NCBI GenBank assembly: GCA_964187785.1
Contig: OZ076410.1
Location: 22,940,001 to 23,004,000, forward strand
Source: Amphiscolops sp. MND2022
Taxonomy: Eukaryota
DNA length: 64,000 nucleotides
Direction: 5' to 3'
The notes below the pieces were generated by a model. That model made no database searches. It had not been told where the DNA came from and worked only from the letters and a program-made list of their open reading frames with translations. Of this stretch, positions 1 through 64,000 are shown piece after piece. The position numbers and the translations under genes are program-made. Every line of letters begins with the position of its first letter. Position 1 is the first letter of the stretch.

Positions 1-536
1 TTGCTATTTGATCTTACGTAATCGAAACGGCTTTACAACGATGGCAGAACGTTACAACAATGGCAGAACTATGTTGCAATGGCAAACAATGTTAGTCAAA
101 TTAGAAAAACATTTTGAACATTGAGAGCCCGAAATTTTTTCCGTTCCGCATTTTGGGATTCACCTAGTAACGCAATCATTCATCACGTGATCTTCAGAAA
201 AAAAATCTTCGTTCGGTGACTCTAAAAACAAAAACCGTTTCAACATTACTATAAAAGATAGCAAAACAAAATAGCAAAAATAGCTGAAAAAGTTGAATCC
301 GCAGTCTAATTCGTATCGCTATGGACCGAAGAATAATACGAATTATCCGGATGATATGTGGTCGTCGCAAAAATGTGGGCTTCAGGTATATACGATTTGA
401 ACGAAGATCCGAATTATCTGGATAAGAATCAACCGGAGTTGTCTGCTCATCTTTTAGTGCTGGACGATTCACACATGGATGAATCGTTCAAAATCTTGTG
501 AATGCATGACATGCCCTTCGGTGAACTTGTACTAGC

Positions 537-753
537 CTATGTGGTCTATCATGACGTCGATGATGTCCAGACTGAGATTGCGGATGTCGTTTTTGTATGA
601 GGACAGATTTTGGGCGACGGCTGGCACCACCATGTTGGCCACACTGGAAAAGTAGTCCCTCAAAAGGGGCACCAGCTGTAACATGCTCTGCAAGGCCAGA
701 AGATTCACCTTCGAGTTGGAATCCGTCAGACGGTGAATAAACTCATCGAAAAT
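537..753 (-). CDS. TOGARAM1: TOGARAM1 exon 24 (probable GC donor)
   Basis: tttgttgttcag|IFDEFIHRLTDSNSKVNLLALQSM...VMIDHI G|GCTAGT; an in-frame TAG follows immediately. Confidence 0.85.
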
Positions 754-3700
754 CTGAACAACAAAGTTTCAGACTATTTTCTCATGCCGGACCAACAAAG
801 TGGCAGAATTTATAAAGAGAAACAGAGTCAATGTGTAGCAAGATGGGAACGTCTCAGTTGAGTCTCGGAAATCGCACAGTATTTCAAATTCACGCATGAC
901 CTGTTTTTGAGGTTATAAAAAATCTGAAAAAGCGAGACCCTTTGAGCTTACAAAAACTTTTTGTCAACTGATATCTTTTAGAAAACAGAGCGACACTTTG
1001 GTGAAATGAAAACTTTTAAGAATTCGCACGGTGCCGAAAATAACCCAAAGGGGGACTTTTTGGATACCCTTCAGATCATAAACGTACAGTCTGTAGAAAT
1101 GAATCATTTAAACGTTTGTCAACTGACAGGAAACTTTCCGCTATAAAAATAGGACATTTGTTCCAACAAAAAGCACTGACTAAAAACATCAGGGCAAAAA
1201 CAGCTTTCTCCAACTGCTAATGAAAATAGCAAAAAATCATCCAACTCGACCCAAAGTAATCCCCTAGAGCCGAACTTTCGCCTAACACTTTGCATTTCAT
1301 TTATTACATTCATTCTGTTGTTGTGAGCAGGTCCGCGACTTTAAAAGTTTCCAAAAAACAAACACCCTTCGCTCGGCAACAATTTCTAATACCTAAAGAT
1401 GTGCCGAAAATGTGAGCCATGTCAACCCGTTATTCTGTTGTCCTTGTGTGCCGGGTGCAACATTACAAATAACGGTGGTGACGGCCTAGTAGTCAAATCT
1501 GGGATCACACCATAAGGGCTTTAACAGACATTATTTAATAACTCACGGCATTAATCTGGCCTCCTATCAACTCGGGTCTGTCTCTACTGAGGTCAACAAG
1601 ATTGACGATGGCATTTTCTCTGTCTCGGAAGTCACCCGACTTCAGATTGCTGCAGATACTGCGCACCGATTCCTTGTCGTCATCCGTAACTCTCCTGTAC
1701 AGAACATTCAAAACAAGATTTTCAATAAGTGACGTCTCAAAAGAAATTACAGTGTCGGAAAAAAAAGACGCACAGAGCCGAGAAAAAAGGCTGTAAAAAG
1801 GTATTTTCCATAATCATTGAGAAAATTCATTAGTTCCACAGGATCAAAAAGTAAGAAAGAAGTCACCCTGAAGACTCGGGAAACATGTTTCCTTTACAGA
1901 AAATCTCAAAAAAACTAACATTGTGAAAAAAATTCGAAAAAAAAACGTTGGGCGTTTGAGCCTACAACGGTTTACTGAAGACAAAAATAATATAACGAGT
2001 ACATGAACTTTAGCGCCGATTATGCAATGTTTATCAAAAGTGCGTACAATTAAATGTCAATGAAATTCAATATTTTAGAACAAAAGTCGGCTGTCAATCA
2101 AAATTGACATGTCAGTCATTTTTACAAGATAAATAAATTCAGAGGACAAAAGTTTTGTGTTTATGTTTTATGTTAATTCAAAAAAGGGAATCGGTTCGCC
2201 CGAACCGTCTTTTGGCGGGTTCGAAAACCCATCGGTAGCGTGAAGGTCAACGTTCGTACCGCAAAACATTGGTATTTTAATAAGGTGACACACTACTTTC
2301 ATTTTCTGTTGACAAACAATTTTCAATACGCACTGTGCCGAAAAAAAACTAAAAGCGGCCAGCTGTGCTCGGAAAACGCTGTTATTTTCGCTGAAAATCG
2401 AGGGAGGGAGTTTAGGTTTGGAAAAAAAGTCGCATAGTGCCGAAAAAATTCCAAAGGGGACCCATTGGTCTTCCCCCTACTTTTGCGAACATTAAAATTT
2501 TTTGATTCAGTGCGAGAGTCGAACCCACGGACCCCTGCTTTTTAGACCGCGGGAAAACTGCGTTAACCACTATGCCAAGTGACAGTGAGAAGTTACTTGA
2601 CAAGAACTTTTGGTAGAACTATTTTGGACGAAAAGGCATGACTATAGTCACTCTTCTACAGAAAAGCGCTAAAAAAATCCGTTGCTCTCATTCAGTGAAA
2701 AAAAAACTTTTTTAAAAGTGGCCCATTCTTTACCACTGAACGAATTGTTTCAGAATTATTTAAGACTCAGTGCATAGACGTAATGGCTTTCCGGGAACTT
2801 CTTGAAATTTTTTTTTTCAATTTTTCAAGTTTCCCTTCCTCTTTTGAGACTCAAATAGCGACTGTACGTAATCACAGGGTTACCAGACAAAAGTGCCCTA
2901 ATCATAAGAGCTTTTGTCTGGGGCGCTTATGACTGTACACGAAACAGGCAGGGTCTAGCATTGGAAAGTCTGGTCATTCAAACAGCCAGTAGCTTCGAAT
3001 TGAAGTAAGAACAGAACATGAATAGGTTGGGTTACCTAGAAGCTGGTTTATTGGCACTTGAGGAAGAGTTCCCACCCCCGTTGGAATGAGATTGAGAGTT
3101 CATAGGGTGTGATTTGGAGCCCCCTCCGGCTGAAGAGGGAAACGTCCCGTTCATTTGGTCATCCAGGGCACTGCTATCCAACCTGTGAACAAACAGGGTA
3201 CATAGTTAAGTGCAGATAACTTTTGGAAAAAAAAACAAGAATTGACCGGACGTGATAATACGAGATATTTCGGTGACAAAACTTTACAATAGACTATACA
3301 AACTGCACAAACAACTAGTTTTGGAGGAAAAACAATATACCTCACTAGTTAGTAAGAACAATAGGAGAGAGATGTTCATACTTCCCGGATAAAATTTTGT
3401 TCAATTAAAACAACAGTTTTTGTTTCATTCAGATGACAGTGCGACTAGTTAGCCAACCTTATCGAACCCCCGCTGAAAGTGCGACTGTTGTAGCTGGGCT
3501 TCCTGGCCAGCTTGGCACTGGGCGTTTCATTGGGGTGTTCTCCAGGCCCCCCGTTGTTACGTAATGTCTCCATCAGCTTCTTCAAGGGGTGCACATTGCT
3601 GGGCTGAACAGATTTTTGGAGACTAGTCTCCAGGTTGTGGGGATCTTCCTGCATGAGGAGCCACAGCATCTTCTTGCCGTAGAACCTGAGCAAAAAATAA

Positions 3701-6700
3701 TACCTCTCATTTGAATTCTAACAATTTATTGGATAGAGCACACAATGCATTTCTTCTTGCATATATTTGAATTGCTTATATTTGAACAATTGCTTATATT
3801 TAAATAATTGCCAACTTATGGTTTGGCCGCTAAGCGACATCAGCTATCGCTACCGCCTATGATGAAAAACGGTATCCACCTGTAGCTAAATAACAAATTG
3901 AAGTTAAATTTTCCGAAAATATTCCGATCGTGTGAGAAAAGGAACCGATCACGGGTCAAACATTGACAAACTCTTCAATTGTGGTGTCTAGAAGTCTTGA
4001 AAAAATCACAGCCCAAGCGTTTCGCTTAGCTACTGAGTTCAGGGTTTCAGCAAAAGTTTTGGGAACAAAAAACGATTTCGCGAAAAAATATCCAACAGCA
4101 CAGCCGTAAGAAGCGATAGCGTTAAATTTGAATATTGATCAAACCCATGTTACCAAACATTACGATACATGAGCCGCATTGAACTAGCAAGATCTTGCTA
4201 ATTCGATAAATAGCCAATAACAACTCGTTATAATTTTAAATACACATTACGTTTCGATACTCATTACACTATTTGATTAATCGTTTCACTAAGTGATTAA
4301 AATTCGTGGTTTGACTCCTTTACACAATATTCAATTACACACTTTGACTAATTTCCACTTCGAACATCAATACGGAATTTGATTAAAATTCACTTTAGTC
4401 TGGTACACATTTTGAAAAAAAATGCACTAATTGATGGATTTACACAGTGTAATATAATCAAAGTGTGTAATATGGGGTAACTTTGACGACATCATTGTAA
4501 TACACGTTACCTTAATAAAACGTTAATTAAGTTAATTAGGTTTGGGTGTAAAACAATCAAATTGATTGCTTTTCACATCCCATTGATTCAAGACATTCAA
4601 TTCCGTCACAGAATTGAATGTGTTAAATTATTCAGATGTGTAAAACAATCATAAGGGTTATGATTAATTCCGTTTCGATTATTTCCGAATTAATGGAATA
4701 GTAACGGAAATAAAGAATTAATGAAATTTTCACACGAAAATTAGCTGTAATTAGAGGTGTAGATTATATTTGTTTTTATCTCTATTTGTCACTGCTTGAC
4801 TGAAATACGCAATAAAGTAGCTAATACACGTTACACTCCTTGACTAAAATACGGTTCGAGACTATTTTACACTGAAAACATATTACACTTGATGATAAAA
4901 ATTCATTTTTCCGGCTCATGTATCGTAATGAAAATAAATGACCAAATTCATTCCAGGAGTCAGCGTTCTGTATTCCGCAATTGAGAAATTACTTCCAGAA
5001 GGAATCAAAGGTTTCTTGTATTTCAAACAGGTGCTGTTTGTCCAAACAGGTCGAATTTATTGCTCTCAGAGGATACAGGAAGCAATCCTGAAAATTTGAA
5101 AGCATCTTCAGAACTTGAATTGCTCATTCAACGAGACTGTTAATAAACCAAATGAGCAAAAGATCTATTTCACAGAACCAACGCCCTGAAAGCAAATTAG
5201 AATTAAGTACAATATCGTAAAAATTAGAGAGAAGGCGAAAGCGGTCTTGACAAGATTTTAATCGCTTATTTTGAGGGAAACATTTTGAAATGAAAAATGA
5301 ATCTTTATTTATGATAGATACCATATAATTTTGGAAACACCCTATCATTCAATAATTCAGTCCATTCTTGAAGCCTAGAAAGACTTAATGTCAAATAGTT
5401 CGAGACATTTTTCGCAATCATGTTTGCAACCGAAGTGAACAAATCGTTGATTTGGAAACTCCTACTGCATATAAGTGAGGAAAAATATTTCAAACTGCAT
5501 TGGAAAACAGAAAATGGGAAACTGAAAACACCCGCGAATGTCGAATACCAAAATTAATTAACGTAATTTGTTTCGGGTCACACTTGTTACCCATACTGAA
5601 TCGTTCTTTATTTATATTGAAATCAAGTGAAATTTAAATGAACATTTATATTAATTTCAATTCCAAGATGTGAATGTTCATCCCTGGTTAAGACTGGCGA
5701 CTGACCTTGCTTCGGGGGCGCTGTCGAGGGCGAAGCAGGCGATTGCACTGACTGCTTGGCTGATTGTCTCTTGACGGGCCTTCACTCCCCTCGACGGGTC
5801 CAACACCCGCTCTATGATGATGCACAAAATGTACGACGCCGTCTTGCGCACTTCTTTGCTCTTGTGACTGCAACAAAATAGAATTTGCGTCGTGTGCTAA
5901 GACCAGAGCCGCATGTGCGGCAAAGGAGTCGAATTAGGACTTTTTCCTTCTGACTCGCTCCAATCCCAGTCATACGATTTTGATGCCATTACACACATAG
6001 GACCCTCATGTGGGTTAGAATGACAAGAAAATTTTGCTCGAATCGTATGAACAGTTTTGGAGAAAAATGAAATTTTCATTAAAAGGTCGTTAGAAAAAAG
6101 ATACGATTGCATAAGTAGTCGAATTTTTTTACCGCGAGTCCAGTAAAAAAAATTAGCGTTTGGCGAGCTTATAAGGGTCTTTTGAATTTCGAGAAAAAAG
6201 CCCGTAAATTTCGGTTTTTTGATGTTTAGAAGACTGCTTTTTTGAGTCTTGGGGGCATGGAGGTCGTTGCCCGCTTGTTAAATCAGATGAAAAATTGGGG
6301 AGAATAGTATCCATGTGAAAGCAGGAATCGAAAATTTGGGAGCAGACATTGTGTGCTTACGCGGAACTTTGGGCGAGAGCGGCGATGGATCTAGCAGGGG
6401 TAGTCTTCTCCGCCATCGTGGTCAATGCCTTCTCCACATCATCCCTAATGAAACCACTCGACTCCCCTGTCTTGGTCAGAAGACAGCCCACCGTCAATTC
6501 CAGGTCCTAAATAAAAACACGTACCTATTAAGAAAGCGTTCTTGGATGCGGTACAAAACAGCCGATTGTCTCGTCTTAAAATCGGCTGTTTTGTTTCGTT
6601 TGAAATTCGACTGTTTTAAAACAGCCGATTTTCAAAACGGAACAAAATGAGTGCTGTTACAGCCAATATGAATGGAACTTGATTTATTTGAAGAGGTTCA

Positions 6701-9700
6701 TATTTGTTGTATGGCTCGGTCGCTTCGATCCCTTCGCCAAGTAGCAACATTGAAGCTTGGCCATATGGCACGTCGCTCCGCTTCGTTTCGCTTCTGCATT
6801 CAGAGCACAAGGGGTATGTGAACATGGCTGACTACGTTATAATAATTTTATTGACTGCTAATCTTACGCCATGACAAAATCGGCTGTTTTGTCCCGCTCC
6901 AAGCGTTCTTATCAACGAATTGCCTGACGCTTATAACATACTCTTATTAAGATCTGCAACTTCAGGCCAGATGTTCCCGATTCGAACAGAAAATAATTTC
7001 ATGAAGACTTATCGTCCTTATAGCCTTTAAATCCCATTATGTTTGCCAGCGTCATTACAGTGCATAGACAAGCTAAATTTCTACAAACACAATTCTGTGC
7101 GTGTAACCCCTTAGATTCCACAGACATGTCTTTAAACGTGCGAAATTGATTAATTTCCACTAGTTTTGTGGAAACCGAGACACCGTCAACGCAATTCTGT
7201 GGAATCCCATAACATATACCTAAAACATTAGAGGTGCCGTGGAAACTGATACAGCTGTCGGCAACTTAACGGTTAAGTAGAGACAAGTTTAATCAAAGAA
7301 GTCAAATCTTTTTAGAACCCGCAAGTATTGTTCAGCTAAGATCTTTCTGAAAACAGATGATAGATTTGTAGTTGTATGATGGAACACTTCTCATGTGTCG
7401 TTTAAAATACAATCATTCCGAAATCATATTGTTTGTTCCTACTTTTCTTCTTGGACATCAGTCAAATACTTGCATAACAAGCCAGCAACGGCATAAGTCG
7501 GCGCATCACTTAAGGCTCAAAAATAGCAAAAGGACTTTTCAAAGTGTCAAATATTCTCTTCCACAGTAATTGAACACGAAGGGTGACCGAACTGGCGCGC
7601 TAAATAGGGGACCCTTTGGAAATTGTTTTTTAACATCCATTCGGTTGCAAAATCTCAAAAAAAATCGAAGGGGGGACCCTTTGGAGACATTAAAAAATTT
7701 TCAAAAAAAGTGTCACAATGCCGAAAAAAACTGAAAGGGAGGACCCTTTAGTCTCGCCCGGTATTGATGTTACACTGAAAAAAAGAACAACTTTTATAGG
7801 TCAGTTCCTGGGTTAAATGGTCCAATTTGGCCCCTTAAAATTTTGTAGAACTTTGTAGAACTATTTGGCCAGTTCGTGTGGATTGAAAAAAAAGTCTATT
7901 ATGGTCGCGCTTCACGTCATGAACGCCGACTAGAAATAGTTTCAAAAAAGTTATACATGAGCAAATTCCTAAGGTTTCACACGACTGAACAATGTATATC
8001 TAAAAGACGCATCTAATAGACCTTTAGCAGCAGTAGTATATCACTGACCATGTCCATGCGTTTGTCGAGATTTTTGAACAAAGTCCTCATCAGTTTGATG
8101 GCCTCTCTGGCGACCTGTGATCTGAGGTTCTTGACCTCTGCAACCACTGCCAGGTTGACGTCATGCATTTGGGCACCCAGCACTTCCGGGTACTTCTCAC
8201 TCATCACCGACAGTAAAGCTATACCCTCACACTTTGACCCCCTGACAACACAAAACAGGCACGGCTGAAGCATTTCCATCAACCATGATAAAGTCAACCC
8301 CGGAGTTAATTTGTATCCGGATAATGTGGATCTTCGGTTAAATCGTGTCTCTGAGATGCCATCTCGCGGATACAAATGTATTATCATCCGGTTAACTTTA
8401 ATACTCGTAGTTTTATTCGGTCCCTAGCGATATGAATTGGGTGGATTCCACTGTAATTGACCAATATAATTGAAAATGTTAAAAAGTTTTTGAAAGTTCC
8501 AAAAAACCTCACGGTGCCAGAAAAATCACAGGGGCCGAAAAATATTGTGTTCCTGCATTGCAAAGAATATTGTGAGAAATTCGACAAGTGGAAACCTACA
8601 AATGTTGCATCATAATGTATATACAGCTCAGAATAAAAACGAGATTTTGACGTATAACACTTTCAGAACCCCTGTTAATTAATGTCATTAAAATTAATTC
8701 CACTTTTTTGGCCAAAAAAGAGCCACAGCTTTTATTCGGTTCGGATAATTGAGATAACAAAAATGAATAATGGTCCAACCAGTCCTGATTCTGGATGAGG
8801 TTCATGGCCCGTTTGAGTTCCACGTCGGGGGTGCTTCTCAATTGAGGAGGGGGTGGCTGCGCTGCGGCCGCTAGGGGGCTGCTGTTTGATGACGTCGACG
8901 ACTGCTTGTTGTTGGGGCTGAAACAACACAATGACGTCATATGCAGGTATAGATGTTCAAGAACATTCGTTTCAGTATTCAAATGAAGCCGCGCGAACAC
9001 AAACATTTTTTCACAATTTCAAGTTGAAGACCAAATTCGAGACTCTGAAATTTTTGCAGAAAAAGGGAATTTCAGATTATTTGCACAATAATCAAATTCA
9101 CAAATTTTTGCATCAATAAATCAAATGTTACGATCCCCAAATTCTCGAAAAGCTGCGAATGAAATCGCTATCAAAATGAGGTGTGCATGCTTTGAATACT
9201 GTCCCGTGATAAAAGAATGGAACCCCTAATTGATGAAAATGTTTGGAACACTTCACTTTTCTGCCCATATCTCTGAAACTATTGATATTCAAGAGAAATG
9301 CCTTTGCTAAAAACTTCTCGAAATTTAATCTAGTTTACATTCGTGCTTGTTTGAAAGTTCTATGACAAACATAGGGGGATGTCATGACAAAGTCCCACAG
9401 TCACTGACAGGGGAATTAGCTCTCAATGCCTCTCTGTAATATTTGGTTTGCATTCTTTATCACAGGACTGTAGATGGTGTGTTAAATAGCTGCAGTTAAA
9501 AGAGACAGAAAAGAAGCAAGAACTTAACCTTAACTTGGCCAATGTGCCAAATTTGGCACATTTAGTTTCTGCAAATTCTTAACGCACCAGCTGATTGTAT
9601 GGTAAAGCAAACCCTTTAATAAGAGTTTCAGACAATTATTGCATAGCATTCGGCGCATTTTCGTGATGTCTCCAAAATCCAGAAAATGAGGCGAAAAAAT

Positions 9701-12700
9701 CAAAAGAAAAATAAGTGCAGATTTTCCGTTTTCCCAGTTTTCGTTTGTGCCCCTTTTATCCCACTGGTATCAACATTGGGTCAAAGCGGCCCCAGCATGT
9801 TTTGAAACATGCTGAAAAGCAAGCAGAGACACGACGCGTGCAAAGTTTTGGCGCAAAGTTCGGAGCCCCAAGCCCAGCAGTTTAAAAATTGATTTGAAAG
9901 CCCCAATGCTCCTCTTTCGAACGCTGTATAAATCGTTTGTCGGACTTGTATAGTTCAGAAGATATTACGGTTTAAAGTTGAAGCACCCGATTTTTGGATG
10001 AACAAGATTTTTCCTGGCCAACTTAAGGTTAATTGAAAGAAAGAAAATACCTTTGCGGACTCCAACACTCAGGTCTAAAAGAATGATGACAGAACATCAA
10101 TGGATCTTCTAAAGTCCAGTCTTTAATATTTCTAGACGGCGCTGTATGGAACATAGTCTGGCTTATTATAGAAGCTTTTCACTCCTTTTTTGCAACCCTG
10201 CGGAAGCGACTAAGGGTGTACCGGGTATCATGGTTCAAAATTTGAATTTGACTTGAAATAAAATTATAACCAGATACCTTTTTTCTTTCTTGGTCATTCA
10301 CCTCGCCCGAGTATGAAGACAGTCTTTTATCGCAAGTAGTCAAACAAAACTATAAACTTCGGTCGGTATTCGGCTTAAATCAGTCTTCTCCGGTTACACG
10401 GCAGGTATCCGACTTCAATTAGACTTCTGTGGATCTCCTCCGGACAGAATTTTACGGTCCGGTACACGACTTGAAATGACTACAATGCTTCAACTGGAAC
10501 TAATCGATATTTGAGGCATCGAAAGCAAGATAACTCAGTGGTAAAGGTTAGAAGTTTCTAGAAAGAAAGTTGAGATTCAGATTTCAGGCGCAGTCAATAC
10601 TTTTTTTTGTAGAAATTCTGAAAGTTTACAATACTTTCACGGAAATTGACCCGTTCTATTAATACCATCACTATTTATGAATGTTTCATCGTAAAGCAAG
10701 CCGTCGAGTAATGTTGTTCCTGGCTTGTATTTCCTACTTTGTACTGAGCGTAGACGAAGTTTCGCATTCGCATTTGAATGGAGGCGAAGCTCTCGGCGAA
10801 CGAATAATTACCACTCGTTCGCTTCATCTCAATAACTCGGCGAACGAAAGCATTATTTAAAACACTTGCTCGCTTCATCTCAATGAATTAGACGAACGAA
10901 TGCATAACTACCACTGTTCGTTTCATCGCACGAGAAACGCCGGCAACATCAGAAATTTAAATCTCACGCTTATACTCACTGCCGAACGAAATAACTGAAT
11001 TTTTCAGTAGGTCCACATGCTCCTCAGTAAAATGCAATTTAATTTGGATATAACGGCAAAAATTCCGATATAGCGAATATTTTGTTCATATCAGAAACGA
11101 TATTAATATAGTTCAATTCGCTGGACCAAATTGTACATTTCAATACCCTTTATACTCATCCGGTTTTGTAGGCTACGTTTAAAAAGTAAAAAAACCAAAG
11201 GGGGACCCTTGGAATAACTTAGATGCGTTTCCCGGCTATTCATTTAGTTTCCTTTAGTTGAACATACTGAACGTTAACGTTCGTCGCTTCGAGTCTGTCT
11301 TTTAAAAAAAAACGAGTGACTGTAATAGTCGGGCTCTTTTATTAATAAAAGCATCGACTAAAAACGCCATATTATGCGTAAAACAAAATTTCACGCTTCA
11401 AATAAAAAAACGTTATTCCATAGTTAGCCCTTTGCAATGCAATTTGTCAGAAGCACGCCTCTGGTGGGTCAGCCAACAGCCAATTGGTAATCTGTAACTT
11501 TTCGACGAGTTAATTTTTCGAGAACAGTTTTTCGCACTTTAATTTCAAATAGCTGTTTTTGACAATTTGTATTCGCCGAGTTGTGTTTAACGAGTGTTCC
11601 CGCATACCGTAATATTCATAATACAGCAAAGATAAATAAATAATAATCTAAAGCTGGATCTATTTCTAAAGAACAAAATCTTTCTACCCTTATCAGACTT
11701 TCGATGTCAGCAAAAACGCTAGAGGACAGTGTGATTAACTGAAAGCATCCAAATCTTGAAAAAAAAATTTTCTATTTGAATGAATGAGAATAATAGACAA
11801 TGATTTTTGGACTCACTTGTGAAGTCAGTGAGAAGTCTTCTTGGCGAACTATTACTGAGTTAATAGTCAATAGTCGCTTTCTGTCGATAACAGTTTTATG
11901 CCTAGGTACACTAAACGAAAAATAAAGTGTACAGATCTTTTAGACTACACTAAAGAAAAAGCACTACTGAAAAGTTTCAATAGCATTCAGAAATACGGAT
12001 AAATGTAGTAAAAACCACAAGTTAATATTGAGGTGACTCACAAGCTAGATTTGTGTTTGGGTGGTGCCCCTCCTCCCGCAGTTGCTCCATTCGAGGAGCT
12101 GTGATTGAAAGAGTTAGGGGGTGCGCCATGATATGACGTCATACCTCCCCCTCCCCCTCCTGTCTTGTTAGCCACAGGTGCAGAATTGAGAGAAGTGCGC
12201 GCGTCTAGCGTTGGTTCTACCCAAGCTGAAACAAGATTTAAAACATTGAGTGCATAAACTTGGCATTTTTCGTCAAGAGAACACTTACCGGATTTCGAAA
12301 CGAGTTCGCATAATACCAGTCTAATTGTGCTATGCAAATCTTTGGCTCAAAGTAGTGTCGCATAACTCAAAAATTTTCTTCACGTAAAGTTTTATTCAAT
12401 TACCAAAATTGCCGCAGAAAGAGAAACATCTCTTTGGGGCTTCAAAAACGCCTGCTTAACTAGAAATGCACAAAGGAACTCGCATTTGAAAACTTGACAA
12501 TCCTGTAGAGTTTCAGATAAAATTTTATAAAAGCAAAATAAAATGAAACTCTAACACATTGATACATGCTTTTTGCATTTTCAGTCGGCACTGTTCCCTT
12601 TACAGCATTTAGTAGAAAGATCAGACAGAAATTCCTGTTGACTCCGCTGCTAGCGCAATAAAGGCAGGGAAAGATTAGCTGTCAATTTTTCTAATTTTCG

Positions 12701-15700
12701 AAAAATGTCAGGCCTTCAAAATCCAGTCTCAGTAATCCAACTAATCGTTTCCTGAGACGACAGGTGATAACACCTAAGTAAAACTATTGCGAATATCATA
12801 ATCGTTTTAGGTATGATTTAACTAAACGTGTTTTCGTCATGTGTGGATTAAGATTTTTACCTATTCATTTTCCATTTTTGATGTTTTACTTATTTATTGT
12901 GAATCAATGTAGAAATAGAACAGTAACGCTTGATGTTTTCGTTATATGTAATATATAATTAAAATAGGCATTGGTATAACCAAGTGTGAACATTAACTAG
13001 TTAATTGAATGTCACAAATTAGTTAATTGAATGAGACATTTTTTTTCACTTTTAGTGATTTTTCACTTTTGAACTGAAATTGATATGAAGTGCAAAGTGT
13101 CACACGGTGTTGCGTTCTCGTTTTGAATTTTCATATGTTGAGGTTTCTGTATATGGCAATGTGTTGAATTTTTTGTGTTGAGTTCTCCGTACACCGGAAA
13201 AACGAGTGAACCACGGCAACCAACCTTCTTCACCCCTGCTACTGTTGTCCTTGCCTCCTGCTCCCGTCATAGTCTTGTGCTGTTGTGCTACCCTAGCCGC
13301 TGCTTTCTGCTCTTCCTTCTCTCGCATCCTCTTCTTCTCCTTCAGGTCGTCAATCTTCCTGCGGGTGAAGTTGCTCATCTCTGTGTCCCCCGCCCCGCCC
13401 ATCCCCCCTGATTCAGGGCTGTCTCCGTTGAAGTACATGTCAATAGGGGCCGAGCTGTACTTCGCACTCTCGTACTTGTCTGAAGCATGAACAACCAATT
13501 ATGCATTTTCTTCATTTTTGGATGAAAGTTAGGGTCGTTTCATGCGTTTTCATCTATGATCATCCATGGCATCATGGCTTTTCATCCATAACATCATGGT
13601 TTTTCATCCATGATCATGGAATGATTCTCCGCTTGGCGAAACCGTGGATCACGGATGGAGAACCATGACTTGTAAAACTGGGTCAATTAAAAACAGCGAC
13701 TTTGCTTCTTTAAAACAAATGAAAATATCAACATAAGTTCATGAATTTAATTCGTACACAGAGCAATCACAAACTGTCCTATTTTCGGTATTTCGTAATT
13801 TTTGATATAAAATTGATACTCACGGGACTTCGAATATGCTTTACAAAAAAAGTTTCATAAGTCAACAAGGGAGGTCTTTGGTCAACATAACTGACACGTA
13901 GTTGAATTTAAAACGATTCAAAAACTCCAGAATAAACGGAAACCCTGGTGAACGTCTGACTCGACGTTTTTAACTAAATGTTTAAGTTTTTATCATGCAC
14001 CAGTAAACTCTTTTCAATGGTTGGAAATAACCTCAACAATTCATAATCAGAGAATGATCATTTGAGTTACAGAATAAAAGTCGCCTGATTATTGAACTAC
14101 AAAGAAGTTAAATCTAATTGCCATGACTTTGAATGCTTTTCGTGAGATTGATGAATTGAGGATTTAGTGAAGCATGTGATGATGTGGTGTTCAAATGAAA
14201 TTCATGTGACTAGATAATGAACTGCTCTCGAAGCTATACGCACCTTTGTAACTTTGAGCATTGAAACTCTTTCGTACTGCTGTGTACCTGAAAAACAATG
14301 ATTTGATATTGTACGATCACATTCAGCATTTGTTAGAAGTGTAAGTAGAAGGACAATCTACTTCGACTCTATTTTGGCGAGCCGAAGATGAATTATATAA
14401 ACATAAAATGTAATATAAGATATAATTATAAGTGCTGTTGAATAAAAAGAACAACCGTTTTCTAGGCATGAATTGGCAACAAATGACTTTCTACATGGAT
14501 AGGTTTTCACTGCTATCCGTGTAGAAATCAGAATTTATAAAAATAGCCCATTTATAATTCCTGTGCCATTTTCTTTATTTTTCTCAAAAAAATCACCTCT
14601 AATACCACTGGGTTAAAAAATGAATTCTGTATTATGGCATCAAAATACAAAAATGCAAATGAAGTGTAAAAAAGACAAGGAATTTAGAAAATGAAGAGGT
14701 TCCAAAACTATGCATATTAACATTTTAAAAAATTTTTATGCTTGCAAAAGTAAAGACCGAAGTGTCTTCCCTTTGGTTTTTTTGGCACTATGTGATTTTT
14801 TCCGACGTTTTTTCAACCGAAGTACCGCCTCTCTGATTTTTTGCTGAAACAGGGTTTTATGAACATAGAGGGCCACCTCAAGTTTTTTCGGCACAAGGCG
14901 ACTTTACCGAAGAAATTTTTTCCACGCAATTTTTTGAGTTTTTCCGTACGGAAAATCTATTTTCGAGTCCTAAGGGTAATTCTTCGATTATTTTTGGCCC
15001 TATGGAACTGATGATAGTTTTCTCAACAAATGTGGACAAAGCCTACGGTTTTTCGGGACTGTGTGACTTTTATTCGAAATATGTAGAATAAAATCAATGT
15101 TTTTGAATAATTCAACACATTTATTTTTTGAAAAAATTCTGGATTTTCTGAAGATTTTGCGCTTCTCAAGCTTTGAGCGGATGTCATTTCCCGGTTTGTT
15201 GCTTTTTTGTGTGAGAAAATTCACCTGGAAAACACAATGACCCTAATTGTCCGCAAAACCCTATTTTTCCGCAAAATCCTATTTTTCCGCAAAAAACAGT
15301 GACCTCATTTTTAAATCGCTCCAAAATGCAGTTTCATTTGAGGGTGGCTTTCTTTCTTGAGAAATCGCTAACTCTACGAAGCTAATGCAAAAACTGAAAT
15401 CTAAAATCGCTTCAAATCGCTTTGTACAAGGGCACTAACTAACGATATGGGTGAAAATTTGGGACACAAAATGCGGCTTTTATTCGAGTTCGTTTTTGCA
15501 AAAGATGAAAGAATATTTCACCAGCGTACTTAATACCCCTTAAATTGAGGTCAGTTGAAATAGATACATTAAACTGAATTCCATTTAATGTATGACCGTC
15601 AAATTCATGAATTTTGAACGAATCCATTGAAAATCCATAAACTATTTCACCGATCATCACTGATGCTAGCTGAAATTATATAATAAGCACTTGAATTCTT

Positions 15701-18700
15701 CAAAACTGTCACCCTTCACTTGGTTGAACTAAATCAAGAGGCTTCAAAAACTTCGCTCACATTTCAACTTTCTGCTGCGGTGTCTCCACTGGCAAGTTCT
15801 CCAGGTCAAGTTTTCCAACTGCTTCTACGGTCTGGTTCTGTTCACGTGACCACTGCTGCTGACCCTTTGACCTCATGGTATTGGGCGGGTTGAGACCGTT
15901 AGGGGGCAGGGTTGAAGTTGCTGTGACAGTACATGATGACCATTTCATTGATTAAAGAAACTGACACGGATTTTATATTTTCAAGAATCACAAATGATGT
16001 ATCACTATCTGCATGCTTCGATTTTAACATTTTGCTCCATCCTGATGCTAAAAACGAATGTCTATCATCGTAATTTACAATGGACAATCAAACAACAATT
16101 ACAAATTGAATTGCCTGAAAAGAAAAGCCAGTTATCCTGCGTTTTCTACCCCGCACTGTATCCTCTACGTGCAATAAGTAAATCCGACTGTCAAAAACAT
16201 GCGTTCCGAGCCATACGACAACGGATTCTCGCTCACAATCGTTCCTCCCAGCGAAACTAACTTTAAATTGAAAGCCAACTTTTCAGCCGCAACACTCGAT
16301 TGCTTTTTAAAATATATGGAAAAACAAATTACAAAACATGTTGTAAGAAAAAATAAATAACGTTGCTAGTCAAATTGCATGCTAAAAACCTGTTAAATAA
16401 CATGCCAAGCTTGATTCAAATGAATTTTAACTGTAACAATTGCAAATGATGTTTAGTAATATAAATGGTCATCGATGGTACCAGGATTGGCGTTTTGGGT
16501 TTGATTTGGGGTGTCATTGTACCCCCCACTGTTATAGGGGGAGGAGTCAGCTGTGTTTGTTCGCTTTTCTGCTTTCTTCTTAGCCGCCGAGTTCCGCACT
16601 GAGCACAATGCTTTCTGCAAACAAACGGTCTCAAATGTTTAAAAAAGACATTTGAATCTGCCTAATTCGTATCGCTGGCAACCGAATAAAATAGTAGGAA
16701 TAATGAGAAATCCGAAACAACCGGGTGATATCACCGTGGTTGTCACGAAACAGGGGGTCTCAGATGCATACGAATTAAACGAAGATCCGAATTATGCGGA
16801 GTTAACTGTACTACCCACAGAGCGACCAAGGAGCCAATTAATCATCGTGATCATTTCGTTACTCCAGGAGTCAATACCAACAAAACTCTTGAGTAAAAAC
16901 GGCAGTTTTGTGCAGTAAAAGCGTTCCAATGAACATTCAGTTAAATGCCAGCAAAAGCAATAAGATGGGACCCCAAATGCTTGCCGAGTACGGAAAGAAT
17001 TCAAATCCGACTTGAAAAACGGAGAAACCTCATATCAAGGGGATTATCTTTGAGTCGAGATATCATCAATATACATGAAAGGGCATTTGACTGCGATGAA
17101 ACGTGGATAGAACTATAAATACAGGATACAAAAAATTCTTTTTTTGTACTTTGGCTTCATGCACTGAGTCTTTTTATATTTACACAGAGGCGAAGCCGTG
17201 CTTCGCAAACACTTGGGAAGAAAGTTGCGAACATTTGAAGAGAAAACCAAATAAGCAAACGGACAACCGAGGGTTAAGGAGTCAGACTACTAATTTTTCG
17301 ACTACTTGATCAATTTGAAACAAACCGTGAACGGCACAAGTCGGCGCCCCTCTCAAGCTTCAAAAAAGTAAAGTTTTTTTAAATATGCAAAAGGACACTA
17401 TTGTTGAAATTTTATCAATTTTACAGAGCCATAAAATACCCGAAGAGATACCCACACTGGAAACAACAAAAAACCCATCTTTCTCAACCGGAAACCGTCA
17501 CCGATAAGTCGCATAGTGCCGAAAAGATTCCTTTATGCTCGCAAAACGTTCCGTTTCTGGTAAAAATCGAGGGATGAAAACAAATTAGAAAAGTCGCATA
17601 GAAAAAACAATAAAATTTTCGAAAACAAAAAATGAGAATCCTTACGTTTCCTTGCTAGGACAATCTCATAGTGCCGAAAAATCTGGAGGGAAAAATCTGA
17701 CCCTTTGGGATTTTTTTAACAACCATTCTGTTGCAAAATATTTTTAAAATGAAAAGGGAACCTTCGGGTACATTACAAAATTTCCGAAAAATAGTCTCAC
17801 AAAGCCGAAAAGAAAAAAGGGGAAATCTCAAAGTGCCGAAAAAAGGTAAAAGGGAGACCCTTTGGAATGCGTGTAAAAATATTAGCGCATACGCACGGGT
17901 CCGTACACGGAACCTCTGGGTTGAAAAGCAAGTATCCTACCACTAGTCCAAGAACACCTGAACTGTGTGACTTGCGTGCAGAAACGAGAGAGTTGTCTCG
18001 CGGAAAAAAAGCACCTGCACTTTCCCATAACACTTGTTAATCGCAAGTGTAACGATGCAAACAGGCAAACCACATGTACCGGGGACACATTCCGTGTCTT
18101 CCGAAGATTAAGGGATTGATATTTGAATTGAAAACTATTTTTTTGAGAAAAGTGAAATTGAATAATTTCTCTCGTAAACCTGATAGGAATTTCAGAAATT
18201 AGTTGATAACTACGGGACTCTCAAAAACCTCCTTGGCATGTACCGGGGACACATTCCGTGTCTTCCGAAGATTAAGGGATTGATATTTGAATTGAAAACT
18301 TTTTTTTGAGAAAAGTGAAATTGAATAATTTCTCTCGTAAACCTGATAGGAATTTCAGAAATTAGTTGATAACTACGGGACTCTCAAAAACCTCCTTGGC
18401 ATTTCTGTCGCATTTCTCTGGAACTTCTCTATTTTCAATAATATGGTTCCATTATTTGAAAACACCGCCGTATTATGAATGATCTGAACCGATGCGAAAA
18501 GCTTCCGATGGATTCAGAAGATCTCTATCAAACAAAAATGTTCGCAAAATCAAACCTCCAAAAGACGAAATCGGAGTTCTTTGAAAAGCAAAGCGAAACT
18601 CATATTCCATATCATCAGCTAATACCACTTGGAAGAAAATCTTATTATCAAGAACGTAGGGGGATACATGATCGACAACACGCATTAATCCTATTTTTTT

Positions 18701-21700
18701 TAAAAATGAAATTCAAAAATGTGGCTACTCATGTGCTATCAGGACGAAATTCTTTTCGCACTCCTGACACTCACCTCAAACTTTGTGCCTCTGTCGACTT
18801 TTTCAACTTCCATCTTTGAAATTCGGATCCTTGTTGGCACTTTAAGGAAACTATGTACCCCTATGCAGAGCACATGTCAGCCTCATTAAATACTGGAAGC
18901 TTTCTCTTTTCATCATTATGAGTTGAAAAGCGTGGCTAATACTAGGTTCCAGGGTAGCCACTTCAAAATTTCAAATTTGGGGCAGAGGCAAATTTATCTC
19001 TCAAATATTACAAAAATAACGGAAATCATGGTTAGTAAACAACATTATAGCGTGGCATCTTGAAGGTACTTGAAAACAACAGGTTAGAAGTGTGATATCT
19101 TATAAAAGCATAACATTAAGTTATTTAAATAACTTATGAAGAATATAAAACTTCATCCCTTTTTCTATTTTTGAACATTTTAGTGATCACGTCATCCGAC
19201 TGTGAATCCGCAAGAGAGTTAGCAGCTGCTGTCTCCGAGGATAATCGGCTCTTCTTCGAATGCAGCTCCTCTACACAAAGTTTGTGCTCAGAAGTGTGTT
19301 TCAGAATCGACAGATTTCAACTTTCTTAGCTCACATGCTGTGCACCTTTTGTATAATATTGAATTCGTCACAAAAAGCTGTGGCTTCAGACTCCACAAGT
19401 TGATTTGTTGCTTTCAAAACTTCGCATTCTTCTTTGTACTTAGGCGATGCGTTCTTAAGTTGCTGCAATTCTGAGGCGATACTGAAGTTTTCGAAATTCT
19501 CTTCTGAAAAAGGACTAGCATAGCCTCTGTTTCACATCCCAAATTTGTCCTGTAAGATGACTCACCGGATTTTACTGTTGAGAAACCAAACTCTACGTTC
19601 ATATTCTGCGGGAAAATCAAATGCGCTGTCTCAAATAATCACTCAACGCTCCTTTACCATGTAAGAAGTGTAGGGACACTATCGCAGCAGAAACAACTCC
19701 CAACGATGCAAAATCGTCAACTTTAAGTAGACCCGCCATGTGCACAAGGTTCCGGATAGTCTTGACCGTAAACTCAGCAAAAAAAACACAGAAGGCATCA
19801 AAAACAGCACTGGAACCAACAAATTGGACATCTGATACCTTCTTCACGGAGCCATTCAAAAACTCAATTTACCGAAAATTTTGCTTCCAATTCAATTGTT
19901 CTCAGATAAGAATTCTTTCTCAATTCCTCGTCAAAAAGAATGGTCCAGAATTCGAGGCGAAAATTATTCAAGCAATGACAAATAGTTGCACGCAGCACGC
20001 CAGCCTCCTTACTGCAACTCGCTATATTCGCCGCGGCAATGTGTGGAGTACGGCTTTTTCTATTTTTGAACATTTCAGTGATCACGTCACTCGACTGTGA
20101 ATCCGTAAGAGAGTTAGCAGCTGCTGTCTCTGAGGATAATCGGCTCTTCTTCGAATGCAGCTCCTCTACACAAAGTTTGTGCTCAGAAGTGTGTTTCAGA
20201 ATCGACAGATTTCAACTCTTTCTTAGCTCACAGGCTGTGCGCCGTTTGTATATATTGAATTCGTCACAAAAAGCTGTAGCTTCAGACTCCACAAGTTGAT
20301 TTGTTGCTTTCAGAACTTCGCATTCTTCTTTGTACTTAGGCGATGCGTTCTTAAGTTGCTGCAATTCTGAGGGGATATTGAAGTTTTCGAAATTCTCTTC
20401 TGAAAAAGGACTAGCATAGCCTCTGTTTCACATCCCAAAATTCCGAATAGTCTTGGCCGTAAACTCAGCAAGAAAACAACAGAAGGCATCAAAAACAGCA
20501 CTGGAACTGACAAATTGGACATCTGATACCTTCTTCCCGAAAGTCAAGTCCCGAAAGCGTGGTCCCCATGCAAACTTGTCACTTAACTTGTTCGTATATT
20601 TGCAATCTCCACTCATCACTACCTGAAAGCAATTAAAAATCAAGCGATAAATCCATATGTTGAGCCGATTGTAGCAAAAGAGAAAATGAAAGCTTGAATT
20701 AAATTCAAATGTTTTCTTTGACTAGCTAATCGATTGAGTGAATGAGAAGCCACATGTGAACAATTACGTATTGCAATATGATTGGTTGTTCCTTGAAGTC
20801 AAGCATGGTTAGCAACGTGGCATAGCGTGTTTAAAAAATCATACATCAAGCAATTCAAGTAATATTTAGTATAAAGTTCATTCCGATCACATTCGCGTAA
20901 ACATCCCGGCGGCCTTGGGATATCGTGACATCCCAAATTCTTTTTTCTTTCAGATACGAATGATGAACATCAGATAGGGGCCGCGTCGATGGATGTTTAA
21001 CAGTCTTGATGCAGCAGAGCAATACTTGCGGAATAGATACGAATCGTTGGGGAATCATCATGTTCTTCCTTGCAAAAGTGTCACAGAAATGCTATTGTGT
21101 CCAAACAAGCCCGCAGCCATCATCAGTCAGGTGGTACGTTACAGAGAAGAGAATGCCGGGAAAATCTCCAGGCGCGGACAATGACAGAGTTGGGTGAGGC
21201 ATTTGAGTGGACTGCTAATGAATCCACAAAGCATTACCCTAATACTCGATATATCAAGCAATGCTATCCAGTTGGGGTTCTTGCTTCAAATGAAAATTAT
21301 TGCGAATTGCTCCAACGTTGTGTTTGCCCGCCCGACAGAATGCATGATGACCAATTATACTTCAGCACTGGTTGCGCCTTCACTGGGTGGCACTTTGATG
21401 GAAGTCCAAACGCAGTGAGTGATGAGTCAGATTCAACAAGGTGAAAGTAGTGGTGGTTGGCAACGAATTGACGTGCAGGAAGAAGACATCAATCAAGGAA
21501 AACTGCTTACGCATTGCAGTGGGCACAAGAAGAGAAGGACAGGGTGCCCAATGATGTCATGTGGTATAAGCAGACTCCTGGAGTCACAGTGTACATCCCG
21601 TGGGGCTTCTCTCATCAAGTGTGGTCTTTGAATGTGACGTCCATGATATTCTTCAATTGCCTACCACCAGAGGACTTCAGCAGTACAATTGGAAGGCTCA

Positions 21701-24700
21701 GAAATTCATGTGCAAGATGGACGATGAACATTGCGGTCGCAAGGGATCGTACAGGCAAAGAGGAGAGCCCAGGGCGGGTGCTCGCCTGCCCATTCGTAAG
21801 AAGCGTTTTGGCCGCAAGTGATGGGTATGTTTGAAATCAGATTTGATTTTGGTAATTTATTGTTGTGATGTTTGATGAACTTCAATTGAAAACTAAACCA
21901 ATTGAGTTGAGTTTCTTTCGTGGCAATCCAGTCAAGTATGCAGGAATAGAAAAAATGACCCAAAGTAGTCGGCTTGAAAGAGTCTAATAAACATAATTCG
22001 ACACTGAGGTAAAACAAGATTGCCTGACAAACAGTGTTCGCCCATTAATCTTGTCTGTTATAGGGCTTCAATGATGGATGCATGCGCTTCCATAAGGTCG
22101 GTGATAAGTCATGACATAGCGTTTTTTTTCGATTTGAGCTCTGGGACGTGATAGTTGCAAGTCTAGAGCAGCTTTGCTGATTGCGATTTTCAGTTTTTAG
22201 TAGAATTCAGAAGCCTCAATTTTGAGGCAGGTCTGTTGTAGTTTCCGGCTGCCGTCCTCAATTGAACCACTTTCATGACATCATCGTTGCCTGCGAAAAT
22301 CCTTGTGATTCGTCCCCGTGGCCATACAAGTGGTGGATTGTTGTCCTTTACCTAGGATGAGATCGCCAATTCGGAATTTGGGCACATCTTTTGTCCATTT
22401 ACTTCTGTGTTGAAGATTGTTAAGGTACTCGGCTTGCCTTCGAGTCCAAAAGCTTCGTGAAAGTTGCTGCAGTAACTTCCAACGCTGCTGAGGGTTAAAT
22501 GTTATGTTCTTTGAATAAGTTGCATCTGGCCATGCAACAATAGGGGATTCAATGACGAAATGCCCACGTGACAAAACGTTCAAGTCATTCGGGTCTGAAG
22601 ACATGAGGCTAATGGGGCATGAATTGAGAGCAGTTTCCACTTGAGTGAGCACAGTGTAGAGCTCTTCGAAGGTCAAAGTTTTTGCGCAATAACGTTTTGC
22701 AACTCTTGATGCCAGCCTCCCATAGAACTCCTAAGTGCGGTGCCCTGGGTGAAATTATGGGATTCCGGACGTTTCGGCAAAAGACATTTCGGCAAAAACA
22801 TGGCGGCGGACGTTTCGGCAAAAAAAAATTTTCTTCAATTCCAGAATTCTACAAACTGGTTTTCTACAAATTTGGACCTAACCAGTTTGTAGAAAACCTA
22901 TAACAAAACCAAGATATTACGGGACGTTTCGGCATGAAAAATTTGCCGAAACGTCTCGAATTTTTTTTTTTGCCGAAACGTCCTGTTCCCGAATCATGAG
23001 CCATGCAGTGCCTTTAGGGCTGGAGAACTGAGTCAGTGAATTGAATGACTTGTCGTTGAGGATACGTGATGACTTGACGGCAGGATTGTTGCTCGAGTCC
23101 ACGTGCCCCCATTGCTCAGGGGCTATTGCCTTCTGAATGCGTGAAACTCGATTGCCAACGAAGGTTGGCCAATTCGATGAAAAATTCGCTAACCAAGACA
23201 AAACAATTGTGGAATCTGTCCAACCAAGGATGGAATAAATTTCAACATCCATTTTCTCCAGTGCGTATTTCCAGGTAGTCAGTAGCTTACCACCCAGATC
23301 AGCAGCACACAATTCTGACCGCGGCAGGCTGTTTTGATTTGTGCAACCTTGGATTTCGCCGAAAGGAGCTGAACTCGGGCGGTGCCAAGATCGACTTGAA
23401 TTCGTGAATAGACTACTGAAGCATAAGCACATTCCGACGCGTCGCAAAAAACATGAAGCTCGATAGCGCAGATTTTTCCGGGAGGTAGCACACAACAGTT
23501 CAGTTTTATTCGAGCCAGATCACTAAAGGTGTCTTTCGAACTGGGCCATTTCGTAGCAATTGAATCTCCGACGGCCTCATCCCAACCAACTCCAGCCAGC
23601 CATGTCTGCTGGATTAGCAAATTGAATTTGATTATAAGGATCATAAAGTTCGGCGATATCTGACAACAATTGACGGTTTGTTGGGTTGTCGACTTCAAAT
23701 TCACGTGTAGTGAAGCAAAAGTAATCGTGGAGAGAAATCCATTTTATTCCTAGAACCTTAATACTATGATCCCTATCTTAAAAAATATAAGCTGAGGGTG
23801 CTTCTTGCAATGTTTCAGGCAACCTTTGCATGAATTCAAAACTGCTCGATGACCATTTGCGAATATTGAATCCAGCCCTTTTGAGCTGTGTAGTAATTGG
23901 TTTGGAGCTAAACAGCATCATCAAGACTAGATGCTCCTGTCAGTAAGTCGTCTACGGCAAATTCGCGCAGAACAACTGCCGTCATTTGAGAATCATACTC
24001 GACACGAGCTGCCTCCTGAAGTGTCCGAATGGATTGATGCGCTGAAGATAAGACCCCGTAGGTCACACGTGTCACTCTGTATGTTTTGAGTGATTCGGAT
24101 TTTCGTTCCCGCCACAAAATGCGGTGGAAGTCCTTGTCAGGTGCATTCAGAGCAATTTTTCGGTACATTTTTTCTACGTCTGCTGTAAGACCGATGCGAT
24201 GAAACCGAAATGGGAGTAGTAATTCGAAAAGATCATCTTGAAGTCGAGGACATGTAAGCAGAACATCGTTGAGAGATATGCCTGAAGTGGTGACAGCGGA
24301 TGCGTCGAAGACCACACGCAATTTTGTAGTTGAGCTGGCTTCCTTTTCAATGCAATGGTGTGGCAAGTAGAACATCTCGTTGTCTGGTTTTTCGATCTCA
24401 TCCACGGGCACGATCAGTAAATGATCAAGATCAATGAATTCATTTATGAACTTGGAGTATCGATCTTTGAGTGCGATTTGCTTCTCCAGACGCCTCTCAA
24501 GAGACAAGTAACGCCGTTGGGCCAGCTTAAAACTATCACAGAGTGGCTTAGCTTCAGGATTGAAGGGAATAGACACTGAGAATCTGCCATCAGCACACCG
24601 CCTTGAAGATTTGCTCACACTGCTCTTCCTGCGGTGTTAGGAATCGTTGCTTCGGGATTTTCTCGATTTCCCAAAAGCTCGTCAGTGGATCATTAGTTGA

Positions 24701-27700
24701 AGATTGATTGACTGATGGGTCGATAGCTACGTGAAGGGAGCGTTGTATATCACCTTTAGCACGACTAGATAATGAGTCAGAAAGTATCCAAACACAGAGT
24801 TTTTCGCAAAAACAGTCTGTTTTGCAAATTGATTCGTTCACTGAGAACTATTGTATCAAAGATTTGCTCCAATTAGGAGATCAATGGGACCAGGAGTTCC
24901 GAAATTAGGTTCTGCCATTTCATAACCTGTTAATTGATTCTCTGGCAAACATTCTTTAGTTGCTGGTAAGAGACCAGTGATCGTTTTGGTCACAGCTCAA
25001 CTTGTAGGAAGCACCGTTGGAGATTGTCTGCACAGTAATTGCACGTTGATTTCTCCTTTGAGAGGTGGACCTGGGCATTGTCCAACTGCTCGTATTGTCG
25101 TAGTTTGCTAGGGGTGCAACCCAAGTCTCTGGGCACCGTGCTCCGTGATCATGTTAATGGTGGACCCCGACCCTAAGAGGGCCCGCATTGGAACCCATTT
25201 GACCGCATTGCCAAACACAGACACCAACAGTTCCTAAAATGGTTTGGACATTATCATTAGTGAACATTACCTGCGCATGTCCCACTATGTTGGATGTATT
25301 CTCTTTGTGTAAAAGAGAATTGTCACGCCTGTTACACGTTTTGCAGTTCCGCTTGCTGGGACATTTGGCCTTCAAATGACTAGGTTGCAGACTATTCCCG
25401 CATAGCTTCAACTTCAGAATTTCGGCATGTCTTTGCTCTGGAATCATCGCTAAAATTTTGGGACAGCCTTAAATCCGATGTTCGCCCGCATTGCACACTG
25501 GACACGGCTGTTCTTGTTGATGGTAGATCGTATGCTTGCCACATGCGGCGGGTCGTGACGCTGCTGGAATGCTTGGTTTCTCCTTCCGAGGTAGAATTTC
25601 AAAAGCGCTTGCTCGGTGATCAAAGAAAGTAAGCATCTTATCGAGAGTTGGAACATCGTTGCCTTCGAGGCTAAGTTCCCACTGGCGGCTTGATTCATGA
25701 TCAAGCTTGTTTACTACAAGATTGAGTACCAATGGATCCTTCCGACGTTCAAAAAATCCCTTGGCTTCAAGCGCAAACAGATTTTCACTGACTTCGCACT
25801 GCAATTTGCGGAGGTCAGCTGCACTTTCTTGCTTAAGAGCAGGATAGTTCAAAAAAGCTGCTATATGGGCAATCACAATTGATCGTTCATTGTTATAACG
25901 TTCCTGTAGTACCTTGCATGCGACGTCATAATTAGCGTGTGTAATCTGTAATGCTGAAGTGATCCGAGCAGGTTCACCTTTCAAGAAAGATTAAGTAACT
26001 GAGCTTCTCAGCTCTGCTCAAACTCTTGTTCCCGTCCACACATGTTCGAAATAGATCCCAAAAGGAAGTGCAAGACTTGTAACAACCATCAAAGTCAGGT
26101 ATGTTTAGTTTTGGGAGCTTGACATTGTCTCGCTTTGGTGTAACTTGACTAGATAAATTTGTAGTTTGTAAAGGAATTACCGGCTTGGGAGGTTTGGTGA
26201 AACTTTCGATGAGTTTTTCGAGCTTCCACAAATCCTCAGCATGGAGCTCGTCGACTCGTTCTGTTTCTTCCATTTCTTGTTCAATCAGAATCTCGATCAA
26301 CCAAACCTATTATGTCAAATAATCGTTCATTGATTGCGACGATGTCCTGTTTCTGGCGAATTCGTTCGACAATTTGCTGTAGTCGATCGATTGTGGCACT
26401 ATCTGTAGAGCCGGCTTGACTAATAACCTGTGCGTCAGCTAGAAGTCCTGTGACAGTCGATGTGTGACCGCCTCGTCTTCTCTTGAGTTGGCTGAGACGA
26501 ACTTTTTGTTCGGCCGTTGTCAGTGCCTGTTGGCCTTTTGACTCCTCCTCCGACATGTATTGGTCGTTTGAGAGAGCTGCTAAAGAATTTCCGAGAATGA
26601 TTCCCGGGACGCGGCACCAAAAAATGTTGTGAGCCGATTGTAGCAAAAGAGAAATTGAAAGCTTGAATTAAATCCAAACGTTTTCTTTGACTAGCTAATC
26701 AATTGAGTGAATGAGAAGCCACGTGTGAACAATTACGCATTGCAATATGATTGGTTGTTCCTTGAATTCAAGCATGTTAAGCAACGTGGCATAGAGTATT
26801 TAAAAAGTCATTCATGAAGCAATTCAAGTAATATTTAGTATAAAGTTCATTCAGATCACATTAGCGTAAACACCATTTGGGGATTGAAATTATGCTGGGG
26901 CAATTTGGGGGCAAAGTGGCAACCCTGGTAGGTTCAGTACATATGATTCTCATTTCGAAGTTTCACAATTACTTAGCTGAAAATTTACTGTTGTGAAATA
27001 ATTCCTGCCGTAAGGAGGGCAGAAATTCAATGTACTCTATGAAAAAGTGATGATTATCATAATTATTTTTTTGAACATACTGTTCGGTCATATCATTTTC
27101 CCTTGTCCGTACAAAAAAAACATGAAAAACGAACCTCGTCAATGGGCAAATCTTCAGCTTCGGGAGGTGCCTCTTTATTATCGCTTCCTCCTTGGTTTTT
27201 GAATGCCTTCTGGTCCCTCGAGGTGGCTGACCTGGCAAGCTGGGGTTTGGTGGGAAAACAGCCTTGGAGACCTATGTCATCTTCTCCCGCTGACCCGGAT
27301 GAGAGGTCATTTGTTGCGTGACCTATAGTTGGTTGTTGTCTCCTGCTAGGTGAGTCCCGGGCTACAACACATTGAGCTGACATGGGTTGTGATTGGTGGA
27401 AAACAAAAGCATATTCAATGTGGTTGGTTTTGAAAAAAGTAAAAGCTAGAAACAGCTGAGGAAAAAAGGAACCCATTCGGTTTTTTCTCGTCAAAAAAAA
27501 TCTCGAACGGAGAAATGGATGCAAAGAAAGCAGTCAAACAAAAAGCATCTCAAACTCAAAATGAAAAAATTCAATACTTTATCGTACCTAAGATATCAAT
27601 ACGAGATAATGGTTTAGTAGCAAAAAGTGAAGCCCTTAATTGATTGAAGCAGAAAACGCCACTACATAATGCTTCGAAGCTATAATTCACTAATGACATG

Positions 27701-30700
27701 ATGAGCTAAGCATGGTAATATAGCATGGCACAAACAAATATGTTTGGATACCTTCTTTGAATTCATAATCTGAAATAGAGAAATTTCCATCTAGTTATTT
27801 TCAACTTTTGATGATAATCTGTTGTTGTATATACATAGCCTATATACAAACATAACCTTTATTCCTCGAGAAATGAAAACTCGTTTATCAGATTTTGAAT
27901 TTCAGCTATGAATTCTTCATCAATTGTTAATAGAGTTGGAGATATTAAGCCCCAATAATCCATATACGACGATTCAGGCCTACCAACTGCTTGATTCATA
28001 GAACTGTGTGCTGTACCGAAAAATCAATTTCAGCACATCCATATAATTCTACCGAATTTATGAATAGTTCTGGGACCCTTTTATATTTACCAAACAAAAA
28101 ATCAACTCAGAAAAGTCATCATGGTAGAACTGTACCGGAATCTGGTATCTGGTTCCGGTAAATGATCCAACATCCGGTTAAAAGTGGCCGGATATTTTTT
28201 TCAAAAACAGTTCAGAAATGACAATGTTTTCAAAAATGGTTCATCAATCGCGTCGTTGAGTAATTAACAGATATGGTTGTTCCGTTTTGGTTTTTTTGAA
28301 ATCCAACTGATAATATGGCGCTTTATGATCCTCCACAGACATAAAAAAAATCAAAAAATCCAAGTTTTCAAAATTTTGAAAAAAACATATCAAGTGAAAT
28401 GTACATAAAAACGAAACAAGCCGGGAACGGCCCAACTCGGCGCCCCGCCCAAGATTCAAAAAAGTAAAGTTTTTTAAATATACAAAAGGACACTATTGTT
28501 GAAATTTCATCAATTTTACAGTCCCAAAAATACGCGAAGGGATACGCATAAGACTCGAAAACCACTTTTGTATTTCATGTTAGAGGCTTTGGATGCGTTG
28601 AAAAAAACTAGCCACTGTAAGAGTCGTGCATTTTCTTCGAAAACGCCGACTAAAAATTGAAAAAATCTTTTGCAGCAATCCGGTATCAGAGGTTATCCGG
28701 AAAAAAATCTCGAAAATATGCGGCAAATTCTAACCCGGTTACAAACATACATCACTGCAAACCAATGTCACTGGTTAAAAGACCATTTAAAAAAGACCAT
28801 AATTTTAGCAGAAATCATTCAAAAAGCAAAGATTACCAAAATTAAACCAATTATCAACTCCCGCAACATCGAAACCCCTTCGAACTGGAGCTTACAGTTG
28901 AGTAATCCATTAAGTTCACATCGCTGAAAAGTGAAACAAACTTGAACTTGTTTTTCAGAGTGTGGTGTTCTGTATGTTTGGAGTTAGTTAGTTTTCACTA
29001 TCAACTAGCGAAACAAGTTGTTAGTTGAACGCCTGTGCAGTGCTTCTAAAATCAATCGAATAAGCTGGCTAACAGTGAATTAGGTTTTACCAAAAACGCG
29101 CTTATCGCTTGTTGCCTTTGTGACTGGCCCGCTAACGCTTAAGCGGCGCTTTTTGGAACAAAACTTTGGTCCAAAAAAAATTATGTTTTCAAAAGCTGCA
29201 ATTTCTTGAAAACATTTCGAATTTTTGGAAATTTCGATCGGTTTCTCATTTAGAGTTAGGCAATATTTGTTACCAAAATTGCCAGAATTTCTGACCAATC
29301 AGATGAGCACAAGCTTCAATCGTCGCTTCCGCTCTCGGCGCTTATTCGGATATTACGTCGCTTTCGTTTCTTTTGCGCTTTCGCTTACAAGCGACCTAAT
29401 TCACTGCTGGTTAAGTTCTAAAAGGCCACATTATAAACCAAAAGTGTGTGATTTCAACATCCGACTTCGGCAAAAAGTGTTTCCCTTTTTATTGCTTTAT
29501 ATCTAAAGTACTTCAAACCAGGGATGTAAAACTACATTTAAATATTTTTCAAAAAATATATATTTACTTTGTTCCTGGCCGAACACTGAATATTTTAAAT
29601 ATATTGTCCTATATTGTTTGAGGGGGAAAATATATTGTTCGAATAAATAGTTCACTTGTACATTTCTTAGACTGTATTTACATCAATAATAAAATCAAAC
29701 TCTGAAGGTAACACTTCCTGGATGGATTTTTCTACACGTCTAGTAACTAAATCCTAATCTAATACTTTATAATAGTTGGTTGAGAAATTGAGTTGTTTCG
29801 TGTATTTCGCGTATGTTCTATTCATACATTTGTGTTAATACTTGCCAGCCTTAAAATAAAAATCAAAATATATTGACCTAAAACAAATACATCAAAACAA
29901 AAAATGTATTCTATTGTACAAAACCAAAAATGAATATATTTTATTCATTTATTGCCAATAAATTTATTTGAATACAAAATACATTTTACATCTCTGCTTT
30001 GAAACTGAGGATTGAGGATGAGATGGGTTTCGTTCCACCTTAGAGGTGTTTGATACTTCTAGAATCTTTTGGACAGTATATAATCATGACGAGCTTTTTT
30101 ACGAAACCATCGTAAAATACGAACATTACTAGACTTTAACAAAAAAAAAACGAATTTTAAAAAGATCACTATTTCAAACACATGGAAACAAAAAACTTGA
30201 TACATTTTTCGATGAAAATTGCAAGTTGAAAAGAGCATTCTGATTGTGCACAACATTTGACCTTTAATGGAATTTCAGCAGATTACCTCAAAGCTGTAAA
30301 GCGGATCAAGAATAACAATGGTGTTTTTGAGTGGTTTACAAAAAATCTAGATAGTATTCTAAAAGAACGATGTTGACGTCACAATTGATTGCCGACTGAT
30401 CAGAAAAGCTTCTTGTCAAACAATGAAATATGAAGCATCGACGACTATCACTGACCAAAAAACGACTACCCATTAAAAAGTAGTATTCCACCCTTGCATT
30501 CTAATCGACACAGTCTCTCTGGAACTCTTACAGCTGAAAAACGCTGGAAATGCAATCAGCTCAACTGTTTCGTTTTGTATGATTCGTTCCCAAAATCTAA
30601 CCAAAATTGAAGTTGATAAAATTCAAGCTAACGGTTACAACCGAAATTGTCAGACGTTTAATATTTGCAGGAAAAAAGCTCGGCTCGAATGACAAAACTT

Positions 30701-33700
30701 TTGCCCATTCTGAGCCAACACGTCCATGTTATATAAACATGTATAATGAAAAAAGACGGTACAGCAACTGCGGCTCTTGATTGATTCTGCGAGCAATGAA
30801 TTAACCCTGCTTAGGATAGTTTAAGATGTCTAAATTTGATTGGAGGCACGGATAACGTGAGAAATAACGTCTAAAGTGTTTCGGGAATAACATCTAAAAG
30901 TCAATGTATTAAGCTTGGTGGGAATGAGTATACTTTGGCTTTAGACGTTATTCCCGCTCGCCAAATTTGATGGGTGCAACAGCAGTTTTATTTATGCGGG
31001 GTGAACGTGTGGCTTACCGACTGGGGCAGCCGCTTTCGGTCTATCTTGATAAGACTGCTGCTGTAGGGATTTCCAGGGCAGCGAGAAATCCAGGGACGCC
31101 GACCAACAAGAGGACATCGAGGCCTCTTCGAGGAGCAACAAGTCTTCAAAAAATACTTTTTGCTCAATGAATTATCTACAAATTATTATTTTGTGACCGA
31201 GAGAACTGGATATTGTACTGTGGATAAAAATTCATCCTTGAATTTGGAATTCGAGAGCTCTGTATCTATGAAATGTACAAATTAGGCTAATACTTGAGAA
31301 CAGCGTTTATAGGTGGACAAAATTACGCAGCTTTTCATTTCATAGCTGATTCTTCTTCGGAGCATTCCATAATCAGAGGCCATAAGGGCCTCCTTTTGAA
31401 CTGTGCGTCTATTTGGCAAAAAAATGTCTCACTTTTGATTTTTGTTGGTTTTTTCTGGGGGCCGATCTGTGAGTATTTTTCAGCACTATGAGATTTTTGG
31501 CATTTTCATAACCGCTTTTTAACCTTTAGATAGTTTGAACAGAAAGTTCAAACGACACAATTATTACCAAACTATTGATATTTGTTCGCGCATAGCAGCT
31601 GTCTAGAAAATTATACAGAGGTCCAAACAGCGTTCTTCGTTTTGCAAGTAGGAAGGTTTTTGGGGTAGAAAAGTGAGTGGTATGATTGATTGTATGTTGC
31701 AGAAATTCTAACCGGTATCAGATTAAAATTTCTTAAAAAACCTCCGACGTTAAATCTAGACTAAATTAGGATATTGTAATTAGCCAGGTTCAGATACCGA
31801 TAGTGCTTAAGAAAAGGCCGATCTAGAGGAGCGCAAAGCACCCCGGAATAAGGTTGGCCGAGTCATACAATCAATGTTTGGCAGCATTTCATTTAGATTT
31901 TAACGTGGATGATTTTAGCGTTGATTTTGACGTGTAACCGTTCTAACCTGATGTGTCGGAGTGGGGTCTCGCTGTGTTGCGCATAGAGATGTAGCCCGAA
32001 CTCAAGTTTGATGACTGCAGCTCTTCTGAATCTGTCAACACAAAGAACGTTGATAGCAATTTGAAAAGCAGTGCAGTGTTGTTCAAGGAGAACGGTGCTA
32101 AAGACGCAAAGATTTCACACTAATAATGTTCAACTGCAGTCAATCGGCGCAAAAAATTTTTGGTTACAATATAAAAGCCTAAGTAACTAAGTTTATTTAC
32201 AAATTGATAGGAAACAATAAGTCAACTCTTGATTGGAACATGCTTACAAGAGGCGCAGTGTCATTACGATGTTTCCTGTATACCCTTATACTTTCATCGT
32301 CTTATTTCCGGCAATCTTTAATATAATTTGAAAACAAGCCGGGAACGGCAAAGAAATATCAATTACTTTGGATATAAGGTCAAAAATCAGATGGTGTGCT
32401 TTTCGACTTGGGAAGGAAACTAAACATCGAAATTGATTCGAACCTCCGCCCCCTTCTCAGTAAAACGCCATTCACTTCAGACATAACGTCAAAAATTCGG
32501 ATATTGAGCTATTTTGGTCAGCTCGCGAGGATTGGAAAAATTGGTCGTTTTTTTTCATGGAAGCGGTGACTGATAACAACAAAACTCGGATATATCGCAT
32601 TTTATATCGTTATAAACTTTAAATCAATAGAACGGTACTAATATAGTTCAACTTAAGATGCAAAAATCGGAACTTGCTAGGCTCGAACCCCGCTTTTTTC
32701 ATGGAAGATAAATCGGCTTCAAGGTCAATAACTGATATTGCGATTTTTACCGTTATGAACGTTATATTAGAAAAAGAGATCTTTATAGTTCAATTTGAAA
32801 ACATCTCGTCCTGGTAGGACATAAAACAATTCGGTTATAACATCAATAGTTCGAATATAGGGCTTTTTATCGTCACGTCAAAAAACGGTTCTCGAATAGT
32901 TCAGTGTGGGTATATGAAAAAAATCGCTTCTGAGAGGGGACTATCTGGCCTAAACAAAACTAAAACGTTTAAAGTTCGAAAATCTTTCCGGAAAGAGACG
33001 GAAAAATTCACACGGTGGAAATTTTGGGCTTAAAAACTTATTTTTACCTGAAAACGTCAAAAAATTAAAAAGACGTTACGTCAGTTTTTCATGCCTACTA
33101 AAACCTTGAAATTCACCATTCACCATTGCTCTCTCCTAGTACACTTTAGATCTTAGGCTATAAGATTGCATAAAAAGTGGACTAGTCGATGTGAGGATTG
33201 TCACCCAAAGAAAAGAACTTCAGACCCTAATAGACAGACAGGCACATCTGATGCAAAAAAGAAAACGCTTTTCCTTAACTGAGAACATCAAAAAAAATTC
33301 TAAAGGGTGTTTGGTGGGAAAAGCTAAAATTTATATCTTCATTTGAAGCGCATTGTAAAAAAAACAACATCTAAACATTTTCATGCCTCAGTAGGAAACT
33401 TGAGATTAATCGTGACCACTTCATAATTAAACATTCACGTCAAACACTGAATAAAAGTAGCATGAAAACAGAATTCCTGCTCCAGTCGAAATACAATAAA
33501 AAATCCTTAGCTTCCAAATGAAACCTATTCCAAGGAAATTGAGCGAAAAACTCGAGAAAAAAAACTATCTTCGTAGGAATCTGAGAGATCATATACTACT
33601 TCTGCAGTTTTCCGATTGAAGATAAGTACAAAAAGAAAACAACATGGCATAAAACGGGCCCACTTGAAGAACCTACATATCAAAAGCTTTTGTTTAGGCT

Positions 33701-36700
33701 CAATTTGAAAGGAATTGAGCAATAAACTTTTGAATCTTGTTTTTGTTGCCATTTTTGGATCATCATTTCTCGACAATGAAAGCAAAACACGAAAATCAGC
33801 TAATTATTTTAGGCATGGTTATTTTTCAGAAAAACCTCGAAAAAAACGATGTCCTCTAACTAGTAGAAAATGTTCGGTATTCTGAAAGATCGGACGTGAA
33901 AACAGTTTTGAACATTTATCCAAAAATATACCATATACTTAATTCAGCCACGGACGTTCATACATTAAAATAGAATATTTACTACATGCGACTTGGAGTT
34001 TTCACGAATTGATAGTTCAAACGGTTGCTGAAAAATTTCGAGCCTTTTCAGACATTTTCCTTAGCATAAAAGAAGCACAATCTTAATGATTGAACAATTC
34101 GGCGATCAAATAAATATTCAATATTTACATGATTATGCCACTTCACCGGTTATTCATATGTACGTCAGAAGCAATTACTCAAATCAAATTAACGTCCCAA
34201 CACTCGTTCTAACGCCGATGGAAAACAACGGAAGACAATTTCAAATTCACTAGCAACACTGCTTTTTTTTCTTGAAATTATAAAGAAATTCCCTCGAAAC
34301 TCCAACGCATAACCTCTCTAGAATGGACTTTGAATGCGCATCACATGGAAAACATGCAAACCTTCAAACATGTTAAAGACCAACTTTTTCAAGCAGTCGC
34401 CATTTCAAGAGATTTTGCCGAAGTTTTAAATTTCCTGCCTCAAAAGCTACTATCGTGTTACACGAAAGATCATCAAAAAACACATGTTACTCCAAACTTG
34501 GTCTATAATTTGATCAAAATTGACGCGTAACCGAAACCAGTTTTTCAACTAAGAGACAAAAGCTTTCAATAGATGTAACATACAACATGTTCACGTCTTG
34601 GCCGTAGATCGTCTTGCATGGAAGTGTTGAATATTCGAGACCCGTAAAAATTACATTATATCATAACCCCCAAATTTTCTTGTACGTGGATTTTTTCACT
34701 TGAGTAAATCGCTCAAAGATATTCATTACTATAGTAAAATTTCCAGCGAAGTTGACAGCACACTAAAAACTGCATGAATTCATACAAATTAAGATTTCGA
34801 ATCCACTTGAGTTTCTCAGGTTGACTAGGTAAAATTTTTAATTCTCCGTTCTTTCGAAGCCCCTACAAATACTAAATCCCAAACAATATTTTCCACACGA
34901 AAATAGCTCAAAACCTATGAATAAAAAAATGTATTGAATTCCAGTCTTTCGCTTGAGCTTAAAGTATCTATTTTAAATAAACCTTTGCGTTCATAAAACA
35001 GACCGGTCAAAAAATGAACATGTAAATCATTGATTCTTTTGACGCAGATAAAATAATCTGGAAAACATTGGTTTATCTACTCCTCTATTATTCTGCACAT
35101 GGCAAGATTCAAGAATCCTCTTGAAACACATTTCTGAGCAAAACACAAACGGTGGTGGTGAAAAAATTAAAGGCCCGTGCAGCGTTGTTTGCTGAATATA
35201 AATAAATCATGAGAAAAAAATTGATGCATAAACTTAAAGGTAAAGGAAAATTTTCAGGTGAGGCCGCGTTTGTGTTCTAGAGGCAAACATTCATTTTTGG
35301 ACAGCTCATAGTAATTCTTCCATATTTGGAAGGAGACAAAAGAAAGAAGCGCATGTTTGGGAAGCAGTACTAACTGTATGCTTTGGCACGACTTCCGAAA
35401 GTGTTGCGATTCTTTGACGGAGGGATCAGCGGTTTCTGAAATGAAAACAAAGATTCGAAACGTTTGGACTGCAAATAAATATATCGTGGAATAATTTTAA
35501 CAAAATAAACGGCTGGAGTAATGACTGACACTCTCATTTTTCATTGAAGTTATTCAAATTTGAAACCAATTGAACCGGGAACTCTAAAAGGAAAGAAGGT
35601 AAATGACTGAATAAACAACGACAGTCTTCTATGTTAACTCCATACTTGACATTTTTATTCTGTAATTCGATAGATAAATGTTGGCAACAAAAAACTTCCA
35701 AATGCAAATCAACTTTAGGCACAAATATAACTACATCCATTTGGATTAAAAAGCACTTTGTGTGTTTCACGTTCGGCACTTTTTCAGCAAACTTTTGAAT
35801 TTCACAGAAGAGCCCTACCGTTAGTTTTTTGGCACCTTCTGTTTTTGGCACCGTGGGACTGAGAATTTTTCAGAAACAGTTCCTTAACGTTCTAAAGTAC
35901 TTGTGCTCACATTCTATGGATAGATTTTGTATTGGCAGACGTGAATCACAGAAAAATTAAGAATTGTTGCCATGAAGCAATTTTGACACCGCTAATTGTA
36001 CTATCGATTCAAATTTGCGGCAACTAATAGATTGTCCAAATTCAAAATTTCCTCGGAGTATACACGGAATTTCTGAATGAACTTCGGAAAATTGCAACTA
36101 TCACACTTGTAAACCCCATACAGTATGAAAATCTTGCAAAAACTGACAAGTTATCATTTATTTTTCAAATAGGCCGCTTCTAAAAGAAGCATATCTGGAA
36201 TAACTGAACAAACACCCCTGTTTATTCATTATATAGCGCACAATTATTCACTAACAGTTTACACCGACTTTCATTCTTCTCGGACCGAAGAAAATATAAC
36301 TAGACGAAATTTCGCATTCGCAATCAAATGCTGGCGAATAATCACACTCGTTCGCTTCATCTCAATAACTCGGCGTACGAAAGCATAATTACGAACATTC
36401 TCTCGCTTCATCTCAATGAATTCGGCGTACGAATGCATAATTACCACTAGCTCGTTCCATCGCACGAGAAACAAATTGTCGCCGGCAGCTTGAGAAATTT
36501 AAATCTCACGCTTATACTCACTACCGAACGAAATATCTGAAATTTTCAGTAGATACTCGGATCGCGAACAGAAGTCGGCTGAAAAAAAGTTGCATCTCTC
36601 AGATTTCTATATTATTCCTATCGCAGAAATAACATATTTGAAGTCAAACATTTGATAGAAAGTTTTCGAACATAGCGATTTTGGAATTAGCAGTTTAGCG

Positions 36701-39700
36701 AAAAAATTAGCGACGTCAAAACCGTGTAATGAACAAACAAATCTATCATTGCACACTTCATACATACTTTAAAGCCATTGGGCAAATGATCGTGCGAATC
36801 CAAATCCATATGCAAGTGGTGATTGGGGGACGGCTGTTGAGCTAGGGGGTTGGGATCCCAGGGGAGTTTCTTGCCCGCACTACTGAGCACGACGGCCCTT
36901 CTCTCCGTGGCACTGCTAGGCACACTCTCGCTAGCAATCGAGTCGTTGTTGCCGACACCGGAGGACCCAATGCCTGAGTCACCTGGAAACGAAAAAGAAC
37001 GAAGTGTTATGAAACGAAATCACATTTGAATTAATTTTTTGTCACAGCAATTGAAATGCTTAATCGAATTTCTATCAGACCAAAACTGAGACATCGCGAA
37101 TACAAATTTCATCCTTTAAGTCATTAGAAATTTCACCAGTTTCTACCTAACGAAATTTTTCTACCAACATTTAAGAGAACACTGAAAGAAAGTCAACAAA
37201 TTATCCATTTTCCAAAAAACAAATTCGCTTCACACTGAGCATCATATATATTGATAAATATTAACGAGTTCCATTGGACGTTGGAAATTAGAAAAGCCGC
37301 GTTGAAGATCCAAACAATGGTCGACATTTCAAGAATATCAAGTGGAAATGACCACCAGGTTTCATTAGAAAAATCAGCAGACATTCAATGATGCTCCAAT
37401 AAAACACAAGTTATCACAAGTACCTGTCAAAATGTCTTAGACTCGATTTGTTTTCGATCGAAGTTGAATTGTTTTTAGGACAGACGTCATTCACCATCAT
37501 TCGCCGGTAGAATATGCGAGGAGAGACCTTCAAGTAATGGTGCAAGTGATTTTCTAATTTTCAACGTGAAAAGGCACTTTTTGTGATAGGCCATTCAAGA
37601 TTTAAAATGTAGTTATGAAACAAGACACCCAGTCAATGCCGGGGAAATTTCCCCAAGCTGCAGAGTACGAAAATTGATGTGCAAGCTTATCATGTGCTGA
37701 CTAAAAAAATGGTCTCGTCAAATTTTTTGACCTGCAAGCACTTTTCCTGTCAAAAATACAGCAAAGATAACGGGATAGCAATATGAACAAGATGAAAACT
37801 AGTGAGAATGATTCTTTCTCCCTATTCCACCAGAACTATGGGTAGGATGGTAAATGAAACGATAAATCGTGGGAGCTCTAATATACTTGATTAGGCTACC
37901 AGAATGTTTATACCTGGTAAGTTTCCTCCCCTGGAAGAGCCAGAGGCTTTCAAGATCCAGTCAACATCTGCACCCAGATTAGAAGCAGTAGATCCCGCAC
38001 TGGCAGGAAGGGAGGGAGATCCCCCGTTGGAAGAGGAACTTCTGCTCTTGCCTGCCGCAGAGGAGACCGCAGATCCTGCAACTGAAGTCGCGTAATCCAC
38101 CATCCCGTTTTCTTTGATCATCGGCAGTTGGCGTCTGAAACGTTGTTACTGAGTAATAAAAAACAGTCTATTTTTCGGAAAACCAACACTGTATTACTTC
38201 TGTTTTTATAATTATCAAATGACTGAATTCCGAGTATAAGAACGAAAGGGACCGAAAGTAGCGCAAAGAACTTCTGAACATTATTGAATGTTTATAGTTT
38301 AGGGGCATTTTGTGTATCTTCCATTCAGAATCTTTCATCACACGTCTTCATTGGTACTATACGCTATCTGATTTAACAAACCTTCATACGAAAGCGAAAC
38401 CTTCATACCTTCACACAGAATTAAATGAACATATGCTTAAAAATCTTCAAACGGTCACGTCGATGCATAACTGGTCTTGAGTTTTTAACATCTTTCTTTA
38501 AAAAATTTGAGCTAGGTGACTCTGGCGAAAACATGTTTTTTGAATGTAATCTCTTTCAACATTCCTGCCAGAAAAGCCAAAGTTCTATCTACTTTTAGTT
38601 TAGACGTTGAGTAGCCAAAAACTGGGAACAAACCTTGCAACCCGAGCCTTGATAGCATTCATGGGCCCGTCCCCAAACTCGGGTTCCAACATCTCAATGG
38701 CTCTTATCAAGGGTTTCAGGTTATTCACACCCATCAATTGCGCCAAAACGGCAAAAACTTCCAAAGCTGCTTGTCTCACCCTTCGCTTGGGGTCCGCTAA
38801 ACATGGCGATATGGTATCACACAAGGTCGTGAAGTCAAAGTCTGTTGTCGGAAACGTCAGCAGAGCAGAGATGATAACATTTATCGTTTCTTCTCTCACC
38901 CGAGAGTTTCTGTGCTTCAGACAGGGCAAAATTTGTTCTAAAACTGGCATAGGGGTGGCTGTGTACATGAGTTCTCGAAATGCCCGTGAGTTCAATTGAC
39001 GAATGACTATTTTGGAGTCACCCAGTCTATGAGATAAAGCAGCGGCTAGAGGTTCTACATACTGACAGGACAAAGCCCCAAGTTTTTTGATGAGCACAAC
39101 GAATATTTCCAACGTTGACATGGTAATTTTAAAGTTAACTTCGTCTGTCAAAAATCTGCAGAGAAATTTGATAAAATCGACAAGATCCGGCTTAAGATTT
39201 GAGACATCGTTCAATTGTGTGACGTCAGTTTTGAGATCTTCGATTCCATGGAGACGTAACTGCCAGTCTTCCCTGTGAAAAACAGTGAAAAATCAAAATA
39301 CCTAATTTTACTCGGCGCTTCTAAGTTAAGACTAAAATCGTTGATATTCACGAGGCACGAACGCGATGAAAACGGATGGCACGGCCAAAACGACAGTTGG
39401 CACCGTTATTCCAGTTGTCCTAGTGGTTATGGCGTTGGCTTTCGAAACGACTGGATTCGATTTCCACTAGGGTCCAATTTCTGCGCCCGTTTCGAAATGT
39501 CTTGTTGGCGCTATTAAAAGTTCGCCTTCGAAAAGTTCGCACGTCAAAAAGTTCGCATCCTTAAAAGTTCGCTTTCAAAAAGTTCGCCTTTCCTTTACAT
39601 GTTAAAGAGGCTCTATTAAAAGGAACATTCAGGAAACATAATAGAACATTGGATTTTTTTTGAAAAATTTTAAACACAGATAACTAAAGTTATCAAAAAT

Positions 39701-42700
39701 TAGGCAATAAATTGTCAACTTCATGCTATGTTCATAGAGCATCCTCGCAAAAACTCAACAATATTGTTGCTGTCGTATGACGTCACTAGTTCTACCAATC
39801 GTTCATTGAGTGCGATATACTTGGCCTTTTTCTTCGTTTTTTCACCACTCAATGACTTGATAACTTTGATTTCGGCCATTTTTTGCTGGTCTTTCAATCT
39901 TGTCAAAAATTGGTATACAGAGGGATGCTTAGCGTCCATAGTAGAGTTGCTAAAAACGCTATTGAAACTTTCTGCACCGTTATTCGTTCTGGGCTCTCCG
40001 GTTCTGAATCGCTTGTGACAGTTCCAGTGGTCAATTGAAAATCATGGATGCTTTCTTTCATTTCTCAACTCGTCCGATGTAATTATCTTCAAAGTAGTCA
40101 AGCACTTGATCAAACTCCTCATCGTCCATACTATTTTCGAGTTCTTTGTAACCCCTCTCAACGTCAAAAGGTGGTAAAAATGCCAAGAAAATTAGCACTT
40201 TGTAATGCTGTCTGAATTTTGAACCTTCAGTGTAACGGATTTTCAAACCGAAATCAGTTATTTTTCAAAACATGCGTTGCCCAAGATGAAAGAAACAATA
40301 ATTAATTGTGCATTGTTCAAAGACTTTTTCTATAGCATTTCAATTGCTACTTCAAAGTCAATTGTTATAGATAAGACTGTAAATGTTTGAAAATGTAGAA
40401 TATTTTAATATAAGTATCTTCCGGTTTATTTGGTAACAATGCATAAACCATCGGGAATAATGTTGATCTAACATATGTGTGAATAATAAATAATTGGTAA
40501 AAAAATGTTGGAGCTACTTTGAAGGTTCCGTCCGCTTGCCAATATAAACTATCATAAAAACTATTTTGAGAGGGATTCTGGTATGACTAGCTCCTTCAAA
40601 GAATTAGCGTTTTTAGGCATAACTTCCAATTCTAGTTTTCTTTTGTTCCTTATAGTTTGGTAAATTGAAGTGTAAGAAGGAATCGCCGATGCAGCATCTT
40701 CGGATAGCTGGGTTTGACATGAAAAGACAACATGTCGGGGCTTTTCAGCGGTAATGATAGATATCTGTTTCACGTCACTCATAAATTTCTTCGCCTCAAT
40801 TTCCTCGCTTTGGGGCAAATGGGCGTGATAAGAATAATTCGTGATATTTTGGTCAAAATCAATGGTAATTGAAGCTTTGCAGTGTGCTTCTTCAACACAG
40901 CGGTAGCGTTTTGTTCCATTTTTGTTCACGGCCCCAAGTCTGTATATAAAGCCTTCATAAACAAGTAATTTATTTTTACCGTGAATACTTTCGATAAATT
41001 CCATGGTGTATAAACAGTGAAAATTATGCGTGTCATAAGGAGAGTGCAAATGTATATAATGGTGAATAATGGAGCTTACATTGTTAGTAATGCATCAATA
41101 ATATATACCAGACACTAGTACCAGTAAGTGTTAATTGAAGTGTTACTTCCTGTCTTTGCTTGGTTTTAATCAGCTCTGAATAATGAAGTCTAAATTATTA
41201 GTAATGCATTATAGGTGCGAACTTTTTGGGTAACGAACTATTTATATGTACAATACTCCTTATATGTGAAATAGGTAATTAGTAAATGAAATCGTTGGAG
41301 TTTTTGCGCTAGAGTAATTTAGTGGCTCAGCTCCAAACAGCAAATCAGCACAGAATTCAATTTCAGCTGATTTGGATTGATTTTTCTCAATATTTTCTCA
41401 CTACAATTAAACTAGGGTTGATCTTTTTGTTGAACCACCGGCATAATTTTTCATAAATTCCAAAGGCATTCATTGTTTTAAAAATTGAATTAAAATTTTT
41501 GCCCAGCAGCTGTTAAATTCGTCGTTTTCAGAGGTTAGTCTACCAGGTGTTGTAACTTCAACAAAAAGAAGAAGAGTTAGATTCCCCAATGCTGCGAATT
41601 GTAAACCGAAAAATCACTTTCAATTTAATTGAAAAACGTGGTCAAAAGAAACTATTCGTTTATTCCTCATCGTACCTGTTAGTCAGTCTTATCATTACAT
41701 CCGGTTTGATGATCCCGAATTCGACACCCCACTTGCTGCTTCCAGCCATGTTGGCTCCATTCCGGGGAGATGACTCATTCAGTCCCGGCATGCGTCCAGA
41801 GTCTGGATCATTGTTGGACGCGGCTGTGAGTTTGGCGGCCAGTTCTCTGGCTGTGAGGGTCGTGTGTGGGGTTTGAACAGAAGGGGCCGAATCTAGAAGA
41901 ACCAACGGACAAGAATGGGTAAGAGCTGTTTGAAAAATTGACCGGAGTCGCTTCTTCAACATTTTTTTCTTTTTACCGAAATGGTTTGTTTTGATAGTTT
42001 CAAAAGTGTCACTGGGAGAGAACATACACAGAAGTAAATTTTCACCAATATCAAATTTCAAACCAATATCACAAGCAATATGGTCACAAGCAAACCAACA
42101 TCCACGATTCTATAGTTTAATTAACAACGTTTCAATTCTTTCTATCACAAAGCATTCACCTTTACTAATTTCAGGGTTGGGTGATTATGATCAAATGATT
42201 ATAATCATTGATTATAATCAACGTGATTAACACTGTATTAATCATGACTAGGAAAACCAACTTTCGGCAACCGCCGAAATGCCGAAAAAGCTCATTTTTT
42301 GCCGAAAATTAACTCAATTATGATATGGATTTGTATGATCCATTTAAACGCGGGATCCAATTAAACTAGTATGCGAGAGGTGTGGAGATTTCAGAACCTG
42401 TACTAATCAGTATTTTTCAAAATGTGCATTGCACTTCCGTCGATATCGAGAGATTTCTCTCCGTTCTGAAAGCGTTCAAAGCGGACCGACCGAACATTCT
42501 ACCAGAAACTGTGCTGAAACTGATGTTTGTTACATACAATGATAATCTGTACGATAACTTCCGAAATTTACAATTTTTACCAAAAATCGGATTTTTCAGC
42601 CGAATTTCTGCCGAAAACAGTTTTTTTGGCCGAAAATTGGTTTTCCTAATCATGACTGATAAAAGTAAGTAAAAATAGGCCAGTTTCTCGACGTGAATGA

Positions 42701-45700
42701 GTTATTTGATCAACGAATCCGCAGTTTCTGACTTTCATTCCGAGCACTATACAGAGGGAATGCGTTCTGCTTTCATCACTTTAGACTTTGTTCATTCAAT
42801 TCGGAGTTGTAACCTCCAAAACTTATTTTGTAATCAAACTTTTCAAATTTTTTTAAAATAATTTTCTGGATGCTGATCAATTTAATCTTGCTAATCATCT
42901 CAATCGGATTAAAATAATTTAATCCGAACAAAAACCAACTCTGGCTGAAATAGGGCATAGAAATTATTGTTCAAAACCGGTAGGTTTTCAATATTCACGA
43001 GACATCACTAAGGAGTGAAAAATTAGATACAAGAAATCATGAACGTTGAAAAAGCGGACCATAACTTCAAGATTAGACGAATTTTAACAATTATTTTTCA
43101 CTGAAAACATTGATTCTGTCTGAATCTAGGTTAGGTTTAACTTTCTATCACAACAACCGAGGTGAATTCATATGCTGTTATTAGTCGGCGCTTCATGGCC
43201 CAAGAAACTGAAATAAATTGTTCCTTTTTTTCAGCGTAACATACAATACCGGGTGAGACAAAAGGGTCCCTCTTTATGTTTTTTCGGCACTGTGAGACTT
43301 TTTTTTGAGTTTTTTCCTCCAAAGGGTCCACCCTTCAATTTTTTAAAATATTTCGCAACAAACAAAATGGACGTTGAAAAATCCTAAAGGGTCCCCCCAG
43401 CGCCAGTTCGGTCAAATTTTTGGGTTTTTCGGGTACTGTCGAAGAGAATACTTGACACTTTGAAGTCCCTGTGCTATTTTTGAGCCTTACGTATGGCGCC
43501 CACTTATGCCGTTCCCGGGTTGTTTTATGTAATAACAATGTACTTAGTCCTTGAGCGTACGTACCATTAGAGAAGTTGCTTTGCTGGTTGTGGGTGTTAT
43601 TGTTGTGTTGTAGGTTCAGACTGGGGGGATTGGGTGCATTCAATTTCTGTCTGTATATCTCTTGGTACTCTCTGCCCATGTGAGATACGTACCCGTCAAA
43701 CTTGTCTTCTCCTGAACGAGAAATTGAACTCAACTATCATTATTATTTGCAAACATTGCCTCCTGTTATCTTCGACAAACTCCAAAAATTAAGTTTGCAT
43801 CTCGCACAATTTTAAAACTGAGTCACACAAACATGCAAGCTGTGCAAAACTACAAGATCTGATATTTCAATTAAAACTTGAATTTCAAAAACAAGCGCAA
43901 AATTCTTCGATCATCGATGTCACAGTAAGAAAGTGCAACAAAGTGAGAAAATTTTTCCCGTAAAATGTTCATTACTTTTTCCTTTGTAAAAGTGAGGTTT
44001 CCAGAAAGATTCAACTGCTCGTTTCAATCGGAAATAATCCCAGTAATAACGCCGATCTTCAAATGAAAAGTTACTATTAATAATCAATTTTGAACCATGA
44101 GGGAAAAAGAATTCGTTAACTCAAATATAATTTCAAGAAAAATGGTTCAAATACACAAACGAATTTGAGTCATTTCAGTTGAAAGTAGGGTTACAACTGG
44201 ATACAAACTTATTGGATACCGCAAAAAGATATTTCAAAAATCTTTCTACTGGATACTAACTGGATAGTTCTTAATACATTTTTATAGTTTCTTTTGCTTT
44301 TATGTACATTTTTTTTCAAAATTAGTTTCTTCAGATCAATGGATAGACGTACTGGCAAAATTTGGATTTTTTTAACGCTTCTATATTTTTGAATCAATTT
44401 TTTGAAGCGTTTCTAAGTAAATATCCGGCCACTTTTCCCTAACCGGATACCGAATGTTCGATAGTTTACCGGATACCGGTACAATTCTAATTGAAACTAG
44501 TCTGTTCCACTAACCGACAACCAATTTGAGTCTCTCTATGCATCTCCAAATAGACCTGGGATCTTCGTTTCCAGGAATTTTGCCGAGAAGTGTCTGAGAG
44601 ATTTCGAAGAGGTCTTCGTTGGCGAATTCGGGAGACATCAAAAGCGGAAGATTGATGATAGACTCTTTCTGAACTTTCTCGTCTTCACTCTGAAGCCCGA
44701 ATTCGAGATAAAGTTGGAGCAGAAACCCGACGTTCATTGAATTCTTCATGTAAGTGTGAAGAGTTTGGACCACGTCTTTGCGGACTTCAACCTACAAAAA
44801 ACAAATATTTTTTTGCTATGAATACAAACAAAAAATAGTTATACAAGCTGCTAATGAATGGTAACAATAAAACATTTCTTCTCTGAAGTTTTGGTCATTA
44901 TGAAACACTTGAATTCCAAAAGACCTAAAATCGGAGACTGTAATGAAATAGGCTCAATCTTTTTTAAAAAGATTTCGGCTGGTATGAGAATTTTTGGTTT
45001 AAACGGTGATGGTTTTGGATACTTTCTGAAGTTGATGGTCTCCTGAAATGTGAACTATGCAGTGTGTTCTGAGCGACCGTAATTAGGTAAAATTTTAACT
45101 AGGTAACATGACAAACATCTGAACATTTTAAGACAAAAATCATGAGATTTTTGTGATTTTCATTTTTCATTTTCTACCTCGGTAGTGTTGAATGGATGTG
45201 ATAATTTCGCCCCCCCCTCTAGAAATTTCAAGAGACGCCGCGTTAGCCTGGCATAAATAAATTGCTCCCTTGGTGCTAACTTTAATATAAGCGTTGGAAT
45301 GCTATCTCAAAAACTTATTCGTTTAGCTGCTTAATTCGACAGCCAGACAAAAGCTGGAACCTTGATTTACTAATTGCTATTGCCCGTAAACAAAACCGCA
45401 CTCGCAAACTGAAAATTCGAACAATTACACGAATTCACACATTCATGTGGTTCTCTAAGTGATTCAGAAACAAAATGCATTGGAAGTAGATGGTAAAATT
45501 CCCAAGGTGCAAGACAAAGTAAACGCACCTTATTATCACCAATATTCTCAATCAGTTGAGGCAACATGGGTGCATAGAGATCGTCGAGATCATCTCCGAA
45601 CTTGGGAATCATATCTCTCAGTACTTCGATTGTGAGGTGCCGAATCTTCCAACTCGTGTCTTCCAAGCTCAGTGATAAACCTTTGAATATGGACTCTTTG

Positions 45701-45843
45701 TCTTTGAACTTCAGAGCTCCGTTGTTGCGTTTGAGATGTTCGCGTAGAAATTCTATGCCCTCAATGCGTGAACTTGAAGTCTTTTCACTGAGACGAGTCA
45801 CTATAAGTTGATGTTCTACATCTGGGTCTTGAATAAACTCCAT
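537..45843 (-). CDS. TOGARAM1: TOG array regulator of axonemal microtubules 1 (Crescerin1/FAM179B-like), multi-exon, 3' end outside the window
   Basis: 24 exons with matching phases. Recognisable blocks: TOG1 (MEFIQDPD...ENIGDNK), TOG2 (VEFGII...HRNSRVREETINV...DPKRRVRQAALEVFAVLA), linker motifs (GADVDWIL, SSAGKKLPW, SVRNSAAKKKA), TOG3 (EVKNLRSQVAREA, GESSGFIRDDVEKAL, RFYGKKML) and TOG4 (GDFRDRENAI, IFDEFIHRLTDSNSKVNLLAL). These match my recollection of vertebrate TOGARAM1. Confidence 0.93.
1547..1694 (-). CDS. TOGARAM1: TOGARAM1 exon 23 (TOG4 start)
   Basis: ttctgtacag|RVTDDDKESVRSICSNLKSGDFRDRENAI...GQINA|GTGAGT. Confidence 0.9.
3036..3182 (-). CDS. TOGARAM1: TOGARAM1 exon 22 (TOG3-TOG4 linker)
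   Basis: tttgttcacag|LDSSALDDQMNG...NKPAS AG|GTAACC; phase 2 to 2. Confidence 0.78.
3458..3685 (-). CDS. TOGARAM1: TOGARAM1 exon 21
   Basis: ttttttgctcag|RFYGKKMLWLLMQED...GGSI AG|GTTGGC. Confidence 0.9.
5706..5867 (-). CDS. TOGARAM1: TOGARAM1 exon 20
   Basis: ttttgttgcag|HKSKEVRKTASYIL...FALDSAPEA AG|GTCAGT. Confidence 0.9.
6361..6506 (-). CDS. TOGARAM1: TOGARAM1 exon 19
   Basis: tttttatttag|DLELTVGCLLTKTGESSGFIRDDVEKALTTMAEKTTPARSIAALAQSS GC|GTAAGC. Confidence 0.92.
6544..6900. mobile_element. Foldback/Mutator-like MITE
   Basis: TIRs GGATGCGGTACAAAACAGCCGATT and revcomp GGAGCGGGACAAAACAGCCGATT; 10-bp direct repeat AAGCGTTCTT at 6534-6543 and 6901-6910; internal AAAACAGCCGATT repeats. 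Confidence 0.75.
7476..7931 (+). repeat. Dispersed repeat with 5' AAACAAG, subterminal inverted repeat and 3' hairpin (Helentron/HINE-like)
   Basis: Homologous to the inverted copy at 43183-43525; AGTCGGCGC near the 5' end and (A/G)CGCCGACT at the 3' end; internal GTGCCGAAAA and GGGGACCCTT motifs. Confidence 0.65.
8049..8241 (-). CDS. TOGARAM1: TOGARAM1 exon 18
   Basis: tgttgtcag|WGSKCEGIALL...EVKNLRSQVAREAIKL...KRMDM|GTCAGT. Confidence 0.92.
8780..8917 (-). CDS. TOGARAM1: TOGARAM1 exon 17 (TOG3 start)
   Basis: tgttgtttcag|PNNKQ...LRSTPDVELKRAMNLIQNQD TG|GTTGGA. Confidence 0.85.
10742..11010 (+). repeat. Dispersed repeat built from hairpin subunits of about 44-52 bp (copy 1 of 3)
   Basis: Similar copies at 36301-36552 and 47478-47745; subunit GGCGAACGA-N11-TCGTTCGCTTCATCTCAAT. 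Confidence 0.8.
12042..12225 (-). CDS. TOGARAM1: TOGARAM1 exon 16
   Basis: cttgtttcag|AWVEPTLDARTS...PKHKSS TT|GTGAGT; phase 1 to 2. Confidence 0.78.
13225..13479 (-). CDS. TOGARAM1: TOGARAM1 exon 15
   Basis: atgcttcag|DKYESAKYSS...KIDDLKEKKRMREKEEQK...RGEE G|GTTGGT. Confidence 0.78.
14244..14287 (-). CDS. TOGARAM1: TOGARAM1 exon 14 (44 nt)
   Basis: tttttcag|G YTAVRKSFNAQSYK G|GTGCGT; supplies the phase 2 to 1 bridge. Confidence 0.65.
15761..15920 (-). CDS. TOGARAM1: TOGARAM1 exon 13
   Basis: actgtcacag|ATSTLPPNGLN...QQKVE AT|GTGAGC; phase 1 to 2. Confidence 0.75.
16482..16614 (-). CDS. TOGARAM1: TOGARAM1 exon 12
   Basis: tttgtttgcag|KALCSVRNSAAKKKAEK...ANP G|GTACCA; conserved RNSAAKK motif. 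Confidence 0.82.
17887..17958 (-). pseudogene. tRNA-Glu(TTC)-derived sequence (SINE head or pseudogene)
   Basis: GGACTAGTGGTAGGATACTTGCTTTTCAACCCAGAGG resembles the tRNA-Glu D-arm and anticodon arm; B-box and acceptor stem are degenerate. Confidence 0.45.
18073..18402. repeat. Near-perfect tandem duplication (164 and 163 bp units)
   Basis: Unit CATGTACCGGGGACAC...CCTCCTTGG occurs twice; the only difference seen is one extra A. Confidence 0.92.
20954..21834 (+). pseudogene. JmjC-domain (Fe(II)/2-oxoglutarate oxygenase) gene remnant inside the BEL/Pao element, antisense to pol
   Basis: LYFSTGCAFTGWHFDGSP (H 21391, D 21397), reconstructed VMSQIQQGEK*WWLA, and YKQTPGVTVYIPWGFSHQVWSLN (H 21613); ORFs 21070-21444 and 21514-21834 share one frame. 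Confidence 0.85.
22760..22995. mobile_element. Foldback MITE inserted in the BEL integrase
   Basis: Inverted arrays of GGACGTTTCGGCAAAA; flanked by ATG/ATG (22757-22759, 22996-22998); removing it restores the frame KGTAWL-IISPRAPH. Confidence 0.8.
27135..27361 (-). CDS. TOGARAM1: TOGARAM1 exon 11 (linker)
   Basis: gtgttgtag|ARDSPSRR...TKPQLARSATSRD...DLPIDE|GTTCGT; an in-frame acceptor slightly upstream (atgtcag) is also possible. Confidence 0.75.
28414..28651 (+). repeat. Short member of the same AAACAAGCC family; a related 5' end starts at 17318
   Basis: AAACAAGCCGGGAACGGCCCAACTCGGCGC... shares about 120 nt with the copy starting at 17318; ends in hairpin AGTCGTGCATTTTCTTCGAAAACGCCGACT. 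Confidence 0.6.
31018..31143 (-). CDS. TOGARAM1: TOGARAM1 exon 10 (linker)
   Basis: ttttttgaag|DLLLLEEASMSSCWSASLDFSLPWKSL...APV G|GTAAGC; SLDFSLPWKSL recalls the vertebrate SVNFSNSWPLKSF motif. Confidence 0.7.
31948..32031 (-). CDS. TOGARAM1: TOGARAM1 exon 9 (linker)
   Basis: tgttgacag|SEELQSSNLSSGYISMRNTARPHSDTS G|GTTAGA; GC-richer island, phase 1 to 1. Confidence 0.6.
35375..35435 (-). CDS. TOGARAM1: TOGARAM1 exon 8 (linker, 61 nt)
   Basis: ttttcatttcag|KPLIPPSKNRNTFGSRAKAY A|GTTAGT; supplies the needed phase 0 to 1 bridge. Confidence 0.62.
36301..36552 (+). repeat. Hairpin-subunit repeat, copy 2
   Basis: Aligns with 10742-11010; both end TTTTCAGTAG. Confidence 0.8.
36768..36982 (-). 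CDS. TOGARAM1: TOGARAM1 exon 7
   Basis: tttccag|GDSGIGS...RRAVVLSSAGKKLPW...NGFK|GTATGT; phase 1 to 0. Confidence 0.85.
37914..38134 (-). CDS. TOGARAM1: TOGARAM1 exon 6
   Basis: tttcag|RQLPMIKENGMVDYA...GADVDWILKASG...NLP G|GTATAA. Confidence 0.88.
38634..39272 (-). CDS. TOGARAM1: TOGARAM1 exon 5 (TOG2 core)
   Basis: tttttcacag|REDWQLRLHGIEDL...HRNSRVREE...KRRVRQAALEVFA...KARVA AG|GTTTGT; 639 nt. Confidence 0.93.
39516..41257 (-). mobile_element. Decayed Mutator-like (MULE) transposon with FLYWCH domain and DDE transposase
   Basis: FLYWCH (LVYEGFIY...YRC...C...HAH), WQADGTFKVAP, IDFE, CFFHLGQ, DYFEDNYIG, RTNNGAESFN; AAAAGTTCGC subterminal repeats in inverted orientation at the two ends; left terminus and TSD not resolved. 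Confidence 0.88.
41676..41892 (-). CDS. TOGARAM1: TOGARAM1 exon 4
   Basis: ttcttctag|DSAPSVQ...WGVEFGIIKPDVMIRLTN AG|GTACGA; phase 1 to 2. Confidence 0.85.
42239..42658 (+). mobile_element. Internally deleted hAT-type element (Ds-like)
   Basis: Imperfect TIRs of about 30 bp (ATCATGAC/TTAGGAAAACCAA.TTTCGGC); residual C-terminal peptide HCTSVDIERFLSVLKAF; no TSD found. Confidence 0.65.
43183..43525 (-). repeat. AAACAAGCC-family repeat, inverted copy
   Basis: Reverse complement aligns with 7476-7931. Confidence 0.65.
43565..43711 (-). CDS. TOGARAM1: TOGARAM1 exon 3
   Basis: ctcgttcag|GEDKFDGYVSHMGREYQEIY...NFSN G|GTACGT; phase 1 to 1. Confidence 0.82.
44515..44791 (-). CDS. TOGARAM1: TOGARAM1 exon 2
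   Basis: tttttgtag|VEVRKDVVQTLHTYMK...RLKLVV G|GTTAGT; phase 0 to 1. Confidence 0.88.
45529..45843 (-). CDS. TOGARAM1: TOGARAM1 exon 1 (TOG1 start, 105 codons)
   Basis: ATG at 45843; ends DNK|GTGCGT, phase 0. Confidence 0.88.
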
Positions 45844-46911
45844 TTTTAAAAAGATAACAGCTTTTAAAGGTCAGCAGTATCAATGGTTTCAAAAATAACA
45901 GAATAATGATACAACTGAAAAATACTAGAGGTAAAAATTTCAGTACCTGGACAATACAGCGGCCAGGGCAATCACGTGATTTCCTAGCCCCTTACTACCA
46001 ACACCTTCTTTCGGGGGCTGAAACTAGGTTTATATAAATAAAAAAAGCTACAGGCCACAACCAGTGTACGCATGACTATGTCTGAAACAAGAACCGAAGG
46101 TAACAGTCTTTTATATAATATCTGCAGAAATAATTTGATAGTAAGTCAAATTAAGCAGCACAAAAGCAGTCTGGGATTTCATTTGAAAACATAAACGGCG
46201 TCATTGGATATGAGGGATAAATGTGAAAGCGAATAACCAATATAAAGATGGCGGTGCCTGCTCAAGCTTTCTAATCTATTGAAAAGGTTTGAGCGCTGAC
46301 AAAATTTATTGCCATTGAGCTAAAGCAAAATCAGATATGAATGCACGCTAGCAGTCTCAAACCACAAATTTTGAACGTGCATTAATCAGCGTTGCTTTTC
46401 TGCTGTCAAAATTAGTTCATCGTGTGGCTATATAAAACGTTTTTTCATGAGCTTGCTGAAGCAATATTGAGATGTAATGCGATTAAATCGCTAAAAATGA
46501 AAATATATATCTCAGCAGCAAACGGATAAAAAGCACCACCAGTCAATAACATTGAGTCGTCCAATGAAAAGAGCCATGTCTCAATCTAAACGGATTGCTT
46601 TGGAAAAAATCAGGAACTCTAATTTTGAGCGTAAAATCATTCTGCAAGGTCCCGTCCTATGGCGTCACCTTTTCTTTGGAATTCGGACCTTATAGAGCTA
46701 GCATTTTCCAACAGCTAGCTTCCAAATGAATCTCACAAAGTATTATAACAATTTTCATAAGAATCTTAATTTCTAAGGAGCAAAACCTTAAAATCTTGGA
46801 GTATGAGCTGTGTCTGGTAAAACATATACATGGGAAAATAAGCCCCTGCGGGGCACACTATCTTTTCTGCTTTTAGGCTTTCATCTTCAATAATAGAAGC
46901 ATAGGTGACTT

Positions 46912-47297
46912 CCCATAGCTCCGAATATCCATAGCTCCGAAAACAAAATCGAGTGCCATAACTCCGAAAATTTATTTTAGTTGATAAAATAAGCAAATCA
47001 AGCAAAGATTGAAAATTCAAATGGTGCTCTCGTTCCGGTCCGCCCCACGTTTTGAAAATCCTGGACCGCCCCTGAAATTATTAAAATGAATGCTTTGAGG
47101 GTTGTTAATTCTAAGCCAGGTAAAATCGTTAATTTCGATATAAAACACCAATATCGACGTTGTAATTGAATTCAAATAAATGAAGTAAATTCAGTTTTAA
47201 TTTCGGAGCTGTACACGTGGCACTAGATTTTAATTTCGGAGCTATGGCACTGTGTTTTAATTTCGGAGCTATGGCACTGAATTTCAAATTCGGAGGT
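46912..47297. repeat. Inverted arrays of CATAGCTCCGAA / TTCGGAGCTATG (foldback-like)
   Basis: Three copies at 46912-46970 and four reverse-complement copies at 47201-47297. Confidence 0.6.
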
Positions 47298-47477
47298 ATG
47301 AATAGTCACCAGAAGCATATAATAATCCTTCGTTTTTGTTACAGGGATATGTTATTGGCGACCAGAGATTGCAGAAAACGGAAAAGCGCCTCGTCTATCC
47401 TCAGCTCCTGGAAACCGCAGACTAGAACATCACGCCCATCACTTTGAAGACTTATATGTCAATCACTCCTCATTGAA

Positions 47478-47745
47478 TACTAAGCGTAGACGAAGTTCCG
47501 CATTCGCATTTGAATGCAGGCGAAGCTCTCGGCGAACGAATAATTAACACCCGTTCGCTTCATCTCAATAACTCGGCGTACGAAAGCATAATTACGAACA
47601 TTTGCTCGCTTCGTCTAAATGAGTTCGGCGTACGAATGCATAATTACCGCTGGCTCGTTCCATCGCACGAGAAAAGAATTGTTGTCGGCAGCTTGAGAAA
47701 TTTAAATATCACGCTTATACTCACTGCCGAAGAAAATAATATTCA
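47478..47745 (+). repeat. Hairpin-subunit repeat, copy 3
   Basis: Aligns with 10742-11010. Confidence 0.8.
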
Positions 47746-48324
47746 ATAATAATTCCTGCTATCGCAGAAATAATAAATATAGAAAAACCGCGTATAAAGG
47801 ATCCCCATATTAGAAGTTTACCTATTATTCCTCCATTTATTTTCGGGATAAAACGTTCAAAAATTTCCCAAAGTAAACCTATCAATTTTATTTTGAGCAT
47901 TTACCCAATACCCTACGAGACATCAACGCGTATAGTCCTCTCATAAATGGTGACCCATATACAGCAAACAAAGTATGTGAGTTAGTACTAGGAAATTCTT
48001 TCAACTTAGCTGACTATGCTCGGAAAATGTGGCGTGGCGCAATCCGAAGAAGACAGCCAGGGATGCGCAATCAATTATTGCAATAAAATGATTGCAACAA
48101 TAAATTGATTGTGAAATTTACAGTTATTGCACTATTGAAAAGTGACTAAATTTCTGGAGAAAAGACGGAAACTCGATAAGTTCATATTTGGATTTACGCT
48201 TCATAACACCCACATCTAACATCTTGGAAATTTTTTAGTGCTGTCGGACTTGCATCAAATGAGCTGAGACAGCGTTTATTGCCAATTAATCTCGAGGAAC
48301 AAAATGTCGTGGGGGAAAACACTA

Positions 48325-48372
48325 CTTGCAGTATTATATACTTGCAGTATTATATACTTGCAGTATTATATA
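48325..48372. repeat. 16-bp minisatellite, 3 copies
   Basis: (CTTGCAGTATTATATA)x3. Confidence 0.9.
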
Positions 48373-48527
48373 CCTAATTATTGTGATAAACTTATTAAAT
48401 AGGGAAACCTGTTTAATAAGTCAACTTCAGATTCAATGATATAATACCTGGATCACTGGAACATCACTGGGCACTGGACAATTGAACTGGACCCTTGCTC
48501 TGTGACGGTCGAGACCAGGAAACCATC

Positions 48528-48787
48528 GGGTGAACGGAAATGGGTCGAAAGAAATGGGTCGAATCGGCCTCCTGTGCCATGGGTCGAATCTTCACCGTTT
48601 CGGAATTGGGTCGAATGGACTTGGGTCGACCTTGAAAAATGTCAAGTTCTAGGGAGACAACATATTGATTTCGACCCAATTCCATTCGATCCAATTCGAC
48701 CTCAGTCAATTCGACCTAAGTTATTCGACCAAAAGGGTCGACCTAATTCTTTTCGACCTATTTCATTCGACCCATTTCATGCAATCC
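48528..48787. mobile_element. Mutator/foldback-like MITE
   Basis: Inverted GGGTCGAA arrays; 9-bp TSD GAAACCATC at 48519-48527 and 48788-48796; GG termini. Confidence 0.82.
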
Positions 48788-48837
48788 GAAACCATCAATC
48801 GGCAAACTGTTAGTTCGTTCCATTTACCATTTACCCT

Positions 48838-49421
48838 ATGGTTTATCTAATTGGAGCAAGTTCACTCTATCGAGCCTTTAATTCTTCACCTTACTCTCTC
48901 AGATCTACAATTTATAAAAAATCTACAGCCATCCCTGGATTATCCCTGAACCCAAATTCAAACAATAGACTTAAAGATCTTGGTTTCTTACTGGAAAGAG
49001 GCCAGTTGAGAGATAGAAGCGATCTTGTTTGTTGGCACGACGTTATTAAAAACAGTATTACCGAACATAAATCAAACGGAAATAAAGCCCTCACCGTTGA
49101 ACAGCTTTTGCACATCCTGAAAAAAATTCCCAAAAGTTTGCTGCTATCATCTACTGCCAAAGATTCAGCACTCCAAACATTCTCGAAGAACTGCGAACGC
49201 TAAACATCCTTATCATCGACGTCAAGAAAAAACTTCTGTCCAAGCGCAAGCAGAAAACACCAAAAATCACCTCTGAACTACAAAAAGTTCACCACTGGCC
49301 CGAATTGGAGCGCAACTTTATCACCACTATCCTCAAGAAATCGACAGATCTCTACAGCCTAGTTCTACAGAAACGATCCAAAACAAGAAAGAGAAAACCC
49401 AGAAAAAAGAAGAAAGCCTAA
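48838..49421 (+). pseudogene. LINE-A upstream ORF0, SGNH/GDSL-like with basic tail (one frameshift near 49130)
   Basis: MVYLIGASSL...LVCWHDVIKNS...AIIYCQR...ELQKVHH...RKRKPRKKKKA*; homologue at 57650-58090. Confidence 0.6.
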
Positions 49422-49520
49422 TTGAAAAGTTAGAACTTTTTTCTTAATTATCACTTAAGAGTACGGCGACAGCTTTTGAGGTTTAGTTACCTTGGAGTAG
49501 TCGTCGTGCAATTAGGTAAG

Positions 49521-51480
49521 ATGCCATCCAAAAACAAAAAAAGACCGCACAGTATCAGCAGCAGATCAAAACCCGGACGACTGCGGAACTTGTAACAATG
49601 CAGTACTATCTGGAACAAGTGCCATCGAATGTGCTTCTTGCGTACGCTGGTTTCATCAGAAATGCACCGACCTCGCTGAAGAAACTATTAAAGCGATAGA
49701 TGGTTACAAATCGATTCATTGGTACTGTAATGATTGCTTGCACTCCGTTAGAAAATTTCTACGGCCTAAAGGACTGAAAGCAATGGACCAAAAACTGGAT
49801 ACACTCATCGAGTCAAACCGACAACACCAAAAAAGTCTCTCGGCAACAATAACAATAACCAAAGTTGACAACGCAACAAACGTTACAGCTGTTTCAACGG
49901 AGAGTATCACGAAACTTTCCAAAGACCTGTCTGCAAAAATACCAGCAATAAACAAAGTTGCACACGGAATTGCACCCAGAAGTAGCTCTGTCAAAGACGC
50001 TGTTGAAAAATGTCGTCAACGTATGCCACAGCCACAAATAAAGGAGCAGCAATACAAACAGAAACGTTCACCATAACAACCAAACCCAGAGATGTCAACG
50101 GAGTTCTCATTATCGAGAATGCAGATCCTACCTTCAGAAACAGCTCTGATATAAAAAGAAGCTTCTCCAAAGCCTTCCCCAAAAAGAAACTACTATATGC
50201 CTTCAGAACCACCAGAGGGCATATCCACCTGGAATTTGAAACACACGATGAATCCAAAGAGATTGAAGATGCATGGCGGTCAAACTTCTTGGGTAAGGAC
50301 ACGGTCTGTCGCAGGCCAAGAACGCTTCAGAAAACCTTCTCAATCATAATAAAAGATGTCCCGAAAGAAGACGATTTTACAGACACAAACATATCTTCTT
50401 CACTACAAGCAAACTTCCCTGAAGCAAAAGCTAGAAGATTCATTAAGAAAGAGAGCACCATTCTGGATTTCTTCCAAACTCAAAGAAAAAAACAATGCAA
50501 AACATGGTAATTTATTTTGGCGAAACATTCAGAAGGTATTCCCCAACAAAAAAGACCAGATGGTAGCCCCTTTGAGATCACAATCCGGACCGTGTTTCGA
50601 TGAGCCAGATAAAGCAAAATTACTGCTCAACACGTTTTTTAGCGGTAGCCATCTGAAAGAAGAAGAATTTGACAGAGAGTTTGAAAACCTTGTGGATGAT
50701 CAAATGCGATAAATTGATTTTTTAGAATTTACAGACAGTAATGCGTACTCCAGCTTATGGTTCAATGAAGCTGTTGAAAGACATGAACTAGACGAGATCA
50801 TTGAAAAACTACGAAACCTGAAATGTAACAGCGACGATGACAAGATCCACCCGAAGATGGTCATCATGTCTGGAAATAACTTCAGAACCTGCCTAATCAA
50901 CCTCTTCAACTCTTGCCTCAGATCTGGAGCCTGGCCTTGGACAGACACTCGCGTTTTACTCATTAAGAAACCCATGAAAGCTGACTACAGCAACCCATCT
51001 GCCTTCAGGCCAATTTCAATCAGCAGCCATATAGGAAAAGTCTTCGAAAGAATACTCAACCGACGTCTAATGCGCTACATGCTCTCTGAAAAACTTATTG
51101 ATATTGAACAAGAAGGATTTCTCCCAGAGAAAAACACCGTCAGATCACTCTTCAGACTAAAACTCGAATGCGACCTCCTCAAGAAGAGCAAATTATGTGC
51201 AGCTCTCATAAATCTAGACTTAGAGAAGGCTTGCGATAGCGTTTGGCACAATGGCCTGCTGCTGAAGCTATGGACAGCAGGAATACGAGGATCACTCTTT
51301 AATCTGCTTCGGAATTTTCTCAAATGCCAACTGATACGAACAAAACAGGATGGAGTGTTAAGCTCGCCCATTAAGCCAAAACAGGGAGTTCCGCAAGGAA
51401 GCGTACTCTCACCATTGCTTTTCATATTTTTCATCGCAGAAATGTGGAAGAATACTGATGGGATTAATTCCCATGCAGGT
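49521..51480 (+). mobile_element. LINE-A (I/Jockey-group-like): PHD-finger ORF1 and ORF2 RT fragment; endonuclease deleted
   Basis: PHD CGTC...CASCVRWFHQKC...WYCNDC; RT FRPISISSHIGKVFERIL, DLEKACDSVWH, GVPQGSVLSPLLF. Confidence 0.9.
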
Positions 51481-51899
51481 TTCGTTGTTTTTCATCACAA
51501 CTCAACCTCGAAACCTATCCAATTGCAGGAATACCACATTTGGGTGTGTGCCAATCTCCCAAAAAAAACAATCACAACAGTGAGGCAATCCGTATACAGA
51601 GCAAAACCTTGAATTGTTAAAAAGAAATAAAAAGAGAATTATCTCACCGGGTTGTGATGGTTCTTTCAGCCCAAGTGCAGCGACAAACCAACAAAACAGC
51701 GTCAGAGATGTTGTCCAGTTGTCTCAAATTCAAATCATTGCCATCTCTGAAGCTATTCAACAAGCCCATCACAACAATTAAGCTAATCGCTATGATGAAA
51801 TGCGTTTTTGGGATGAAAAGCTTGAAAATTTTGTCGTTTCAAGTGATTGATCTATGATACGATATATTGCAATAGTTGTATTTTGCAATATCAATATAT

Positions 51900-53420
51900 T
51901 GATTGCTGCTGTTTTTTAGCAATAAATTTTGCGATTTTGATTGCACAACCCTTGAATCAGCAGCGAACGATACTTCCAACATAGACCAAACATCGAGAGG
52001 CTCAATTTACTGCCTCTGGAGACTGCCAAACATGGAAGAAAAATATATTTATACCTGGAAAACTACCCACTCCTATTATGAATGTTGATGAGTTTTTACT
52101 GCCTACTGTGGGCATTTTAGTGTCAATAGAAGTACTCTGGCTTTGATCTGACCACTCTATATTTTTTTCTGATTCGCTTTCTTGGGAGCACTTGCTCTTT
52201 TTGCAAATTCCATTCGTCTTTCTGATCTGCAGCTCTTTCTGATTTGTTTTGCATTTCTGCTGCCCTAGTTTGAACTTCGGGTTTCTTATAATCTTCTTGC
52301 AAATTCTTGCTAATTCTGAGTTCCTCGAACAGTTCAAAATGTCTACCGTAATAACTGTACGCCCGTAACCCAGGTTATTCCAGCTGCATTCATCTAGTTG
52401 GCGGTTCTTTTCTTCCATCATTGGTTAATCACATTAAATGTGCTCTACAGTCTGAATCTACAGCCCTATCTTCCTTACATAGGCATAGGGGCAATTCTAC
52501 TAGACTCGGTCACGGTAGAAAATGGTACATTGTATTGTTTCATAAAAAAAACTCATGTACAGCAATTCATCTAGTCGTGAGAAGTCAGGTGGAATCGGTA
52601 AGGGTTCGCAAGACAACTTTGGGATGTTTGCTGCTCCCTCTAGTGTCAACGTATTATTCATCGACTCCTGCCACAGAATATCCGAGTACTTTACTAATGG
52701 ACTTCTGTCGTATGAGCAATAATTCGAACTAAGGCGGACTAATCGACTCAGGTTACTTTTTTGCTCCCCTATTAGGCTGTGTTCAATTTCAGTAAAGCCC
52801 TGCGGGCGTTCGGTTTTTTTTTCCACTCCCGGAAGCGAACCATGTCTTTCAAATATTTTGCGATTGTTGATCCTGAACAGCCACTCAATTTCGTGGTTAT
52901 GTAGTCCATGCACACGTCGTTTTTGGAAACCCCGCTCCGTTGAAATGTTTTCAGGTAGTGCCTAATAGAGTCCATCTTGTTCCAGATCGACAGCGGTGGT
53001 AGGCCTGTAAAAACCTCTGCAATGGATTGGTTTACCTTGAACATTGGCCCAATGGATCGCTTCAACTTTTCGTACCAGATACCATTAATCGACCGAATGG
53101 TCTTAGTTGTCATCCACACTATAACCTCATAGAGGAGAATAGGAAGAAACGTAGTTTCAATGAGTTTCACTATGACTTGATGATTGAGACCATTGGTCCT
53201 GTTCGTAAATCGGGTGATAACCCTCCAACTGTTGCACATTTTTTTGCCATTTAACCGCTGTGACCTGGAAAAGATAGTTTATTGTCAATGCAGTCTCCCA
53301 ATACGCTTCTTGCTGAAATAAATTGTATACTATTGCTCCCAAGAGGTTTTGGATTCAACGGTTGTTGTTTTGCTATATATTTCCAATATCCCTAATTTGC
53401 GGGACGGTGTTTAAAGTATA
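51900..53420 (-). mobile_element. LINE ORF2 3' portion (RT thumb and C-terminus) in opposite orientation
   Basis: LGDCIDNKLSF-like segment and ETTFLPILLYEVIVW...AEVFTGLPPL (ORF 52772-53239); boundaries approximate. Confidence 0.65.
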
Positions 53421-53469
53421 AATATCACAAAGAGAGCATTGAGAGTTGGTTAAAGTCAAGTTATGTTTT

Positions 53470-56400
53470 AATGATGAGAACTATACAATTCCGTTTATTT
53501 TCGGTGAATGTGAGATGTTGTGAACAATGGTATTGCAGTCTTCAGGGTCAAGGAGATTCAAAGAGTCAATGTCGTCTGGTCCGATGTCTTGGAATTGACC
53601 ACATACAAGAAAGAATTGTTTTGCAGTCTCTTCTCTTTTGTCACAACGACACATCGGAGATTCCGCCTGCCAGTTTTTCCAAGCGTAATCGGCTAAAGCG
53701 AAAGAATTGTCGATCATCTTCTCACATATTTTGATGGCTTCATACCTTTGGCAGTTGAAAAGGGCACTAGAGTGCTCCAAGTTGCTAGGATTATGGTGCA
53801 ACATTTCAGAAAAGACTTGTTGTCATTATTATCCCACCTGAGGTTCCACAGATGCTTAATGAAAAGGCTGATATCTTGCTGTTCATATCTCGTACAATTT
53901 TGAATTATCAAAAACTTTTCGAATCGAGTAACATGATTCTCGAGGAGGTTAGCAACACTGTCCAGAAAACAGGAAGATGCATCATGGGCCCAATGTAGTA
54001 AATCGTTTTCTAGTTTGAGCTTCCAGAGAAATTTGACGTTGATTGCTGTATTTAGAAGATCAAGACGTGGTGTTCCTAGAAGAACCTGTCATGAGTCGAT
54101 ATTCGGCGAAACTCCGTGTCTAAAGACTGTCCTCATGAAATTGTTCTGTACTGCTGTGACGTATTTGAGGTTTTTCTCCAGCAAAAATTGGTGCTGCATA
54201 GAAAAGTGAGAGTAGGTTGGTAGTTTTGTACAACAGAACTAGCGTTGAAACTGCATACTCCACTTTCTATTGCATAACGACTTGATTATATTCCAATTTC
54301 GCTTTCCTCTCTTAGTTGTTTAAGTAGAATGATCCCGGTAGTTGAGCTTGCTATCACTAATTACTCCGAGAGACTTCGTTGTTTTTTACCTTGACATATA
54401 TCACCATTGACGGACGGGAGTTCGAAGTCATTTCCTTTGTAATTGAAATGGATTAATTCAGTTTCTCCTCCTTTCACTAACATCCTCCAATCTGAACATC
54501 AGAGAATTTTGACGGATCTTTGCCAGTGACAATGAGAGAACTTTCGTCTGCAACCTTGAATTGTTGTGCATGATTACGAAGGAAGTCGTTCAGGAAGATG
54601 ATGAAGAGCAATGGCGACATTACACTTCCCTGTGGAACGCCAATGTCAATCTGGAACTTCGGAAATTGGTCCCCATTCACTCCGATGAAAGCGACTCTGG
54701 TTTTTAGAAACGATTTTATTATCTGATACATTTTGCCAGAAAAATTGTGTTAACAGTTTAAAGAGAAGGCCGTCCACCCCACGCTTTTGAAAGCGTTTTC
54801 GAGGTCAATGTTGAGCAGAGCCGTTGTCAAACGTGAACGTTTGGCATTTTCGTGCATGAGATGTAGTCTGTAGAGCGATCGAGTGGTGTTTCTTTTCGAT
54901 CTGAAACCCTCCTGTTTGTACACAAGCAGTCCATTCACATCAAGATGTGATTTGAATTTAAATGCAAGTATTCTTTCCTGCGTTTTGCCGATATGACTGG
55001 AGACTGAGGGTGGTCGATATGAAGAGCATTCATCATATCTCTCTTTGTTTAGTTTGCGTATGAAAACGACTCGTGACTCCGTCCATGGCCACACATGATA
55101 TTCCCAGCAAGCATTGAAAACATTCCGCAGAAAAAAAAGGTGCTTTAGTGTCCAAATTCTTTCTCAATGTCAAATGGAGACCATCAATATCAAACGATTT
55201 GGTGCTGCTTGATTTCTTCAATTCGTCAATTGTAATTTCATCATGAAATACTTCATTATCATGTTCAGGATCATCAAGTGGGTTGGTTTATTTTGGCTTC
55301 TACTTGCAGTTATGTTGCATTGTTGAAATGTTGCCTTTTCAGATGTTTTCCTCTGAAGAACGTGGATACAAATTCTTTGCTAATTTCTTCTGGAGCATAT
55401 AAGAGCCTCCCTTCCTTACTGCGTATTAGACCAATTTCTTCGTGTTTAGTGTTGGGTAAGGTTTTGTAAGAAGTCCAAAACTCTTCTTCTTTGATGCCCA
55501 AGCAATGACAGATAGTTTTCCATCGATTCAGTTACACATTTGTTCAGTAGAATTTTGAAACGTTCCTCAGCTGCCTTCAGCTTTTATCCGTTTTCAAAAT
55601 TTGATTTGAATTTGAACTTTTTGCGTAAAAACCGAAGCTCATTGCTTGCGTCTGTCCATTTTGAGTTCCAAAACGGTTTGCTATAGTTTGAAACACCTTT
55701 GAGGGGTATGTGACCAAAGGAAGCTTCAAAAAACAGATTCCTGATCTCGGTAAAAACAGGGTCGTCCTCAACAACCATGAGACTGTCTAATCAGCCCTCA
55801 ATGAAAGAAGTCCAACCTGCCCTTTCCAATAAGCTTTTTCAACCCGTAATTTCGTGGTTTTTTCGATGTTGCTGCTACAATCCAATCTCATAATAACAGT
55901 AACAAGGCCCCTCAGTTGAGCACCGGTGAAAAGCAAATTCATCCGTAGACAGAAAGTGTTTACATCTATCAAAAGAGGCCCGTAACAGATGCAAAGATCG
56001 ATGACAGTGGAGTCACTTGCTGCCAAAAACGTAGGCCCGCCATCCTTGAAAATGCTTAAGTGGTCAATGATTTGAACTAGTTCCTCACCTAAAAAGTTAC
56101 ACGATTTGTCCCCCCAATACGTATGCCTTGCATAAAAGTCACCAAAGAAAAGAGCTTCATTCAGACAATTTTTGTCAACATACGTTTTGCAGCTCTGTAT
56201 AATTTTTGTTGCTTTTCTCAAGCCTTCGAAGTCATCGGGTCTGATATATGAAGTAGTTACAACTAACTTGATTCCGCCTAGCCTAACAGTCAAAACAACA
56301 TTATCACCAGAGGTGTCCTCGAGTTGATAAAGTCTTGAGTAAGGGATGTGATTTTTCAGTAATACTGCCACGCCCCCATATTGTCCACCCATACATCTGA

Positions 56401-58090
56401 TTGTTGTCAAAAAGATTTGCGCTAATTTGTGTCTTGGTTTCATTAAGAAAAACGATATCAGCTTTGGTTTGTTGTAGGTATTGATTTTATGCTTATTTAC
56501 TATGATCACTCAGGCCGCAATTATTAATCTGCAAGAAGGTGAAACCAGGGTTAGCCATCATTTTTTGACACGGGGTTTCTTGAAATCGGTACTGGTAGAC
56601 CAGGCACCTCAGAAAAATTTTGTACCTGTTTATTAGAAGTTGGGCAGTCAAGAGAATCAGTTTCGTGGCTTCCGCTGCAATTGGTACACCTGGCAGGCTG
56701 ATTACCTTCGCAGTTTTCGACAGAGTGCTCGTCGGAGCAATGTTTGCTTGACAATTTCGAATGGCAACTGGAACTGACGTGTCCGAATGTCTGACATTGG
56801 TAGCAGTGGATTATTCGTGTTCCTTGCTGTATGAGTTCGACTTGTTGATAGTACAAATGGTCAAAGAAAGTCCCATCGGTTGTTGCCTTGTCAAACTGGG
56901 CTTTTGAGGGAAACGTCAATTTGACAGATTGCAGTGATTTCCCATCGCTTTTTGACAAAGCGTCGGATTCTGACACCTGGAAAATTATCAGTAAGAGCTC
57001 ATATCATGTCCGAGTCGGATACTTTTAATGGTATCGATACTTTTAACTCATCGTTTTACGGCGCTGTGCTGCTCATTCCTGTCACTAGTTCTCCGAACCG
57101 ACGAGTCGCCCTCAACAAATTCAACCTTCCATCCCTGCAAAACACAGTCAGCCTCCTCTGGTGTTGTAAACTCGGGATGTATATTACCACGCGCTGTAAT
57201 AAAGACGTAGAGTACCTTATTGTTTGGATATATGGAAGCAAACGCTTTTTAAATTTCGATGCTATCCCTTAACTCCTGATATATCTTGATGAGCAATATG
57301 TTGCGAGGATCACAATTTTGTCTTGTTCCACTTCTGCTTTCAGTTGTACTTTTCGTTGGCGTTTCGTCTCAGTTACTTTTCATTTATCCGCTTAATTCTC
57401 GAGAAGCTGAGTTGATGCTGGCATTGCTGGGTTGTCAAACTGGGTTGTCAAATCACGACTCACATCCGTTGCAACATACTGAATTCTTTTCAGTTTCCTC
57501 AACAATACTTTTACATTTAGGGCAACAATCATCCGAGACCGACTGATTCCTGTTTTTTGGTCCCATTATGTCAGATCACTGCCAAATCGCAAGGTTTCCC
57601 AACCAACTAAGGTTTTCGAAGTCCAAGAAAAAAAAACAAGATCATTAGCCTACTGAGGCACTCTCAGTTGTCTTAGCTTCTTTCTTAATCTCTGATTCGG
57701 GTTCTTCCTTATCTTTTTATCTGGTTTGAACCTCTGTACGTGATTTTGGTTATTCCAGACTATATGTAGGAGGTTGAATTCTAGTGCTGCCGACGGATGC
57801 ACCTGTTGCAAGTCGGACAGGAGTGCACTGTCTTTGCGTTTCCTATGAGAAATTAATTTTCTAACAGCGTCGATGATGATAATCTGTGAACCGAATAACG
57901 GCCTTTTGATGTTCCCGGTGCCCAGACGACGACAGTAAACTATTGCTTTAATTCTGTCCTTGAACAGCCGGAGATTCTCTATTAGCTGATCGATCGAACT
58001 TGGCTGATAGTTTTAGCTTCTATGGGGTGAAACTGAATTGTTTATAACGTCGTGCCAAATAGCGTCGTACCTTTATCCTCCAGCAAATAA
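53470..58090 (-). mobile_element. LINE-B, near full-length and decayed: ORF0, PHD plus triple-knuckle ORF1, APE-RT-CCHC ORF2
   Basis: ORF1 ATG 57566 (MGPKNRN...CPKC...CNGCES*F), knuckles CYQCQTFGHVSSSC; APE YGGVAVL, GDFYARH; RT SHIGKTQERIL, GVPQGSVMSPLLF; C-terminal CRCDKREET..FFLVC. Confidence 0.9.
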
Positions 58091-58838
58091 GAGTATTTAG
58101 ATTTTTTATATCTATCCAGTTGCAATCATTCATCCTCCAGATGTTGCTTGCATCTTGATGAACAACTATAGGACAATAGTAGATGAACAGTGAGAACTTC
58201 AATTCTTTTTATGCCTGCTAATTTGCGAGGAGCACTGCTTTCATGTCCTAACTTTCTATAGGAAACAAGATGAAGCAAATCGGCAAACATCAGTCGCAGA
58301 AAATATTTATGCATCTTTCTAGATTTGGCACATTCATTTCATTGAAAATCACGAAGCAATTTTTCGAACAAAGAACTCAAAACCTTTTAGTAAAAATCAG
58401 CATTTAAAAAATCCAACCAACATAGGAAACATAAAAATAACTAAGCAACCAGATCATGCAACCACAGAGTTAATTGGACCCAGGACAAATCTAAATTCAG
58501 AAACTCAATGAGGCTCGAGAAATGGTAACGATTACAAACCAAAGAAAACAAATATTTCTTGCTGGAACAAAACTCAAGTTTTCATGTCTTTACGTCAGCA
58601 ATAAAAGTGGTTTGCAACTGAAACTTCTCTTTGGGTCACATCAGAGTTTATTATGAAACGAAGTACTATTATCACTACCGACGGTTCCCTATGTTTTTTC
58701 TGCAGAAAACGACTGTGATATTAAAAACACTTTACTGGCTGTAATGCTGAGTAGACTAACGAAACTACCTAAGAAAACTTCTCTAGCTGAAACCAGCCCC
58801 TCAAAGAGGACGAATGTTAGGTTTTGCACGTAAAAAAC

Positions 58839-61800
58839 TGTTGGAAGTCATTTCCCACCAAAACCAAAAATATAAAATTTCATTCTGAGGTTGATTCATC
58901 AAAATTCTTATGTAATCTTTGACTCATCATCATTGTTGCGGTAAATTGCATCCAATAAAATTATCTCCATTTGCTAAAATCTTCTACTTGTCGAGTATCG
59001 AATTATAAAAGGTTGTTGAGCCCAGCTGAAAATGGAAAACGATAATACCAAAAAAACTTCTCATATTCAACGGGAAGCCGGAGAGATTTATAACTTGGAA
59101 AACGAAATTCAGTGGCTATTTACTAAGCAAGAACATACATATAAACCAAGATGATGACTCTGAAGAAAGAAGAGCTGCAAACAATGTGAATCTCTACCGT
59201 GAGTTGGTCATGCATCTACATGACTCTCTACTGCAAGCTGTCATTACTTCTGGAGCAAACGATGGTATCAAAGTATGGGCGTATCTGTATGAAAAATATG
59301 GGCAAATAAAAGTGTCGCAGATTCTTTCGTTGTGGAAGCAGTTCATCGACTCAAGAGTTGAATCCGATGAGACCGTTTCATGTTATTTAACTATATGTTT
59401 TGATATTTGAATTGGAGCCCGCTAAAGAAGGTATTATTGAAAGTTTGAAAATTGCGACAGTTATTAAAGCCGTACCTGAAGAATTCGAGTCTTTTAACGC
59501 AGCAATTCAATTCCAAAAAATTGACTATAACGAGTTAAAGAACAAACTGATTGAAAAATCTTTGTACCTACCGAGCAGAGACTTAAGCATCGAAAAAAAT
59601 TCGAATGTAGTAGTTGCCAAAATTCATTTTGATAAACAAAAGAAAAACAAACCAGTTTACAAATGTGCTAATTGTGGAAAAACACATCACAAAACGGAAA
59701 ATTGTTTTGCACCTGGTTGCAAGTTGCACAAACCCAAACAGAAAACAGCTGTTTCTGGTCTCGCGAAGAGCTATCACAAGCTAGGTTTTTCTTCTCACTA
59801 CAATTGTGAGAACAAATTATTGATTGATAGTGGCTGTACCGATCATATTATAACCGATTGAAGTTTGTTTAAAGAAATCAACGAGCCTTCTCCTGGTAAA
59901 AATGTTTGCAATGCAGATCTTTCGAAACAAGAAATTCATGGCATTGGTTCAGCGAAGATAGATGTCGTAGATGCCAATGGTAAACATCTTGAGCAACAAT
60001 GGTAAATCTTGAGCAAGCTCTTAATGTTCCGGAGTATAAATTCAAGTTACTGTCAATGAAAAAATTGGTTGAGAAGAACAATTCATTCCACTCTATTTGA
60101 AAGAAAGTTATTTCATTTGTGGAAACAAAGGAAAAATTGTGCTGTTTTGTGATGACAAATTATGTTACCTCATTTTAGCTCAATCTGAATCGAAAGTTTT
60201 TTACAGTTATACGTTGTGGCACTCCCGTTTCGGACATGCTTCAAATGACATGTTAAGAAAAATGAAAAACGACAATTCCGTCTATGGTCTTGAAATTTTT
60301 TTCCAGCATTGAGAATAGGGAGCCTTGTCAACCTTGTGGTGCACTTAAAAAAAGCACAGTTGAGAAAATTCCAAAAGCATCACGTGATATTTCGAAGGAA
60401 AAATTTGATCTAATTCATTTCGATATTTGTGGACCTTTTCCAAAGTCTTTGAAAAATCAACGTCACATGGTGTCTTTCATAGATGATCATACAAAGTTTG
60501 CAAGATTTTATTTCATGAGAGAGAAATCAGAACTTCCTGAAAAGTTCAAAGAATATCTTGCTTACGTCGGCAAAGGAAATGTCAAATCTCTTCGTTTTGT
60601 TAATAGAACTGAGTACACCAGTAAAGAATTTCGTGCAATTTGCATAAATGAAGGCATTCGACAAGAATTTACTTCACCTTACAGTCCATTCTAAAACGGA
60701 GTAGCGGAGCGTTATTGGCGAACGATTTGTGATATGACAAGATGTTTTCTCTCAAATCAAATCTGAAAAACAACTTTTGGGTTCGAGCTGCTGACACAGC
60801 TTGCTATATTCGAAATCGTTGTTTTAGAAAAGGTAACAATTCAGACAAAACACCTTACGAATTGTTCTTCGACAAGAAACCTACTGTATATCATTTAAGG
60901 CGTTTTGGTTGCCTTGCTTATACCAAAACTATGTCTAATCGACGTAAATTTGACCAAAAGCAGAAAAAATGATAATTTGTGGATATGACTGGGAAAGTAA
61001 GGGAAAGTAATGACTGGGATATTCTGTATTCATTGAAAAAGCAGTTCATCTGTAGTCGTAATGTCAAATTTGACGAACAACAATTTTATTACTCGGTGTT
61101 GAAAGATTCCAGTCACTCATTTGCTTTACAGCCTGTAGTGAATAACCAGAATACTGAAATTCCAACAGTCAACAGTCAAGATGGTACTAATGATCCTGGT
61201 ATTGTACCTACTACAGCAAATGTGGATGATTTGACAGATACCGAAAGCACATAATCTCTTCTCTCACCCTCTCTCACTGATAATGAATATCTTGTCAACC
61301 AAGCAACATCTCCTGAAAAAAGAGCAAGTAAAAAACCAGAACGTTTAGGCAATCCAATTCAGTTTCCTGACAAGCAGAAAATAACAGATTTCACGTTTTC
61401 TTCTCTGTCACTCTGAGGAAAAAGATCCCTTGACTTATTCGGATGCGATGAATTCAATGAACTGTGAAAGTTGGAAACAAGCGATAAATTCTGAATTGGA
61501 TTCACTTAAAAAACTTGGTGTTTATGATTTGGTGAATGAACCAAAAGAGTTTCCTTTAATGAAAGGCAAATGGATCTTTGTTACAAAACGATTACCAGAT
61601 GGTTCAATTTTAAAACACAAAGCCCGTTATGTCGCGAAATGCAATTCACAAGTTTATGGTGAAAATTACACTGAAACTCTTTCACCCACTGTGTCACATT
61701 CAATAATACGTGTCTTACTGGCACTAGCAGCTAAAAAGTCAATGAAAATTCATCAAATGGATGACAAAACAGCCTTTCTCAATTCTCCAATAAAGGATAA

Positions 61801-63128
61801 TATCTATCGGGAACAACCTCCCGGCTCCATTCAGGAGGGGCATGAAGACAAAGTATGGAAATTGAAAATATGTGTGTATGGCCTTAAGTCGTGCATGGTA
61901 TAAACATTTAGCGGACTTTTTAACAAAAAAAAATAGAGAAATCTGAACAATATCCTTGTTCTTTGTCCGACGAATTGGTAAAAGAAATCAATATCTTTTA
62001 TCTTGGGTTGATGATATACTCATTTTTACTAATGAAGACAATGAAGCCTCAGAGATAAAGAGTTCAATCGGAAAATTTATGCAAATAGATGATCAAGGAG
62101 TTGTTAGTAACATTTTGGTCATGCAAATTCAAATGAAAGATGAAACAATTGCCATTTCTCACGAGGGTTATCTTTCCAAATTACTTGAAAAATGGAATAT
62201 GAGTGACTGAAAAGTAGCCAAAGACCCAATGTCGAACGTGCAATTCGATTAAAATTCAAAACCATTTTATGAAAATTTTTACAGAAAATTAATTGGTTCG
62301 TTGCTTTACTTGTCTGTATCAACACGACCTGATATAACTTTTGCCGTCAACAGATTAGCTCAATTCAATAATTGTCCGAAAGAAACACACTTTGTTGCCG
62401 CTGAAAGAGTTTTGCCTTACCTCAAAGGAACTATAAAATTCAGCTTGAAGTATTCAAAAGAAAGTTCTGACAATACCAATCTCCTCTGTTACTCAGATGC
62501 TGATTGGGACCTCAAAAGGATCGGAAATCAATTTCAGGAGTCCTAATTAAATTAAACGAAAATGATTCGCCAGTGATTGGGCGATCTTCAAAACAGTCCT
62601 TGATTTCACTTTTAACGCGTGAAGCTGAATACATAGCATTGACATTATTGATTCCAGAAATCAAATTTGTTCAGAATATTCTCACCAGTATTCAATTAAG
62701 TGTCGATAATATTTCAATTTACACAGATAGTCAGTCTGCAATGGCATTGATTCGAAATCCAATAATTTCCCAGAGATCAAAACATATCGACTTGAAATAT
62801 CATTTCTGCAGACAGTTTTTCGAGGATGGTTCTGCAGAACTTCTCTAAGTGGATACGAAATCAAACATAGCCGACGTGTTCACCAAAGTCTTGAATGGGA
62901 TAAAATTCAAACAATTCGTGTCAAAGTTGTCCTTTGCGTCATGAATTGAGGAGGGGTGTTGGAAGTCATTTCCCACCAAAACCAAATAAATAAAATTTCA
63001 TTCTGAAGTTGATTCTTCAATATTCTTATGTAATCTTTGACTCATAACCATTGTTGCAGTGAATTGGATACAATAAAATTATCTCCAATTGCTCAAATCT
63101 TCTGCTCTTCATGTATCGAATTATAAAA
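58839..63128 (+). mobile_element. Copia (Ty1) LTR retrotransposon, full-length and decayed
   Basis: 172-bp LTRs at 58839-59010 and 62957-63128 (about 18 mismatches by eye); PPT GAGGAGGGG; TSD approximately AAAAC; gag CANCGKTHHKTENC, protease LIDSGCTDHI, LWHSRFGH, integrase IHFDICGP, RT, RNase H YSDADW and YTDSQSA. Confidence 0.95.
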
Positions 63129-63656
63129 AAACTAATACCATTATTACTTTGATTTGGTACTCGAGTGTTAGAGACCGATGAAAGTCAAAGAACCATTGAA
63201 GGTCAAATAACTCAGACTATACCAGACTGACTTAATTTAGTTTAATAATGTTGTTTGTTTGTGAACCAGTACCTATTATTTTTATCTTCACTTGACTGAA
63301 TCACTTTCTCAACACACATCTCAAAAAAAAGTATTTACAAAAATTGATCTTCAGTAATTCGACAACCCATCCACGATCAGAAGGAGCTGATGTCCTAACA
63401 GTTTATGGACTCAGCAATTTGTCAAGTTTGTTTTTTTCATGTGTTTTTCTGTTTACTCTCACTATGCTCGTCTGATCTCGTTCTCAATTTTTGCACTTTG
63501 CGTATCGGATATCCACAATTTCTGCATTTTATGCCGTCCGTTATCGCCGTTTTGCTTCGAATATTTTTTTAGCTGACCTTCGTGGGAATTCCTGTTTTGC
63601 TGCCCCATTTTTGTTTCAGTTACTTCCTTCTGCCTGTTTCAGGCTTTTGCTGAGGG

Positions 63657-64000
63657 ATGGATCGACCTTTGCAGTATCTCGAGTTCTCTGGCAAAAAAGA
63701 AGACCTCGCTGTGTGGTAGGAGAAAATCGAGGGGTTCACGAAGAACCTGCTGAACGTGCTGAATGGAACAGATGCTGCTACGAATGAAAAGAAGATCGAA
63801 AATTGGGCGTACTTGGTACAGTGTCTCGACAGTCGCAGTATCCTGACGCTGACGAACGACTGCAAGGATGATGGTCCCAAGGCATGGCAACTACTGCGGG
63901 ACCACTTCAACAGCACCCAAACACCGAGGTTGATGAACATCTTGGAGAAGTTTTCAACCCTGCGATTCGAGTCAACGGAGAGCGAGGTTGACCACCTGAC
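63657..64000 (+). mobile_element. 5' end of a second Copia-type gag (runs off the window)
   Basis: MDRPLQYLEFSGKKEDLAVW*...AYLVQCLD...DDGPKAWQLLRDHF, same pattern as the gag at 59040-59400. Confidence 0.7.

Follow-up and report, generated by a model that had tools for sequence, protein, structure and literature searches.

An antisense JmjC-fold gene carried by LTR retrotransposons of two superfamilies and its possible role against host silencing

RESULTS

A BEL/Pao element carries a broken JmjC gene antisense to pol

Analysis of a 64,000-nucleotide window from Amphiscolops sp. MND2022 (contig OZ076410.1) showed that a decayed BEL/Pao retrotransposon carries, at its 3′ end and antisense to gag-pol, a decayed accessory gene that recurs in many of the genome's LTR retrotransposon families. 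The position, orientation and spread of the gene are documented here, together with its JmjC fold, its metal-ligand residues and the purifying selection on it. That the intact gene encodes a histone-demethylating counter-silencer is the explanation we tentatively adopt, and we regard it as close to an even call.

The element occupies positions 20658-26873 on the minus strand, and an LTR pair with TG...CA ends, a target-site duplication, a PBS and a PPT are all present. The 5′ LTR (26625..26873, minus) and 3′ LTR (20658..20904, minus) are 93% identical, and the left copy of the 5-bp target-site duplication (20653..20657) agrees with the right copy (26874..26878) at four of five bases. A PBS-like site lies at 26606..26624 (minus), and a PPT-like site at 20905..20915 (minus) adjoins the 3′ LTR and is alike in all six genomic copies. 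Pfam identified, all on the minus strand, a decayed gag (DUF1759, 25157..26306, E 3.5e-20), a decayed reverse transcriptase (RT) and RNase H region (Peptidase_A17, 22920..24636) and the C-terminal part of integrase with DUF5641 (22284..22730, E 3.7e-12). Compared with a sibling copy, about 1 kb of the window pol is absent near 23070. The BEL/Pao order gag (DUF1759)-protease-RT-RNase H (Peptidase_A17)-integrase with DUF5641 was found in the window, the sibling and other families. In domain order, LTR size, length and metazoan host the window element agrees with BEL/Pao retrotransposons as described in the available part of PMC3118150. Env is the only extra gene named there, and the words JmjC and antisense do not occur in that text.

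The JmjC gene lies on the plus strand at 20963..21821, in the interval between integrase and the 3′ LTR, as a sequence-only reading had proposed. That reading gave a span of 20954..21834; the location was right, but alignment with the sibling places the start at about 20963 and shows 21834 to be the stop of a shifted frame. The three peptide pieces that it quoted were found on the plus strand, in differing frames. It was also correct that the gene is broken, with more lesions than the two it named: there are five frameshifts (near 21170, 21420, 21450, 21530 and 21680) and three in-frame stops, and the lesion near 21415, taken for a GTGA duplication, is not a duplication in the sibling alignment. 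The gene retains the codons of T-x-x-H-x-D, of K and of the distal H, as well as a basic tail at its end.

Env was rejected as the identity of the extra ORF on the basis of no env Pfam match, the opposite strand and a soluble enzyme fold. A nested second element was rejected as its source because the ORF has the same position in all copies, and a host gene hit by element insertion because the flanks vary from copy to copy.

The gene is shared and has evolved under purifying selection

Antisense cargo was present in six of six genomic copies of the window family, between intact LTR pairs, so that the segment is not a one-off capture. The suggestion that an active ancestor carried an intact JmjC gene was borne out by a young sibling copy with a natural open frame of 291 aa (87% DNA identity to the window copy), and by selection on the window copy itself. 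For the latter, dN/dS was 0.31 (CI 0.19-0.47), as against 0.42 in the window pol. The count at third codon positions was 47, compared with 27 and 21 at the other positions, which indicates selection on the protein frame. Ten between-subfamily pairs gave dN/dS values of 0.11-0.54, with intervals below 1, while the youngest sibling comparisons gave 0.92 and 0.54, both compatible with 1. After insertion the JmjC gene decays like pol. This suggests that selection acts during element replication, and not at fixed host loci. We consider it very probable that the cargo is a selected, element-borne JmjC enzyme.

The Pfam check that had been proposed gave a divided result. The two window ORF pieces had no JmjC match on their own. 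The open sibling matched PF02373 (E 5e-4), but at 20.9 bits it fell just under the curated cut-off of 24 bits. Across the family, PF02373 matched 25 of 36 members at E ≤ 0.01 (best E 3.6e-7), and 14 of 37 relatives reached the curated cut-off. The Pfam failure of the window pieces and the sub-threshold score of the sibling are what would be expected if the segment were a captured piece of host sequence evolving neutrally, or a frame arisen by chance. That explanation is largely refuted: dozens of families have the gene at a fixed position, with open frames and with catalytic residues that do not vary, and dN/dS lies far below 1. We give neutral capture or a chance origin almost no weight.

The predicted fold is that of JmjC oxygenases

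The predicted model of the open sibling (pLDDT 86, pTM 0.82) has a double-stranded beta-helix fold matching JmjC proteins, and the fold assignment made from motifs was thereby upheld, with a Z of about 13 to JmjC structures. The top 17 structural matches of the model were all JmjC (Z 10.6-13.2, rmsd 3.5-4.3, 192-225 residues aligned), and Atlas JmjC clusters were matched at 0.92-0.95. Identity to the top solved JmjC matches was 9-15% in the structural alignment, and the open sibling retains both the HxD...H iron ligands and the Lys.

In a family alignment of 36 sequences, about 24% alike, the metal ligands and the Lys were the most conserved columns. All 36 have H146 and D148, and the Gly preceding K does not vary either; K165 was conserved in at least 90%, and the distal H was present in every row reaching that far. 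The features of the JOR/JmjC superfamily, namely HxD in strand 2, a basic residue in strand 4 and His in strand 7 (PMC2938197), were all found. Thr or Ser precedes the first His in most families, and Arg in one family group. The basic tail is usual, being short or missing in the L080, L087, L088 and L090 families.

The strong divergence from solved JmjC proteins, and the replacement of Thr by Arg in that one group, would be compatible with a non-catalytic cargo, such as one that serves as decoy or binding protein for methylated histone tails or host KDM partners, or an iron/2-oxoglutarate sink. However, conservation concentrated in the metal ligands and Lys is as expected of an enzyme, and a non-catalytic role appears quite improbable.

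Sequence features favor the KDM2/7 group without the full pocket

The best PDB matches of the family profile were ceKDM7A (E 1.8e-9), PHF8 (6e-7), KDM7A (4e-5) and JMJD6 (6e-5). T-x-x-H-x-D and K are in KDM2/7 register, so that the Thr and Lys ligands proposed for a KDM2/7-type enzyme do align, but the rest of the pocket does not follow. In KDM2/7, the aromatic residue after HxD, the strand-3 Tyr and the Asn ending strand 8 have roles in cofactor and substrate binding. The family alignment shows no conservation at the corresponding KDM2A residues (F215, Y222 and the strand-8 Asn), and identity to KDM7/PHF8/KDM2 is 9-12% in the structural alignment. Strand 7 has the form HxxxS/T, as described for the KDM2/PHF2 group (PMC2938197). 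Histone demethylases are marked by reader-domain fusions (PMC2938197), whereas Pfam found no PHD, CXXC, F-box, LRR, Tudor or other reader domain in the sibling and its relatives. No longer fused form of the cargo was seen among 8000 candidates, which is weak evidence. Given the absence of reader domains and the unconserved pocket residues, histone demethylation is a conditional assignment, and histone methyl-lysine as the substrate falls a little short of an even chance.

A fold search did not separate the classes: demethylases (PHF2, KDM2A) and hydroxylases (JMJD5, FIH, TYW5) tied within 1 Z unit. The same selected cargo might instead be a JMJD6-, JMJD4-, JMJD5-, FIH- or TYW5-like hydroxylase. 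Its target would then be a host protein other than a histone (for instance a factor in silencing, splicing or translation), a host RNA, or Gag or RNA of the element itself. A stand-alone domain without a reader, the missing KDM2/7 pocket residues, the structural tie and the presence of JMJD6 among the profile matches would all fit, and the orchid Gypsy precedent targets RNA, according to the available part of PMC9289625. Against this, the best sequence matches are KDM7/PHF8. The JMJD6/JMJD4 marks of the histone-demethylase clade core (a strand-3 Asn and a strand-7 HxxxN; PMC2938197 Table 1) are absent from the family alignment, strand 7 being HxxxS/T. Also absent is the insert between strands 3 and 4 of the FIH1/TYW5/JMJD5 clade (PMC2938197), since strand 3 leads straight into G-x-K. 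A hydroxylase is thus a serious but lesser possibility.

The cargo occurs in BEL/Pao and Gypsy-like elements

At least 135 related JmjC matches were found in the genome. In 44 of 45 long loci the JmjC gene was antisense and at the 3′ end of pol; 34 of these were BEL/Pao and 10 Gypsy-like. At 10 loci the gene lies within both LTRs. The cargo is that of a BEL/Pao family, as first described, but its range is wider, taking in many BEL/Pao families and Gypsy-like elements. Pairwise comparison of pol gave 42% over 961 aa to another BEL-type pol and 26% over 82 aa to a Gypsy-like pol, and similarity of the cargo crosses the BEL/Gypsy divide; exchange between superfamilies would rest on pairwise scores.

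The cargo profile was equidistant from three other JmjC genes of the genome (probability 92.7-93.1). Among JGI metagenome and IMG/VR contigs, a single-protein query gave no confirmed relative, and with a tighter subfamily alignment none of the pattern matches, 454 in one scan and 25 in the other, was confirmed.

Signals for a separate antisense transcript

A pyrimidine tract and AG resembling a splice acceptor lies at 20938..20953 (plus), separated by a few bases from the JmjC start codon that follows. Of 14 aligned elements, 12 have an acceptor-like site ahead of the start. Across the window TTYCAGAT occurs 15 times against 9.5 expected, a count reached by 4 of 100 shuffles. As this enrichment is slight, the acceptor argument depends on placement before the start codon. 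One BEL family, L085, has a phase-0 GT-AG intron of 114 nt linking two open exons. Together, the acceptors and the intron point to a separate spliced transcript, as judged from sequence. An antisense promoter would probably reside in the 3′ LTR, which immediately precedes the JmjC gene. A possible but weak poly(A) signal, AATAAA, occurs at 21986..21991 (plus), about 165 nt past the JmjC stop; in the sibling element six were found with 5.8 expected by chance. Trans-splicing was also considered. One of two host JmjC genes had an acceptor-like site just before the start, a sample too small to decide.

Antisense transcription also bears on whether the gene is kept to limit the element or aid the host, by self-restraint or a regulatory antisense RNA, and not to beat silencing. 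Antisense transcripts of LTR elements can work via dsRNA (PMC7264820, in the portion available), and one locus, L073, has an open JmjC frame with no pol nearby. However, selection is on the protein frame and the cargo decays alongside pol after insertion; such a function seems improbable.

DISCUSSION

On the demethylase reading, the cargo would have a spliced mRNA of its own, started by an antisense promoter within the 3′ LTR or close by. The reverse orientation would let acceptors and introns survive, as the genomic RNA represents the opposite strand. The product is predicted to be a stand-alone JmjC oxygenase, about 270-300 aa long and dependent on Fe(II) and 2-oxoglutarate, which the basic tail could direct to the nucleus or to nucleic acid. 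There it would most likely strip repressive methyl-lysine from histones, or a similar mark from a chromatin protein, and so counter host silencing of the element. We propose that template switching could exchange a cargo beside or inside the LTR between elements that are not related; its occurrence in both BEL/Pao and Gypsy-like elements would then be accounted for. The broadest form of this proposal is that two LTR superfamilies share a mobile, spliced, LTR-linked histone-demethylase cassette that erases silencing marks and, where embedded in the LTR, is duplicated with each insertion, a RAG1-like giant element independently carrying a SET methyltransferase and a KDM2/7-type demethylase. We hold it more doubtfully.

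The means by which animal transposons withstand chromatin silencing are largely an open question, and the best-known cases are plant VANC and the orchid Gypsy RNA demethylase. To our knowledge VANC has no homology to JmjC. The likeness to VANC of Arabidopsis VANDAL transposons is functional only, as a transposon factor against epigenetic silencing; by the available account (PMC5735166), VANC belongs to DNA transposons, causes loss of DNA methylation and has sequence-specific targeting, whereas no sequence-specific targeting module is evident in the cargo.

Our literature search found no JmjC cargo of this kind in retrotransposons, the nearest precedent being AlkB in orchid Gypsy elements. From the accessible sections of PMC9289625, the Phalaenopsis elements likewise combine an LTR element with a 2-oxoglutarate/Fe(II) oxygenase ORF, an m6A RNA demethylase proposed to act against host surveillance. 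They are a single 25-kb Gypsy lineage with a recent capture near host ALKBH and demonstrated activity; here, a very divergent JmjC, known from sequence and model, is carried by BEL/Pao elements of about 7 kb and by longer Gypsy-like ones. Bdelloid rotifer LTR retrotransposons also have extra 3′ ORFs (ORF3: DEDDy, GDSL and others) across diverse retroelement types in one animal genome, in the Juno, Vesta, TelKA and Mag clades (PMC5408684, as far as available); JmjC, Jumonji, demethylase and dioxygenase are unmentioned in that text.

Plant antisense aORFs (Grande gene23, RIRE2, Retand) share the position between pol and the 3′ LTR and the orientation. The available part of PMC7264820 gives them a separate antisense promoter and nuclear products, and urges a search for spliced antisense transcripts. 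It describes their proteins as mostly without clear homologs and with no function known; here, in contrast, there is an enzyme fold with catalytic residues kept, embedded in the LTR in some families. A class of antisense 3′ ORFs previously without known function thus gains an enzyme fold, and some LTRs encode a whole enzyme.

A histone-demethylase-fold enzyme is borne under selection by dozens of young elements in two superfamilies, so that a small purified enzyme and defined peptides could be used to test retroelement counter-silencing. If the demethylase reading is true, retroelement-encoded erasers would be party to an arms race in which enzymes act directly on histone methylation. A cargo that hydroxylates non-histone substrates would constitute a new JmjC subfamily and would hint at a step of host restriction.

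This genome also harbors another element, giant, RAG1-like and present in high copy number, that bears SET together with a KDM2/7-type JmjC. Descent of the cargo from this JmjC was rejected, as it is no closer than the host KDM6-like or JMJD4-like genes. The existence of such an element suggests that histone methylation is contested in this host.

The BEL/Pao element and its siblings

The window is one stretch of a 1.07 Gb genome. A FLYWCH domain in the window, a KDM5 gene whose domain layout is that of animals, and the BEL/Pao elements point to an animal source. A BEL/Pao element occupies 20658-26873 of the window's minus strand and carries an LTR pair 93% identical, PBS- and PPT-like sites, and a 5 bp target duplication in which four of five bases agree; gag and pol are decayed. 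The sequence-only reading had placed JmjC peptides opposite pol, after the integrase end and before the 3′ LTR, and they were found at that position, on the plus strand. Two window ORF pieces, when searched singly, matched no JmjC model. A DNA search of the genome returned six copies of the family, with LTR identities of 91-98%. Co-occurrence of LTRs and JmjC segment was seen in all six, each having both the LTR pair and the segment. The copies represent five independent insertions; two of them (L022 and L023, G000:C5:38.28-38.31 Mb), 17.5 kb apart, have common flanks and target duplication, and reflect either a segmental or an assembly duplicate.

One sibling retains a natural open JmjC frame of 291 aa, while the remaining copies are broken at differing places. 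Alignment to siblings placed the window gene at about 20963-21821 (plus strand), with frameshifts near 21170, 21420, 21450, 21530 and 21680, and three stops. In this comparison, the lesion near 21415 that had been read as a duplication was not one. A separate insert of ~230 bp in the BEL integrase (window 22760-22990), not present in the sibling, has internal repeats and an apparent 8 bp duplication at its flanks, and is MITE-like.

Fold and class of the cargo protein

The open copy matched PF02373 with E 5e-4, but its score of 20.9 bits was below the cut-off of 24. Its Atlas neighbours were JmjC or unnamed clusters (0.92-0.95). The structure model (pLDDT 86, pTM 0.82, final 30 residues of low confidence) was used in a VIA search, where the top 17 matches were all JmjC proteins, with tied Z scores (PHF2 and JMJD5 13.2, FIH 13.0, KDM2A 12.6, TYW5 12.3). 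Foldseek concurred on the fold. When 36 relatives, 22 encoded in this genome and 14 taken from databases, were aligned (mean identity per column 24%), H146, D148 and G163 were invariant, K165 and W167 were kept at ≥90%, and the distal His was kept in every row extending to it; 25 of the 36 matched Pfam at E ≤ 0.01. The fold matches and invariant metal-ligand residues bear out the JmjC identity first proposed from sequence.

By profile search, the nearest solved relatives were ceKDM7A (E 1.8e-9), PHF8, KDM7A and JMJD6. Comparison with Table 1 of PMC2938197 showed that the cargo family has the KDM2/PHF2-type HxxxS/T, and that it lacks both the FIH-clade insert and the Asn found in strand 3 of the clade core. 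Positions equivalent to KDM2A F215, Y222 and the strand-8 Asn were not kept. No reader domain was found in the cargo proteins, and a basic C-terminal tail was present in most cargo families and absent in four. Judged by these comparisons, the cargo is best placed as a JmjC protein nearest to KDM2/7 but outside that class.

Selection on the JmjC frame

dN/dS was estimated by the Nei-Gojobori method with codon bootstrap, for pairs that are non-independent and with transition bias ignored. Between the window and open copies, substitutions over 280 JmjC codons numbered 27/21/47 by codon position, giving dN/dS 0.31 (0.19-0.47); the RT-RNase H region gave 0.42 (0.31-0.57). Another old copy gave 0.28 (0.15-0.45) for JmjC. 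For the two young siblings compared, the values were 0.92 and 0.54 and both intervals included 1, which is what decay after insertion should produce. Among 18 other JmjC pairs, 10 fell at 0.11-0.54 with intervals below 1, two near-identical pairs spanned 1 and six were synonymously saturated. The comparison of copies and subfamilies that had been suggested thus yielded values well below 1 in old copies and in 10 of these 18 pairs. The analysis as a whole shows that the JmjC gene borne by these elements is conserved and under selection, and that its metal ligands are intact.

Distribution in BEL/Pao and Gypsy-like elements

A protein search of the genome, in which 134 of 300 candidates were scored, gave at least 135 matches. 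Long loci were studied at 45 places, a non-random sample of 5 siblings and 40 picked from top matches and apparent pairs. In 44 of these, JmjC was antisense to pol and located at the 3′ end of pol, which was BEL-type in 34 and Gypsy-like in 10; the one other locus, L073, had no pol within the stretch. The remaining ~58 loci were sampled at even steps as 14 stretches of 3 kb: nine had opposite-strand pol, one a weak same-strand pol match, and four no pol in reach. In several cargo-bearing families the LTRs are 99-100% identical and gag-pol retains long open frames, which marks these families as young.

In 10 BEL loci, the JmjC gene lies within long terminal repeats and is present twice. The long LTRs of the BEL families at L075-L084, which reach about 1.9 kb, each hold a whole JmjC gene. 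Solo LTRs of such families would leave a free-standing JmjC gene; L152, L153 and L156 are candidates for this, or else represent 5′ LTR copies. At the locus L073, a 9.9-kb stretch in which no pol was seen, there is an open 318-aa cargo-type frame (L073:7258-8211, minus strand). It has three or more relatives that are 75-83% identical, is 43% identical to the Gypsy-borne type, and is either a non-autonomous element or a domesticated copy.

The window-family pol was 42% identical to another BEL pol over 961 aa, and 26% identical to a Gypsy-like pol over 82 aa. Its JmjC, in contrast, scored 76.6 bits (31% over 207 aa) against that of the same Gypsy-like element and 48.5 bits against each of two BEL families. 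This discord in pairwise scores fits cassette transfer or repeated capture from one source; unequal rates could contribute.

Expression signals and possible function

In 12 of 14 aligned elements, both BEL and Gypsy-like, a pyrimidine-rich AG preceded the start codon by no more than ~15 nt. In one BEL family, open exons of 86 and 203 codons are joined across a 114-nt phase-0 GT-AG intron. We infer that the antisense orientation is fixed because a retroelement intron persists only opposite the genomic-RNA strand. A putative antisense mRNA, spliced and arising in the 3′ LTR region, would encode a nuclear enzyme that removes repressive histone methylation. Such demethylation is a tentative assignment, with a little under an even chance of being correct; a role in hydroxylating RNA or a host factor is less likely. 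Lacking a reader domain, the enzyme might act broadly, or recruitment by the basic tail or a partner may bring it to its own loci.

Relatives and precedents

HMMER against 1.84 billion representatives gave 27 matches to the cargo protein and a profile search 24; none of those looked up carried a name. Some were 43-67% identical to the nearest genomic copy compared, and could belong to other species or to families not yet sampled. Full-text literature searches, mostly judged by title and abstract start, found no JmjC cargo in retrotransposons; Repbase, Dfam, GyDB, supplements and most subscription journals were outside this scope and could hold prior annotation. JmjC is not named in the main text of PMC3118150, PMC5408684, PMC8220671, PMC7264820, PMC6431247 and PMC9289625. 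The JmjC cargo is real, and is undescribed as far as the literature searched. It is a variant of what is already known, LTR retrotransposons with a captured 2-oxoglutarate oxygenase or an antisense accessory ORF. TET/JBP dioxygenases are carried by fungal KDZ transposons.

Other carriers and window features

A Pfam genome scan also turned up a larger element of non-LTR type, bearing SET, JmjC and BRCT genes, in many near-identical copies (99.6-99.7% over 9.9 kb). There are two related high-copy families, each >15 kb and also with tandem repeats, at L125/L126 and L132/L133 (G000:C1:25.63-25.65 Mb and C1:26.45-26.47 Mb) and dozens of other places. Atlas features indicated a RAG1-like protein (0.94, a lead), and the carrier would most probably be a giant DNA transposon, Transib/Chapaev-like, whose cargo consists of chromatin enzymes. 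The JmjC of this carrier is genuinely related to KDM2/7 (E 2e-18) and shows no special closeness to the retrotransposon cargo. Two independent carriers in one host suggest that histone methylation is under strong pressure there. A host KDM5-like gene of animal architecture (L140:1568-5872, minus strand) is a single 1435-aa open frame with an acceptor-like site 8 nt before its start codon.

Elsewhere in the window, domain searches identified two decayed LINE-type elements, one with a PHD finger upstream of RT (48445-51612, plus strand) and a second at 54750-56509 (minus strand). At 58839-63128 there is a decayed Copia element whose LTRs are 90% alike, and a TOG-domain host exon (38600-39292) and a FLYWCH zinc-finger ORF (40561-41094) both lie on the minus strand.
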